A stretch of 64,000 nt of DNA, from NCBI GenBank assembly GCA_976226885.1, contig OZ320321.1, forward strand, positions 59,272,001 through 59,336,000, given 5' to 3'. The stretch is from Iphione sp. A-MEVVRFRX5. Its lineage: Eukaryota. How positions within the stretch are numbered: position 1 is the first letter of the stretch; the number at the start of each line of letters is the position of its first letter. Positions 1-64,000 of this stretch are shown one piece after another. A program made the translations under genes and the position numbers. Below the pieces are notes generated by a model. It did no database searches, was not told the origin of the DNA, and saw only the letters and a list, made by a program, of their open reading frames with translations.

Positions 1-2
1 CA

Positions 3-1058
3 AGAGCCCAAGGAACTGTTTGGTGGCCTTTCCTAAGCAAAACCATAGAGGAAATGGTTACCAAGTGTGGTGTCTGTTCCAAACTCCGTCCAGAGAAGAA
101 GGAACCACTGATGCCTTCTTCATTCCCTAGCCGTCCATGGGAGAGGGTTGGAACAGACCTATTTGAATTTGACAAGAGCAACTATGTCATAGTCGTAGAC
201 TATTTTGCCAGATGGATCGAAGTCCGCTACCTGGAGACTACAACATCACAGACAACCATACGGGCACTAAAGAGTATCTTCGCCACCCATGGCATCCCTG
301 ACATTGTGGTGTCTGACAACGGACCACAATATTCATCAGATCTCTTTAAATCCTTTGCATCCAAATACGGATTCACACATGTGACCTCATCTCCCTTGCA
401 CCCACAAGCTAATGGAGAAGCAGAGAGGGCCGTTCAAACTGCGAAAAACATCTTGCTAAAAAACGACGACCAGTACCTTGGCTTCCTCTCATACAGATCT
501 GCTCCATTACAGAATGGCCTGTCTCCAAGTCAACTCCTGATGGGGCGACAACTGCGCACCACCCTACCTACAACGACAAACAACCTGCAGCAGACGGTGG
601 AAAAGATGCACATGGAGAAAGTCAGGGAGAAGGAGGAAAAGTACCGGCAAAAATCAGCCGACAACTTTAACAGGCGACACCGCACCATCCCTCTACAGCC
701 CCTGGAAAAGGGTGACACAGTATGGATAAAGGACCAACAACGCCATGGATCAATCATTGAGTGGTGCACTGAGCCCAGGTCGTACCAAGTGAAAACTGAC
801 CTTGGCACCACTGTCCGGAGGAACCGAGAATCGATGGTTCGCATGAAGGAACACACTCCGATAGTGGAACAGGACGGAGAGGATATGTGCGTAACACCGA
901 GTCCGATCAAAGTATCCCCACTAAGGCCAAACCCACCTTCAGCCATGCCGTCCAGCACAGTCGGACCACCCACATCACCCAGTGGTCCTCAAATGAAAAT
1001 GCCATCAAGGACAAGAGTTGGAAGGACAGTAAAACCACCATCCCGGTTGGATCTGTAG
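3..1058 (+). CDS. Ty3/Gypsy LTR-retrotransposon pol C-terminus (integrase), 5'-truncated by the window edge
   Basis: The frame is open from nt 3 (RAQGTVWWPFL...KCGVC, the C-terminal half of the integrase zinc finger). It has a DDE core (TDLF, VSDNGPQY, NGEAER) and the typical tail RTRVGRTVKPPSRLDL*. Confidence 0.92.
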   Translation, partial: RAQGTVWWPFLSKTIEEMVTKCGVCSKLRPEKKEPLMPSSFPSRPWERVGTDLFEFDKSNYVIVVDYFARWIEVRYLETTTSQTTIRALKSIFATHGIPDIVVSDNGPQYSSDLFKSFASKYGFTHVTSSPLHPQANGEAERAVQTAKNILLKNDDQYLGFLSYRSAPLQNGLSPSQLLMGRQLRTTLPTTTNNLQQTVEKMHMEKVREKEEKYRQKSADNFNRRHRTIPLQPLEKGDTVWIKDQQRHGSIIEWCTEPRSYQVKTDLGTTVRRNRESMVRMKEHTPIVEQDGEDMCVTPSPIKVSPLRPNPPSAMPSSTVGPPTSPSGPQMKMPSRTRVGRTVKPPSRLDL

Positions 1059-1234
1059 TGTGCACTGGGCAGAATAAACCCCAGAGTTCAGAGGTCAGTC
1101 TGCCAGTGAAGAACTCTAGCACATAGCAGATAATCACTAACTATTGCTAAGGAAGAATACCAGCAACAACAGGAAGACATTTCATTAAATATAGTAGTAA
1201 CAGAGTAACATTTCTCTCTGACCCGAAAGTAATA

Positions 1235-1643
1235 CAGTGAAACCCCTCACAACGGATGCCCGGCTACAGCGGACACCCCTTACAACGGACCAGTTGAGTC
1301 CAGTCCCAAACAAAAATAGTAAACACTGATTTTACTATGTGTTCAGCGGACAGACACCTTCCCTCTACCACTGCTCACCTTCAGTCTGCCCCTGCCACCT
1401 TACCTTCAATGGAGTCACTCCCTTCCCTCCTTTGATGGGTACCTTCACCCCGGGAGAAGTGTGACCCTGTCCCGACACCCTGGAGGAACCACTCCCGACC
1501 CTCCTTTGATGTGTTTCCACACCTGGGAGAGGTGTGACCCTGTCCTGACACCCTGGGGAAACTGCTCGGACACAGCGGACACCCCTAACAACGGACGCTT
1601 TGGCCACAGTCCCTTCAATGTCCGTTGTGAAGGGGTTCCACTG
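1235..1643. mobile_element. Tc1/mariner-pogo-type MITE in the Gypsy 3' untranslated region
   Basis: TA at 1233-34 and 1644-45. TIR CAGTGAAACCCCTCACAACGGA versus the reverse complement of the right end CAGTGGAACCCCTTCACAACGGA. Internal repeats GCGGACACCCCT(T/A)ACAACGGAC and GTGACCCTGTCC..ACACCCTGG each occur twice. Confidence 0.85.
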
Positions 1644-1743
1644 TACTGAACTAGTGATAGTTTAATAATTCTCAAGGACTATCAGAGACAGCTAATGAAC
1701 TTAAAGTATTTCCAACCAGTCTGACTTAACCTTATAAGATCTT

Positions 1744-1860
1744 GGAAGGGAGATGTAGTGAGATCGTTTGTAAACAACAACTAAACAGTTTGAACCACCT
1801 ATCAGAATAAAGACAACTACTTCCTGTTTCCAACATGGCTTCTCCCTAGTTATTTCTACA
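1744..1860 (+). repeat. Polypurine tract (1744-1753) and 107-bp 3' LTR (1754-1860) of the Gypsy element
   Basis: GGAAGGGAGA is followed directly by TGTAG...CTACA inverted termini, with AATAAA at 1806-1811. Confidence 0.75.
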
Positions 1861-2628
1861 CGCCTCTGACTTAAGGTAGGCCTACTCATTATCAGATGTA
1901 GGCCTATGTGCAAAAACAATCGTAGAGTATATCGTTTGGGTTCGCCTTCCCAAATGCAGCTCTTTACTGACGATAATTATGTTACTATATGTTGTGACCC
2001 TTTTGACCTGAATTCTTAGATAGGCATTAAACCCTGGCAGTGTTCTGAGTTTTGTGTAACTTCTCTCGTCAAGTTTTCTTTTAAAAGTTTGTCCCCCAAA
2101 TGGTACCGTTTACATTGAGCTGCTGAACAGTCGTAAAAAAACACGATGCCAAAGGCAACGATCTCCGAACTCCCACTTACTGTGATTCCTAGTACTACAT
2201 GTACAATGCAATAGCTTTGATGCTAATATGAAGTACCGGGGGTACCATATTGCATTAAAATCAAGCCGCAAGTTGTCAAATGTGTGACATTTTAGCAGCT
2301 ATTGTATCAGTACCGTCCATTAAATGCTTAGCCTGATTATTAGTTGTTCAACCAGATATAAATGCCAGAATATAGTGAGGGCTATGGCAAAGGCCACATT
2401 TCCTTAGCAGCATGTTTTCATGGCATGTGTTTCCATGGGTGTGTTTTCTTGAGTTGTCCGGTGTGTTTCAGTGAATTTCATGTTGGTGCATATCATGTGC
2501 ACCATGGAAACACATGCACGCTTCAGGACGGTCCCAGGCTTGGAAGGGAGCAGACATGCTTTGAGAGGTAGGTGTCTAGTGTTAGTGTGAGTGGGACCCT
2601 ATCCCTACTTGTGCACAACGTATAGGCA

Positions 2629-3380
2629 GGGCCGATGGTCTGACCAGCCTGTAACCCAAACTGAGTGGTGCCAGTTCTGAGGAAGGGGTGGTGTCCCTAA
2701 CTCATGAACATTTACGTTTGTAGCACGTATAGTTCAGCACACCGGCAGGCTGCCCATATGCTGTAACCCTGGTACTGGGGGGTGAGTGACATGACTGTGA
2801 GTTGGCAAACGTGTCACTGCTGATTATACAACCGTACTGACCTACACCGGCAGGCATGCCCACCTGCTGTAACCCTGGTTCTGGGGGGTGAGTGACATGA
2901 CTGTGAGTTGGCAAACATGTTACTTTGGTCATGTACAATTCAGAAGACTTCCCGGTGGTGTCCCCCCATCGGTTGAAGCAAATTTTCATGCAGCCAGACG
3001 CCGGTGGTCGGCCCAACCACTGTTGCACTGGACTGGTGGGCGAGTGACGGGTGCTCGTGCACTCGTCACGCCTGGTTGCACATCCACTCACACTGCGCTG
3101 ACACCTGTCAATCATCGTTACGTCTCTTTCAGCCAAGTCTGGGCTCGCCCGCCATCGTTCTTCCCCCGGCCCGACGTTAAATATAGCCCGGGGGGGCCCT
3201 GAGGACAACCGTTTTGTTGTGTCCAGGCTTCCGAAAGTGATCAGAATCCAGCAATCCTCGACTCTCCGAGTGACCACCAACTACTTCAAGTCCGACTTCG
3301 GTCGGCAAGACTACGCGCAGCACACCGGTGGGAATCCCAGCCCACTGTAACCCTGGCGAGAGGGGGTGAGTGCACATGCA
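2629..3380 (+). repeat. Four copies of a motif CCG(G/A)-[hairpin]-CTGTAACCC-[spacer]-GGGGTG in a GC-rich non-coding insert
   Basis: CTGTAACCC occurs at 2649, 2761, 2867 and 3345. Copies 2 and 3 (2761, 2867) lie in a ~106-bp tandem duplication. Confidence 0.7.
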
Positions 3381-6300
3381 CCTCGGTACACTGCACATGC
3401 TGTTGCGTTCAAGCATTGGGCTGCCTAATCGGTGAGGCCCCGACGTCATCACTACGTCAACCAGCAACCATAACCGTAATCGGGCACGCTTTTGGCAAAA
3501 TACACATGAAATGCACGAAATACATGCAAAAGCGACTGAAAAACAGTGGGAAATGGTGATTCATTCAAAATCGCCTTAAACACAGCAAAATTCTTATACA
3601 TTTTCACCAAAAACCAGTATAAAGCATGCGGAGAAATGTGTGGAAATATTATTTTAGTTTTTTTTCAGGAAACATAGATAACAAGGCCATTCGTCTCACT
3701 TTTCATACACTGCTCATGAAATGATGTTGAAAACAAGGTTGTGACGCACGAAAATTGGAAATTTCCAAATCTGGAAGCACGCAATAAATGTATATATAGG
3801 CCTATATTGGCGTGTTTCCACGGCAGTTTCGACACCCCTACGGAAACTGTCCTGGTATGAACCATAGTTTAAAAAAACACACCGCAGCACTGCATTTAAC
3901 GTTTCGGAACAAATCGTACGTAATGGACAGTCCTGAGCGCTGTAGGAGACTGGTCTCACTTTATCCATAGATCGAGTCATGTTCCATCTTACATTGGAGC
4001 GAAATGTACAGTCCTGACTCCTAGTGGGAATTCTGAGCAACAAGGGAACTACACTAGTGTCACCTAGTTGTAGATTTTTGAAACTAAAATACTCTACATC
4101 ACTTAAAGGCGCCTAGAGTGTGATGTTTTTTTCAAATCTACTTAGGATTATTAGATTCATTCTGTAAACATTCTATCTGAAACAGATTATTGTAAAATGA
4201 AGTTGAAAAAAATGCTGTTTTGAACCAATGTCAATTTGTACTATGCTGGTTATGTTGCACCGTGGACATTTCACACCTTTGTCCCTCGTTTGATTTGTAT
4301 TTACAATGTTTCATACATGAATACATGTACATGTATATGGATGTTGGTCAGAGACAGACTGGAAGAAGTCTGCATACCCTAAGATTCTCTCTTTTATCTT
4401 CTTGCCAAAAGGCACCCGCTCCCGTTTCCTCCAGCTTTTCTTGTCACCTCACTGATGTTGGCCTCACAAGCACCTCCCTGTAGTCCATCTGGACTCCCTA
4501 CATTCCATCTAAACATGACATTGATCATATCTCCCTTATCAATACAGCCGCACCATCACCTATATCACCAAAGCACCCTGTTCTACTTCTTATACACACC
4601 TTATTTCCACCAGGCATATCTTCCCATTCCCTCCGGAACCATAGGCAGCTTATTGCCCAATTCAACTGAATCAATGCCACTCCAACCATCCCATGCAACC
4701 CAGACCTCTACCATTCATGGTTACAACTCCTTTACTTCCCCTATCAGAATGTTATGCCAATGGCAAACTTCTTACTCTATTTTATTACAGAACACGAGAT
4801 ATGTGTGTCACTTTGGTGTGTACTTTGGGTTAACTGAGCTTTCACAGACGTGTCAGCCATACTGCCACAGCGGTAATTTGATGTCATAGTACACATTCTG
4901 TAGATCAAAAAGTTTCCTTTTCCAAGTTAACTTGCAAAATAGCGACCAAACACGGTTTTGAAACCAGATGGCCATGTATTAATTAACAAGCCTCTCATAA
5001 AGCCAGGAAAACAGGGAATGTAGCATTGAGGTTTTCTTTTACCATCGATCTCTACGGGGTTGGGGGGTTGTTTGGAGGTGACCCCCTTAAAACATTTTTA
5101 AACAGAACACACTGAAGGTAATATACAGATCTTTGTTTTTATTGCTGGCATGAGATGACAAGATGACTGATGTGCATACTGTACAAAAATGGCAATTAAT
5201 AAAATATAAAAAAAAGGAACATCTATTTTCACAAATAAGTAAGTTCATTATAATAGAACTACGTTAGCACTGAAATGTAATTCTCTCATTTTCACTTCAT
5301 TATAAATCACACAGTTTGAAAAACTGATATCTCAAGGTGGGTTCTAGCAAAGCCAAAACGGTAACATGGCGGTCGACTCTGAAAGCTTTCCGCGGTTGAA
5401 TCAAATCCAGGAAGACAACATAATATCACTGATACAGAACTCTGTACTCGTATTTTCCCCACGTAAAATCAAACTCAACTTCTTAAAGCTTCTGTTTCAG
5501 AAAAGCATGGGAAGATGTTATATAAAGTGGGGGCTCGTCCAAGCTATGATGTACATGCTTACATCCGAGTGATCCTAGGACTCGCAATTTGCAATATTAT
5601 ACAGAAGCTACATGACGGTGTAGATCATGATTTAACTATTAAATGGGCAATTTCTTGGGTAAATAAATGTTAACAAATGCATGCTAATAGTTCTTCAACA
5701 ATCATACTTAGAGCATGGACACATCGCCTTAAATGGATCATGTGCTAGAAAAGGAACTGCAAGAAATATTGAACGTTGAAAATACATCAGGCCATAAACA
5801 ATAAAGCTTATTATCTACATTAAACATTCAACTCGACTTTTAAACAACAGACTAATTGTTGGCGAATAAAATACTGTAAACATAAGCTCGACAAAGGTAA
5901 CAGCTGAACGCCGTTATGCACAATGCTCTAGGAAATACCAAACACGTGCTGAACTGACGAGAGACCAGCAACTTGGAGATGACTTTGTCTGGTGCCCGTA
6001 ACAGTGTCCATTAACACTGTCAGCAGCGCTGAGAGACGGCCAACTCTAGAAGTGGACATTTCAGTACACTGACTGCCAGCACAACGTTAGGTCTTAGCAA
6101 AGGGGTTAAAGAAATCTCTCGGCTGATGGCCGTGCTATTGTACAAGGCATTATCCAAAAGCCCTTCGATACGTATGACATTTTAAGGGTAGGTAGTACAC
6201 ACACTTTCAAAGGTAATATATTTACGTCACAGTAAAATTGGATCGCAGCGAGGTTAGCGACCCTTCCCAGACAAACTGCATCCAAGAATGGCACGCGGAA

Positions 6301-6593
6301 CAAAAAAAAAGAATAGTCAAAGCGAAGTAGGTGCGTGTACAGAAATGGAAACAATATGCAGGAAAAGTACGAAACGAACTTTCCATCATGTATCCCAACA
6401 TACAATGTCTATACAGAGTCTAAAAAGAGATGGCGACCGGCCATTCTATGCAGGGTTATCCCGGATCGACGTTGAAGCAAATAGTTTTTGAGGAAGCTAA
6501 ACATTACGATATGTATGATTCGACATTTATAAATATGGCGCGACTGAACTCTGCAAACAGTAGAGTAACAAATGCTACCTAAACTTCACTTGT

Positions 6594-6983
6594 TAATTAC
6601 TCAGTTTGACTAAACTTACCTGGGTAAGTTGCAGGTAAACTGGAGTTAGTACCGCTGGAGGAACGGAGTGAGGAGCAAGGGAGATGTGACGTCTGCCATC
6701 TGGTGGACATCAGTATTGAAAGTGAACCGAGCAGCTGTCCCCTTCTGGGAGTGTCTCGTGTGAGAGACACGAGTAGAAAAAACAAAAACCCCCTACTTGT
6801 TTGCAAGGGTGAGGAGAGACTAAGCTCCCAACTGTTTTTATGGGTGAGGCAGGGTGGGCCCTTGCTCCTCACTCCGTTCCTCCAGCGGTACTAACTCCAG
6901 TTTACCTGCAACTTACCCAGGTAAGTTTAGTCAAACTGAGTAATTAGTTCCGCTGTTCGTCACTACGTGTCGACCAAGGGAGA
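6594..6983 (-). repeat. DIRS copy 1 right end: rE/ITR and internal complementary region (ICR)
   Basis: 88-bp perfect inverted repeat 6594-6681 / 6859-6946, then 6945-6983 complementary to the element's 5' end. Internal palindrome AACTTACC-TG-GGTAAGTT. Confidence 0.93.
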
Positions 6984-7259
6984 CTTGAAAGATAAAGGAC
7001 ATCAACAAGGGACAGCGTTCAGGTAAAAACTGACTTTAATGCCAAAGAATGATAAAGGCAAAAGACAAATCGAGCAACATGAACAACTTTGTCCTCTCGG
7101 AGGATTAACCCATGGTCCGACAGACGTTATAACTCAACACTAAGGCACAAATGGAACTTTGTTCCATCAGCAAAAAATGAAATTTAAGTTTTAGGGTTAT
7201 GAACTGCATTTCATACATAGAACTGACTAGTAACCCCAACAAAGTGTGCAACGCTTGAA

Positions 7260-8351
7260 CTAATGTCCCTGAGGGGTAATGTCACGCCGGTAGTGTCTGA
7301 GAAAACTAGAGTCCGACCGCCACATGCCTTTTTTCAAGATTTCGTGCAAAGGCATCCCCTGCGCATGAAGCTTGGAAGAGGAGGCCCCTCTCGTACTATG
7401 GGCCGTATAGACTGTCGTGTCCACACCTGCTACATGCATCACCTGCTTTGCCCAACGAGCAATCGTTGTTTGTCCTGCCGGCCGGTGAGGGGGAATGATG
7501 CCCACCAGCAGTTTCCCTGCGCCATCAGCAATGTCAGCGGTTTTTTGTAAGTACTGCTTAAGGCAGCGAACAACACACAAAGCCCTGTCGTCCTGACATG
7601 GTTTTAACTCTACCCTGTCCGTACCTCGTCCCGGGGTCGAGTGTTTAAGTACGGACCCATAGAGAATTGTGACTGAACCATCAGAAGAGAAGTGAATATT
7701 CTTCCGCAAGATCTTATACAACGTCTGTGTTCTGCCGCAAGATGTTAAGAGCAGTAACATGGTCGTTTTCAATGTGAGCTCCTTGAGCGACAAAGCCGTG
7801 TTAGGAGTCCACGTCCGCAGAAAGTCCAGTACCATATCTACGTCCCACGTGTTCGAGTATTTAGCTCGAGGCGGCCTAATGTTGAATATGCCCCGTAGCA
7901 TTCGTGAAGTCACCGGTTGTTGGCCAAAAGGTATGCCCCCCACTCGAGGGAGGATAATTGACAGTGCCGAGCGGGCCGTATTGATGGTATTATACCGGGC
8001 CCCTTGTCCAAAGAGTTTATGCAGGAAGAGGAGGCCTTGTTCTGTGGTGGCCTGTCGTGGGTGCCACCCCCGCTCCACGCAAAACGTATGCCAGCGTTGT
8101 AAGTAGGATCGGTATACTTTCCTTGTTTTGGGTCTCCAAGAGCGCAATACATGACGTGCAATAGCTGGGTGGCGCGTCATTTCCTGCACTGCTTGTAACA
8201 TAAGAACGCTGACACCAGTTTGGAGCTGGCAATGTGAGGCTGGCTGTGAGCGAGGTGGCCGCGTAGGTTGTCGGGCTGGCTGTAGAACTTCAGAATCGGT
8301 CTGCTCGACTCTCTTGTCAGGAGGGGAAACCACCATTGGGCGGGCCACCAT
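7260..8351 (-). CDS. DIRS tyrosine recombinase (YR)
   Basis: 363 aa. Catalytic-type residues: CGR, HSTR (H-x-x-R), GMW and C-terminal RHY. N-terminal SAM-like region (RPKTRKVYRSYLQRWHTFC). Overlaps the 3' end of pol by 175 nt. Confidence 0.93.
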   Translation of the reverse strand: MVARPMVVSPPDKRVEQTDSEVLQPARQPTRPPRSQPASHCQLQTGVSVLMLQAVQEMTRHPAIARHVLRSWRPKTRKVYRSYLQRWHTFCVERGWHPRQATTEQGLLFLHKLFGQGARYNTINTARSALSIILPRVGGIPFGQQPVTSRMLRGIFNIRPPRAKYSNTWDVDMVLDFLRTWTPNTALSLKELTLKTTMLLLLTSCGRTQTLYKILRKNIHFSSDGSVTILYGSVLKHSTPGRGTDRVELKPCQDDRALCVVRCLKQYLQKTADIADGAGKLLVGIIPPHRPAGQTTIARWAKQVMHVAGVDTTVYTAHSTRGASSSKLHAQGMPLHEILKKGMWRSDSSFLRHYRRDITPQGH

Positions 8352-10081
8352 GGAGCTACAACGATGAGTGTTGCCCTGTCCCGCTGAGCTTTCCGGATGA
8401 CGCGACCCACCAAGCTGAAAGGAGGGAAAGCGTATGCACAGTCAAACTGAGCCCAGTGTAACGAGAAAGCGTCAATAAACACGGCAAAAGGGTCCGGTTT
8501 CCAGCTAATGTATTGAGGGGTCTTGTGATTTATTCGTGACGCGAATAAATCGATGTCGGGTTGCCCCCACTGAGTTACGATCCTGTCAAAGATATGTGGA
8601 TTTAGTTCCCATTCTAGTTCCAGATTTAACACTCGAGATTCAGCGTCCGCTGTAACATTTTGTACACCCGGTATGTGTGTAGCTTGGAGGACTAAATTTC
8701 GTTGCTCCGCAAACCGCCAAATTTCAAGGGCCACCAAATTACATTTTCCTGCTCTCGTTCCGCCCATGTTGTTTATGTATGCGACTGTGGTCGTGTTATC
8801 CGACATGATGAGGAGGTGTGTGTCTTGGAGGTGCTCACAGAACGTGCGGAGGCCAAACAAAGCTGCCGTTAATTCTAACACATTAATGTGAAAAGTGTTC
8901 TCTGTTTCAGACCAAAGGCCACCTGTGCTGCATGTTCCGAAGGCCGCCCCCCAGCCCGTGAGGGAGGCATCCGTGTATATGGTGTGAACTGGAGTCGAGG
9001 ACGGATAATGTTTCTGTAGTGTGGGGAGGTGGTGATGCCACCACTGAAGGTCCTCCCGGCATCTGTGTGTCAGTGAGAAAGTACCTTCGAACCCAGACAG
9101 ACCCGCCCTTCGCAAACATTTGATCTTCCTTCTTTCTAGGTGTTTCATGTGTGCCGGCCCGTAAAGGCTTGCTTTCGTGAGGTCATTCAGGGAACCGATG
9201 AGTGATGCTGCTTTTCTGATTGAGCAGGTGTTTTGTTTGAGCAGTGTCTCTATTTTGAACAATGTCTTTGCGACCCTGTCTTCTGTTGGGCGGACTGTTT
9301 GTTCTACCGAGTCTAGTATGTATCCCAAAAAGGTGATTGACTGCTTGGGTGTTAGGCTGGATTTTGTCATGTTCACGACAAACCCGAGGGAGGTTAAAAT
9401 ATGCATGACTGTGCGTGTGTTCGCTTCTGCTGTTTCTCGAGTGTCACTGATAATGAGCAAATCATCCAGATATGCGACCATTTGTATGCCCTGCTCTCTA
9501 CAGGAGGCTAGGACCGGTTTTAGAATCTTGGTAAAGATCTGAGGAGCTGGGCTAAGTCCAAAGGGGAGTACGTTGAACCGGAAAAACTGGCCCTGCCACT
9601 GGAAAACCAAAAAATCTCTGGCTGTTTCGTCCACCTTCACAGAGTGATAAGCATCTTTGAGATCCAAGGAGGTGAGGAAGGCATCTCGGTTTATTGCTAA
9701 CAGGGCAGACTGAAACGTTTCCATTTTGAAGTGTGATTTTTCCAGGAAGGAGTTTAACTTGGATAGGTCAATGATGAGCCGGAAGGTACCGTTCGGTTTC
9801 GGTCGGAGGAAGACGTTCGAAACAAATTTAGCTTCTTCTCTTTTTACCACCGAGATGACCCCCTCTTCTAGTAAGTTAGTAATTGCGTTTGTTGCGGCTT
9901 GGGTTTGTTCTGAATCGAATCTATATGGACGGGGAACCTCTGTCTGTTCCGGGGTTGAAACAAATCGAAGGGAGATCCCTCGTACCATAGCTAAAATATG
10001 TTTGTCAGATGTGAGCTTTTCCCACTCCGAAAGATACAAGGCAATAGTCGGCTTGCAAGAATGTAAACACGAAGTACTCAC
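8177..10081 (-). CDS. DIRS pol: reverse transcriptase, RNase H and adenine-methyltransferase-like domain
   Basis: RT motifs LDLKDAY, LPFGL and YLDD. RNase H motifs TDASLTGWGA, HINVLEL and SDNTT. MT motifs DIDLFAS and YAFPPF. The track start is GTG and there is no ATG near the 5' end. Confidence 0.95.
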   Translation of the reverse strand: MSTSCLHSCKPTIALYLSEWEKLTSDKHILAMVRGISLRFVSTPEQTEVPRPYRFDSEQTQAATNAITNLLEEGVISVVKREEAKFVSNVFLRPKPNGTFRLIIDLSKLNSFLEKSHFKMETFQSALLAINRDAFLTSLDLKDAYHSVKVDETARDFLVFQWQGQFFRFNVLPFGLSPAPQIFTKILKPVLASCREQGIQMVAYLDDLLIISDTRETAEANTRTVMHILTSLGFVVNMTKSSLTPKQSITFLGYILDSVEQTVRPTEDRVAKTLFKIETLLKQNTCSIRKAASLIGSLNDLTKASLYGPAHMKHLERRKIKCLRRAGLSGFEGTFSLTHRCREDLQWWHHHLPTLQKHYPSSTPVHTIYTDASLTGWGAAFGTCSTGGLWSETENTFHINVLELTAALFGLRTFCEHLQDTHLLIMSDNTTTVAYINNMGGTRAGKCNLVALEIWRFAEQRNLVLQATHIPGVQNVTADAESRVLNLELEWELNPHIFDRIVTQWGQPDIDLFASRINHKTPQYISWKPDPFAVFIDAFSLHWAQFDCAYAFPPFSLVGRVIRKAQRDRATLIVVAPWWPAQWWFPLLTRESSRPILKFYSQPDNLRGHLAHSQPHIASSKLVSAFLCYKQCRK

Positions 10082-10083
10082 CC

Positions 10084-11253
10084 TTACTGGCCTTTGGGCT
10101 GAGACTTGGGTGCTAGGCCCAGCCCCTTCCCGTTTCCCGGATTGCTATCCGAGTTGTCAAGTGGGCTTCGGTAGGAGGTACTGTTCTTGTAGTCCTGGCC
10201 ATTGCGGTTTGCTTTGTACCTGCCCTGCTGTTTGGGCCCCTGTTGGCTCGTCCCCGGCTTGTGTCTGGGGTAGGGGCCTCCCCAGTTGTTGGTGTTTCCG
10301 TTCTTAGCCTTGAACTTCCCTCCTGCTTTTCCTTTGTCGAACCTGCGCGAGAACTTCTCGTCCTCCTCCAGATCCTTGCATTTTTGTCTAAAGTCATTGC
10401 CAAACAAGAACTCCGCTGACGCCGACGCCTCGTCCACTAACTTTTTGTACGTGTCGGGCAAACCCATTTTGACCTCCTGGCGCCGGGTTTTCAGGAGCTC
10501 CGCCCTGTTACTTGCCTCCAAGTTTACCGTGTCAGTCACCAACTTGAGTATGTCCCTGACCCACGGGTGTTCTCTTTCTTTCTTGATAAGAGCCTCGCAG
10601 ATACGTGTCAACACTGTAAAAATGGTATTTGAGTTGTGCATGTGCCGTTGTAAGAGTTTGTCCCTGTTGCGTCCCACGGGATGCATGTGGAGCCAGAGGG
10701 CCGAATTCAACTTTGGTACCTGAAGTTGTTGGAGGTTACTTGGTCTGGCATATTTCTCTCTGAGAGCCTTGATAGCTTCAGCGTCGAGGGGTTTGTCAAC
10801 TCGGCCTCCGAAGAACTTTGCCACTCTGCTGTGGGTAGGTGCCGACACTGACTTGTCTTGGTTGATGTTTCGGGCCAATTCCTCAAAAAATTCGCCGTCT
10901 TCTACGTCCCCCGGTTCTGAGAGTGAGGGCATTTCCGAATCTTCGGGCAATGACCCGAGCAGCCCTTCGTTAGAGAAGGAAGAGATGGTGGACGCTTGGT
11001 CCCTCAGCATCCTGTCGATTGATGGCGCGAAACTGCTACTGCGTCTGCTGCCTGCCACCGCGGACGAGGTGCGTTCCACAGCCGACAGCCGTGCCCCCAG
11101 GTCATGGATAGCTCCTAAAACTTGCGAGAGTGTATCCTCATTAGTTTTTTGGCGGCGTGGTGCGGATCTTTCATCCTGAAAGTTCGCCCGAATAGCTTCG
11201 TTAACATCAGAGTCACTAGAGGAAGCCTGTCCCGCCTCGTGTTCGTCCGGCAT
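10084..11253 (-). CDS. DIRS gag-like ORF1
   Basis: ATG in GCCACCATG context at 11253 gives ~389 aa, matching the 391-aa ORF of copy 2. Shared motif [33 protein letters not shown]. Confidence 0.85.
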   Translation of the reverse strand: MPDEHEAGQASSSDSDVNEAIRANFQDERSAPRRQKTNEDTLSQVLGAIHDLGARLSAVERTSSAVAGSRRSSSFAPSIDRMLRDQASTISSFSNEGLLGSLPEDSEMPSLSEPGDVEDGEFFEELARNINQDKSVSAPTHSRVAKFFGGRVDKPLDAEAIKALREKYARPSNLQQLQVPKLNSALWLHMHPVGRNRDKLLQRHMHNSNTIFTVLTRICEALIKKEREHPWVRDILKLVTDTVNLEASNRAELLKTRRQEVKMGLPDTYKKLVDEASASAEFLFGNDFRQKCKDLEEDEKFSRRFDKGKAGGKFKAKNGNTNNWGGPYPRHKPGTSQQGPKQQGRYKANRNGQDYKNSTSYRSPLDNSDSNPGNGKGLGLAPKSQPKGQ

Positions 11254-12751
11254 GGTGGCTAAGATGGCGACCGTTCCCTTGCGGGTCCGCGCGGAAAAAA
11301 CGTCCGATAGCACAGAAAACGGACTATGACCTCCCCGTAAAAGGTGGTCCAGGGAAACGTAAGCCCCAAGCACTAAAAGATGAAACAATCTTGGGTGTCA
11401 CCAGGCAACAGAAAAACCCGATGGTGATTGATAATCTTCAACGAAAAAACGGTTCCTGTATCCACCTGGCGAGTTCGTACTTTCACTGATGTCCACCAGA
11501 TGGCAGACGTCACATCTCCCTTGGTCGACACGTAGTGACGAACAGCGGAACTAACTAAGTATGCTCTCCCTCACTACCATGACGCTCATGCTTCACACAG
11601 CACAGATGAAAGTTAACTGCACATGCATATCCTCCGGCAAATACAATTCTGAAAGCACTGAAACGTAGTTTTTGAAGTCCCTGACCAGAATGGGTTTTTT
11701 TTCACTAGTATATTTCAATATCTCTCTTAGCAGCAAACTCCTCTCGGCATCTGGTCAGGTCATCTGCCTGGCTTAGTTTTAGGTGTACGGCTACGATAAC
11801 GAGGTGAATCGGTGGGTGGGTTAATAATACGACAAGAAACCTCCTTCCATACTTGAGCACCATATTGATCAATCATAGCGTGAACTCGAATCTGCCTCGA
11901 ACAGAGCCGTCTTGGCCGCCCGTCGTAGAGGACCTCTACACTTGACTCTCATTGAGAACCAAGCAGTTCTGTTCGGTGGTTTGTTTCAAGTATTATCGCT
12001 TCAACATACGAAAATCACATCGGGGAAGGGGGAGGGACGGGGAGTTATGCCAAGAGGTCACACGATAAACACATTCACAAAAGAAAAACTAAACCAGAGA
12101 AAAGATTGGTTTCAACATCAAATCTATGAACACGATTTTTTTTTGTTCTAAAAAAGTTGCCTCATAAAAACTGTGAGGAACACGTTTCTTGTACCATGCC
12201 TTCTAGGCAAGAACTTAAAACCATCTTCCCCAGAAACTCAAATATAGTTAGCCTACTTTTGCAACTTCATGACTATGCCTTGAACCACAAAAGGTGCGAA
12301 AAATTCCCCTTTCATAGATCATCTGACGGGGCACACCCTGTTCAAAGTCTGACATCCTTTCATGTTCAGGTGGACATGTCACCCAGTCATCCTGACCCAA
12401 TGTGGTTTTAGCTTAAACGGGTCGACAGTGGCGCGCCTAGAAGTACGATTCAGCACTACTACCACAACAGCTACATATCCTGCGTCTCCTCGACCTCCGT
12501 CTCCTTGACCTTGTCCTCGTTCCGAATTTCACATAGGGCTGTTTTGTTGCTTTGTGGCAAATACGTTTTGTTGTTCAGTTTAGATCCGACCAGCAAGACA
12601 CGCGTGGGGACTACCTCGACCACACCCGCTTGTCGAAGTACCTTGATCGCAGAGGAGGTGATGACGGTGGGAAGGTGGGAGGGCGTTGGGGGGGCGGGGG
12701 TTGTACGCAGCGATCGTCTCGGTGGGCGGGTCGTCGGGCGGCAAGGCTCGC

Positions 12752-15700
12752 TTAGAACTCATCATGGCGGGTGAGCGCCTCGCCAAAGTCGGTCGCTTGA
12801 CTGCCGACGAACAGGTCGTACTTGTTCACCACCTCCTCCTTCGTCAGGGAGCCGTCCTGTCCAAGCGAATGGAACCAAAGTTTATAGGAAATCAGTTATG
12901 ATTTTCGTCGAGGGAAACCCGTTCCATCGTCAGTTTAAAGCCACACTACTGATTGTTTTCTAATCGCAAAATCGAATAGCATAGTATCTCCACAAAGATT
13001 AAAAGAAAGTATAACTACAGTGGACACGTACTACATCGAAGTGAACAGTATCTCAAAGGGTTAAAAGAAAACATAACTAGAATGCATGCGTATTGCATAT
13101 GTGGGGGTAGGTTAATTACTATTCCCTAAGGGATGGACGAGGCATACATATACATTTATACAGATTAATAGTTTCGCTATCCTGGGTATCCTGGGAAGGA
13201 GGTGGTGACGTTACTGGGTTATACAGCTTCTTTGTTCTAATGCAAATCCACCAAAGTACAGCAAGCAAGCGACAGTAAAGCGATGATAATGTTGACTTTT
13301 TTTGAAAATTTGAAATGTGACCTAACACTCCGAGCGAGGGGACTGAGTTGATCAGCAAGCGGCTTAGACTATGGTGTGGGGGGGGGGGCAGTGCTGCATG
13401 CAAAGAACAAGCGATCAGGTACATGTCTACGGAGTAAATCCTTCCTTAAAGGCCATAAGAGAGTCAGCTGGGGATCAATATGAATAGCGGATGGGTTCTT
13501 GATCAATCTTAATTATCAATGACAGCAAATTTATCAACATTTTTCACTGAATGGCACCGGGGCATACAATCCAGGAGCAGCACAATGCTAACTGGTATTG
13601 AAAGAGAAGACTAGACTAACCAAAAATAAAAATAAGCGGCATTATCGATCAGCTGCGATTGACCGAAATTCAAATTTCTCTGCCATATAAATTAGTTTCA
13701 GGAGACTTGCCAGCTAAATATCTGAAAGCATCTGAAAGCAATTTAATGTTATTACTTTGCAAATGTTCTGAAATACGAAAAAATGCATGACCATTCAGTA
13801 GCACTTGATACTTGTTTCGGACCTTAATACTGTTAAAATCAACGTCTTCAGTATTTCCCTACTTAAGACTAACTGTTTTAAATTAATATCTCTCCTACAG
13901 CAACGGAAAGATTTACTTTACTACTCCAACGAATAGACTTAGATAGAGTGGTACAGTCAACCCTCTATAACCTACAGCACTCTGTTGCAGCTGATATTAC
14001 CGGTTCTATATGAAAAGTTGGTTATCGAGTGTTTAACACTAAAGACAGGGAGACTGACTGGATTTATCATGGTCGGATATACAAGTCTTGCGGCTTATCA
14101 GGTGCTCGGTTACTGTGGGGTGACTGTAATTGTTGGCAGATAGAGCCAGCTACTTCCAGAAGACGGCCACCATCAGAAATCAGAGGAGGAAGCTTGTTAA
14201 TTAAGACCACTACACGAAGGGGTTATTTCCGTACCAGTCGGTGCCTTGGGAGATTAGACGTTAGGCGCAATGTTAGCTCAAGCGAGTTAGTATCATATAG
14301 TAATAAACTGCCTGAAAACTCTCATGCGTACTTAAAATTATATTAAACTAAGTATTTAACTATCTCGACTACCTTCCCAATTTTCCACCCGAACTGTCCA
14401 ATTATCTACTTTAGAACCTTTGGATGAACTCAAGCAACACGTAATCCAACTAAGTTACATTTCTCTATCATGATAGATTATAGGATGTATTGATTTCTGA
14501 ACAGAAACGTATTAAGAAGGCGCACAATTACGTACAAAACATAATATCCTTATCTGATGTAATATTTTCACGATATTAATATGCCAGACAAATCATACTT
14601 ATCAAGGAAGTTGACCTTAAAACAAACAACTAAAAGGTAACAACCAAACGGTAGCTTTGCAACCTTACATTAGAACGTGACACAAAGGTGCACAGGGAAA
14701 ATTAATTCTGATTACTGGGGATAAACCACCTCGGTATATGACTAGAGTACTGAATATTTCCTCACACTCAAACAGCAATAAAGCACCACATCTTCGAACA
14801 CTGATCCGTCACTTCCAAAACAGAAAACGAAAAATGCCCCGAACCACATGCAGGATGACGTGTGCTCATTCTGACGGCGTGGTGTTAGTAACGGAAAGCC
14901 AGGCAACCCACCAAGGCAAGCACGCCGAACTTTCCAGCCCGTGCGTCAAGAACAGCGGTCAAGAACATTATCTTTGATCGCCGTACTCAACCCCTCTTCA
15001 GGGCTGAAGAAGCCGCATCTTTTGTCGGTTTTACGCCCACCAACACTTCAGCACCCTAAGCTCCTCATGCCCCAGACCCACAGACGTATTATATGCACGC
15101 ACAGCTGCTTCTGCCCGCACCCCCGCCAGGCTCCGTGTGACTTTTGCCCGTCCACCTACCCGGTCCTGATCAGATTCGAGTATCAAGTGCTTGGCCTCGG
15201 CCTCTGAGTGGTCATAGTCGGCTGGAATGATCCAGTCGGCCACCTCTTTCTTGTCCATCTTGCCGTCCTTGTTCTTGTCGCGGAAGGTGGTGAACTGCTC
15301 GCGCTCGGTCCGCACCCACTCGGGCTCCTCGCCGGCCTCGTCCCTGTTGGGCCACATGTCATCTGGTGCAGCATACAAGGCAGCGGTCAGAAGGTAAGCA
15401 AACACACACGCACACACGCGCGCGTGCGTACATTCCAGTGTAAGCCCACCTAGGCAGGCTGTGAGTGGCTCACAGAGCGACTCTGAACGACCTACTCTGT
15501 ATCCTGGAGCTCTTCTTCCAGGGCTGTCGGTGGAGAAGTACCGGTCTTAGTAGGTCCCGTAACCAATGACCGGGGCCAGTCCTCGATTCTTGAATTTCCT
15601 CATTTAATTCGTATGGATATATATACACAAACGTTCTCTGTGATTCAATTGAAATAGTAAAAACTGTTCTGTTCATAGCCAAAGAGGACTGACACTTCGC

Positions 15701-18700
15701 ATTTGCACGGGACACTAAGTATCACCGGAACATGAGTCAGCTGAAATACTCAAAATGGTCGATATTAATATCACGAAAAAACAAAAGGAAATCGCTGCAA
15801 AACGAAATGATTCTTGATATTAGTAGAATCGGCACGGCCACAGTCTGAAACTGTTCTGAAAGAGAAAACACGACCAGACTGGGTCTGAAGTGTTTGAAGA
15901 CTGACCAAGGAAGCTGGACGGCAAAAGGGAAAAGGTAGCATGAGAAGAGGAGAAGCACTGGCACCCGCTGAAAACTGCTGTTTGCGGGCAGCCCTGCAAG
16001 CATGTTATTTACAACACACCTGGTCCTTGTCCGCCTCGCGCATCAGGTGCTCGGCTTCGGCGTGGACGTGGTCGAAGTCCTCGGGGAGGATCCAGTCGAG
16101 GATCTCCTGGTGGTCGAGGAAGCCGTCGCCGTCCTTGTCGCGCTGGGTGGCGAACTGGTCCTTCTCGTTGCGCACCCAGTCGGGCCTCTCGTCGTCGTCC
16201 TCGTCGTCATCGTCCGTGCCTGGGTAAATGTCCCCTTAAGTGCAGATGGTGCGAATTCCCCGCCGCGCCAGAGGGAAACGCGAGAGAAGCGAGTCAGCAA
16301 CAAAAATTACACAGAGCATGAACCCGACTCTATAAACCTCACCCACCTCTACGAAGACGGCCACAGAGAGCTGATCTCCACACTGCTCATAATTGTCATA
16401 AAAGCATAGGGTTTCTGTACTTCTCTTTGTTTTCCTTTTTGCGACCTATTATGCTAATGTCAATCGTCCGGGGAATACTGAAAGTGGCATATATGTCTGC
16501 CTTCATATAGAATAAAGAACATCCATTGCTTTTCTGTATATTTGTTCTTTGAAAATGCTAATTCTACTTGAATTCATCTCTCTTAAAATCAACCCGCATA
16601 TGTTCGAGTGGATAGAAGCTGCATCCAATGCAGGAAATCAGATTCTTTGGAACTAACAGCATTATCTTCAGTAAACGATGGACGAAGAAAGGCTAAAACA
16701 AAATTAGAAAATGTGTGAAGGGTTCTTCCAAGTAACCTTTCGATGAAAAAATACAAACATACTGTATGTTGAAACTGTTTGTTATAAGGAATACTAAAAT
16801 CGCCATATAGTCTTAGAGCCAGATCAGGATAGTTGTGTGGATTTTGAGATGCTAATCTGAAACAATACTAGGACACATGTAATGTAATGCACGTTCATTT
16901 CTTGAGACCTTTCTCAAGGATGTTCACATGTGAGAAACTAGGTCATGCAGACAGGGCTCTGAAATCTTTAGTTATCACCCTTGAAACCCATGGAAGTTAT
17001 TTGTTTCAAGACTTTAACATTAAGTTTGCTTGAAGCAAATTATATACAGCAAAGTGCTTTTTTCATTTTGATTTCTATCCACCAACCATATTAAATAATT
17101 CTGAATGCTGTGTGAATTTCTCAACACATAGCATTTTTTTTTTCATAGCATTTTTGGATGTTTTTTTCCCAATCCTTTTCATAGTAAAGAAGGCTGATAA
17201 TCTTACATGCATAATCAAACACAAGTCCAGGACCCCAGTTTACTTTCACTGTCTGAAATGTTCCATGTATAAACCTTCAAAAATACAAAGTCTGGCAAAT
17301 GTCCTGTATTTGTTTTTTAGTCCAACATCCTAAATTTTAGAAAACCAGATATTCTGATGACAAATATGACAAACATTGTTGATAATTACCGATGTACTCC
17401 TCTAGACTGATGAGATTATCCTTATCTTTGTCAATGTCTTCAAGTGTTTCCTAGATAAAAGAAAGAACACGCTCGTTACTATAATGAATAATTGGTGAAA
17501 GTGATTAAAACTACTACTATTAACACTGACGTCAAGTTAAAAATACAATATAAAAACTCAATGAGGGGGAGGTCTAGTCCTTAGTGGTACAGCTGACAAC
17601 TGCATGGCCGATGTCCTTACTGGGTCGACTAGGGTTCTGTTCGACTTATAAGATCCCGTTAGACCCACTATGGCGTTTCATTATCTATGTGGGTGAGCAG
17701 CAAGATAAAAGCGAAATGATTTTACATATGGCAGGGGCCAACACTTAAACGGGAGATTGGGCTTGAGCAGCATTCACGGGAAAACAAATTAATAATCTGA
17801 AGAAACCCAAGCCGAAAGGTGTGAACTGAAGGTACACCTTAGACAAACAGTCTTATTTTCAGCGAAAATTCCTGAACCCCCCCCCCCCCCACCACCATCC
17901 CCCCACACACACACACAAATAGGAGAAGAAGCTAAGGACAACGACCAGTTCCCTCTGGTTGTTCCATACCTCGACAACAATGTCTCTCATGTGCTCTGCC
18001 TCCTCCGGGTGCAGGAAGAAGGCGAACTCCTCCTGGGAGAGAAGCCCATCCTTGTCCCCGTCCGCCTTGTCCCATCGCCTCCGGTCGCGCCGTACCATGT
18101 CTTTGTAGTTGTAGTCATCGCCCTTATCATTGTCACTCTCTGTGCAAATGGGAAGAACATACATCGTCTTAATTCTGGCCAGAGCTTTTAAAGCTTCATA
18201 TAATTACTTAAGGTATAGTACAATGTACAGTCGCACCTTATAGACACAGAAACGATCCACGATTCCTCCACCATCATAGTCAAGTTTAACAATTGATTTT
18301 CGGTTTTCATAAGGATATTACTGAGAAAGAGTCATTTCTGAATTCACTTCCCCTTACAGTGTGCCTTTTTTTTTTTTTTTTTTTTACTGAGACTCCTGTT
18401 CTACTCTTTGAAGGGCAGTCAGGCAACTTGGTTTAGGCATCCATCGCGACATTTTCGGCAAACTAACACACACATTCTGGTCCGAGGGTCATGTGTCACC
18501 ATGATACCCCCCTCCCCCCCCGCGAACCCCTTTGGGATGGGGAACCCAAGATGCGAACTTAAAAGTAAGTTATACTGCGTATTTTGCACTGCTTATGCAT
18601 AGCTGCTGAACAGGTTTTATAGGTAGAGAAAATTAAACTTGAAGACGCAAAAAACTGAAAATCTTACCGTCAATATTTCCGTATGTTCTAGACTTGTAAT

Positions 18701-19516
18701 TGTCCCATGAAAGTTTTCCATCTTCTATTGTGTGCTCTTTCCATTGCCTTTCTGTATCTTCGTGGATGTATTTATTTTGCACGTACTTGATCCACTCTCG
18801 AAGTTCCTCTTGTGTCACTTGGCCATTACTATCTTTATCAATTTTGTCATAAATTTTCCTATAAATGGAGGAAATTTTATTCCGCATTATTTTTATTTTA
18901 AAAAACTGTGTAGCCTCTACATCATAACATGTGATCCAGCCTGTATAAGACATATTCATCCCTAAAGTAAAGAGCGTGCGACATCTACAATAAGCACATC
19001 AATCAGCACCAAAAAAATGTCATAACAACAACTCACCCCAGCCGCTCTTTGCTCTGCTCTGGCGTTAAATCTTCGAATGTACGAGCCTCGTCACGGCCGA
19101 GGAAAGCTTCATGATCATATTCAGGATTATGTTCTTCGTCATCACCAAAATGGTCCTTGTCACTTAGCTCCTGATGAGGTCAGACAAAAGTACATTGCAT
19201 TAGCACAGAAGTAGAATTTACACTTCACATGCTTCACTAAGGGCAACACTTCAAATTGCCTATCTTCTATTTATTTTCATATACAAATGTGATGCGCGGA
19301 AAACTACAGCCGCGTTTTACACCATGCTTAGTGCCATATGGTACTTGGGGCAAGATCAAAGCTGCGCATAATGATGGTAACAGTTTTTTTCACCTTATCA
19401 ATGACTCGGTCCTTATGGTCATCTGGTTTGGGGATTGCAACAGACAGAGTGGTAGCGGCAAGGCCTAGCACCACGACCATAACATACAACTTCATCGTGC
19501 TGCTATATTCAAACAT
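12752..19516 (-). CDS. CALU: Calumenin/reticulocalbin (CREC EF-hand ER protein), spliced
   Basis: Exons 19394-19516 (signal peptide; alternative ATG 19495), 19037-19170 (DHEAFLG), 18668-18858, 17970-18139, 17390-17450, either 16020-16234 or 15160-15362, and 12752-12856 (ends [10 protein letters not shown]). All junctions are GT-AG with consistent phases. Confidence 0.93.
13954..14126. mobile_element. Short TA-flanked MITE in the last calumenin intron
   Basis: TA-CAGTCAACCCTCTATAACC at the left end and GGTTACTGTGGGGTGACTG-TA at the right end form a degenerate TIR. Confidence 0.6.
15160..15362 (-). CDS. CALU: Calumenin alternative exon B (canonical-like)
   Basis: 203 nt, phase 1 to 0: (D)[23 protein letters not shown]...[12 protein letters not shown]...ESDQDR, with CAG acceptor and GTAGGT donor. 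Confidence 0.9.
16020..16234 (-). CDS. CALU: Calumenin alternative exon A (divergent, acidic)
   Basis: 215 nt, phase 1 to 0: (G)[26 protein letters not shown]...[12 protein letters not shown]...EADKDQ, with AAG acceptor and GTGTGT donor. Confidence 0.85.
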
Positions 19517-21123
19517 CTGAAAAAAAAATGGAGAAATATTTCAACCCAATGAACTAGGGTGGAATCTGTAGTTGCTGTAGTCAAGTAAACCTCGTTGAAT
19601 ATTATAAGCAGATTTAGCCATTGGGTGAATAACAAAATGATATATTCTTAAAAATGAACGTACTAAAGAGCATGCCATTGACGAAACAATTTCCTATACA
19701 TAAATGTACTTCACGGTCTCAATCAGATACCTGTACACGGTCTACATGAAGTGAGCGAAAAAACAAATGAACTGGATGAAGTACATATACGCATTCTTTA
19801 TCCAACAAATGCCACGCCATTCTTACTATGACCTTGTTTTATATTCATGTGAGAGACAACAAATTACAACGAAGGGAGAAGCAGAAAACACCAGTAGAAA
19901 TGTGTTAAAATAAACATGCATTCTACTAATACAATACCAAATATTCCAGTTTGAAGGTAACATCATCCAAAGGAAATACTGAGCCACGTTTTATTAACAC
20001 AACAGAAATATTCAGTTTAGTTTTCACTGACTATTATCTAATGGGTCATTCTTAAAGAACTATGATTCATTCAAATCTTTTTGTACAAAAATACGAAAAT
20101 GTGTCTGTCCTTCGTTCCGCATAGCTCACTGGTGCCTTACAGATATACATTTCTCTTTAAATGTGTTATTTACGGACGTTCCTGTACTTCATTAGTGTTA
20201 AAGGTTGCTTAGTAATTTCTGCAAATATACATCCTACAAAGCAATGATAATCTTTCGGCTCCGCAGTACAAAATTTCATGTACTGTCACTTCAAACAGGT
20301 GGCGGGACAAGGTAATTAAAACTGGATGTGCTTTAAGAATTCTTCAGTGTAAAGTTTCAAGGCATGTTACAGTGGATGATATATAAGATGTTCCTTTCGC
20401 TTTGTTCAAACTCTTTTGGAAGTGTGAGTAAAGGTGTGAACAGATGGACAGGAAAAGTGAGGGCATTTATATTTTTCCCATGACGTTTGAATATATAAAA
20501 CAAAACAATAAATATGTTTACGTGACAGCACAGTTCGTGTTCTTTACATGCACAAGAAATCAGTTATTGATTGAAGGATGATTACCTACAACCATTCTCC
20601 AGGAAATCACTTTCACTTCTTTCCCTCTTGTATACAGACCTGGTAAAGTACTGTAACATTTTGAAAAACAAAAGAAATTTAGTATGTTTCGGACTGAATA
20701 GCATCTTCCAAAAATGCTGGTAAAATATTCAAAATTTCACCCTCGTGTCATTTTGTCCCCCAATAACAAATATACAGGTACTGTAAAGTTTATCAAGCTC
20801 CCCTATCTCCTCCTAAAGTGTAATCACTGACATTCACTGTCAGGGAATGCCCCAGCTAGCACATCAGATTTCCACACCATTTAAGAACATGGAACGGTTC
20901 TACCAAGGCAAAATAATGTTGTATCAGCTGCGTGGGAGTACACTGGAAATTATAGGATCATCTCAAACACTCTATTGTCTCCCCTTATAGCTGCCCTACC
21001 TATTCATTTGTGAAAATACATTCATTTACACACAGATATGCACCATAATATGCCTTAGAGATAATATAAAAAATGCCATTTTTTTCCCTCAGAAATATAC
21101 GTTTAAAATGTAGCTTCCTACAC

Positions 21124-22110
21124 TCACGTCAGGTAACTCATAAAAAATAAAATCATAAAATACCTTATAGTAGCTAGCCCATTAATAAAGGTATGTAGAG
21201 GGGCACATCAACTAAGTTGTCATATTTTCAGCAAGATTATGTATATTGCGAAACTTTGGAAATTTGCGTCAGAAAGTTTAAACTAGGAAGGCGATAAGCT
21301 TCCTTCTATGTTTATGTAATCGACGTGGCTACCCGTAAGGAATGCGCGTCAGGAGCTTCTGACACGTCAAGGATCTGGGGATGCTGAAGCTGACATTCAC
21401 ACTGATGCTACGATCGCATCCCGTTGGGGTGCACAAAAGCCAGAGCCATGACAATGCTACGTCTAGGGACACGAAGCAGTCGACGTGGATGTACTTATTC
21501 CCTCCCCCAACTACTTCCTTGACGCTAGACACAAAACAAATTATCGTAAATATGTACGCCTATCAAATATTACCCTCGAAAGGTGATGCTAAATTAACTT
21601 TCTTGGAAGTCCCACATCAAGTTTGAGAAACTTTTCCAACCACCCCTTTCCTATTTTTTGAGAGAAATGGATCATAGCGTCCAAATATGCACTCCGTAAT
21701 CATACGGAAAGTCTGGAATTTTGACACAGCTGACGTGGAGAACAAAAATCCCGTGCTCTAAGATCGTGAGGCTGGAGGTAGGAAGGGCATCTCCACCAGC
21801 CTCCACTACAACTGCAATCAGTGTCTACATCAGATAAATTCATATGTAAATATTGATATAATTACCTTAATCCTGAGGCCCAGATGTTGCGAATTGACTT
21901 TTATGACACCACCGCTTACAATGGGTCCAGGATCACACAGTCACACCAGCTGTATTGTTTGTATGGAGTCAGTGAAACGTGTACTCACCTATGCATATAG
22001 ATGTTCACCCACGTTGGCAAAAGGCGACCCGGCAGTAAACACCAATGGCAGCGCTTGCTAGGAGCCACGTGACGGCGAGTAGCCAATCACATCTTGTCAA
22101 CGTGGCTCCG
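21124..22110. promoter_or_regulatory. Calumenin promoter/intron-1 region with UPRE-like ACGT motifs, CCAAT box and the donor of a 5' non-coding exon
   Basis: TGACGTGG at 21731-38 (+), TGACGTGA at 21124-31 (-), TGACGTGTC at 21361-69 (-), CGACGTGG at 21321 and 21481, CCACGTGA at 22065, CCAAT at 22083. Minus-strand donor AG|GTGAGT at 21989/21988. Confidence 0.5.
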
Positions 22111-22119
22111 CGTTTCATG

Positions 22120-22186
22120 TAGACTGGTACCCACGCCCTCACTTCGTAATATTGGTGGACGAGCACCAGGACAGGGTACCAGTCTA
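22120..22186. mobile_element. 67-bp mini-MITE with 13-bp perfect TIR and 9-bp TSD
   Basis: TIR TAGACTGGTACCC (22120-32) / GGGTACCAGTCTA (22174-86). Flanking direct repeat CGTTTCATG at 22111-19 and 22187-95. Confidence 0.85.
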
Positions 22187-25100
22187 CGTTTCATGTGGCA
22201 CAACTTGTAACCTGACACCTGATTGGCCTTGTGCCGACCTTGAACTTTCAGCTTCGCGGATCATCATGGTGGTCAACAAAGGAGGAAGGACGATTAGTGT
22301 TAATCGGTAAGCCAATAATGGACGCAGTGATTCTCCCAAATGTGACATCTTTGTTGAAGGAAAGACTCAAAAACAATGTAAAATTGAGGTCGTCTTCTGG
22401 TGACATGCTCCTATCTCTGAAAATAGTAAACGGTTGCTTTAAGTGTCAGAAACTAGAAATTCTCAGACGGTCCTGACTCGAGTTCTATTATGCTTAAGGT
22501 TATTGTATTTGTGGTACATTGTGTTTCGCGTTGTTTCCGCCAGTTTCCCCTCATTTTTGACACTAACTCGCCCTTTCCTGTTGTTGACAAGAAATTCTGA
22601 CTGGTAGAACATTTGGTGAGATGAACAGTGAATTTGACCAGAAAAAGTTCAATTATTGTACCGACAATTTTGACAAGTAAATATCTGGCAAGGGGCAGAA
22701 AACATCTGATTAGCAGTGAATTCGGTAAGAATTTTTAATACGGCAGGATATTTGACACTTTTCCACTCGAACCGAATTGTGACATCGACTAAGGGAGAGA
22801 GAGACCAGTTTCATTTTCTGTACTGTCTCATCACACTATTATTGTGTGAGTAATTTGCATGGTCACTCCATGTCACATTTGCCAAATGACATCTGTGGCA
22901 AGAGAGGACTGCCAATATTTCATGGGTTTTATTCACTAGATCCTAATGGTGATGGAAGCTGTTCATCTGTTACCATCAGTAAGATGTGGTTGATAGTGTA
23001 CAGGGTGGGTCTGTAAGTTATTGACGCCTAGCATATTACCCCCCTTTTACAAGAAATAAGACAACAACGAATGGAGGTAACTCAGTGTATTTTTCTGCCA
23101 CTGAAAACGATCCTAATTCATTAGACGCTAAATCTTACTGGTTCTTTGAAGCACACAAACAAGCCGACATACAAAACAATACTATCTTCTGCAAAATACA
23201 AAAAAAACAATAACGATATGTTGTTGCTGGGGTGGTGGTGGACACGCGAAATGCTAGGCAGGCCTGGTAGACTGACATGGGCAGCAAGGAGGTGATTGAT
23301 TGATTTTCAGTTTAGGCCCTGTGGGCAAGGGTTCCTTGACTTCAGGCCAGAACAACTCTGTTTGTGGGCTTCCATCCCACTGTGTGGTTTTGAAGGATCC
23401 CAGTTGGGGTATTCCTCTGTCGACCTCAGTGTTCATTGTTGGGGTGCTTCCCAGTGTTGGATGACGGTCTGGTAGGGTGTTAGGCCCCTTGGGTGGGTCC
23501 TATCAGCCCTCCGTGGTCATGAGTTCTGGGGTGAGGGCATGTTGTATTTTCACCCCATGGTATTCTGTGATACTACATGTATTTGTGTTTGGGGAGGGAA
23601 TATCCTGTTCCTAGTCATGGTGTTGGTTGGCTCTTTGGTGGGTGGCATTGGGGTTAGTCACAGTGGCAAGTTTTTTCATACAATTATAGGCGATCGTTAT
23701 TTTTATGGCTGTGCCTTCCCAGGGGTTGTAGTTTATCGCTTGAGACAATCAATGTTTGTGTGGGGTGGCCTGTGTAAGGGAGAGAGCTATCATGTGGTGC
23801 CTTCTATGGTGTCCTTGTTTATCTTGTAGAAGGAGACAAGTCTGTTATATCCTGCCTGCCAATCCTCATGAGCCCTTTTGATCATGTGCACAGCAACATC
23901 TGGTGCAGAGAGCATGGCAAGGTTCTCATCACTGCCGTACCCATCAATCGGAGCAAGGATGATGTCGGGGCAGTTCATGATGATGTGGGGGTGAGGAGGC
24001 GTTTATTTATAATACTGTAGTGCAATAAACTGCCAACAGGTGTCTCTGGTGCCTCACCAACCTGGGAAGGGACTGTGGCGGCAGCTGGGGGAACCCCAGG
24101 GCAGCTGGTTAGAGGCAAGTGTGCCCTAGTTTTGCCCCAGTGTTGCAGAGGGCACTCGTTTTTACACTACCTATATAAAACATTGCCTGAAAGTAGTACG
24201 GTCATGCGGAGGACTTCTCCGGGGTGTGAGACAGTTTTCAAGTTATATAATTTCCATTCTTTCATATGTTAATGTAAATACTTTTCAAATTTACTCATAA
24301 CTGCATATATTTTCTGTTACAAAAGAGAATACACAGGAAAACATAAAAAAACATGGCCCTACTTTTTCAGAGCTGAGTAGGAATATGTAATGCCTGCACT
24401 GAGGGTTGCTACCCACTCTGTACTTTGACCCCTCTGATTGGGGGGGAGGGGGTAGTGTGTGTGTGCCGAAGGCACATATATGTGTGTGTGTGTGTGTGTG
24501 TTTGAGTATTTGTTATGCCATTGAGTTTATTTGTCTGTTAGACTTCAGTTAATAAACATCTCAAATTGGATTTATGTCTTGGCATTCTTTACTGGCAAAG
24601 TGCTTCAGCAAAGTTCACGCAAAAATATGGCCCATGGTCGTTATGATCCAGGTGCCATCAGGATGGTCAATAGGAGCCACAGGATGGTCATTGTTATGAA
24701 TCAATCTTCGTTTCCTGAAATTGTGCACCATTATATAGAATCCATGCATTCAACATTTTAGATTTTCAAGGTTTGAATGAGAGAATGTGTGGATAAAAAT
24801 ATTTTGGAGCCAATTTAAGAGTAAGGCTGATGATTGAACAGTGTGTACAAATACACCGGTTATTTACAGTAGACGAAGAGGTATCCGGCATGACAGCAGT
24901 CTGTTACTCTCTCTTTCACTCACACGTGCTCATTCTCTCTCTGCCTCTCCCATCTATTTGTGTCCGTTCCTCTGTCTCCCATTTCTCTCTCTTTCTGTCT
25001 CTGTCTGTGTCTCTCTTCCAGACGATTTCACTACTTTTCATCCACTCTGGAATTATTCTGAAGAAATATAGCCTCTTGACACTGGCTTATTTTTTGTATC

Positions 25101-26557
25101 ATTCTAAGTGATTTGAAGGTCAAACTATACTTTTTAATGTTGTTGCACACACAGACTAACATGCGTAGTCAGCTTGTTTGTAGATTTCACAACATAAGGA
25201 TATGTCATAGGCTGCTCACCCATGCAAAACTAATTAGTTCCACTTGATAAAATGGCTGGTTCTAACAGCAACTCTCCCTCTTGCTCCATGTTAAGTATTG
25301 ACATTACTATGTAAAATCTACCAAGAGTGTACTTAAATTTTAAATGCTAGACATATGATTGGAGTTGTGAGTAAAATTGACTGGGTTGGGGTGGGGGGGG
25401 GGGTGAGTGCTTTAGGTAGAAAATGGAATTCACTGAAATACTACAAATCTTATTCATGTGCATTTGACAGTTGGTGAATTACAAGATAGGTTCGGACTGC
25501 TTTCTACCAATATGTTATGTTGGCCACTGTGGTCACATATGGATACAACTCTGGCCAAATCCAACTGAATTCTGGCTCGTATCCCTACCAGATCCACTTT
25601 CAAGTAACAATTTATAAAAGGTCATCCTAAGCTCTGATGTGCCTCTGCTAACTATTCTTCTCAACAATAATGATGGAGTCCGCGATTTTGATAAGTGTAT
25701 TTATTTTTTACTTGAATACACCGAAATTCAATAACAGAAGGACCACTCTTTTATACGTTGCATCCCCTCACACCCACAAATCCCCTTCGCATTCTGTGGT
25801 AACTCCGCCGTCCATTTTACAGTAAGTTAGAATTAAACATTTTGATAAATACATGCGAGAAATATTGTTCCTCTGAAGATGGATTATTGAATAAAGGGTT
25901 AGCTCTTATTGACCTCAGTGGCTTATGAATTGGTGGCTGGTATGAACGTTAAATCGTAATAACGGTCTAAATGTTAAAAAGTCCAAACGGCAACTAATCC
26001 AACGTCAACGTATTGGTCTTAGCATCAGGTAATAATAATGCGAACGTCCACTGGTCCAAAGGTGAACCCAGATCTGTACATATGTGAAGCAGTAATGGTT
26101 AATGCCCCTGGTAATATGCCATATATGAAGTAGTCTGACAGATATAATATGATGTACATACAGTAGTATGATACACTCTCATACACATGGAACTATAGCC
26201 CTAGATGTTTTTAAACAATGATAGGTTCGACCAGCAGTTGTTGATATGTGGGTGAACATGTTGACTTTAATGCCTACCGACATCTCAGTCTATACATTTC
26301 AATGAGACAGTTGCTTTTCCCTACAATTAGCACTCACAAATTTGGCTGGATGTGGTGCTGTAGAAGTTATCTATATACTATTTGCCGAAAAAAGACGTTC
26401 ATATAACATTTGACTTTTTAATACTGATCACTGTACATGTATCTAGCTTTTTCTTTTAAAATTTGATGTAGATCGCTCATACATCAATATCTGTTTCCTT
26501 TATAAATTTATCTATCGTAGCACTGACTGATTTCTGTAATTATAGGTCATAGCAGTA

Positions 26558-28875
26558 ATGTTCCGTCGTTTGGCGGCCCGAACTTTGGGGATCGGCGCTG
26601 TGGTAATCCAGTATGGCTGCATCGCGCACTGTACCTTGGAGTTTGTGGGCGATTTCGTGGTGGTAAGACAAAAAAATCTTTTGAAACCAGTTGATATTTA
26701 TTTATCGGTAATTTATTTTGCGAACCAAGTGCACGCTGCTTTTGTTTGCGATTGCAAATATTCGGTGTTTTCTACCTCTAGTGCTCCGGGCCGTCAATGC
26801 AACCAACTCTTTATTCAGATGACATAGTACTCACAGAACACCTTTCCGTGACCAGGAAGAATATAGAAAGGTCAGTACCTGCACTACTCTTGTCTTGGTA
26901 TAGCTGAGTAATGTTTTGTGGAGCAACTCTGAAAGTTAGTACAGTTGAAACCCTATTTAAGACCACATCAATTTCAGACCACATTCTATTTCAGACCATT
27001 TTAGCTAGGAACCAAAATCTTGATATCTAACAAGACATGGCGAACCTTCTGCTCAGTGATGCGACCGTGAACTGAATGGTGGCTTCAAGTTGAAACCTTC
27101 CAAATGACACAGGGGTTGTCGTGGAGTCATGAGCTTGACCATAGATACCATTGTTATGTCATCTCATGTTTGTTGGGGACCATGGTACCCAGAATTTGGC
27201 TAAACAATTTTGAATTATTGAAAACAATAACCCAATTACACGGTTTCGAAATATATCTCCTCAGGCATCACTAATTTAGATATTTTCTTCACGGTCCTAG
27301 CCCTTATATGACTAGAGTTGGCCAGCCTATATGCTTAAGGAACTCCTTTTGTACAATTTCAGCTGGTGTGGGATGAATTCATCCATTGTTCTTATATTAT
27401 TATAAAGACAATTGAGTGTTGTTACACATATATTGTGTAATATCCAACATTATTGGTACCCTCTGCTGGGCTGAGGTCTGCCTGTGGCCACACCTCTAGT
27501 GAAATAAAAATTTTTGAACGAGGCTAGAGTGGGTGACAATAAAAAAAAAATCTTGATATCTATACAGTTGATTCCCTAGTTAAGACCAAACTCACCAATG
27601 AGACCACTTGAGCTTGGTCCCAAGTGGTGGTCTCAAATAGGGTTTCCACTGTATCGCTTCTTCCGATTCCACTATCGTTGGTGTCAATTTGTCTCTCTGC
27701 AATTCCAATTTTTAGAAACCTTGAAAATATTCCAGTCCAGATCATTACAGAAAGTCATTATATAATGTTTATGCATTCATCATTTCACATGTATAATTAT
27801 CCAGTCCACTGCATACATGGCAACTCTTGTTTCATATTTCTGTCCAGAATCCACTTAAAAGTGTGAAATGATTAGCAATTTCCTCGTAACCACCTATGTT
27901 AGGTTTGAAATTAATTTTTTGTTTTCAGGGGAGACATTGTCATCGCCCGATCTCCAACGAACCCACATACCCACATATGTAAACGTGTGAAAGGCATAGA
28001 AGGGGACCTCATTGAGCATCCGTCTCCTAATCGTGCGTACAAATATGTAGGTATCACAGAGACGGCGCATAGTGTTCAGCACCGATGACCGCTTGAGGTT
28101 TTAATGTGAATTGAATATTATACATAGATAACTGGGAGCATCATGATTGTCTTAACTCTTGAGTAGTGGTTGAAGTGTATGCATACAAGCAGCTCAGATC
28201 ACCATTAGTGAAGAATGATATAAGGAGTTGCTTCTTCGTATATCGCTTCATTGGCCTTTTATAAGAGAACTATAGGAAACCTAGTGTTCGTTTCGGTGAA
28301 CCAAGATCTGTTTCAAAATATCAACTATTTAATTTATTTAGGAAACACTGCGATTTTTCTAAACAGAAATGGTATCCGGCATTACTCCAAAGGAAGTATT
28401 TTCGTTCAGTAGCATTGGGAATGCTCATTTGATTATTTGAAATATTCCTTGAAACTCATTTTTTTTTGCCAAACTTGCTCTTAGATTCCGCGGGGCCACG
28501 TTTGGTTAGAAGGTGACAATGAGCAAAACTCAACAGATTCACGCACATACGGACCTGTGCCTTATGGACTTTTACGAAGTAGGGTTTTCTACAAGGTGAG
28601 TTTGATGTCCAGTTTTGATTGAGTTCTTCGTTTCATTTAGTGCTTTTTTCCCTGGAAGTTGCAGCATGTATGGTACTATCATCCAAGTTTAGTCACAACA
28701 ACATATCTTGTTTTGTTGTAGAATTCAAGATGAAATATAAGTAGTTGTACAAGAAACTGTATAGATAACCTTCTTACTCATAGAATTCGCTTGCTTTACT
28801 AATTCGGCTTGTTCTTTTCCGTAGGTGTGGCCTGTGAAAGATTTCGGCAGCATAAATCAAAGAGAAGGAACATGA
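26558..28875 (+). CDS. IMMP1L: Mitochondrial inner membrane protease subunit 1 (IMP1), spliced
   Basis: Exons 26558-26662, 26782-26870 (CSGPSM, catalytic Ser), 27929-28046 (GDIVI...ICKRV, catalytic Lys), 28485-28595 (GHVWLEGDN...[12 protein letters not shown]) and 28825-28875. All GT-AG and in phase. Confidence 0.95.
26942..27651. mobile_element. TA-flanked MITE in IMMP1L intron 2, containing a nested insert
   Basis: TIR CAGTTGAAACCCTATTTAAGACCAC versus CAGTGGAAACCCTATTTGAGACCAC (reverse complement of the right end). TA on both sides and subterminal AGACCAC repeats. Confidence 0.85.
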
Positions 28876-31599
28876 CAGTACGCATCAGAAGTAGCCTTCA
28901 TCTGGACAAGAATCATCACTTACTGGAGTAATCCAGTTCAAAATAGAATATACATGTATATAAATATACTGAAATATCGGGAAGTAACTGCAGCAGTGAC
29001 AACAAAATGAACAATTTTCTTCGACGTTAGTTGTTGGCAGCCATGCATTTTTTGTTTGATATCATCCAATTCACAACTTAGACTAGCGGTGAAAATAATA
29101 GGATGTGGTCTTTTGCCACTGAAATACGTTTATCGTTGGTTTTCAGACATTTCTAATCGTTATTAGGTAGAACACGGATTGTTTCTGTAAGTTATATTTA
29201 AGGTCAGTTTCTGACTGTAGAAAAGAAAGTAACAGTTCTTCCTTGCTGAGCAACAGTGGTCCTGCGGGAACTGTCAGCTGCTGAATGCAGTTCAACGTAT
29301 CTATGCCATAATGAACTGTAATGCTCTGAAATTGCATTACATCCGTTTGTAAGTCGGTTTATTTCTTGAGAGTCTCTAATGCACGTCCCTACTGCTTGCA
29401 TCTTACAGAGCGTTTTTGTTGTGTGGCCATTTGTCGGTAAGCAAGGAGGAACTGTATAATGTTATGACAAGTTCGTGAAAACCCTTACTGCTATTTGTTT
29501 TCATGTAATATAAGACCGCTCATTTGCGTTGATGCTACCAAATAAAGAACCTGAACGAGATTTAAATTATACTGATGAATGTCAAAAGCACTGGGTTTTT
29601 CAAAAAGAATGCAAATATGGTGACCAATCCACATGAATGGACATTTTGTATTCAAATTCATAATGAGCTCTTCACGAGTCGTCTGGGTCTAGCAAAGTCA
29701 GCATTCAGTAGTAAACCGCATATCTCTAGTATACCCGTTCCCAGATTTCGAATGAATTTCCAGCACTGTTTCTCTATTCTCATAGTGCGTTGGTCATCAA
29801 GTAAATACATACCAGCACATACTGCTTCATCAGCCATGACCATCCATCTCTGTTCGTAGATTCGTGTGTTGTTTCTGGACTGGATTAGTCGCCCAACTAG
29901 TCAATTTCTCCCTTCATTGAGTTAATATTTCTCGCCATGTGTGATGCCAGGCTTGAAACATGATACCCTAGAGAGTGGCAGGCAGCCTGACTTGAAATGG
30001 TACACAATTACTAGTAGGAGGCGTACACTGAAAGGTGTGTCGTGATGACATCAGGTATAAAATGTATTAATTTGCACATCATTTGCATAAAACCAAACAT
30101 TTTACACAGCTATGGCTCAATTCTAACAGATTTCCACCCAGAATGCACAGTTCCTGTTGTAGACACATTTATATGCCACCCGTCGCACCGCACCGACAAT
30201 GCTTTCTTTCACTTGCACCTTGTGTAGATTCAGGAGTTTCCTTTATTTTTATCAAACTCAAAGGATCTTTGGTATGTAAAATAGCTAAAGTCCAGTTTAG
30301 TACCGGACTTTTTTTGTATTTTGGCTAGAATACTTTTCTTAAAGTTAAAAAAAAGTTATTTTGCCATAGGTCTTTTTGTTGACGTTTCTTTATTTAGACT
30401 GAAAGCGCCATTCATATTTATACTGAGAAACGCTGGTGAAGAAAGTTCTATATTTTATCATTAACTTTTCCAGAGTAACTCGTCACACGTGTACATTTTA
30501 CAGTAAAATAGGGACGTTTTCATTCCATCATTCATATAATAAAAATCTTCGAAAAGTAGAGGATGAGTAATTATTTTAACGTGGAAGAGCGCTGCCCCCG
30601 CCCTTTGTCAAAAGGACTGTTTTAAACAGCTATGGACTAACTTTACATGAAGGGTCGATGAAGTCCTCGATTGGTTGATTTAAGACGCCCTCTAATACCA
30701 GATCTCCACAAAAATATGACCTCAGGCCACATTCAGATGTCTGTCTACTTCATTTGCTACGAGTGAACCATCTGATTCATGCGAATAGTTTTTATGCCAT
30801 GCCAAATACTCTGAGACCGAAAAACCATGAGTCCGGTTGACCTGTCATCTTGAGGTTTAGTAGTAATACAACCTTCAATATCGTGGTATCCTCATCCTGT
30901 CAGACATCCAAAGGCATCTACAAAGGGTCATAGGGTCTTTCAGACGCATTTTCCCAACTCCCTAGACTGTGCACCTACAGTTCTGTCTTGGTACAAGTAC
31001 AGTTGTATTTTTTTTAGGCGCCCCTCAGTCTTACCGTCACTCGCGGGGGGGGGGGGGGGGTAGTAAGCTAAAACACAAAGTCCGAGAATAGGCAAGCGTT
31101 CTGCACCGTTGTCCTGTTGTAACGAAGTAAAAAGGGTGTTCTTTCGTGTTCCCCGCCCTCTCCCTGTCCTGCGCTTAAACGTCATTTGTTCTAGTTCTCA
31201 ATGAAAAACATTTCCTTCAACTGTAATAAAGATAATATGCAGTGTAAGGAAGAGGAAAAGAATAACAGTCAAGGGTCTTGAGATAGTTGCAAAACCGGCG
31301 GCAACAGTATTAAAAGCACTGGGAAATGTCCAGCAATAGGTAAGCGCATCATACGCCAGCTTTCGAAAGTATGGAAGTTGTTCCCAGTCCATCAGCTTAC
31401 AGGGAACAAGTGAGGTTAGTGCAGCTTCCCTATTAGTACCGCCGGTTGCCGCTATGAGGCTAGGTACTACGGCATACTTCGAAGCCCGAGTGAGGCGTCA
31501 AGAAAGTCGTGGCTACATCTGGTCCATCAAACGAGCATCTTGAATTCTCTAGAACAGATGGTCATTGGAACACAAAGCAGGACATACACTAATGGGGAT

Positions 31600-33400
31600 T
31601 GGGGGGACCTGAACAAGGGTCATGACTGCCTTGATTGTTGGTGTGTTCGCGTAAAGGTCAAAGCTCCGGCTGAGAGTTGCCTTTTTGACTGCTCAAGTCA
31701 GCCTGAACGTTACTTGATGAAGCAGGTGGTAGTGATGTTGAATTTTTGTGTTTGAGCAAGCTTGTTTTTCACGTTGCCTTGTATATAGTGGCTTGGGTGG
31801 TCAGTCCCTGCGCAGGGCATAAAGCTTGGAAGTTGTCACACGCCTACTGCTGTGGGCAGTATACACAAATATATCTACACGAGCTGTGTACACTACTTTT
31901 CTTGGCCATCTGGCAGTCACGGTTTTACCAACTGGGTCATGGGTTAGGATGATCCCCATGAAAAGCTATTCTGATGTTCATCAAATATCCTTGGTCCTTT
32001 TGACATAATATAAGGCATCTGAACAGGCAAATGGCTAGTCACACATAAAAAGAATTGCTTGCTCCATTGATGGCTTACGGGGTCAGATACCTTTACTGAT
32101 GTGCCATGCAGCATTTCTGGTAGGATTTGTAAAGGTGTCATGTCTTCGGGCTCCATGAATTCGAAACATGTTGGGCAATCTGTTAGGACGATGTAAGGTC
32201 GGCTCCCTTTTTCAACAACAACAAACTACTATCAGCAGATTGTCTTCCAAGACTGGATATATCGCTTCCTGTAGGCACAAAAGGTTTTGCTCATTTTTTG
32301 CAGTAGAAGAGAGGTGGTCAATCAGCCGCTGGCAGCAGTAGCAGGTACCATCATTCACCGGTTGGTTTTTGTGACTGACCGTTGAGGCTGACCAACCACA
32401 GCACATCCAGTAAAAAGCACGGGAATTTGAAATACAGACAAACAAAGCTATCTAGCATTGAAGTTAATGGGAAGGTTAAATAAAACTATTTGCTTTTGAC
32501 AGCATAAAGGAGGATGTATCTGTTTGGGGATGCATCTGGGTGGGAGGAGCAGTCAGCTGAAAAGGGATCAGTAGACTGGCTAGATAAGTCTAGAGCAACA
32601 ATGATAAGTGCTGTGTCATCGATGGTCTGTCATGCTAATTTCCCCATCAACCCGATAGGCAGACAGGCTTAGGCTAAACCAAGAGCCCCCAGTAGAGAAA
32701 AAAAAACTTTGTCTGATCCCAGGTTTCTATGATGTAAATGAAAATCTGAGGTGAACGTTCCTATTCACTTTCCAGAGAGAAGGGTTGCAATTCCCCATCT
32801 GCCTCTTCGATGAAGTCTATTGGGATGTGTGTTTAATAACACAAACAAGACCACAGACTTGAAGGTCTCCATCTTTCATTGTATTTTCAGTATAATCTTG
32901 TTGAGACTCAAGATGCTAATGACAGTGTACCTTGCCTTTCAGCCGTAGAAAGGTGTTTGACATAAATTTCACTTGAGATGGAGGCGAGAAACAACCGCTT
33001 TGTCGAAATTGTTTTTTTATGCCTTTCTCTGCCACGATCTTCTCTACTTCACTGAGTATTAATTATCATGGCCAGGAGGCCTACAACAGTTGCAAGATGG
33101 AATAGCGAGAGCCCAAGACAGCAATAGTAATTAGGGGCTTATCCATGATAAGTTGTCAATGCGCTGCAAACTGACAAGGTCATGAAAGGGCAGTTCCCTT
33201 ACCTCATTCAGGGATTGCACTTTGGCTGGTTGTGAGACAGATGCCCCCACTCTTGGCTGCTGCTTTGGCTCATTTCCGGTTTGTCGATTGAGTCCTTGTA
33301 AAGCAGTGGCTGGTAATAGCTGACTTGTACTCCCAGTGCACCTCTTGTGTGTTGCTTGAACTCTGAGTGCCTCTCACTGTCTCACCGGGTTTTGCCAGTC
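31600..33400 (-). pseudogene. Heavily decayed LINE (APE-RT) remnant, boundaries approximate
   Basis: Frameshifted traces of an endonuclease motif (GNCPF...CS-ID, ~33140-33200) and RT motifs (QRLIDH...FCAYRK..QSWK, resembling LQTLIDK...FCAFVDFRKAFDSVWR, ~32230-32330). Confidence 0.4.
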
Positions 33401-34320
33401 CTCCGTTATTTTGCTTTGTATAGACAGTGTTTCATGTAGTCCCCTGGAAAAGTGTAAATGAAGGTAAGTACACCTTGGGGCGTGTCCAGACTGCCCAGTC
33501 CTCGGCAGCCTCACTCGTCAGCAGGCAGGGGGTCTTTTTGGCCAGGCCAACATCGAGGTGGGGCAAGGCTTCTAATTCCAAGGTGGTAGCAGCTCTCCAG
33601 GGAATCTGCCAGCTACAGGAGACCCTATTCCTGCATCCAGACCTCACCTTCTAGAGGCGTATACTAGCCCGGGTTGACCGATTGTGCGTATCATAGCGAC
33701 AATGGGGAAAACTGGTAGTTATGGAGCAACCTTTACTCTTTACGTAGACAGTTTGACCTGACGGTGTCATGTATCAAAACGCCATTACTGTACTAACAAC
33801 AGAATGTCTGCAGGAAAAACGCAATCAGTCTATTGTAGTAACACCACTCCCTATAAGACCTGCTAGCTCCAAAGAGGAAAACCCTGCTTATGACGCTATA
33901 ATGGTGGTCTCCAAGGGGTTTTGTTTGGTGCCGTCTTTGGAATAAACAGTAAAGTGGGGACCTGGGCTTTAGCTAAAAAGTTGCCGTAACTAAAAATTAT
34001 ACCTCCCTAAGAATAAAAAGACCAAGATATTTTAACGTTTCCAAAATAGTCCCAATTTCCCGTTTCCACTTGTATGAATAAGGCATATTCTCCTTTCATA
34101 TACATATATGTATACATGTATATAAATAACATGAACGTCACAACAAAGGTTTCAAGTTTATTGGCTATTAACTGTAAATAAGGTACAGCCCGTAAGAGAG
34201 TGTGTGGTTACCACACCAGAAATTTGAGAAACTTTAATCTCTCTCAAAATCAACTATTGACATTTCTTTATGCAACATGTAAAACAGTGACATGCTCGTG
34301 CAGTGAACGTTAGTTTGAAT

Positions 34321-37300
34321 CTACTTGATGTCACACAGGGCAGCAACACCGCGCAGTGTCCAATGATCTGGACTCTGCACAGTCTTCAACAGAATAAAGG
34401 TGATGTAGTTGAGGTCGGTTCGCTGTGGCTTCTTGTAGACTGGACAGCGATACTGGCGGGGGTCCTGGGGTCCTGCCTGTATAGCGTACATGTGGATGAC
34501 GGGTAACGGAGTGAACAGCACCTTAGGCTGGGATTCGACGAGACGTAGTTGACGTCGGTCCCAGCTCGCCCCATCCAGGTAGAGTCCGTGTATGTAGACG
34601 CCTTCAGGGGGTCCTGCCACAATATCTTCCTTGAAGTATTTTGTTGCATCATTGTAGAGGATTACTGAGTCGAGTGCCCATCCTTTGTGTGCCCTTGTCA
34701 CCTCCTGCCTCATAGCTGTCAGGAATCCTGCAGTAGAAACAGTGTCACTGAAGATCCTTTCCCAAAGGAAACGGTATTTTTTCAGAATTAAACTTGAACA
34801 TGGTAGTCCCCATCTGACTTCACTATGATCAATAAGTACATGTATAAAGAAACGTACAGAAACGTAAAACAACGTATAAACAAGTATAAAAAAAAAATCT
34901 TTGATTTCAAATGATCTATAAGAGAAATGCAAATACGCTGCATGATGAATTCTAGACAGGATAACGGGAAGTACCCACCCTGGGGATTAAAGAATCCTGT
35001 CATCCAAAAGACAGCAGGCCGGCCCTCAAAGACCCAGCGGGAGAACTGCTCGCTGCGTTCAAGCAGCTCCGTAAACCAGAAGCCCAGAGTCGACGACTGC
35101 CATGAAATGCGGCGCCAGAGCCCAGGAACTCGAGCATCGTACATGTTGTCCAGGGCATCTCTTAGGTTCTCGGACATGATAATGGTTCCCTCAATGGCCA
35201 GTTTGAGGTCGGTGAGTGTCGTGCGTACACTGGTTATGACTCGCTGCATGCGATCAATCTCCTGCTTCAGGAAGATGTTCAGTGGCTGCAGGTGTCCCAT
35301 CTTACGCAAGCGATCACGGACCTGCATCAGAGAACATTTACAGATACTGTGAGAATGACAAGGGTACATTATTGAAAGATAATCATGGAGAAAGGGAAAG
35401 CACTGTAATATATAAATATATAGTGTACAGAAAACCAACAAGTTTAGGTTTCTTTGCTCAGCATGCATACCAGGCAGTCCCGACAAAAGGTAATAACTTC
35501 AATTTACTTTATTTTTGACATTTGACACATTCAGACGTATCCAGTACTACTGTCATGTTTGAGGAACGGAAACTGACCTCATGAGGAATGTAGTCTGGTG
35601 GTAGTTTAGAAAGCATATCATCAGCCATGCGGTAGACAATGGTTTCTCTCGTTTCGCCTCCGCCACCGCCGCTGTCCTTTGGCTGAATGTTCATGATACT
35701 CTCCAACACCTCTGCCGCCATGTTGCTCTGATAGGTGATGTCAGCATTTGGGTGCAGTCCAAACGCTTCAGGAGAATCTACAAGGGGCATCTCCTCAATG
35801 AAGGCCATGTATTCCTCGATCTTTTTACACTTAGGAATCTTGTAGCCCTTGTAAAACTGGAATGCATCACTAAACATTTGGTCGCTGAACCATACCTGGA
35901 AATAAAGAGCAAAAGTTTGGTATTCAATTTGGAATTGAATACATACTTATACAGTTGGATGTCATTTTGCTTCGTGGGTATGTAGTTTACTCAATTTACC
36001 AACACTTTGTCAAACAGATTTTTGTCATCGTCTATAACCGTCTTACCTTGGCAAAGGTGTTCAGGAGATGTTTGTCATAGTCATCAGTGACACGACCTCC
36101 GTACTGCACTTCTCCAAGCATGTAGCGGACCGTGCTCCACGACACGCCTTTCTTCGGGTCGATGTCATCGAGGTGGTTCTGTACGAACTGCACGCTAGCT
36201 GTCCAATCTGAGGAGTTAAACTCGTAGGGAATATTCCAGCCAAGAGGTCCAAACTTGCGACGTTCCTAATATGATGTCAAACACAAATGCCGGTCAGAAT
36301 ACATGCAATGCGAATTTATCAAAGCATATTCAAGCTGATGCTATTCATAGAATTCATTTTGAAACTAAGGTGAACTTTATTATTGTCAAATAACACACTA
36401 CCTATCTTCCTCTAATAAATACACTTAAAAAATGAAATCCGTTTGTGTATCCAAATACATGTGCACGCAGATTTTGCAAAGGCCTTTCTTCGAATAAAAA
36501 AGAATACATCTTGATGGCGCATAAAAATACATAAAAAGAACTCCTGCGGGACTTCAGTCTTTTGAATAAATGTAAATGCAGTTCCAACCTGCACAACGGT
36601 GTGCATGAACGAGACTCCATACAGAATGGGTCTCCACTGTGGCAGGTTGGTAATGTCGAGGAACTCCTGGCTGATATCTGTGTATGTCCGCTTGAGGCCC
36701 GCCTTGATACCCTGTGGCGGTTCATTGGTGAACTTGATGGAACTCTGCAGCAGTGAGATGGGGAATTTGGGGTGGACCTCGGTAGTAATCCAGACACGGA
36801 ACGCCTCGTGAATGGTGGGTGTCTCCAGCAGTGTTGTGAGTAACTCATCCATGAAGTCCAGGCCAAGATGGCAGTTTTGGAGCAGGGCCCAGCCACCCTA
36901 AGCACAGAGGGCAAATAATAAGATAACAATTAGAAGATGGCAGTTTTGGAGCACGGCCCAGCTACCCTAAGCACAGAGGGCAGATAATAAGATAACAATT
37001 ACAAGACATGGCAATTTTGGAGCAGGGCCCAGCTACCCTAAGCACACAGAACAAATAATAAGATAACAGTTAACAAAAAACAACAGGTATATGGGACCTA
37101 ATAGCTGTTGTGTTCCAACTGAGTAACGACAATGATGTACGCTTATTTACTCACAGTTTGCATGAACTGGCCGATCAGACGACGAGCATGCACCTCCTGA
37201 CCTTGGCCCATGGAGATGGCTCGACACTCGAGGTGCACCTTCTTGGCGAGGCCCTCGATCTGATTGGTCGGGTCAGAACCCATGGAGAGGAAGCAGATGA

Positions 37301-40300
37301 GAGGAGTGCGTGGGTCGCTTTCCCCCCAGGTCCCTTCCAGGTCGAGCAGCACCGCGTCGGCGTAGCGCATGCCCATCGAGTCACCGATGTACTTCCGCGC
37401 CTGAGCAATGGTACGATCAGGACACCAAGACCTGCCAACAAAAAAACAAACCTGTTACTGTACATGGGAGGTTTTCACTCATGCATGAATGTCTGAGACA
37501 AATCACTTATTTTTATGGCGGTATTCACACATGTAATACAATGAGTGTGAACTAAAGAGATGGGCTATAAGGAAAGAAATCAGTCCTGTGGATGATGGTT
37601 TTCACACATGGAGCAATGGGTGTGAACAAATGAGGGGTGCTATAATACTTCTGATACCTAGATGAATATCCTGCCTGTGGGTAGTTATATACAAATTCCG
37701 TCTTTTCACTAGAAAGTATACCGTTTCACTATGTGTATTTCTGTAAATATTTCTATGATCAGAGAGTAAACTAAGTATATATCTGCTAACTGACCGTATA
37801 AGCAGCAACTTCCTAAATGTGTCTAATGAAGAGCTGTAACCATCAGGTATCTGGGCCTCTTCTGGGGCGTCTTTATCGAACCAAGCCTTCCACACTTTTT
37901 CATTCCGTGGAATCTTAGATGAGGAAGAGGATGTTCAGAAATGCATGTAATAAAGTGAAAGAGATTTGTAACGATGTTAACTACAAGTCTAAAAATAGTA
38001 AAGGTAAGGGTGCAATGTAATGACCAGAATATCAAAATGACCGAATGCATTTCTTCTATTAGTAATATTTATCAAGTAAATGTACATGTATACCCAAAAT
38101 GTAGACAGACTGACGGTAGAGCACACACCTGATTAAGGATATCCGTGAAACCAGACAACTTGCTTAACTCCACTAAGTTCAGCCAAGTCATGTCCAAAAT
38201 CCATTTACATGGTTTGGGTTGTACAGCATTAAGATCGAGCGCTGCACCACCTATTGACATGCAAAAATAAGCACATAAACTGATGACTAAATTGGCATGT
38301 TTTCAGCTGGATGATGCAGCTATCAACCAAAACCTTACTAATATGCAGATATGACAAATGTAGACTTGCTGAAATCGACTCCCAATTATCATCCTTTGGA
38401 AGTAATTACATGTACATGTATAGGCGTTCATCCTCACCATGTTTCTATTAATGGGACGGTGAAATTCTCGTTTAGAGGCACCTACCTTTGATGAGAACCT
38501 GAAAGTCTTCATGCTTGATACTAGCTCGGTTGAGGTCGATCTTCAGTGTCAGAAGTAAGGTGAAGAGGAACTTGTGGTTCTCGTAAAGCCCCCGGCAGGT
38601 GTAGCGGAAGGCCTCAAATGTCAGGTACTCAATGATGTTGTGTATACGTTTCTGTGTTACGGGAGATTTTTCCGACCTGCCGTTCAATTGAAATCATAAC
38701 TGACATTTATGAAATAACTGTGACTACCTGCCGGTCTCTGACCTGCATGTATATTTAAGTACAAACAAACCATGCAACATGAAACTATGAAACGACATTT
38801 AGTTGTTACATTGAGCGCATTATCAAATTCGAGTTGGGCTTTTACTAACAACCTTATTGCATACAATTTCATGTAGCCTTAAAATAAGTAATGGTGTCAC
38901 TGATACAACAAATTCCGACTTACTTAGCCATCGAGTGGTCGAAGATACCGAGGAACTGCGTCAGTGATGTTTGATACATGCAATTGACCATACTCATCTC
39001 ACAGATTAAGAAATATAATATGCTTCCTCGGTTGGCCACTGGAAAAATGAAACAGTCAATACACACACACTACTAATATATTAACCTCAACACCTTTATC
39101 CCACTGGAAAGACCTCTTACAGTTAAGATTTCTTTTTAACCAAAGGGGAAAAGCTCAACAGTGTACCCGGAAAGTGTGCTTGCATCTACGCAAACATTCC
39201 AGGTCTATTATTAATAATATCAAGAAGACAATGAAAAGCCTCTAAGCGGGGCACCTTTGGGTTTTCCCAAGCTTTTCCCAACGTACATGGTCCCTATTAG
39301 ATACCTTTTTAAAAACAATTAAGCAATTGAAATACATTCTTTTCAAAACTGTCCTTTCAGAGGCTTGTCCCTAAATAGAGACGGGTTTCTAAGGTGTGTT
39401 TTTTACTGTACTTCAAATACATTTTATTAGCTAACATGGTAAAGAGCGGCGACAACGTACCTGGTCTAAACTCCTCACGGGCTTCATTGATCTTCACTTC
39501 GGTGTCAGCTGCCACAGCAAGCTTCTCACTCACCTCTCCAGCAGTCACTTTGGTGATCGCAAGAACCTGAATGAGCGACTCGTCCTCAACTAGTGAGCCT
39601 TTGGTGGAAGTCAACTTGAAGAGCAGATTATCTTCTAGTTCTTGCATTTTACGTTTGTTGGCCGTTACATCTTCCATCAGCTTGACGCGTTCAGCTTCCA
39701 ATTCCTACACATGCGATCAGCAACGAAGGAAAAGTACAGACAGTGGTTACTGTAATAACCCAGCTATGGAGTAGGAAATTAACATCAGCAACTGTGATAA
39801 ATGATCTAAATGTAGAAAAAAAAGCTTGCGACTAGTAGCAATCGTTCAATGGCTTAAATAGTGCCATAACCGACTTATACAACGTGCAGACAATCTATGC
39901 GGACCTGCTTCTCTGTCTGAATGACACGGCCGAGTAGCTGGTCCTCTAGACCCTTCATGGTGACGGTGAAGTCAATGATGGAGGTGCGCGCTGAAATCTC
40001 GGGAGTGTAGGCAGGGTTGGGTAGCTTGGTGGTGATGTACAGGTAGAAGCCATCCATCACATCCACTTCCTTGTCACCCACTTTAACCTGACGACGAAAA
40101 TGTGAACTCAACGATAGAAAGATTCGTTTTCAGACACGATCAATGCCTATGAACAGGCGTTGATACAAAACGCGTGATCAAAAAAAGGTTGCTCTAAATA
40201 GACAAAAGGTTCTCATACAACTGATTACATGTACATGTACAAAAACATATAAGTCAAAATGCCAAGATTTCTACTCTAAAGCCCACCAACACAATACTTT

Positions 40301-43300
40301 CATGATGCTCTCAGATCAAACTCGTCCTGCTCTATTATTTTTGACTACTGACCTTGTAAGTAGAGCCCGACTTGATGAAGTTCTTCTCGAGGACATTATC
40401 GAGTGCTGGGTCGAGCTCCTCACCGACATCCTCGATAATGAGAGGTCGACCAAGAGACAAAGCATCCTCCATGTGAGTGCGAAAGTACTTGTTGTTAAGT
40501 GACGTCATCTGCAACACAAGAAAGAGTGCGCTTGGCTCATAAACATATAGAAATAACGTATAAAAAGGGACAGTATGGACTGTATACTGGACCGTCCACA
40601 GTGCAGTTCGGTATTCACGTGTATTCGTCTCTATAAGCTTTCTCACCTGAAGCTCATTATCTTTCTCCCTGTTCTTGATCCAGATTTTGCCTTGACCTTG
40701 TGGATCTATCAAGAGTGGATAACGTGTTGCCTTTGTGACAATTATTCCATTCTGAATAGACAGGTCGTCGTTTGGTAAACCCTGAAGATTCCACTCGCCA
40801 ATCTGCAAATAAAAGATTTATGGCAACTTGTCACTGTGAATGTTTCTTACTGGATGAACTTAAACATATCCACACCATTAAAAGAAACTAATATCTAATT
40901 ACTCTACATGTATATGGAGAATTATTTACGTCCAGATGTACACTGTATCTTGACTATCCATGTCTATTTTGGGATCTAAGAACGACGGGAGTACGAACCG
41001 TAGCATTATCCACCAACATGGCCGTAAGGTTGAGACTCTGGGTGAATGGTATTTGACGTCTGGTGAGCTCTTGTTGCCAGTCGTTCTGTAGTCGGTTCCT
41101 GAATTCTTGATTAAATGGTCCAGAATATGACAGGAAACCCGTGCACAGAAGGACATCACCGACAAGTCTGCAACAAATGGAGACTGTTGAGTGAGATGAC
41201 TTGTTTAAAAGTAAAATGGCTTGGAGAAAAATCTCCCTGTGAAGAAGATATAAACTGTAAATGATCCATCTGTACTGTAGGTTGCTGCTAAAAGAAAAAG
41301 GGAGCAGAGAACAGAGCTCACATATGAAAAAATGATCAAAGAGATCTTTGGTTCAATCTTTGTCACAATGGCAATGTTATGCGTTAAAGGAAAATTTGCC
41401 CAATTCAGGAATTACACTGTGCTAGTCAGGAATCTCAAAATACATGTATTTCTAATTGTGCAACATCGGATAAACGCATTATAGCGGTCCAGTCTTATTC
41501 CTACCAGGCCTATTGACCAGACGATAATCTCCAATCCAGCTATCTGGTATCATAGGTATGCTCATACAGTCACGCACCCTCTTCCCAGTTATCATTATAT
41601 TGCTGGTCAACACACATAGGCTCACATAAGAACCTACTTATTAATCTGAGCAGCGAACTCCTTGCTCTGTTGCGTCCACCTGACCTTCTCACCGCCCAGA
41701 CCGCCGATCAAAGCAGAAGCAGCCTCCATCTTTTTCCTGCACGATTCTGCATCATCAAGCAGATCCTAGAGAACAAGGAAAAAAATGACAAGCTTGGTAT
41801 TTTGTTTTATTTTTAAACAATGCCTGCAAGCTTCACACACACCCAGGCATCCATATGGTCGATGAGCAGCGCCCTACACTTCCTATACGGTCCCTACACC
41901 AGGAAACAGAATAAACCTCCTAACCCAATCATGTTACTGTCACTTCGGTAATATATCGGTAAATGGGCATGCATGAGCTGAAAATCACACAATACGTGGC
42001 TATACCACAGACGGCCCAGAACGAACCTGCTTCTCCTTCATGGCTGCATCGTACATGGCCTGCACAGCATCCAGCTCCTTCTGCTTGTCGTCAAGCTGGG
42101 CCTGGGCATTGTTCAGCTCATTAGTGGCTGACTGTAGGCGACCTTCCTGAACCGCAAGGTTGGCCTTGAGCGGCAGTACCTCTTTGTTTACACCATAGAA
42201 GGTCGCCATAGCCTGCGTCCAACAGCAGAGTCCGGCTACATCACCACACACACGCTTGGCCATGTCCAGGCTGTAGTCCTCCATTTGGAAGTAAGCGTTG
42301 AGTAGCTCCACTGTCTCTTCATTGATTGTGTCTTTCGGGAAGTCCATCAGTGTGCTCAAGAACGTTGAACTGCTCATAAGCTTTAACATATCAAAAAAGA
42401 CCAAGAATGATCGTGTTAATCCTAAAAGTGACTTGATAGTGAAAACGATGGCTAGTTTTTTCTCTTCAGTTAATAGAATTATTCCATACTCGTGGAGTAC
42501 ACAATCATGTACACTATCTTCCGATATCCATGCAATGTTTCGGTGAATATTTCACACGCCGCAGCAAATGTGCTGGTCACTTTTTCAAAACCCAGCAATA
42601 ATATTAAGACCTTCCAACTAAAACTGAGCATGGAATAAAGATGCACACACAGTAGCAGACTTAGAGGCTGGGTTCGTTGTCATATCATACTTGACCTCCT
42701 CCGGCCTGATAAAGTACAGGAGAAGATCAAACAGATTTACAAGTAGGTTCAAATACCTTCAGTGATTCAGCCCATGAGGGTTTCGGACATGGTCGCTCAG
42801 GATCGGCCACGACTTGATCGAGTCGCTTTTGAAAGAGCAGTAGTACACAGTCCATGATTCGCATGATGAGGTGCGGCGGTTTGGCCAGCTTTCGCACGGT
42901 GGAGATGTGTGCCGGTTTAATCGTCTGTAAAGGAAACGCAGAATTACATGCCTAGATGCGAATCAAAGGATAAGTGTCACAAAATGCCAATAAGAGATAT
43001 TTTACGAGGTAGTATTTCCAGATAGTTAAATACTTTAGTTTCAAACTTTTACTATCAGAGACCTACGAGACGTCAAAGACCGGCCATGTCTCACCTGAAG
43101 AGCAGCCTCTGCCTCTGCAAGCGCCGGTGCTGCTGCAGACAGCTTCTTTTCTGCAACAGCCTTTTCAACCTCGATTTCATCGACGATGTGCTGAGCTTTA
43201 TCCTTCACTTTTTGCACCGAGGCTTTAACTACCTCGGCTGCGGCAGCTTTCTCTGTGACATCCGCCAATACCTGGAAGAAGAAAGTGATCTTATTTGATT

Positions 43301-46300
43301 AAAATTGGCCAGTTTGACTAGAGTTACCTGGGTAATAAATGAGAAGTCAGGAAAGCCATCCTCACAATCCGATGGATAAAATCAGCTATGACGTGACATC
43401 TGTGGGAGGGGCATTTGCAAGTCTACATACATACATATATATATACACGATATATATATATCAGTTATGTATATCATTAGGCAAGTCAATGAAAGCAACA
43501 ATTTCTGCTGGATTTGAAAAATAAACTCTAAAGGCCAAATTGGTCCAGCATCCTTTGAAGTTCATGCAACTATCTTACAGACTCTTACAGATTGCAGCTT
43601 GAATACTGAGGCACTCACCACATCGGCCTTCTTGTTGGCAACAGCGAGCTCCTTCTCTTTAATGGCTAGGTCTTTGGATAACTGGTCAACGGCAACTGTG
43701 GCTTCGATGAGTTTGTCAAGGCCTGTATTCATACGGCGCGCAAGCTCACCAATATGAGCAATCTTCTCAGTGTAGATGGCCTTATATCCATCAATAAACG
43801 ACAAGTATGACTTGGGTGTTACATGCGCCTGGCGACGGTATCTAGAGTGTGGGATGAAAAAAAAGACATCCAGGAATGCGAAGAAATATAACTGTACGGT
43901 TGGTACATCGTGTGCCATGAATGATCTTTTACAGAATTCGTCTTATGATTTCCCAAATGGGCGCACTGACCTTTGGAAATAATCGATGCAGGCATTGGCC
44001 ACGTTGTCATGCACGAGCCCCATGGTCTGCATGAGCTGCTGCTTCACCTGGTCAGTAGTCTCCACTCTGTACTTGGAGAGGAAGTGTGTGGAGACGGCGA
44101 TAAGGGCATCGGGTGGCCATCCACTGAACCAGTCCATGGTGCAGCCCGAAATTAGTCCTGGGAACTTAAGTGACCTGTTCCTGAACTTCTCTCCTACCTA
44201 GAAATTTCCAAAGGTTTTGAATAGTAATTTCAAATGACATTTCTTACCTCTATCAGAAAACCCTACAGGAGAAAACCACACGTGAATGACTCTCCGGTTG
44301 TTCACTAAGTTCTACCAAAGTACTGATGTATATGCTCGTTTTTATCTCGCTCTCAACTACATGGTGCCCATGGTGCGCAACAGGACACTAGTGGTGAGTG
44401 ATTCTCTACGGACAATGTCATACCTGTATGCACTCACACTCTCTGACTGACCAGTGATAGTTTATACCTGTACTAAAACAGTCTTTAGTATACATGTCGT
44501 CATACTTTTTCAATCAGCCTCAAATTTGGAACGTTTGATATAAAAACCTACGGTTATATTTCTACCGAGATACCCTGAGCAGTATTTTTAGTCGCTATCT
44601 TTGAAAGTAAATTGATAACGCAGGCATGTACCGTCAATCTCTCCGTCTAATGAGTCTAGGAATAATCACCTGTCAAAGTGAGTACTTAAGCTTTGCGGTA
44701 TTACATGACAGATTAAGTGGCACAGCTGTAATTGTAATACAAAGAGACATCTTAACCTTTAATCGAATTACTAAAACCCAGAAACCCTAGTTTTTGCAGT
44801 TTAATTTTAAACATCTGTCAATGTAAAGTGTACATAATAATGATATATTCTGAATCTTTAGAGTATATATCAATTTTACGGGTTCGGTTTAGTAATGGGG
44901 TATGGGTAGATGGTGCAAAGTGTACGAAGGGAACTTACAGGTGAGAAGCACAGAACAACATGGAGATTGTTACGACTACGGGAGATAAAGTAGTCGTAGA
45001 GATTTTCCTGAGTGGGTGGCCGGCGTGGATATTCTTTCTTCATGACAGAAATCAGCTCGTTACACATTTCGTCAAGTTCATCGCGCGCGAAGAGATTGGA
45101 AACCTGTAAATAAACCACTGAACACTTATTGAAGTGTCTGGCATCTAATGATATTCTGCATATTTCGAAGAAATGTATTGATAGTTTTTTTCCCAGATGT
45201 GATTATCTCATCACTGAAAGATGCCAGTATAGCTAACTTGATGTGGTATTGGTATGAAGGGATGATAGAGGGTACCTTTATCGATGATATATAAGAGGGA
45301 GGTTGACGTATTGCTATCATTAATTCAACCTGACCATCGTTGTCCAGGGTAATTTTGATGAAATTTGGATATGCATGTTAGTGGATGCCAATGGGGGGCG
45401 GGGAGAAGCTTCCAAAGACTGACGTTATAAGTGGGAAGTAATGGAGGAGTACGATTTTGGCTGTTGACTTCAAGTTTGTCAGTCAGTTCCAGTTCAAAAG
45501 ATTTAATGTCGAATGAATAAAAATGATTATTTGATTTAACCTGGCTTATGACGAAGTCTGGAAAAATTTACGTGTCCAAACTGACTGGAGATTCTATTAA
45601 ATTCCAAACTTAGAACGCAAATGTTTTTTTTTTCTCAAAAACTTCACTTCTTGGTCGTGTTGCTTCAAGTAGGGGAGAATCATGTCTGTTTTGTGCTCAC
45701 AAATTTTGACATAATTTCTCTAAAAACCTTTAAACATTGATAAGGCCGTTAATTAACATCTACATATGTATATCTTCGGAATGACAATGTGATATGTTAA
45801 TAGCTGGTGCCTTACAGTCCACCTGATAAATCGTGAGCATCGTTTTCTGAATTTAACCTCTGAATTCCATAAATGGAACTCACGGTTCCCCGTATTATTC
45901 TTACACTTTGGAGATGGAATCCTGTCATCCCTGACATGGAGTTTCAGTCAAGAAAAGAACCTGATAGAATCATCACAGGCCTACACGTACATTACGACGC
46001 TAAGAAATAAGCATCGTGATGTTAAATTTCATAGAAACCTTTAGAAGGTCCTCATAAAACATGGTTAAGACAGGTATAAGTGTAGGTTTTAGCTAGTAAT
46101 ACAACGATTTTTAACCGATTACCTCGCCAGAGCTGAGCACATTGTTGAGATACTCCAGGAAGGCTTCGTCTTTGATCTCGTTGTCGGTGAAGATGAAAGT
46201 GATGCCCATGCCCTGATGTCCCGCAACTCGGTACAGGTACTTCAGATCATCCATCAGGTTCGACACATTGTAAGATCTACACAAGAGAGAACCTCATCAG

Positions 46301-48061
46301 TATCCTGTAGGACCATTTCTTCTCATCTTACACACCGTACATGTACTTTATAATACGGTAGAATGAATGGGCAGATGAATTTCAAGGAAATTATATACAC
46401 TGTATGTATAATTACTATGAACACTGTTTACCTCGTTAAAGTTATCTGGAAGATCTTATAGCCTGCAATGAAGGAGGCCAGTTTGGTAAGACTCTGCTTT
46501 CCAGAACCACCCACTCCTACAAGGAGAGCATTCCCACGGGGCGTGCGGATGATTCGGGAGATCTGGATGGCAAAAGAGAAATTATTACATTTACAAAAAA
46601 CCCGGCCCCTGTGTTCAGTAGACAACTCATCTTGATTTAATATATCGATACTTATTTACTGGATGTAATCTTGTGCCAGACTTCGATAACTGCATCATTT
46701 CACTCAGAAACTTATATCAGTGCATGCTTGAACTGCTGCTGGGAGAGGACAATGCCAAAAACCTATGTAGCCAATGCGAATTGATGCACTGATATATGAC
46801 ATGTGGAGATGGTGTACAGTCACAATAGCTGTCAATCAAAATGTTCGACCAATAGGCTAAAGTAGTTAATGTCACATGTCACAAACAGCTGATCCACACA
46901 GACATTTAAGCAACACTGTTGCTCATGCATGACCCATATTAGAATTATGATTGTCATGTCATTATGTGGTTATGTAAATGTATAGACATATATCCATAAA
47001 AAACATGGTAATGTATCTACATTTATTTTCAAAGTACATGTACATGTATATGAGAAAATGCATTACACTGACACTGCACCTAGAAACCTTTTTCAATTTT
47101 AAACATTTTATGTGACCATAGTAAAGGTATGAATGTCATATTTTGTGATGGGTGGGCGTGGCTGTGTGATGGTACTGTGATGCATCAATTCAAGAACTGA
47201 CTTTAATATTCAACAGGCACGTGGAGAAAACGCAGCTCAAAAGGAGACTGAAGAAGGATTTACGGCTGATCACAAAATTCTCATTAACCTACCTCAATTT
47301 TTTTTTTGTCCAAGTAATCTATGTATTGTCATTAAAGACCTGTCATAGAGTGCGGGTTGAAACACATCCACACAGAATGAAAACTGTGCTCAATTATAAT
47401 CTCAAATGAAATCAACATTGGAAAATTTAGAAACTTAATGACATGAGCTACGGGTGCTAGCCTTACTTTAATCAGGTGGACCATGGCATCTTTGAAGAAG
47501 ACTAAGTCCATATGAGCACCGCGCACAGTCTCGTTATACTGATCCATATACAGCTGCAGTCGCTCACTCAGCACATCGTAAGAGGGAACCTAAAAACAAC
47601 CAGGGTATACCACTTCTCAATTCTGATGTGCATCAAGTTAACACAAATAAAGTACAACAACCTTAGCAGTCGCCTAGAATATATTCTGTGCACTGAAAAA
47701 TTAAGCACATGAGCCGGAAGAACAAAAAATGCGAAAAAAGTGATGAAATACAGTACCTCCTCATATATCTTTGGCGTCTCCATGTCAGCATCCTCAGGCT
47801 CTTCTCCAGTTGGCTCTGGAGCATCACGTAAGAAGTCAACAAAGAAGGTTTCTTTGGCAACGTGAGGCGCATACTCTTCACCTATGTTCTTGCTGGTAAC
47901 ACTGACGATAGTCTTGTCAAACCACTCTTTATCAGCGCTGTTTGTGAACCTTTGAAAGAAATGTGAAAACCATGCAGGCAACAACAGTATGTACCGACGA
48001 GCAAATTGGAAATGTGTTGCTCACAATACACATACAAAGTGTTCCACAGTAATGGATTGTG

Positions 48062-48109
<48 letters not shown>

Positions 48110-51100
48110 GCTTACCTATCAGCTATAACCCTTGCGCACTCATGCTTCCAGAGGGCCAAGAGCGTGGCTGCAGTCTCACATTCAGGACCTGCTATTTTGA
48201 GCATTCCCTCCCATATCCGCGAGAGATCGCGCAAATTGAAGATGTAATGAAATTTGGCAGGAGTTGGTAGCATTTTGACCTGTCAGATGGAAAAGTTTAT
48301 ATTATTCTACATTACTGCTACCGATTTTAATTCAACATGCATCTTGAGGATAATGATGTACCTTTTTATAGATACAAAATATACATTTGATCAGAAAAAA
48401 ACTGAATATTTCTATGATTTATTATATAATATATGCATACAACTAACACACTTAAAGTGCTCTCATCAGCACATATATAGCACGGGTATATACACGTTAA
48501 TGTTTGCTAAAGCTTTCCGGCTTTGTTTGCTACATATTACAATCTGTGGCAGCAATTTTTCGTGTTCAATTAAAGGAAGAAGAGTGAACAATAACGCAGT
48601 ACAAACGTAACAAAAACAAGTCTAAAATGGAAGTAAAACAAATTGAATGCTCATTTACTTTCGTGAGCTGCCACAGTGTCCTTGTTGCAGGTACAAGGGA
48701 TTTTGTGAGCTCACAAACTTCTGGGGTGAATCGAGTGCTAGTGAAGTATCCACATCCAATTACACCTGAAGAGTCATGAGGAATTAGATTGCCAACTCGT
48801 GCTTATATAATAAAATACGTCTCTGTAACTTGTAGTTTCAATCTAAAGCGAATAATATTTAAGTCTTCAACTATGGAAGTTTTAGTTCTAGGGCCTTCCT
48901 CGGAAACAAAGTGTGTTGTTCGATGACGTCAAGATCTGGCGAATCTACAAACCGGAGGGAGGGAGGGAGGGAGGGAGGGAGGGAGGGAGGGAGGGAGGGA
49001 GGGAGGCAGGCAGGGAGGCAGGCAGGCAGGGAGGGAGGGAAATGTCTAAAATAGCTATTTAAGTGTACTTTTATAAAGAATTAATACATGCAGGATACAA
49101 TGTAGAACCCCTGTGAATTAAAAAAGTGTCCCCGATTCCTTCCAATGCTACCGATTGGATGAAAATGCTTCTTTTATTATGGTCTGAAAGGTTTACTTAG
49201 TCTTTCTTATTGATTCTTTTAAAATCAATTACTGATCCCTTTCAGCAAGTACTCTATATGGCACACATAAATTTTACTTTTAGAGGGTATTCACTCATTT
49301 AATAATTTACTGCATTATAATCTGATAATTTTTACTGCGTTGCTTTTTGTGGTTCTGAATACCGAGGAACACGAGCTTACAAAAATCCCGATATCAACAC
49401 TGATTCAAGCTATTCCCATACTGCCCACTTAACTTAAATCTCGAAGGAGTACAAACATATAAGCTAACACGTGACCGCTTACCAAAAATCTTGTCAATAG
49501 AGTTATTAGATGGAAGTGTGCAGTTGAAGATGGAGAACTGGCGCTTGAGTCGTTCCGGGATGTCATTGCGACCACCACCAGGGTGGATCATGGCGGCAAT
49601 AAACTGGATGTCGACAATGTGGGTGAAATCGCCGGGCTTGTCCAGGCTGTACATGCCTTGCATTTCCATCATCTGGCGTGTTATTTCGTTTGTCACCTAA
49701 GAAGGTAGACGCAGTAAACAGTTGTAAAGCCGTTTTCACGCTTCTGGTTATTTCTTTTGGTCAGAAGAGCGTATATACTTCCTCAGAAAATGCTTCATTA
49801 AGAATATGGTTACTTTTTACGATTACTTTTTAAAAAACAAACCTGATCTCCCCATTCATTGACGATTGGCATATTGATGTCATCAATGAAGACAGTCATT
49901 TTTCGTCCTCCTGGTGGACCGTAGGTACTGCCCATACGCTTGTCTACGTAACTCTCGACGGTTCGCTGAAAATGACACTTTATTACTCAATCAAGCAAAA
50001 ATAGAAACAAAAGAGTTCTCTCCTACGTTAAAAGGAGGTAGGGGTTAACAACAGGGACTCAGTTCATCCGTCTCAAAGTATCAGTATGAACCTTGCATTC
50101 TGTGACTTTTTGCATAGCTGCACCTAATTTCTTGAGGATCACTACATCACTTTTATGTATCAGTATGATATGTGAAGTATACAAAGCAAAAATACATTCA
50201 AAATAGACGACGTATTTAACTGATTACTAATTTCCCTATCTCACCTTTTTTTAATTGGTCCCTAAAAGTTAAACAAGATTTTCTTTAAGTGCTCATGACC
50301 CTCACCTGGAACATCATTGGTATTGTTGCTGAACTGAAGTTCAGACTTTTGCTCAAATGTTGATCTGGATCATAGCCGGCCATATAACCCTTGATCATGA
50401 CTGTTTTAGCCGTGCCTTGTTCACCAATCAGTAGAACTGCCTGCAAAAGATATAAACTGGGATTTAACATTAGTACATGTTAGAAGATCTGCATAATAAC
50501 TGCATTCCAAGAGATAAATACGCCGTACGTTTTACTGTTCATTAGTTATGGTGATTTCAAAGGCTAACCTTGTTCTGCTTCGAGATCGTGTCTATTAGAA
50601 ATCCTGTGCGCACATTATCCACGTTAGGAACGAGGATACCAGAGAACTCTGGCACAGAGTCAGCTGGGTAGATGTATTCCTCTACCCGCGTGTTCCAGTG
50701 TTCCCAATGACCTTTGAGTAAAGATTTGACATGATAATCACATTACATATATATCACAGCACTGTCAAAATGAAAATTGACAGAATGTTAATGCTCTGCT
50801 CTTCTCAAGCATTTATCCCCAAGAACAATTATTTGATTCGTCTATGTTTTAGCAAGTGATACCAAATAAAAGAACTTTATGAAAGGCCTACAATGATGTG
50901 AAAAGAGTGCAGAGATGAAATATAAATATTTTATGTAGTAAAGGCGCAGGACATCCATGCCGAAGATGAACACATGCAAATTTGTCTAAATAGTTACATA
51001 CCATCTTCGCTGACGACATATTCAAATATGGTCTCTCCTTCGTTGATCGGCGGGTAGTTGTACTTTGAGGGGTGGGCCAGAAGGAACTCCTCCATCTTTG

Positions 51101-54100
51101 CACGATCATCAAGTTCAAGCAAAGCACCTATGCTCCACATGAGGCTGCACAAAAATAAGAAAAAGTGCCCTCCTTTCAAACTTCATCGTTTTTGTATACG
51201 TTTAAGTTTAGAAAATTCACCCAGCTAAGATCTTGTTGTCATTCACACCTGGTCAAAAGATAGGTTATAGAACATCTGCCAAAAACTTCCCACCTCTACA
51301 GCATGACTGATATTATCACGTGATTACTGGTTATATAGCCAGGACTTGATACATGAGTGATCTCATTGCATGAAATGATACGGAAACCAAATGAATTTGA
51401 GATAATTTCTCACCTAAATATAAACAGCCTCGCTAAGTGGGCATCCTCTAGGTGTCCCTTCTCTTCCTTGTCCGGGATGAGGCCTTGAAGAAGATCACAG
51501 GCCTGGAAAAGTAAAAAGACAGAGCACATGTATGCAGAGAAATGAGTACCTTCTCAGATATGTCTGAGGAAGAAATGCAAAAGATAAATCTTTCCTTGTT
51601 AATTTCTATCGCTGAATAAACTGCATCTTTCTCTAGAGAATCTATATACAGCTTCATTATAAATGCTCTACATATACATAGATGCTTTTGATCGGGGGGA
51701 TGAGAATCTTCTCTATATTATTTTACCCATGCCTTGCCAAGATATGGTTTGTTAAGTACATAATTTGGCGTACTGTTTACATGTAGGAGTTTGTGTGCAA
51801 TTTATAATGATTAGCCAGTTTGACTAGACTTACCTGGGTAAGTAGAAGGTAAACTGGAGTTAGTCCCGCTGGAGGAACGGAGTGGGGAGCAAGGGAGATA
51901 CGTCACGTGCTACCTGGTGGAGGACAGTCTTGAAAGGTCTAGCCAACGCTGTTCTGGGGTTGCTGACTAAGAGGAGGAACTGAGGGGCCCTTGCTCCCCA
52001 CTCCGTTCCTCCAGCGGGACTAACTCCGGTTTACCTTCTACTTACCCAGGTAAGTCTAGTCAAACTGGCTAATTAGTACCGCTGGTCATCACTACGTGGT
52101 GACCAAGGGAGACTTGAAAGCAAGCAAGACACAGACACAGCGTCTAAGTGAACTTCTTTAATGCTGATGAGTCATGCGGATGTAACAGCAAATATAAAGT
52201 AACCGAAAAGGAGTAAACCATCTACTGAGGACGAGGCTTAATGTCTCGTCTGTAATGTTTCAAGAAACTAGAATCAGATCGCCACATTCCTTTCTTTAGA
52301 ATGTCCTGCAAGGGCATGCCTTGAGCATGCAGTTTCGACGAGGATGCCACTCTGGTACTGTGGGCCATGTAGACCACAGTGTCCACCCCGGCTCTTGCCA
52401 TGACTTCCTTCGCCCACCTGCTGATGGAAGTCTGACCTACCGGCTGGTGTGGCGGGATTAGGCTGATGAATAGTCTACTTGTCGGGGGCGTCAAGTCTTT
52501 AGTGCGGTGAAGATATGCCTCGAGGCAATGAACTACACACAACGCTGGATCGGCTGTGCATGGAGCCAACTGAATGTGATCTGTGCCCCTGCCTGGGGCC
52601 GAATGCTTTAACACTGAACCGTAAAGAATGGTGACTGTACCGTCAGAAGAAAAATGGATATTTGTTCGAACAATTTTATACATCGTCTGTGTTCTGCCAC
52701 AGGAGGCTAGCAAAAGGAGCATATTGGTCTTTAGTGTCTCCTTCAAACTTAAACTACTGTGGGGTGTCCAGCAGCGTAAGAGATCTAACACTAGGTCTAC
52801 GTCCCAAGTGTCCGTGTACTTTGCTCGAGGAGATATTGAACATGCCCCTTAGCACGCGGGATGTGATGTATTGTTGACCGAAGGATACTCCCCCCGGCCG
52901 GGGGAGGACAACAGAAAGTGCTGAGCGCGCCGTGTTGACGGTGTTATACCGGGCGCCCTGTTCGAATAGCATGGTGAGAAATAACAGTCCTTGTTGTACG
53001 GATGCCTTCGTAGGGTGGAATCCTTTTTCTAAACAGAAAAGGTTCCAGCGGTGCAAATAAGAGTGGTATAGTTTGCGAGTTTTGGGTCGCCAGGACCTGA
53101 TGATGTGTTTGCTGATGTTGGTGTTGGCCGTCATGTGGGCGACTGTTTGAAGCATAAGCGGCCTGCAAGTAGTTTCGTACCCGCGATATGCGGCTGGGAT
53201 TCTGCTAGGGGCCCGTGAAGGTTGTCCGGCTGACTGTGGAACTTGAGAGTGGGTTGACTGGTCGTTTGTAAGAAGAGCAGGAACCACCACTGCGCTGGCC
53301 ACCATGGAGAGATTAGAACGATGTTCGCGTTGTCTCTCTGCGCTTTCCGGATCACCCTGCCCATGAGGCTGAAAGGTGGAAATGCGTATGCATAGTCAAA
53401 CTGTCCCCAGTGTAAGGCAAAAGCATCAATAAACAGTGCTTCGGGGTCTTGTCTCCAGCTGATAAATCGGTCTACTTTACAGTTTACACGAGATGCGAAT
53501 AAATCTATGTCTGGCGTTCCCCATTGTTCCACTACCTGCTGGTAGATCCGGGGGCTTAACTCCCATTCGATCTCTTAAGTTAAATTTGCGTGACTCAGTG
53601 TCTGCAACGATGTTTTGGGCCCCGGGGATGTGTGTGGCTTGTAAGGTGAGGTTTCTCTCCTCGGCAAACTCCCATATGGCTAAGGCAACTAAGTTGCATT
53701 TTCCGGCTCTGGTGCCCCCCATATTGTTTATGTATGTGACCGTGGTGGAGTTGTCCGACAGGATGAGGATGTGTTCATTCCGGGCGTTAGTACAGTAAGT
53801 CCTCAAGCCGAAGAGGGTTGCCATCAGTTCCAATATATTGATGTGCAGCCTTCTTTCACTAAGGGACCACAAGCCTCCCGTGCTGTTTCCGGCGAATGCC
53901 GCTCCCCAACCGGTCTGTGAAGCGTCCGTTGTTAACTGTAGTGTGGGGGATAAGGGGGCAAAGTGTTTCTTTGTGTCCGGTAAGGCCCTGAGCCACCATA
54001 GCAGATCATTTTTGCACCTATGTGTCAGGGAGAAAGGTCCCTCGAACCTCGCACTGCCCGCCCGCTTCAAGCTCTTTATTTTTCGTCTCTCCATGTGTTT

Positions 54101-57100
54101 CAAGTGGAGCATGTGTTCCGTGTTAACAAGGTGTTAATTTTGCAGCAAGTGCGAGAGATCTTTTCTTGTGTAGGGGTGACTGTCATGTCTGTGGAGGAAA
54201 TGATATACCTCAGAAAGGTAATTCTTTGACTAGGTTCGAGTTGTGACTTTTGTAAGTTTACCACAAAGCCTAACGTCTGTAGCAATTGGATCACCCGTTG
54301 TGTTTGGCTCCGTGCCAGGTCCCTGGTAAGGCTAATTATGAGTAAGTCATCCAGATACGCTATCAAATTTATCCCTTCTTCCCTACACAGCCCTAACATT
54401 GGTTTCAGTACCTTGGTGAATATTTTTGGGGCTGGGCTGAGACCAAAGGGCAACACATTGAACATGTACATTTCGCCTTGCCACTGGAAGGCAAGATATT
54501 CCCTGTGTTGTGGGTTGATGCTGATCAAGTTGTATGCATCCTTTAGGTCTAAAGAGGTAAGGTATCCCTGATTGTCTATTGCCAAGAGGGTCGACTGAAA
54601 AGTTTCCATTTTAAAATGTTCCTTTTCAAGATATTCGTTTAGGTGTGCTAAATCGATAATGAGTCTGTACGTGCCATTTGGCTTCGGCCTCAGGAAAATG
54701 TTTGAGACAAACTTGGCCCTGTTCTGGTTTATTCGCGTGACCACCCCGCTTTGAACCATTGATTGTATGGCTGCCCCCGCCGCCTGGGTTTGTTCTGCGT
54801 TAAACTGGTACTGTCTTGGAGGGGAGTTCTGCGTCGGAGTTTTGATAAATGTTAACGAGACTCTGTGCACTATTTGCAAAACCTCTTGATTAGATGTAAT
54901 GGCTTGCCAGGCATCTATGTAATTAGCAATCGTAATTTTGTGAGTAGGAAAGGTTTCACTCACCCTTACTGGCCTTTGGGCTGGGGTTTCTGCTGCGACC
55001 CCAGCCCCTTTGCGTTTCCTGGATGGTTGCTGTCCGAGTTCTCGAGGGGGCTCTGGTACGTGGTTCCCCTGTAGTCCGCTCTCTGTCTGTTGCCTTTGTA
55101 GCGGTGTTGGTTCTGCGCGCCTTGCTGGTTTGTCCCAGGCTTGTTTTTGGTGTAGGGCTCATTGCAGTTTGCGAGGTTGCCGTTCTTGGCTTTGAACTTT
55201 CCGCCCGACTTCCCCTTATCGAACTTCTTAGAAAACTTCTCGTCGTCCTCCAGGTCTTTACACTTTTGTCTAAAGTCATTTCCAAATAGGAATTCCGCTG
55301 AATGTGATGCTTCATCGATGAGTTTTTTGTAAGGGTCGGGGAGACCCATTTTGACTTCCTGGGGGCATATTTTCAGCAAGTCATCGCGGTTGCTGGCCTG
55401 CAGGTTTACCGTGTCGGTGACCAATTTTAGGATGTCGCGCACCCACGGCTGGTCCCTTTCTTTCTTGATGAGGTTCTCTGAGATGCGGGCGAGCACTGTG
55501 AAGATTGTGTTCGCGCTATACATCTGTTTCTGGAGGGCCTTGTCCCTGTTTCGTCCCACAGGGTGCATGTGCAGCCAGAGCGCGGAGTTTAATTTCGGCA
55601 CCTGAAGTTGAGCAATGTTTTCTGGTCGAGCGTATTTTTCTCTGAGTGCTTTTATCGCCTTGGTATCCAGTGGTTTATCGACCCTGCCTCCAAAGAATGT
55701 TGCTACGCGTGCGTGTGTAGCTGTGGAGATGCTTTTGTCTCTGTCAAGACCTTGGGCTAGTTCTTCGAAGTAAATCCCTTCCTGGTCGTCTGCTGGCTCG
55801 GACAAGGCGGGCATGTTTGAATCGTTCGGCAGAGAGCCTAAGAGGCCTTCGTTCGAAAACGAAGATATACACGATTCTTGGTCTGCAAGCATTCTTTCGA
55901 TGGAGGGCGCGAAACTGCTGCGGCGGTTGCTGTATGCATCCGGTCCTGAGCGTTCAACTGCTGTGATCCTGGCTCCTAAGGAGTGGATGGCTGAGAGCAC
56001 CTGTGTCAAGGTGTCATGTTTCTCCCGACGAGGATGGGGTTCTCGGGATCCTGAAGGTTTCTGAGGAGGGTGTCCCGTGTCAGAAAGTTCAGAAGAAGAG
56101 TCATTGCCCTGTCTCCCTGGGACCTCGTGGTCATCGGCCATGTTCAGTACAAAATGGCTGTCACCAGACCTCGAGTAAGAAAGTGGAGAAATGTCCTTCC
56201 TCAGGTTCTGTAATCAACCGGGAGGATCTCCGACAGGAAAACCAAAGTCCCACGCACTACAAGATGTCAACAAAGATTCTGGATGGGTAGAATAACTTCA
56301 GATAAAAGTCAATAAAAAATCCTGACGGGGCGATGCGTCCTTCCACCTGGCGAATCGGCCTTTCACTGTCCTCCACCAGGTGGCACATGACGTATCTCCC
56401 TTGGTCACCACGTAGTGAGGACCAGCGGTACTAACCCATAGAGAATTCAATGACTCTGAACAAAACGTTGGAAATAAAAGCTGTCCTTAAACTTACTTCG
56501 GTCGTTGTGTTACTGTGTCCACTCTCCGATTTACAATTTATAATGAAAATCAGTGTACTTTTACTGCCTACTGAACACGCACTGACTAATTTTACCTATC
56601 CTTTGACTCACCTGTTTAATTTGCATGCACTGGAGGACTTCCATCTTGGCGCTCAGGGTTTGGGTGACAAAGTTGAAGAGGTCATCAAATATGCCATCGA
56701 AGCAGTTGAGTAGAACAGCACTCTCTTGTGGTGTCCGATGGTTCAGCCAACCCTTCAAATGAAACCCCAAAAATTTACCAAATCCGTTCACAGCGAAGAA
56801 TGCTACAGTCTCAGGAATTCCACGTGTGCGAAATGAGCTTGCATATACAATTCCAAACAAGTTATAAAGCCTCTTGCCATAAGGATGGGTCTCCAGTCGA
56901 GCGCCGAGGAACTCATATAAACCATGCCGTTCCTGGAGACAGTAGCGGGCGAGGCGTTGTCGATATTGTGAACCTCGAAGAGAACCTTGCAACATGGAGC
57001 CATTGTGATACGGTCACCATTGGCCAGGGTGAGCGTTTTGTTGTCATCCAGAACAGAGTTGAGGTTCTCAATCCAGATAGCATCTACTGGCCCGTCCAAG

Positions 57101-60100
57101 ACGATCCAGATATACTCACCTGATTTAGACAACAGTGAGACATCTTAATTATAAGAGGAACATGCTTAGTCTTTCAATCTCATCACAAAATCTCTTTACA
57201 TGCCAGCTATTTACATGCACTCTTGTACCTCTATAATGTCCCCTTTCTGCTAGAACCGTTCATATCGTTAAGTGTGTAGGACAAACGTTTATATATACAT
57301 GTAGTTGAAATCATGCAATTTACACTACATGTATATAGAAATGAATTGGTGGGAACAACTTAAAACAAATCGATGAAAACAAATACATGTTGTCAAAACA
57401 TGCAGTATCGGACCAAAAATGTCTTTCACCCATCCTGAAATTTCTGGAAAACCTTCATAAATAAGTAAGTCGATAGTACCTTTCTTGGCTTTGAGTGTGC
57501 GCCTCCAGAGAGTGGAGAATATGCCATCCGTCCAATCGTTGGTGGCTACATCTAGTCGACCAAACATCTGTGGGGCTGTGATGGCTTTGGGATTCATGCG
57601 CATTTCACGGTGAGGCCTACCGCAGTCGGTCATTGCTTTCATGATAATGTTGATACAGCACGTCTTGCCAGCACCTGACGGTCCCAGAGTCATCATTCCA
57701 TGGCGCACCATCTGAGTCTCGTATAGCTGAAATAATTGGCCATCGAAGGAGGAGATTAATCGCTTTTTGTAAATATAAAGAGTGACATCAAATGTACACA
57801 GACCAACGTACGTTGCTCTCTCGAACCGATTGAGGGCTCTTTCACATTTCAGGGAAATACTTGTTATAGTTCCATTATGTTTTTTTTTCAAAAGCAGGCT
57901 TACAGTACCGGTATCAATTTTGCTAGGTCGAAAGTTTGAACAACATTAAATAAGTAAGGCCGTATTGCATTATTAAAATTGTACCTGTAGCACTGTTAAG
58001 TATTGCCCTAATCTCTAACCTGAACAATCTTTAGATTCCAAGCTGGATGGTTGATGAGCATAGCTTGCTCAATCTGATAGGCTACTGCTACTTGCAATTC
58101 GGCATAGGTGGCGCTGTCCAATGTGATACCAGGGAACAAGTCAGAGATGAGTGACATGAACAGCGGTTCGTCTTCATCTACCTGTAGGACGTAAAGGAAA
58201 ACCATCGTTCAGCGAGCATGAAAACGAAGGGTGTTGGGTAGGATGCAAAGAAATGTACATGTATATGGAAAGCAGAAGGGCTTAATATTTCAATGCTTTT
58301 CTTCTGAAACTTTTACCACTGGTGCTTTCTCTCTTTAAATGAAAATCTACTTATTTTACGTACTCAAAGTGAAAACAATAAATGGATATAAGTGTGAAGG
58401 TACAAAACATAACGGATCCCCTAGAGAAACATAGTAGAGTATGGGATGACTATCACTCACCAGTTTTGATAAATTCATATCTCTCAACACTCTCATAACA
58501 ATAGTGCTCTCTGTATCGTTTGGCCTAGCACGCTTGTTAGCCCCTAAGGTCCGAAGCACTGACAGAATGTTTCTCAGACCAAAATCGTAGTGAACCTAAA
58601 TATAATAATCACGAAGAATGACAAAAATAAAACACTCCGTTTAATGACTTAATATCAGGTTCACTAAAGTAGAAACAAAATGTAATTTTTCAATAGAATA
58701 CATCCAAATGTCTAACTTCTGGAATTTGTTATAAATCATACAGTATGGGTGCTATTCCCGACACATATTCATGTACACGTTTCCTAAGTTCTCACCTGTT
58801 TGGACAGCTGCTCTTCACAAAGCTTATATAGCACAAAGAACTTCTGAGCCAATATGACGTTTTCTTGGAAGCCACAGCTGGCAAGCTTAACACGCATGAT
58901 GATCTACAATGGATGGATGTATAGCCTTCACTAAATGAGGGAATATACGCAAATATTTCACTGATTTTCTAGATTCCTGCCGGCCAATACAAAGATTGAA
59001 CAACTGGATAAATAAAAATGTATGTGATGCATATGCTATGATCTGAAGTGCAATTCTTTATCTAATCTGGAAAATTGATATGTACACTGACGTTACATTT
59101 GATTGCAAATGCTCTTTATATACATGTATAACCGTGGAAAAAGAAATATACGAATAAATATTGTTCTATACCGTACCTGTCTATCTGGTACCATCATTGC
59201 AACAGTTCGGAACTGAACCTTCAAATTTTCAGGCAGCTCTTGCCTACCAGCATAGCCAGGGTTCTAGGAAGAGAACAGGGCAAGACATGATATGCGCCAG
59301 AAAAATGAGTACCACAGGAGGTTCGTATTTGATACATTACAGATTCGTGTATATAAACACATACATGTACTAGAATTATCTGCAATATGCCTTTCCAGTA
59401 AAAAAATAAATTGTCAGAGCGAGTGCCAGACAGACGGAAAAAGTATAAAGAATATCAGCACTTTTTATCAAAACGGACGAAGAATAACAAATGTCAGTCC
59501 ATGCCCGCCCAGGCTTAATCATATATGTCATCAAGTTTACATATTTTGTTCAGAAGCATCATTGAATCTATTTCATTTAATACGCACCATTGTGAGGAAG
59601 AGACCAAACTCGGGGTTAAGAGAGACCAGGTCCCCATCTGAGAAAAGAAACTCGCTCTTGCGCTCCTTCTTGGCCGTAAGCACGATATAGATTTGCTGCG
59701 CAGCCACAGATAACACTGGGAGCTCGATTCGGTTGAATTCGTCAAAGCATCCCCATGAGCCAGACTGAGCTAAACCTAGGTAGAGAAAAAGACAGAGGTG
59801 GCTTATTAATGTTCTCGTACAGGATGTGCCTTTATCACTGCATACTACATGTATCATGAATAGAGCCGTTTTCAGCATGTCTCATTTGGCATCAGAATAA
59901 ATCAGAACATGAGTTTAGATTGGCTTAGTCCTCCTCGAATAATAATACTGATGATAACAACATTTATGACTGGTGGCTGGTCGTGGTTGGCTGGTCGTGA
60001 CGATACTGCCACAGTCCCTGCTCATTTTATAGGTACATATATATTATTCCAAATCTCATCTTAAAACTTGCCTTTGTAGATACGGCCAAGACCTCTGAAG

Positions 60101-60250
60101 TCCATCTGGTCAGAGCAGTTAAAGACGACTACGTATTTCCCGAGGGCTTTACCCATATCTTTGGTTGTTTCTGTTTTACCAGTCCCTGCTGGCCCAGCCG
60201 GAGCACCTCCCATCGACATTCCGAGGGCTTGCGCCAGCGTGATGTAACAC
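34321..60250 (-). CDS. DNAH5: Axonemal outer-arm dynein heavy chain, DNAH5/DNAH8-type, multi-exon, 5'-partial
   Basis: P-loops GPAGTGKT (AAA1, ~60190), GPSGAGKT (AAA2), GEQGTAKT (AAA3) and GVGGSGKQS (AAA4). Also stalk, AAA5 and AAA6 ([11 protein letters not shown]) segments and C-terminus [14 protein letters not shown]. Dozens of exons traced in phase. DNAH5 versus DNAH8 orthology cannot be resolved here. Confidence 0.93.
36866..37070 (-). repeat. Tandem triplication (~70 bp) of a dynein 3' splice site plus exon start
   Basis: Three copies of TTATCTTATTAT(T/C)TG..CTGTG(TG)CTTAG|GGT(G/A)GCTGGGCC(C/G)TGCTCCAAAA. Exon-like starts at 37037, 36966 and 36897. Confidence 0.9.
43304..43335 (-). mobile_element. 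Orphan DIRS terminal fragment in a dynein intron
   Basis: ATTGGCCAGTTTGACTAGAGTTACCTGGGTAA matches the terminus of DIRS copy 2 (from 51810) at 30/32 nt. Confidence 0.75.
48066..48106. repeat. (TA)n microsatellite
   Basis: Uninterrupted AT dinucleotide run. Confidence 0.95.
48954..49040. repeat. (GGGA)n/(GGCA)n tetranucleotide repeat
   Basis: Direct reading. Confidence 0.95.
52222..53305 (-). pseudogene. DIRS copy 2 tyrosine recombinase, frameshifted
   Basis: ORFs 52754-53305 and 52222-52791 together match copy-1 YR ([17 protein letters not shown]). Confidence 0.88.
53131..54963 (-). pseudogene. DIRS copy 2 pol (RT-RNaseH-MT), frameshifted
   Basis: RT 54100-54963 (YLDD), RNase H 53477-54112 ([10 protein letters not shown]) and MT 53131-53532 (DIDLFAS, YAFPPF) lie in different frames. 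Confidence 0.9.
54966..56141 (-). CDS. DIRS copy 2 gag-like ORF1
   Basis: 391 aa, colinear with copy-1 gag and ending in the same PKGQ*. Confidence 0.88.
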   Translation of the reverse strand: MADDHEVPGRQGNDSSSELSDTGHPPQKPSGSREPHPRREKHDTLTQVLSAIHSLGARITAVERSGPDAYSNRRSSFAPSIERMLADQESCISSFSNEGLLGSLPNDSNMPALSEPADDQEGIYFEELAQGLDRDKSISTATHARVATFFGGRVDKPLDTKAIKALREKYARPENIAQLQVPKLNSALWLHMHPVGRNRDKALQKQMYSANTIFTVLARISENLIKKERDQPWVRDILKLVTDTVNLQASNRDDLLKICPQEVKMGLPDPYKKLIDEASHSAEFLFGNDFRQKCKDLEDDEKFSKKFDKGKSGGKFKAKNGNLANCNEPYTKNKPGTNQQGAQNQHRYKGNRQRADYRGTTYQSPLENSDSNHPGNAKGLGSQQKPQPKGQ

Positions 60251-60859
60251 CTGTCACCAAGCAGGACAACATGCTTTATAAGCAGACGTTGGAGTCGCTT
60301 CTGCAGTCTGTTCTTTGTATTTATAGACCGAAACCCAAAATGATCTTCTGTCCTTGTTTCAAGCCCCATGTAAAAATACAGTCAGCCCTATCAACCGCCC
60401 CTCCTCCATCAACCCGAATCCTTCATCTACGGAACAGAATTGAGAGAGAAACACATTTGTATATAGTTCACAGTTAAATATCCCCAAACAACTGGATTTA
60501 TCAACCGGACTAAATTATATAAAACCGACAAATCTGGTTGATGATGGATGCTTTTGGGTAAACAGCATATTATTTAAATTTTCTATCTTTGGCGTGGACA
60601 TGGACTAGGTTCCCGACACTGTGAGATGCTACCGAGTTCAAATTTTCTATCTTAGATCTTACAGAACGTACTTCCGAAATGTTCTGGAACATTAACCCTT
60701 TGACGGCGGGAAGGGTAGTAGCACTTCAAGTCGTCAGGCGGCGCAGCAATATTACATGCATATTCCCATAGAGGGCGTGCTGTGTGCAACGTCATAACGG
60801 ACTTTTCGTCCTTGTGGTTGGGCTTGTCATTAGTAAATTAGAGTTTATGATTACCAGGA

Positions 60860-61880
60860 TCATTGTCAGACAGAATTCAGTTCACATTAGTAAAATGTGG
60901 ATATTGTGGATTGCATGAAGGTATTTTCCTTTGAATTAACTAATTTTTGGAGTCAAATCGAGGTGTTTTCTCCCTGGGTAGCTGGCACTGAACTATGGAC
61001 AGAATAGACTAACAACGTCATACTGTCACTATTGTTTAGTAAATCATAGTTTATGAAAAGCAGAGCAATTGTCAGACAGAAACTCAGTTCACCTGAGTAA
61101 ATTATGGATATTTTGCATAGGATGAGTATGTTTTGCATGGATATGAGTGATTATTGGAGTCAAATCGAAATATTTCTCTCTGGATAGCTAAGCTGGCACT
61201 GGATATATGAATAGAATGGAGAGAAACGTCATAACATGATGTGGTAGTATTTCAAAATTTATGAATAGGAGAGCAATTGTCAGACAGAAACTCAGTTTGC
61301 ATTAGTAAAATATGGAATTTTCGAGTAGCATGAGCACATTTTGCATGGATTTAACTGTTTTTTGAAGACAAATGCTATTGTTTTCTCCCTGGATGGCAAA
61401 GCTGGCACTAGATATATGAACAGAATGGGGAAAGGCGTCATACTGTTGAGTGTTTAGTGAATCATAGTTTATGAATATGATATTAATTGTTAGGCAGAAA
61501 TTAGGCTCACCTTAGTAAAATATGGATTTTCTGGGTGGCACGAGCATATTGTGTATGTAAATAACTTATTTTTGTAGCCAAATCGAGGTGTTTTCTCCCT
61601 GGACTGCTTAGGTGGGACTGGACACTGGACTTATGCACAGAATAGACAAAAAACGTCCTAATATGATAATCATACTCATGGTGACTATGTTTTAGTATTT
61701 CCAAATTTATGACTACCAGATTGTTCTCAGACACAAATTCAGTTCAAATGAGTAAGATATGGAATTTCTGGGTAGCATAATAATATTTTGCATTGAAATA
61801 AGTAAATTTTGGAGTCAGACTGAAATGTTTTCTCCCTGGATTGCTCTCTTCGCACTGGATATATGCACAGAATAGGCTAA
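60860..61880. repeat. Degenerate ~206-234-bp tandem repeat (5 units) inside the piggyBac element
   Basis: Unit anchor ATTGT(C/T)...GACAGAA at 60862, 61068, 61276, 61486 and 61720. Most units also carry TTTCTCCCTGG and CTGGCACT motifs. Confidence 0.85.
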
Positions 61881-62345
61881 CCCCAACTAGAAATTTGAAG
61901 ATTTTTTTACAGACATTTACACTGAATTTCTTCCATAATCTTTTTATGTGCATATTCACAATGGTTTTCTTGAGGAAATGGTCCAGTAGATTATTTTTAA
62001 ACTGAGTCTTTACTGAATGAGGCATGTCTGAAACCTGATAGTAATATATCATGAGAGGCAAGGTTTTTAATTTTTTACTCCATGTATCATCACATCTCTT
62101 GAGATTATGATGTCCACTCCTGTGCATGGATTATCACATATGGATTACCATGAACAAATGGATTACCACTGTAAATGGATTATCACTATGAATTGTTTTC
62201 ACCATGGATGGCTATGCTGACAGTGGATTATGCCAGGATATTGTGATCAATTTAATAAGTGGATTTACTCTAGAAGGAGTTGTAATGCAGTACACAGAGG
62301 TAAGTTTGAACATTTTATTGCATTTCCTTCTTGTGCATTTCATGC

Positions 62346-64000
62346 TTATGCTTCATTACATAGTGGATGATTGACAAAATCCTTCTGTGTGTGGTAAGCC
62401 CTGAAGCACACAGGAATGCATAGGTGCACATGACAGGTGTCACAGCCATATTTAGTCTGGCTAGCACGCTCTATCAGTCCCTTCTTTTGCCTATGATAGC
62501 ACACTCTGCACACACTCCTCCTAGCAAATGCAGTGGGCAAACACCTGGAGGTCAACCGGTTGTGGGACAATGCTAGGGGGAGGGGCCTGGTTACCTGGGG
62601 TGGATTGGCATTCTGCAGTAGACAATCAATCAATAAGAGTGTAAATTTGCGCAGTGATTGAGGTTTCTTCTGGAATCTATTCATCAAAATGTTGGCATTT
62701 ACTTTGCAAACTTCTACCAGATGCCAAAAGAATTTTATATTCCATTTCTTTGTTTTCCTACTGAAATAGTAATACCCTTTTAGCTGGTCGGCGAGGTCTA
62801 CCCCACCCATCCACTTGGTGTATGCCTTTACAGAGTCAGGGTAGGGGACAGTTGTTCTCTCAAACCGACCAGTTTCCTTGTTTTTCATTAGCCTGGTGGT
62901 CTCTCCCATAGTAGTGCCATGAGCAGTTGACAGGACACCAACTACCTCCTTGTCCCTCCAAAGAGTCAGAACAATTTCACCTAATTTCCTGAAAATAACT
63001 GACCCTCTGCCTGTGCCCAGTCCAGGAGGATTAGCTGTCATGAGGTTTTTAGGTAGCAGCTTCCTAGACTTCCTCACTGTCCCACATGCTAGAGTGTTGA
63101 AATTTGAAAGTTTCTGGAGAAGAGTTACTGATGTATAAAAATTATCTAGAAATACAATGAATCCCTTTCCTAGCAACCTAGCTGTCTTCATCAGTTGAAC
63201 AACCACAAATTCTGCTAATCCAGTCCGGCCACGGTCCTCCCTTCCATGGTAGGGTTCAAGTTGCAGGATGTACCCTGAAGAGATATATAATGGAGAGTCT
63301 GACTATAGAGAAAATAAATGAATTTCATTCTGAAATAAATTCATTTCTAAATATGATCATTCTGGTTCAACCATTTTCTATTCTATAGACATGAAAAAAA
63401 TAATGGTGGTAATATGAAGGGCATTACTAACCAGTAGCTGATTCTGCCAGGCACCAGCACTTCAAGCCCCACTTTGAACGCTTCCTTGGCATATACTGCT
63501 TCATTTTCATCCTGCCCTTGAATCCTACCATAGACTCATCAACAGCCAATTCTCTCCTTGGTGTATAGGTAGCAGTGGCAGCCTTGTTGAACTCAGACAC
63601 CAGGTGTTGTACTTTCCATGTAGGGGTGTTAGCCGGATCATCTTTTCCTGGGACTTTGGCAGGGTCATATGCACAGAGATACCTGAAATATGAAATAGGA
63701 AAGTTGTGAAATGTATAGATCACCATAATACCAGTATGTATTCCACTGAAAGCACCATAGCTTAAATTAATCCCAAATATTTGAATAAATATTTCTACAG
63801 TTGTATAGGCCTACATACCTCAAAATTTGACAAAACCGGTCTCTCTTCATCATTGTCCCAAACACTGGTGTAGCTATGGCCAAGAGTGTAGACCAGTAGT
63901 CTTTGATTTGAGGTTTCTTGACCAAACCCACTATGAAGGCAAGTCCAAAAAATCCAGACAGGTCATGAGCGTCCACTGGTTGCCAGTCCATCTTGTGTTT
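62346..64000 (-). CDS. piggyBac transposase with two visible GT-AG introns, 5'-partial
   Basis: Exons >64000-63819, 63682-63432 and 63274-62346 join in frame (QILR|YLC, SATG|YIL). DDD triad VDESM, LDNFY, GGVDLADQ. C-terminal CRVC...CDTC..HLC...CF..YH domain. Confidence 0.9.

What the first reader, a model, noticed from the sequence alone, without database searches (positions are those of the whole stretch)
8351..10138. DIRS expression switch: one -1 frameshift yields Gag-Pol from unspliced RNA and Gag-recombinase from spliced RNA
Seen in sequence (minus strand): the gag stop TAA is followed 2 nt later by a strong donor AGG|GTGAGT (intron would start at 10081). Inside the methyltransferase coding region is a candidate 3' splice site: TTTGAC (branch-like), GCTTTCCCTCCTTTCAG|, with no intervening AG (intron end 8415). 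The donor falls on a codon boundary of the -1 (pol) frame. After splicing, 63 nt (LGGSRHPESSAGQGNTHRCSS) run stop-free into the YR ATG at 8351, whereas the YR frame is closed by TGA about 10 codons upstream of the acceptor. Copy 2 has the same geometry. Established: YR is the last, overlapping ORF in DIRS1-like elements. Inference: a 1667-nt internal intron plus the gag-end frameshift would give Gag, Gag-RT/RH/MT and Gag-YR from one promoter, packaging the recombinase as a Gag fusion. I am not aware of this scheme being described for DIRS.
Basis: partly seen in the sequence, partly recalled or inferred. Interest (0 to 1): 0.85.

Follow-up and report, generated by a model that had tools for sequence, protein, structure and literature searches.

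The report
Pol-spanning intron in DIRS retrotransposons
Two DIRS1-like retrotransposons here carry a conserved intron that cuts out the reverse-transcriptase gene and joins the end of gag to the recombinase frame, so one frameshift site could yield both Gag-Pol and Gag-recombinase; I found no published account of this.

Summary

It is not chance:
- The 26 nt around the gag stop and donor are the longest exact match between the two diverged copies.
- In copy 1, no other donor-like or strong acceptor-like site lies in the coding part.
- In 73 non-redundant relatives (35-50% Pol identity), a consensus 5' splice site sits at the gag/pol border in pol phase 0.
- The Ser after FPPF is AGY in 39 of 47 families, against 22% background.
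- The recombinase (YR) frame opens at that AG; in 15 families the acceptor TAG is itself the closing stop.
- Two RefSeq gene models (Lineus, Haliotis) contain exactly this intron, and two Logan contigs join a gag end directly to exon 2.
- In-phase slippery heptamers fill the gag/pol overlap (65 vs 13 and 8); copy 1 has G_GGA_AAC at 10138-10132.
- The YR extension usually lacks an AUG.
- In three families with a fused gag-pol ORF, splicing alone gives an uninterrupted Gag-YR ORF.

Junction RNA and fusion protein for this element remain untested.

The parts
11485..11557 (-). Copy 1 left (5') terminus / inverted terminal repeat
   Evidence: It is 94% complementary to 6668-6714 and to 6941-6988. 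This is the ITR/ICR arrangement described for DIRS1-like elements (PMC3266345).
10084..11253 (-). Copy 1 gag ORF (389 aa; ATG 11253 in the context GCCACCATG; stop TAA 10086-10084)
   Evidence: It is 67% identical to the copy 2 gag and weakly similar to gag ORFs of other DIRS loci. It has no Pfam hit.
10132..10138 (-). Candidate -1 slippery heptamer G_GGA_AAC, in gag phase
   Evidence: It lies 2 codons after the -1-frame stop TAG 10147-10145. In-phase heptamers occupy the same overlap in most relatives: 65 in phase against 13 and 8 out of phase.
10096..10125 (-). Hairpin GGGCTGGG...CTCAGCCC, 6 nt downstream of the heptamer (possible frameshift stimulator)
   Evidence: It is present in both copies (copy 2: GGGGCTGGGG...CCCCAGCCC, z = -3.2). 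In copy 1 it is no more stable than shuffled sequence (z = -0.45).
10076..10101 (-). 26-nt block identical in both copies; holds the 3' arm of the hairpin, the gag stop and both donor-like sites
   Evidence: It is the longest exact match between the two elements.
10076..10084 (-). 5' splice site AGG|GTGAGT (intron begins at 10081); weaker in-phase site CCA|GTAAGG begins at 10087
   Evidence: No other GT site upstream of the acceptor scores 3.5 bits or more. The homologous position carries GTGAGT, GTAAGT or GTAAGC in relatives.
8415..10081 (-). Proposed intron, 1667 nt (RT, RNase H and the methyltransferase domain up to FPPF)
   Evidence: Homologous introns of 1595-1778 nt are predicted in relatives. 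RefSeq annotates them in L006 (1760 nt) and L010 (1691 nt).
8177..10144 (-). pol ORF (RT/RH/MT), -1 relative to gag; the frame is open from 10144
   Evidence: Pfam RVT_1 E = 5.6e-28, with weak RT_RNaseH and Dam hits. It has 838 homologues.
8415..8447 (-). 3' splice site: branch-like GTTTGAC (8447-8441) and polypyrimidine tract plus AG, CTTTCCCTCCTTTCAG (8430-8415)
   Evidence: The AG forms the first two bases of the Ser codon after FPPF. AGY is used at this site in 39 of 47 Ser-bearing families.
7260..8414 (-). Exon 2: YR frame, 384 codons (21-codon leader, then ATG 8351, then the tyrosine recombinase)
   Evidence: Phage_int_SAM_4 and Phage_integrase hits. It has 12387 homologues. In relatives the conserved core (SWRPKT...) begins 91-93 codons after the acceptor.
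6594..6988 (-). Copy 1 3' repeats (ICR / right ITR region)
   Evidence: 88-nt perfect inverted repeat 6594-6681 / 6859-6946, plus complementarity to the left terminus. Several blocks are conserved with copy 2.
54966..56141 (-). Copy 2 gag ORF
53369..54963 (-). Copy 2 homologous intron (1595 nt): donor AGG|GTGAGT, acceptor CATTTCCACCTTTCAG|
   Evidence: The pol inside it is broken into at least three ORF pieces.
52222..53368 (-). Copy 2 exon 2 / YR, broken into two ORF pieces

Best explanation
Both elements are DIRS1-like tyrosine-recombinase retrotransposons whose single transcript is alternatively spliced.

**Unspliced RNA.** It encodes Gag. Ribosomes that slip -1 in the gag/pol overlap (copy 1: G_GGA_AAC at 10138-10132, followed by a hairpin) make Gag-RT/RH/MT.

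**Spliced RNA.** A spliceosomal intron (10081..8415) starts just after the gag stop, on a pol-frame codon boundary. It ends at the AG that begins the Ser codon after the methyltransferase FPPF motif.
- Splicing keeps the whole gag ORF and the frameshift site.
- It replaces pol with the recombinase frame.
- The same -1 slip therefore yields Gag-YR, about 775 aa in copy 1.

**What is shown.**
- The sites and phases in this window.
- Their conservation and covariation in relatives.
- Annotated introns and pol-less junction contigs in other species.
- Enrichment of in-phase slippery heptamers.

**What is inferred.**
- That this particular element is spliced.
- That frameshifting occurs at the heptamer.
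- That the fusion protein is the functional form of the recombinase.
- That the splice ratio sets the RT:YR balance.
For: **In the window.**
- The geometry is exact in both copies.
- The 26-nt donor block is the longest identity between the copies.
- The donor and acceptor are the only strong splice-like sites in the coding part.

**Donor in 68-73 non-redundant families.**
- The best GT site between the gag end and RT averages 3.66 bits in pol phase 0, against -0.74 and -0.98 in the other phases.
- It reaches 4.5 bits or more in 38 families, against 7 and 3.
- GTRAG occurs 38 times in phase 0, against 11 and 3. The base at -1 is G in 26 of 38.

**Acceptor.**
- AGY is used 39 times and TCN 8 times at the Ser after FPPF, against 22% AGY elsewhere in pol (binomial p = 2e-18).
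- AGA/AGG Arg appears at the same site in L001-L003.
- The YR frame opens at the AG in 36 of 43 families that have the AG, against 2 of 30 without it (Fisher p = 1.7e-11).
- In 15 families the acceptor TAG is itself the closing stop.
- On a pol tree the AG state changed at least 11 times. In 8 independent pairs the frame opening followed in 5-6 and never went the other way.
- Families without that AG open the YR frame at another pyrimidine tract plus YAG, 26 or 146-185 nt downstream.

**Independent annotation.**
- The XP_064631964.1 intron is GTG|GTGAGTTG...CCACCTTTCAG|.
- The XP_046546323.1 intron is CAG|GTGAGCCA...TGTCCTTTTAG|, inside a Gag-YR model.

**Junction nucleic acid.** Contigs L004 and L005, from two runs, have a gag C-terminus abutting exon 2. 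They are collinear with relative L044 on both sides of the missing pol.

**Frameshift.**
- In-phase heptamers number 65, against 13 and 8 out of phase (TTTTTTA, AAAAAAC, TTTAAAC, GGGAAAC). All lie upstream of the donor.
- The gag stop lies 5-53 nt before the donor, or inside GTGA/GTAA.

**Fusion.**
- The first Met in exon 2 is at median codon 69, and 20 of 36 families have none in the first 60 codons.
- Most pol-frame segments before the donor have no Met.
- L003, L018 and L029 give uninterrupted Gag-YR ORFs of 871, 850 and 755 codons after intron removal.
Against: - There are no RNA or protein data for this genome.
- The library type of the two Logan runs is unknown to me. Those contigs could be DNA copies of pol-less elements, which would still point to past splicing.
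- RefSeq models are predictions, and I could not see their RNA-seq support.
The comparison between phases does not depend on its exact values.
- The families are related. The Fisher and binomial p-values overstate independence, and the phylogenetically paired test only reaches p of about 0.03-0.4.
- The copy 1 hairpin is no more stable than shuffled sequence.
- Copy 2 has A_GGA_AAC, which is not a canonical heptamer.
- About 40% of families lack the AG at this site.
- A minority (L041, L052, L060-62, L079, L087) lack a good donor and keep the YR frame open through all of pol, so the scheme is not universal.
- Two key reviews could not be read.
Confidence: 0.72

Rival explanations
1. The YR is made from unspliced RNA by a second -1 ribosomal frameshift in the pol/YR overlap, giving Gag-Pol-YR. 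This is the route the field has assumed for related Ngaro elements.
For: The YR frame is -1 relative to pol, and the two overlap by about 80 codons in copy 1. Poulter and Butler 2015, as quoted in PMC13003380, call this route probable for Ngaro-like elements.
Against: - Slippery heptamers in the pol/YR overlap show no phase preference (10, 12 and 8). Only 9 of 36 families have an in-phase heptamer, and copy 1 has none.
- This route does not explain the conserved donor, the AGY codon bias, or the YR frame opening exactly at an AG.
Confidence: 0.08
2. Splicing occurs, but the YR is translated on its own from ATG 8351 on the spliced RNA (reinitiation or leaky scanning after gag). This would give free recombinase and no Gag fusion.
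For: Copy 1 and copy 2 both have an in-frame ATG 21 codons after the acceptor. The gag stop is retained in exon 1.
Against: - That ATG arises from the CCA-TGG codon choice for the Pro-Trp of the methyltransferase, and in most families it reads CTG, TTG or GTG instead.
- 20 of 36 families have no Met in the first 60 codons of exon 2. In about 10 families the first Met lies beyond the conserved core.
- Even so, the frame is kept open from the acceptor onward.
- gag contains many upstream AUGs.
Confidence: 0.12
3. There is no splicing. GTGAGT and the AG are by-products of protein coding (Val-Ser at the Pol N-terminus, Ser/Arg after FPPF), and the polypyrimidine tract is simply the codons for Phe-Pro-Pro-Phe.
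For: FPPF is the conserved catalytic motif of the Dam-like domain and necessarily encodes a pyrimidine run. Val-Ser could be under protein-level selection.
Against: - Synonymous choice is strongly biased: AGY 83% at the site against 22% elsewhere, and Arg is AGR rather than CGN.
- The exon -1 G is enriched upstream of GTRAG in phase 0.
- The region following Val-Ser is otherwise unconserved in sequence and length.
- The YR frame opens at the AG and co-varies with it.
- Gene models and pol-less contigs use exactly these sites.
Confidence: 0.06
4. An env-like subgenomic mRNA: a donor in the 5' leader upstream of gag is spliced to the 8415 acceptor, so the YR frame is the first ORF.
For: The acceptor is strong, and retroviruses use this layout (background knowledge).
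Against: - No GT site of 3.5 bits or more exists anywhere upstream of 10081 in copy 1, or upstream of 54963 in copy 2.
- Exon 2 usually lacks an AUG.
- The conserved donor is at the gag end.
Confidence: 0.02

Closest known systems
Drosophila copia and barley BARE (Ty1/copia LTR retrotransposons) with a spliced subgenomic RNA (background knowledge, not re-read here)
   Same: An internal intron removes pol from part of the transcripts of one promoter. Splicing therefore tunes the ratio of structural to enzymatic products, and the unspliced RNA doubles as the template for reverse transcription.
   Different: In copia and BARE the spliced RNA encodes Gag only. Here splicing brings a second enzyme gene (the recombinase) into the frame that the gag-end frameshift feeds. 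The acceptor lies inside a coding domain, with the two frames overlapping.
Retroviral alternative splicing (env mRNA; foamy-virus spliced pol mRNA) combined with gag-pol -1 frameshifting (background knowledge)
   Same: The same combination of a GT-AG intron with an X_XXY_YYZ heptamer plus a downstream structure, used to express several proteins from one transcript.
   Different: Retroviral donors lie in the 5' leader, and spliced products start at their own AUG. Here the donor follows the gag stop, the downstream frame usually has no AUG, and one frameshift site would serve two alternative C-terminal extensions.
Dictyostelium DIRS-1 and 'long ORF overlap' DIRS1-like elements (PMC3266345; PMC7192593)
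   Same: Same order of retrotransposons and the same gene set: gag, RT/RH/MT, YR, ITRs and ICR. The YR frame overlaps pol.
   Different: In those elements the YR frame stays open through most or all of pol. In my sample (L060-62, L041, L079, L087) they lack a good gag-end donor. The papers I could read do not mention splicing or state how the YR is expressed.
Ngaro-like YR retrotransposons
   Same: The YR ORF lies in the -1 frame relative to RT/RH, with a short overlap.
   Different: The proposed expression route there is frameshifting in the RT/YR overlap (quoted in PMC13003380). In the DIRS1-like families examined here that overlap shows no slippery-site signal.

Membership tests
DIRS1-like retrotransposon (order DIRS) | Reverse transcriptase and RNase H of the DIRS/Ty3 type | tested here: met
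   RVT_1 E = 5.6e-28 and a weak RT_RNaseH hit. There are 838 homologues with the same layout.
DIRS1-like retrotransposon (order DIRS) | Dam-like methyltransferase domain after RNase H | tested here: met
   The Pfam Dam hit is weak (E = 0.0037, below the cut-off). The FPPF motif and flanking residues are invariant across 30 aligned relatives.
DIRS1-like retrotransposon (order DIRS) | Tyrosine recombinase instead of a DDE integrase, as the last overlapping ORF | tested here: met
   Phage_int_SAM_4 and Phage_integrase hits sit just below the curated cut-offs. There are 12387 homologues, 964 of them at E = 1e-30 or better.
DIRS1-like retrotransposon (order DIRS) | Inverted terminal repeats plus an internal complementary region near the 3' end | tested here: met
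   The left terminus 11485-11557 is complementary to 6668-6714 and 6941-6988. There is an 88-nt perfect inverted repeat at 6594-6681 / 6859-6946. The exact termini and the circular junction were not mapped.
Spliceosomal GT-AG intron | 5' splice site matching MAG|GTRAGT | tested here: met
   The site is AGG|GTGAGT. It is the only GT of 3.5 bits or more upstream of the acceptor. It is conserved in phase 0 in relatives.
Spliceosomal GT-AG intron | Polypyrimidine tract, YAG acceptor and an upstream branch-like motif with no intervening AG | tested here: met
   The acceptor is CTTTCCCTCCTTTCAG, with TTGAC placing a branch-like A 28 nt upstream. The branch motif is short and degenerate, so it carries little weight.
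Spliceosomal GT-AG intron | Exon-exon junction present in RNA | tested here: inconclusive
   This was not testable for this genome. In other species there are two RefSeq models with this intron and two Logan contigs with the junction. I do not know the read support of the models or the library type of the runs.
Programmed -1 ribosomal frameshift site | X_XXY_YYZ heptamer in the upstream frame, inside the overlap | tested here: met
   Copy 1 has G_GGA_AAC at 10138-10132. In relatives there are 65 in-phase heptamers against 13 and 8 out of phase. Copy 2 has A_GGA_AAC, which is not canonical.
Programmed -1 ribosomal frameshift site | Stimulatory structure 5-9 nt downstream | tested here: inconclusive
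   A hairpin lies 6 nt downstream in both copies. It is significant only in copy 2 (z = -3.2, against -0.45 in copy 1). No pseudoknot was tested.
Programmed -1 ribosomal frameshift site | Measured frameshift product | not testable with these tools
   This needs a reporter assay or trans-frame peptides.

The most novel reading that the evidence does not exclude
A pol-spanning intron is an old and widespread feature of animal DIRS1-like retrotransposons. Alternative splicing plus a single shared -1 frameshift site sets the ratio of Gag, Gag-Pol and Gag-recombinase, and the recombinase enters particles as a Gag fusion. Families that moved the acceptor kept the rule that the YR frame opens at a 3' splice site. 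Families that lost the donor compensate with a reading frame overprinted through all of pol. Spliced RNAs that are reverse-transcribed would seed pol-less non-autonomous copies.
Probability: 0.5. Interest if true: 0.85.

Novelty: new variant of a known kind. Interest (0 to 1): 0.8.

Why it matters
How DIRS elements express their recombinase has been left open or attributed to frameshifting. A conserved intron would explain several puzzles:
- why the YR ORF has a long AUG-less extension overlapping the methyltransferase domain;
- why 'long overlap' and 'short overlap' families exist;
- how one promoter balances three products.

It would also be a case of one recoding site serving two alternative fusion proteins chosen by splicing.

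Practical consequences:
- It changes how these abundant animal repeats should be annotated. Gene predictors already emit odd 'uncharacterized protein' models built on this intron.
- It predicts pol-less derivative copies.
- DIRS insertions in the sense orientation inside host introns, like copy 2 here, bring a strong donor and acceptor with them.

Tried and rejected
- **Gag search for fusions.** A word-indexed search with the gag part of the single-ORF element (P0036, residues 1-465), aimed at Gag-YR proteins, returned only the query.
- **Genomic copy of the junction contigs.** A search with P0183 for the genomic copy of the Logan junction contigs found only relatives of 60% identity or less. 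The exact junction base therefore rests on homology with L044.
- **Other candidates.** The look-up of P0288 (Montipora) failed. L091 has too little upstream sequence to classify. P0232 looked like a spliced form from its N-terminus but is unspliced and belongs to the downstream-acceptor type.
- **Long proteins ending in YR.** Many long database proteins ending in YR are not Gag-YR fusions. They are the YR frame read through pol, or RT-YR fusions.
- **Long-overlap ORFs.** The N-terminal parts of these ORFs showed no detectable similarity to 44 gag ORFs. Calling them gag rests on position only.
- **Short intron.** An intron removing the gag stop to fuse gag and pol was considered by eye and dropped. 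The phases do not fit, and the candidate acceptor is not kept in copy 2.
- **YR fragment at 31816-32287.** I checked it for a gag-YR junction. It has no neighbouring gag or pol similarity.
- **Long-range complementarity.** The 18-nt match 10088-10105 / 8904-8921 is not conserved in copy 2 and is treated as chance.
- **Papers not held.** Goodwin and Poulter 2001 and Poulter and Butler 2015 are not in the library.
- **Organism.** The organism of the window was not identified.

Full report
**What is in the window**

The minus strand carries two DIRS1-like tyrosine-recombinase retrotransposons.

Copy 1 spans about 11557-6594 and is intact:
- gag runs 11253-10084.
- pol (RT, RNase H and a Dam-like methyltransferase) is in the -1 frame at 10144-8177.
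- The recombinase (YR) frame is a further -1 from pol and is open 8441-7260.
- Terminal and internal complementary repeats are present.

Copy 2 spans about 56400-51800. It is a diverged relative (57-72% protein identity), and its pol and YR are each broken into several pieces.

**Checking the observation**

- TAA, then GG, then GTGAGT, with the donor on a pol-frame codon boundary.
- A branch-like GTTTGAC, then CTTTCCCTCCTTTCAG, with no intervening AG.
- A TGA closing the YR frame 9 codons before the acceptor.
- 21 open codons running into ATG 8351.

The intron is 1667 nt in copy 1 (10081..8415) and 1595 nt in copy 2 (54963..53369).

Two results within the window argue against chance:
- Aligning the whole elements, the longest exact match is the 26 nt CAGCCCAAAGGCCAGTAAGGGTGAGT at the gag stop and donor. 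The surrounding identity is about 50-70%.
- With an approximate 5' splice-site matrix, 10081 is the only GT of 3.5 bits or more anywhere upstream of the acceptor. 8415 is the only strong acceptor-like site in the coding part. The same holds for copy 2.

**Relatives**

I collected pol homologues from public assemblies and 80 metagenome loci. With the two window copies, this gave 73 families that are non-redundant at 85% nucleotide identity. Their Pol identity to copy 1 is 35-50%.

Architecture is constant:
- gag is +1 relative to pol in nearly all.
- The pol frame is open 20-95 codons before the donor position.
- The gag stop lies 5-53 nt upstream of that position, or inside the GTGA/GTAA of the donor itself.

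**Donor**

I searched the same interval (gag end to the start of RT) in all three phases.
- The best GT site averages 3.66 bits in pol phase 0, against -0.74 and -0.98 in the other phases.
- It reaches 4.5 bits or more in 38 families, against 7 and 3.
- Counting only the intron-side pattern GTRAG gives 38, 11 and 3. In phase 0 the base at -1 is G in 26 of 38.
- The commonest hexamers are GTGAGT, GTAAGT and GTAAGC.
- The protein that follows this Val-Ser is otherwise unconserved in sequence and length.

**Acceptor**

Among 120 Pol homologues the residue after FPPF is Ser or Arg in 102.

At the DNA level in the non-redundant set:
- The Ser codon is AGY 39 times and TCN 8 times. AGY makes up 22% of Ser codons elsewhere in the same pol ORFs (binomial p = 2e-18).
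- Where the residue is Arg, the codon is AGA or AGG.
- The YR frame opens 0-23 codons before this AG and then runs about 392-402 codons in 36 of the 43 families that have the AG. It does so in only 2 of the 30 that lack it (Fisher p = 1.7e-11).
- In 15 families Phe is TTT, so the acceptor TAG is itself the stop that closes the YR frame. The frame then begins exactly at the exon boundary.

These families are related, so I also counted on a pol tree built without the trait's own columns.
- The AG state changed at least 11 times.
- Among 8 independent pairs the frame opening followed in 5-6 and never went the opposite way.
- The sign test is weak with so few pairs.

Families without the AG mostly open the YR frame 26 or 146-185 nt further downstream, again at a pyrimidine tract plus YAG. 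The rule that the YR frame opens at a 3' splice site therefore survives relocation of the acceptor.

**Independent support from other species**

- The RefSeq model XP_064631964.1 (Lineus longissimus) has an exon ending GTG|GTGAGTTG at the gag end of a full DIRS1-like element. The next exon begins after GCTTTCCCACCTTTCAG| at FPPFS. The intron is 1760 nt.
- XP_046546323.1 (Haliotis rubra) is a 714-aa Gag-YR model. Its second intron runs CAG|GTGAGCCA ... TGTCCTTTTAG| at the same two landmarks and is 1691 nt. Its first, short intron shifts from the gag frame into the -1 frame. I read that as the predictor's substitute for a frameshift.
- Two Logan contigs from different runs (ERR6349568 and ERR6349567; 99.9% identical) carry a gag C-terminus ending ...KKPRFNKDA. 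It is followed directly by the methyltransferase tail and YR frame, with no RT or RNase H.
- Against the nearest relative, L044, these contigs are collinear up to the gag end and again from the first base of exon 2.
- I do not know whether those runs are RNA or DNA. Either way, the deletion endpoints are the two predicted splice sites.

**The frameshift**

Canonical X_XXY_YYZ heptamers in the gag/pol overlap are in the phase needed for a -1 shift from gag 65 times, against 13 and 8 in the other phases. TTTTTTA, AAAAAAC and TTTAAAC dominate, and all lie upstream of the donor.

In copy 1:
- G_GGA_AAC lies at 10138-10132, two codons after the -1-frame stop.
- A hairpin follows 6 nt later. Both copies can form it, but only copy 2's is more stable than shuffled sequence.

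In copy 2 the homologous heptamer has A at its first position. That is not canonical, in a copy that is decayed in any case.

Because the heptamer and the gag stop both lie in exon 1, spliced and unspliced RNAs share them.

**What the spliced RNA encodes**

- The ATG at 8351 is not a conserved start. It results from the CCA-TGG codon choice for the Pro-Trp of the methyltransferase, and in most families it reads Leu or Val.
- Across 36 families the first Met of exon 2 is at median codon 69. In 20 families there is none in the first 60 codons. In about ten it lies beyond the start of the conserved recombinase core, which sits at a fixed 91-93 codons from the acceptor.
- The pol-frame segment between its opening and the donor has no Met in copy 1, copy 2 or most relatives checked.
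- The frame is nevertheless kept open across the junction, so translation must enter from gag.
- In three families where gag and pol form one ORF (L003, L018, L029), removing the predicted intron leaves uninterrupted Gag-YR ORFs of 871, 850 and 755 codons with no frameshift needed.
- For copy 1 the predicted products are Gag (389 aa), Gag-Pol (about 1025 aa) and Gag-YR (about 775 aa).

**Rivals**

- A second frameshift in the pol/YR overlap is the route assumed for Ngaro elements (quoted in PMC13003380). It finds no support here. Heptamers in that overlap show no phase bias (10, 12 and 8), and copy 1 has none.
- An env-like leader donor does not exist in either copy.
- A pure coding by-product does not explain the synonymous-codon bias, the frame opening, or the annotated and assembled junctions.
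- Independent initiation of YR on the spliced RNA remains possible in this particular element, because it happens to have the ATG. It cannot be the general mechanism.

**Limits**

- A minority of families (L041, L052, L060-62, L079, L087) lack a good donor and keep the YR frame open through all of pol. In L060 and L061 it is open from the position of ORF1. This is the 'long ORF overlap' noted by Piednoel et al. (PMC3266345). It may be an alternative way to link ORF1 to the YR, but I could not show that their N-terminal part is gag.
- My splice-site matrix is approximate.
- The p-values ignore relatedness, apart from the paired test.
- There are no expression data for this genome.

**Literature**

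Full-text searches and reading of the main open papers on DIRS elements found no mention of an internal intron, of spliced YR expression or of a Gag-YR fusion. Two central reviews are not held, so prior description cannot be excluded.

**Verdict**

The mechanism combines known parts, alternative splicing and -1 frameshifting. These are arranged in a way I have not seen described: the donor sits after the gag stop, the acceptor sits inside a coding domain, and one slip site serves two fusions.

I rate it a new variant of a known kind, interest 0.8. My confidence in the overall model is 0.72. My confidence in the intron alone is higher.

Noticed in passing
window 6614-6629 and 6911-6926 (copy 1); 51828-51843 and 52040-52055 (copy 2): The 3' repeats of both copies hold a conserved near-palindrome, ACTTACCCAGGTAAGT / ACTTACCTGGGTAAGT. 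It contains the perfect U1-complementary 5' splice-site consensus CAG|GTAAGT on one strand at each site. By my matrix this is the strongest donor-like site in each element (8.7 bits). Its role is unknown.
   Followed up: partly
window 34321-35486, 40335-40808, 57325-57891 (minus strand): ORFs matching dynein heavy chain domains (Dynein_C, AAA_9, AAA_6/AAA_5) lie on the minus strand on both sides of copy 2. Copy 2 therefore appears to sit inside an intron of a dynein heavy chain gene in the sense orientation, bringing a strong donor and acceptor with it.
   Followed up: no
window 54-1058 (+) and 62346-63206 (-): Other mobile-element ORFs are present: an rve-type integrase core (E = 6e-14) and a piggyBac-like DDE_Tnp_1_7 transposase with its zinc finger (E = 5.6e-28).
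   Followed up: no
window 31816-32287 (minus strand): An old, degraded fragment of a third DIRS-type recombinase (36-47% identity to YR residues 28-83 and 267-330). It has no recognisable gag or pol beside it.
   Followed up: yes
window 10088-10105 and 8904-8921: An 18-nt, 89% complementary pair links the block just upstream of the donor with a stretch of the RNase H coding region inside the intron. By eye, the copy 2 sequence at the corresponding place does not keep it, so it is probably chance.
   Followed up: partly
L019, L033, L035, L043, L046, L050, L051, L057, L059, L063, L066, L067, L069, L070, L072, L078, L083: Families that lack the AG after FPPF open the YR frame 26 or 146-185 nt further downstream, at or a few codons before another pyrimidine tract plus YAG. 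Several of them still have a strong gag-end donor (L050 AAG|GTGAGT, L057 GAG|GTAAGT). The acceptor seems to have moved more than once.
   Followed up: partly
L060, L061/L062, L041, L052, L079, L087/L089: 'Long overlap' families keep the YR frame open for 576-965 codons upstream of the FPPF site and have no good gag-end donor. In L060 and L061 the ORF (1357 and 1335 codons) starts where ORF1 should be, so ORF1, an overprinted stretch through pol and the YR form one frame. No gag similarity was detectable.
   Followed up: partly
L002 nt 1565; also L003, L029, L041, L055: In some families the first stop in the gag frame falls within the donor hexamer (G-TGA-GT or G-TAA-GT). Where gag is a separate ORF in that frame, as in L002, splicing removes its stop, and unshifted ribosomes would then read from gag into the tail of the methyltransferase frame.
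   Followed up: no
L010 (Haliotis rubra QXJH01001160.1) nt 3778-4153: The RefSeq Gag-YR model uses an extra 376-nt 'intron' inside gag (CTG|GTAAAAAC ... TATGATAG|) that moves from the gag frame into the -1 frame. It may be the predictor's workaround for the frameshift rather than a real intron.
   Followed up: no

Follow-up and report, generated by a model that had tools for sequence, protein, structure and literature searches.

The window analyzed here is a stretch of 64,000 nucleotides from Iphione sp. A-MEVVRFRX5 (NCBI GenBank assembly GCA_976226885.1, contig OZ320321.1, positions 59,272,001 to 59,336,000 of the forward strand). It carries an intact DIRS1-like retrotransposon on the minus strand, called E1 in the following. 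E1 is 4.96 kb long and has a gag-like, an RT-bearing and a recombinase frame. A second, degraded element, E2, belongs to another subfamily. The features are as follows, in window coordinates.

6595..11555, minus strand: DIRS1-like retrotransposon E1, from ORFs and repeats; its three frames are all open, and its ends are given to within a few bases
11485..11557, minus strand: left terminal repeat, from repeat comparison
10084..11253, minus strand: gag-like ORF1, 389 aa from its ATG; stop TAA at 10086-10084
10145..10147, minus strand: TAG stop of the -1 (pol) frame, 9 nt before the heptamer
10132..10138, minus strand: slippery heptamer G GGA AAC in gag register
10126..10131, minus strand: spacer of 6 nt; within the clade its length is fixed and its sequence variable
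10096..10125, minus strand: putative stimulatory stem-loop, 8 bp in E1, about 11 bp in most relatives
10076..10084, minus strand: 5' splice-donor-like site AGG/GTGAGT; predicted junction 10082/10081, on a codon boundary of the -1 frame
8177..10138, minus strand: pol frame with RT, RNase H-like and methyltransferase-like (MT-like) regions; first ATG at 9988
8415..10081, minus strand: predicted intron of 1667 nt, which takes in RT, RNase H and the first part of the methyltransferase-like region
8415..8428, minus strand: 3' acceptor-like pyrimidine tract and CAG inside the YAFPPFS codons; predicted junction 8415/8414
7260..8414, minus strand: tyrosine recombinase (YR) frame counted from the acceptor, 384 aa
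8199..8201, minus strand: ATG of the YR frame at +213, near the pol stop; a possible second YR entry
6859..6988, minus strand: internal complementary region, including 88 nt at 100% complementarity
6594..6714, minus strand: right terminal repeat with extension, from repeat comparison
51805..56435, minus strand: degraded DIRS element E2; pol and YR frames broken

The repeats are those of a DIRS1-like element. Positions 11510-11557 are complementary to 6941-6988 and positions 11485-11531 to 6668-6714, in both cases at 94%, i.e., E1 has inverted terminal repeats together with an internal complementary region. These and the right extension are shared with the DIRS1-like layout in the available passages of PMC3266345. 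The same passages and those of PMC9210276 describe DIRS1-like elements with gag, RT/RNase H/MT and YR frames, an overlap of pol and YR and a length of about 5 kb, all as in E1.

The pol frame matches the Pfam RT family RVT_1 (E 6e-28), as expected of a retrotransposon. The YR frame matches Phage_int_SAM_4 (E 2.6e-5) and Phage_integrase (E 5.4e-5), both below the Pfam cut-offs; 17 of 21 homologues from a protein search carry PF00589, which identifies the frame as a tyrosine recombinase. A Pfam search with the gag-like ORF1 gave no match. This ORF is homologous to the N-terminal half of P0022, a predicted protein of the octocoral Paramuricea clavata. The regions following RT have no Pfam match and no relevant PDB match; they are labeled RNase H-like and methyltransferase-like from their position and from the motifs DAS..GWG, DLFAS and YAFPPF.

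Relatives of E1 were collected in three sets. Set 1 stems from a DNA search of the 1.18 Gb host genome with the junction and is biased towards similar junctions. Its 43 rows consist of E1, E2, 38 further loci and 3 second pieces of those loci, i.e., 40 elements, which form 33 subfamilies (RT identity under 85%, median 58%). Set 2 stems from a protein search with the MT region and is blind to the junction sequence; among the 150 matches listed it comprises 60 copies outside set 1 with a pol frame open for at least 640 aa. Since these copies were chosen for an open pol, the absence of downstream stops among them is circular and was left out as evidence. Set 3 consists of five DIRS-like metagenome contigs which include the junction. 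The metagenome scan had yielded 17 loci. Seven of them, L069-L075, are DIRS-like, with L073 and L074 lacking the junction; the remaining 10 are partial RT matches only, at 26-33% identity. Where 91 elements are mentioned, they are the 33 subfamily representatives of set 1 and 58 elements from set 2. All copies share ancestry and the counts are not independent, therefore no P values are given. A search of viral contigs found no relative of E1.

The gag-pol junction

A first-pass annotation had proposed a -1 ribosomal frameshift signal at the junction of gag and pol, with pol made as a Gag-Pol fusion. Its reading of E1 was accurate in every part. The gag frame runs CCG GGA AAC, which places the heptamer in the register X XXY YYZ. 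After the 6-nt spacer follows a hairpin of 8 pairs, one of them G-U, with a 14-nt loop (arms 10125-10118 and 10103-10096). Pol is in the -1 frame, closed by the upstream TAG and open for 1959 nt from the heptamer, and its first ATG is 150 nt downstream of the heptamer. One item was missed: the annotated signal ended at 10081, and the donor-like GT which starts at this very base went unmentioned.

E1 alone is only suggestive. In-register canonical heptamers occur in 36 of 18,200 codons of upstream gag in the 91 elements, i.e., the chance of finding one is about 4% per 20-codon overlap, and the hairpin of this single copy is no better than shuffled sequence. Copies which keep the frame offset of gag and pol and lack the signal, which would have spoken against frameshifting, were sought in sets 1 and 2; the signal is present in 39 of 40 and 58 of 60 elements, respectively.

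In set 1 all 39 have G GGA AAC. The exception is the degraded E2, which shares the stem and the donor-like and acceptor-like sites of E1 and has the non-canonical heptamer A GGA AAC. Among the 33 subfamily representatives six of the seven heptamer bases never vary, and 32 have G at the first position. The third codon positions within the heptamer are fixed, whereas neighboring third positions vary freely, as does, among subfamilies, the codon which ends in the first G of the heptamer. Such fixation is to be compared with backgrounds of 30% GGA among Gly codons and 28% G at third positions. Further, 30 of the 40 elements have a stop in the -1 frame within 60 nt upstream of the heptamer and none has one within 60 nt downstream.

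The 58 in-register heptamers of set 2 comprise 37 GGGAAAC, 2 GGGAAAT and 19 AAAAAAC; the two misses, L109 and L137, retain the motif and are damaged between motif and RT. In the A AAA AAC clade the spacer measures 8 nt, and the stem, of 7 bp, is unrelated. In the metagenome, L069-L072 carry U UUA AAC, spacers of 6-7 nt and stems of -14 to -21 kcal/mol, and the degraded element L075 carries A AAA AAC. The three heptamer groups are separate clades in an RT tree which was made by a quick method from 54 of 86 rows without reference elements and is used only for this point. Each clade possesses its own stem, 6-8 nt 3' of the heptamer. All three heptamers are among the four named as most shift-prone in the available text of PMC5009743. 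The strongest argument for -1 frameshifting is that one canonical heptamer has been replaced by another without a change of position.

In addition, conserved pol residues begin before the first ATG, the position of which ranges from 51 to 417 nt across copies. Taken as comparative evidence, these data make it very likely that the -1 slip at G GGA AAC is real, and the production of pol as a Gag-Pol fusion is well supported by conservation. The mechanism as such is known; the group is one for which we found no published description of it.

The hairpin is less clear-cut than the emphasis of the earlier proposal suggests. The hairpin region does not exceed dinucleotide shuffles (z 0.01 to -0.91), yet in 33 of 33 subfamily representatives the stem ranks first in stability among 150 windows of 32 nt sampled along gag-pol. 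Its pairing is intact in 95% of alignment cells, with changes mostly from G-C to G-U, and its paired fraction was reached by 12 of 500 shuffles. As for covariation, which the first-pass annotation had named as a check, 6 of 11 pairs never vary and two, both on the loop side, change on both sides; RNAalifold reported neither a two-sided change nor covariation for this stem. In the stem of the A AAA AAC clade 1 of 7 pairs covaries. A stable and conserved structure 5-9 nt downstream of the heptamer is present, then, with modest covariation and a shuffle z that is not significant. Because RNAalifold found no covariation and the double coding of the region conserves sequence as well, the stem is supported, not proven.

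A pseudoknot with sequence after the gag stop can be drawn for E1 and is not conserved. In 72 elements pairing between the loop and downstream sequence was no longer than in the control, i.e., a pseudoknot of the PEG10 type was not found.

The donor-like and acceptor-like sites

E1 and E2 share 26 identical bases which span the gag stop and end in a splice donor consensus; for comparison the general donor consensus was used. In 90 of 91 elements the first base of the gag stop is followed 5-14 nt later by a GTRNG motif, and all 90 sites are on a codon boundary of the -1 frame (phase 0). The sequence is G/GTGAGT in 65; the remainder are variants within the donor consensus, e.g., GTAAGT, GTAAGC and GTAGGT. 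The single miss, L094, has lost the gag stop and kept the motif. As background, GTRAGY occurs 29 times in 109,200 nt. In set 3 all five contigs have a phase-0 GT 8-20 nt after the gag stop, with weaker matches to the donor. In the 9 of 33 5' leaders that were aligned, no second donor of GTRAG type was conspicuous by eye.

The corresponding acceptor-like site is situated at the opening of the YR frame. In E1 the junction 8415/8414 is a codon boundary of the YR frame, and the first 71 YR codons from there overlap the end of pol. An AG on the YR codon boundary within the YAFPPFS codons is present in all 39 elements of set 1 that have the region (all but L062) and in all 58 of set 2 in which the motif was located (all but L098 and L109). 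TTC encodes the Phe before the acceptor in each of 32 representatives, compared with a background of 56%, and AGY invariably encodes the Ser of the motif, compared with a background of 17%. It counts against a splice that the site lies in the pyrimidine-rich Phe/Pro codons of a conserved protein motif. A branch-point motif YTRAY was found in 49 of 89 elements, compared with 0-42 in control windows, a weak enrichment.

Of the possible sites in sets 1 and 2, 3 of 897 after the acceptor are stops in the YR frame vs. 577 of 1803 before it (set 1, 1 of 329 vs. 178 of 599; set 2, 2 of 568 vs. 399 of 1204). Stops in this frame are common up to 27 nt before the acceptor and nearly absent past it. In 14 subfamilies without an in-frame ATG in this stretch, 0 of 138 sites after the acceptor are stops. 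L087, L088 and L117 have TAG as their acceptor. This triplet is a YR-frame stop, with 978-1167 nt of open frame immediately behind it; consequently, entry into YR has to be at or after this TAG.

In the metagenome all four elements with the region have a phase-0 YAG (CAG or TAG) at, or within 6 codons of, the YR opening. In L075 it is at the same FPPFS codons and in L069, L070 and L072 further downstream. Donor-like and YAG acceptor-like sites, conserved and of compatible phase as in a spliceosomal GT-AG intron, are both present.

A possible expression scheme and its alternatives

Because the phases of donor and acceptor match, removal of 10081-8415 would join the -1 frame to YR. Counted from the first base of the gag stop, the predicted splice begins 5 nt downstream, and since this stop precedes the junction only slipped ribosomes would cross it. 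The following scheme suggests itself. Most ribosomes would terminate at the gag TAA and yield Gag (389 aa). A minority would slip by -1 at G GGA AAC and pass the gag stop in the -1 frame. On unspliced RNA their path would lead through RT, RNase H and the MT-like domain, giving a Gag-Pol of about 1025 aa. Where 10082 is spliced to 8414, they would translate 17 transframe codons before continuing into YR, for a product of about 775 aa. The slip would set the ratio of Gag to enzymes, and splicing would select RT/RNase H/MT or recombinase. Junction-dependent nonsense-mediated decay spares stops close to a junction; a donor a few bases past the gag stop would keep that stop in the zone which escapes such decay.

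Judged from the comparisons, the predicted splice and its Gag-YR product are likely, and a single slip probably gives Gag-Pol on unspliced RNA and a Gag-recombinase after splicing. P0022, the sole longer match of the protein search, joins Gag, pol fragments and the YR linker; being an unverified gene model, it does no more than hint at an open linker frame in an octocoral. Spliced-type YR N-termini were sought in 10 of 21 homologue proteins, none of which has the transframe peptide.

Could YR be reached by other means? The slip may serve Gag-Pol only, with YR translated from its own ATG near the pol stop, either by termination-reinitiation or from a separate RNA; the splice-like motifs would then be by-products of coding. 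An ATG at about +213 of the YR frame is indeed present in 76 of 89 elements, in many of them as an ATGA that overlaps the pol stop. Downstream of the acceptor the third frame makes little use of ATG (17 of 74 sites vs. 126 of 203 upstream of it in set 1), in line with scanning or reinitiation, and a search for intronless genomic copies with two degenerate junction patterns, covering only the commonest donor spacings, had 0 matches. What such a scheme leaves unexplained are the 71 stop-free YR codons between acceptor and ATG and the phase-0 donor in 90 of 91 elements. It also fails to provide a start for the 13 of 89 elements without the +213 ATG, for L107, which has no ATG in 270 nt of a frame open for 1152 nt, and for L069, L070 and L075, which have none before the pol stop. 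We consider it unlikely as a full account. Since the pol-stop ATG is kept and third-frame ATGs are under-used ahead of it, reinitiation there may act beside the splice, or may be the real route.

Very improbable in our view are two further schemes. YR is in the -1 frame of pol, and a second -1 frameshift out of pol would generate a Gag-Pol-YR, as has been suggested for Ngaro elements (Poulter and Butler 2015, as quoted in the available part of PMC13003380). L069 and L070 carry an in-register U UUA AAC where YR opens, overlapping the acceptor-like CAG; this second heptamer is without a strong stem (-5.8 and -6.3 kcal/mol vs. about -20 at the gag-pol sites). In the host genome of E1 the sequence at the YR entry is variable and departs from any heptamer, and three copies have an in-frame TAG exactly at this point. 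The other scheme dispenses with frameshifting altogether: pol would start at its own ATG or be read from an RNA spliced into the overlap, and the heptamer would be kept for protein reasons. Pol does have in-frame ATGs, and the codon before the heptamer is often the acceptor-like CAG (35 of 39 in set 2). That codon is CCG in E1, though, TCG, ACG and GCG occur as well, and the second clade has TCA, CCA or GCA. The pol ATGs scatter and lie after conserved residues, and protein reasons do not account for the fixed synonymous positions of the heptamer against the backgrounds given above.

We favor one slip combined with an optional splice. More generally, we think it rather probable that in many DIRS1-like elements all three proteins come from one RNA by way of a single -1 frameshift upstream of a splice donor, and, as part of the same proposition, that this design has persisted across clades and hosts in which heptamer, stem and acceptor position were replaced.

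Relation to known retroelements

The available text of PMC5009743 describes -1 frameshifting at retroviral and LTR gag-pol junctions with the same architecture, an in-register X XXY YYZ, a short spacer, a 3' structure and pol in the -1 frame. E1 differs from the systems discussed there in that its host is a YR retrotransposon; DIRS is not mentioned in this text. The stimulator in E1 is a plain stem-loop, whereas that of PEG10 is given as a pseudoknot. A further difference from the retroviral and LTR slip is that the slip in E1 seems to lead into either of two downstream frames.

Spliced subgenomic RNAs are familiar in retroelements, e.g., for retroviral env, foamy-virus pol and the gag of Drosophila copia. 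In these, a single primary RNA serves as genome when unspliced and expresses another gene once spliced, as in the model for E1. The spliced env, foamy-virus pol and copia gag are read from a start of their own or in frame, whereas in the model for E1 the donor follows the gag stop and only ribosomes that have frameshifted would read the downstream exon.

The quotation of Poulter and Butler 2015 in PMC13003380 concerns a probable pol-to-YR frameshift in Ngaro. Likewise, recoding is invoked there to reach a YR at -1 to pol. Ngaro is another superfamily and the junction is another one, and the YR entry of E1 behaves like a splice acceptor.

No published description of gag-pol frameshifting or gag-to-YR splicing in DIRS was found; the older DIRS literature may hold a mention. 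In their accessible portions PMC3266345 and PMC9210276 describe the overlapping ORFs and not how pol or YR is translated; the terms "slipp" and "splic" are absent from the former, "frameshift" and "splic" from the latter. Neither mechanism is stated for DIRS1-like elements in the portions at hand of these two papers, of PMC6681497, PMC8547959, PMC13003380, PMC9004415, PMC5633606, PMC7192593, PMC5009743, PMC3783388, PMC3950715 or PMC4157794.

For the translation of the overlapping pol and recombinase frames of DIRS elements exact coordinates are now at hand for both. If the proposal is true, a Gag-tethered RT and a Gag-tethered recombinase would be made at low levels from different RNA isoforms, and an element without a protease could load both enzymes into its particle. 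The long overlap of pol and YR would be a dual-coded linker which starts at a splice acceptor, and DIRS proteins annotated from the first ATG would be truncated. A frameshift which gates an alternatively spliced exon would be an unusual recoding design.

Second DIRS element and further repeats

Besides E1, the intact DIRS1-like retrotransposon, the window carries the following features:

51805-56435, minus strand: E2, a degraded DIRS element of another subfamily
62346-63302, minus strand: open frame of 318 codons with matches to DDE_Tnp_1_7 (E 2e-32) and zf-Tnp_2, which we take to be piggyBac-like
60830-61880: a repeat unit of about 208 nt, present as four to five diverged copies and adjoining this transposase frame
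36865-37073: a 69-nt unit repeated three times in tandem, the copies sharing 87-94% identity

E2 is flanked on both sides by dynein heavy chain segments, i.e., AAA_6 at 57.3-57.9 kb and Dynein_C at 34.3-35.5 kb, and since all of these lie on the minus strand E2 is probably a sense-oriented intronic insertion. Strong splice-like sites are still present in this degraded element. At 43295-43335 an isolated stretch of 33-41 nt matches either the right end or the internal complementary region of DIRS and is perhaps a further remnant.

Leader and variant copies

Nine aligned 5' leaders, from E1 (11250-11480, minus strand) and genomic copies among L035-L047, share conserved blocks, possibly an internal promoter.

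Individual copies depart from the usual layout. In L053, the distance from the predicted splice donor to the acceptor is 3226 nt vs. the usual 1660 nt or so, i.e., about 1.6 kb extra. L137 has retained the heptamer without stem and gag stop. At the opening of the tyrosine recombinase frame, two DIRS-like metagenome contigs (L069:3480-3500 and L070:2100-2120) possess a second U UUA AAC, also in register; it overlaps an acceptor-like CAG, and no strong stem follows downstream in either contig.

DIRS diversity in the genome

A protein search of the same genome with the methyltransferase-like end of pol returned 3072 candidates, and among the 150 matches listed many had open pol frames of 640-700 aa. 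In a DNA search with the junction the copy closest to E1 was only 78% identical there. Judged by these sequences, the DIRS complement of this genome is one of many diverse, low-copy, intact-looking subfamilies.
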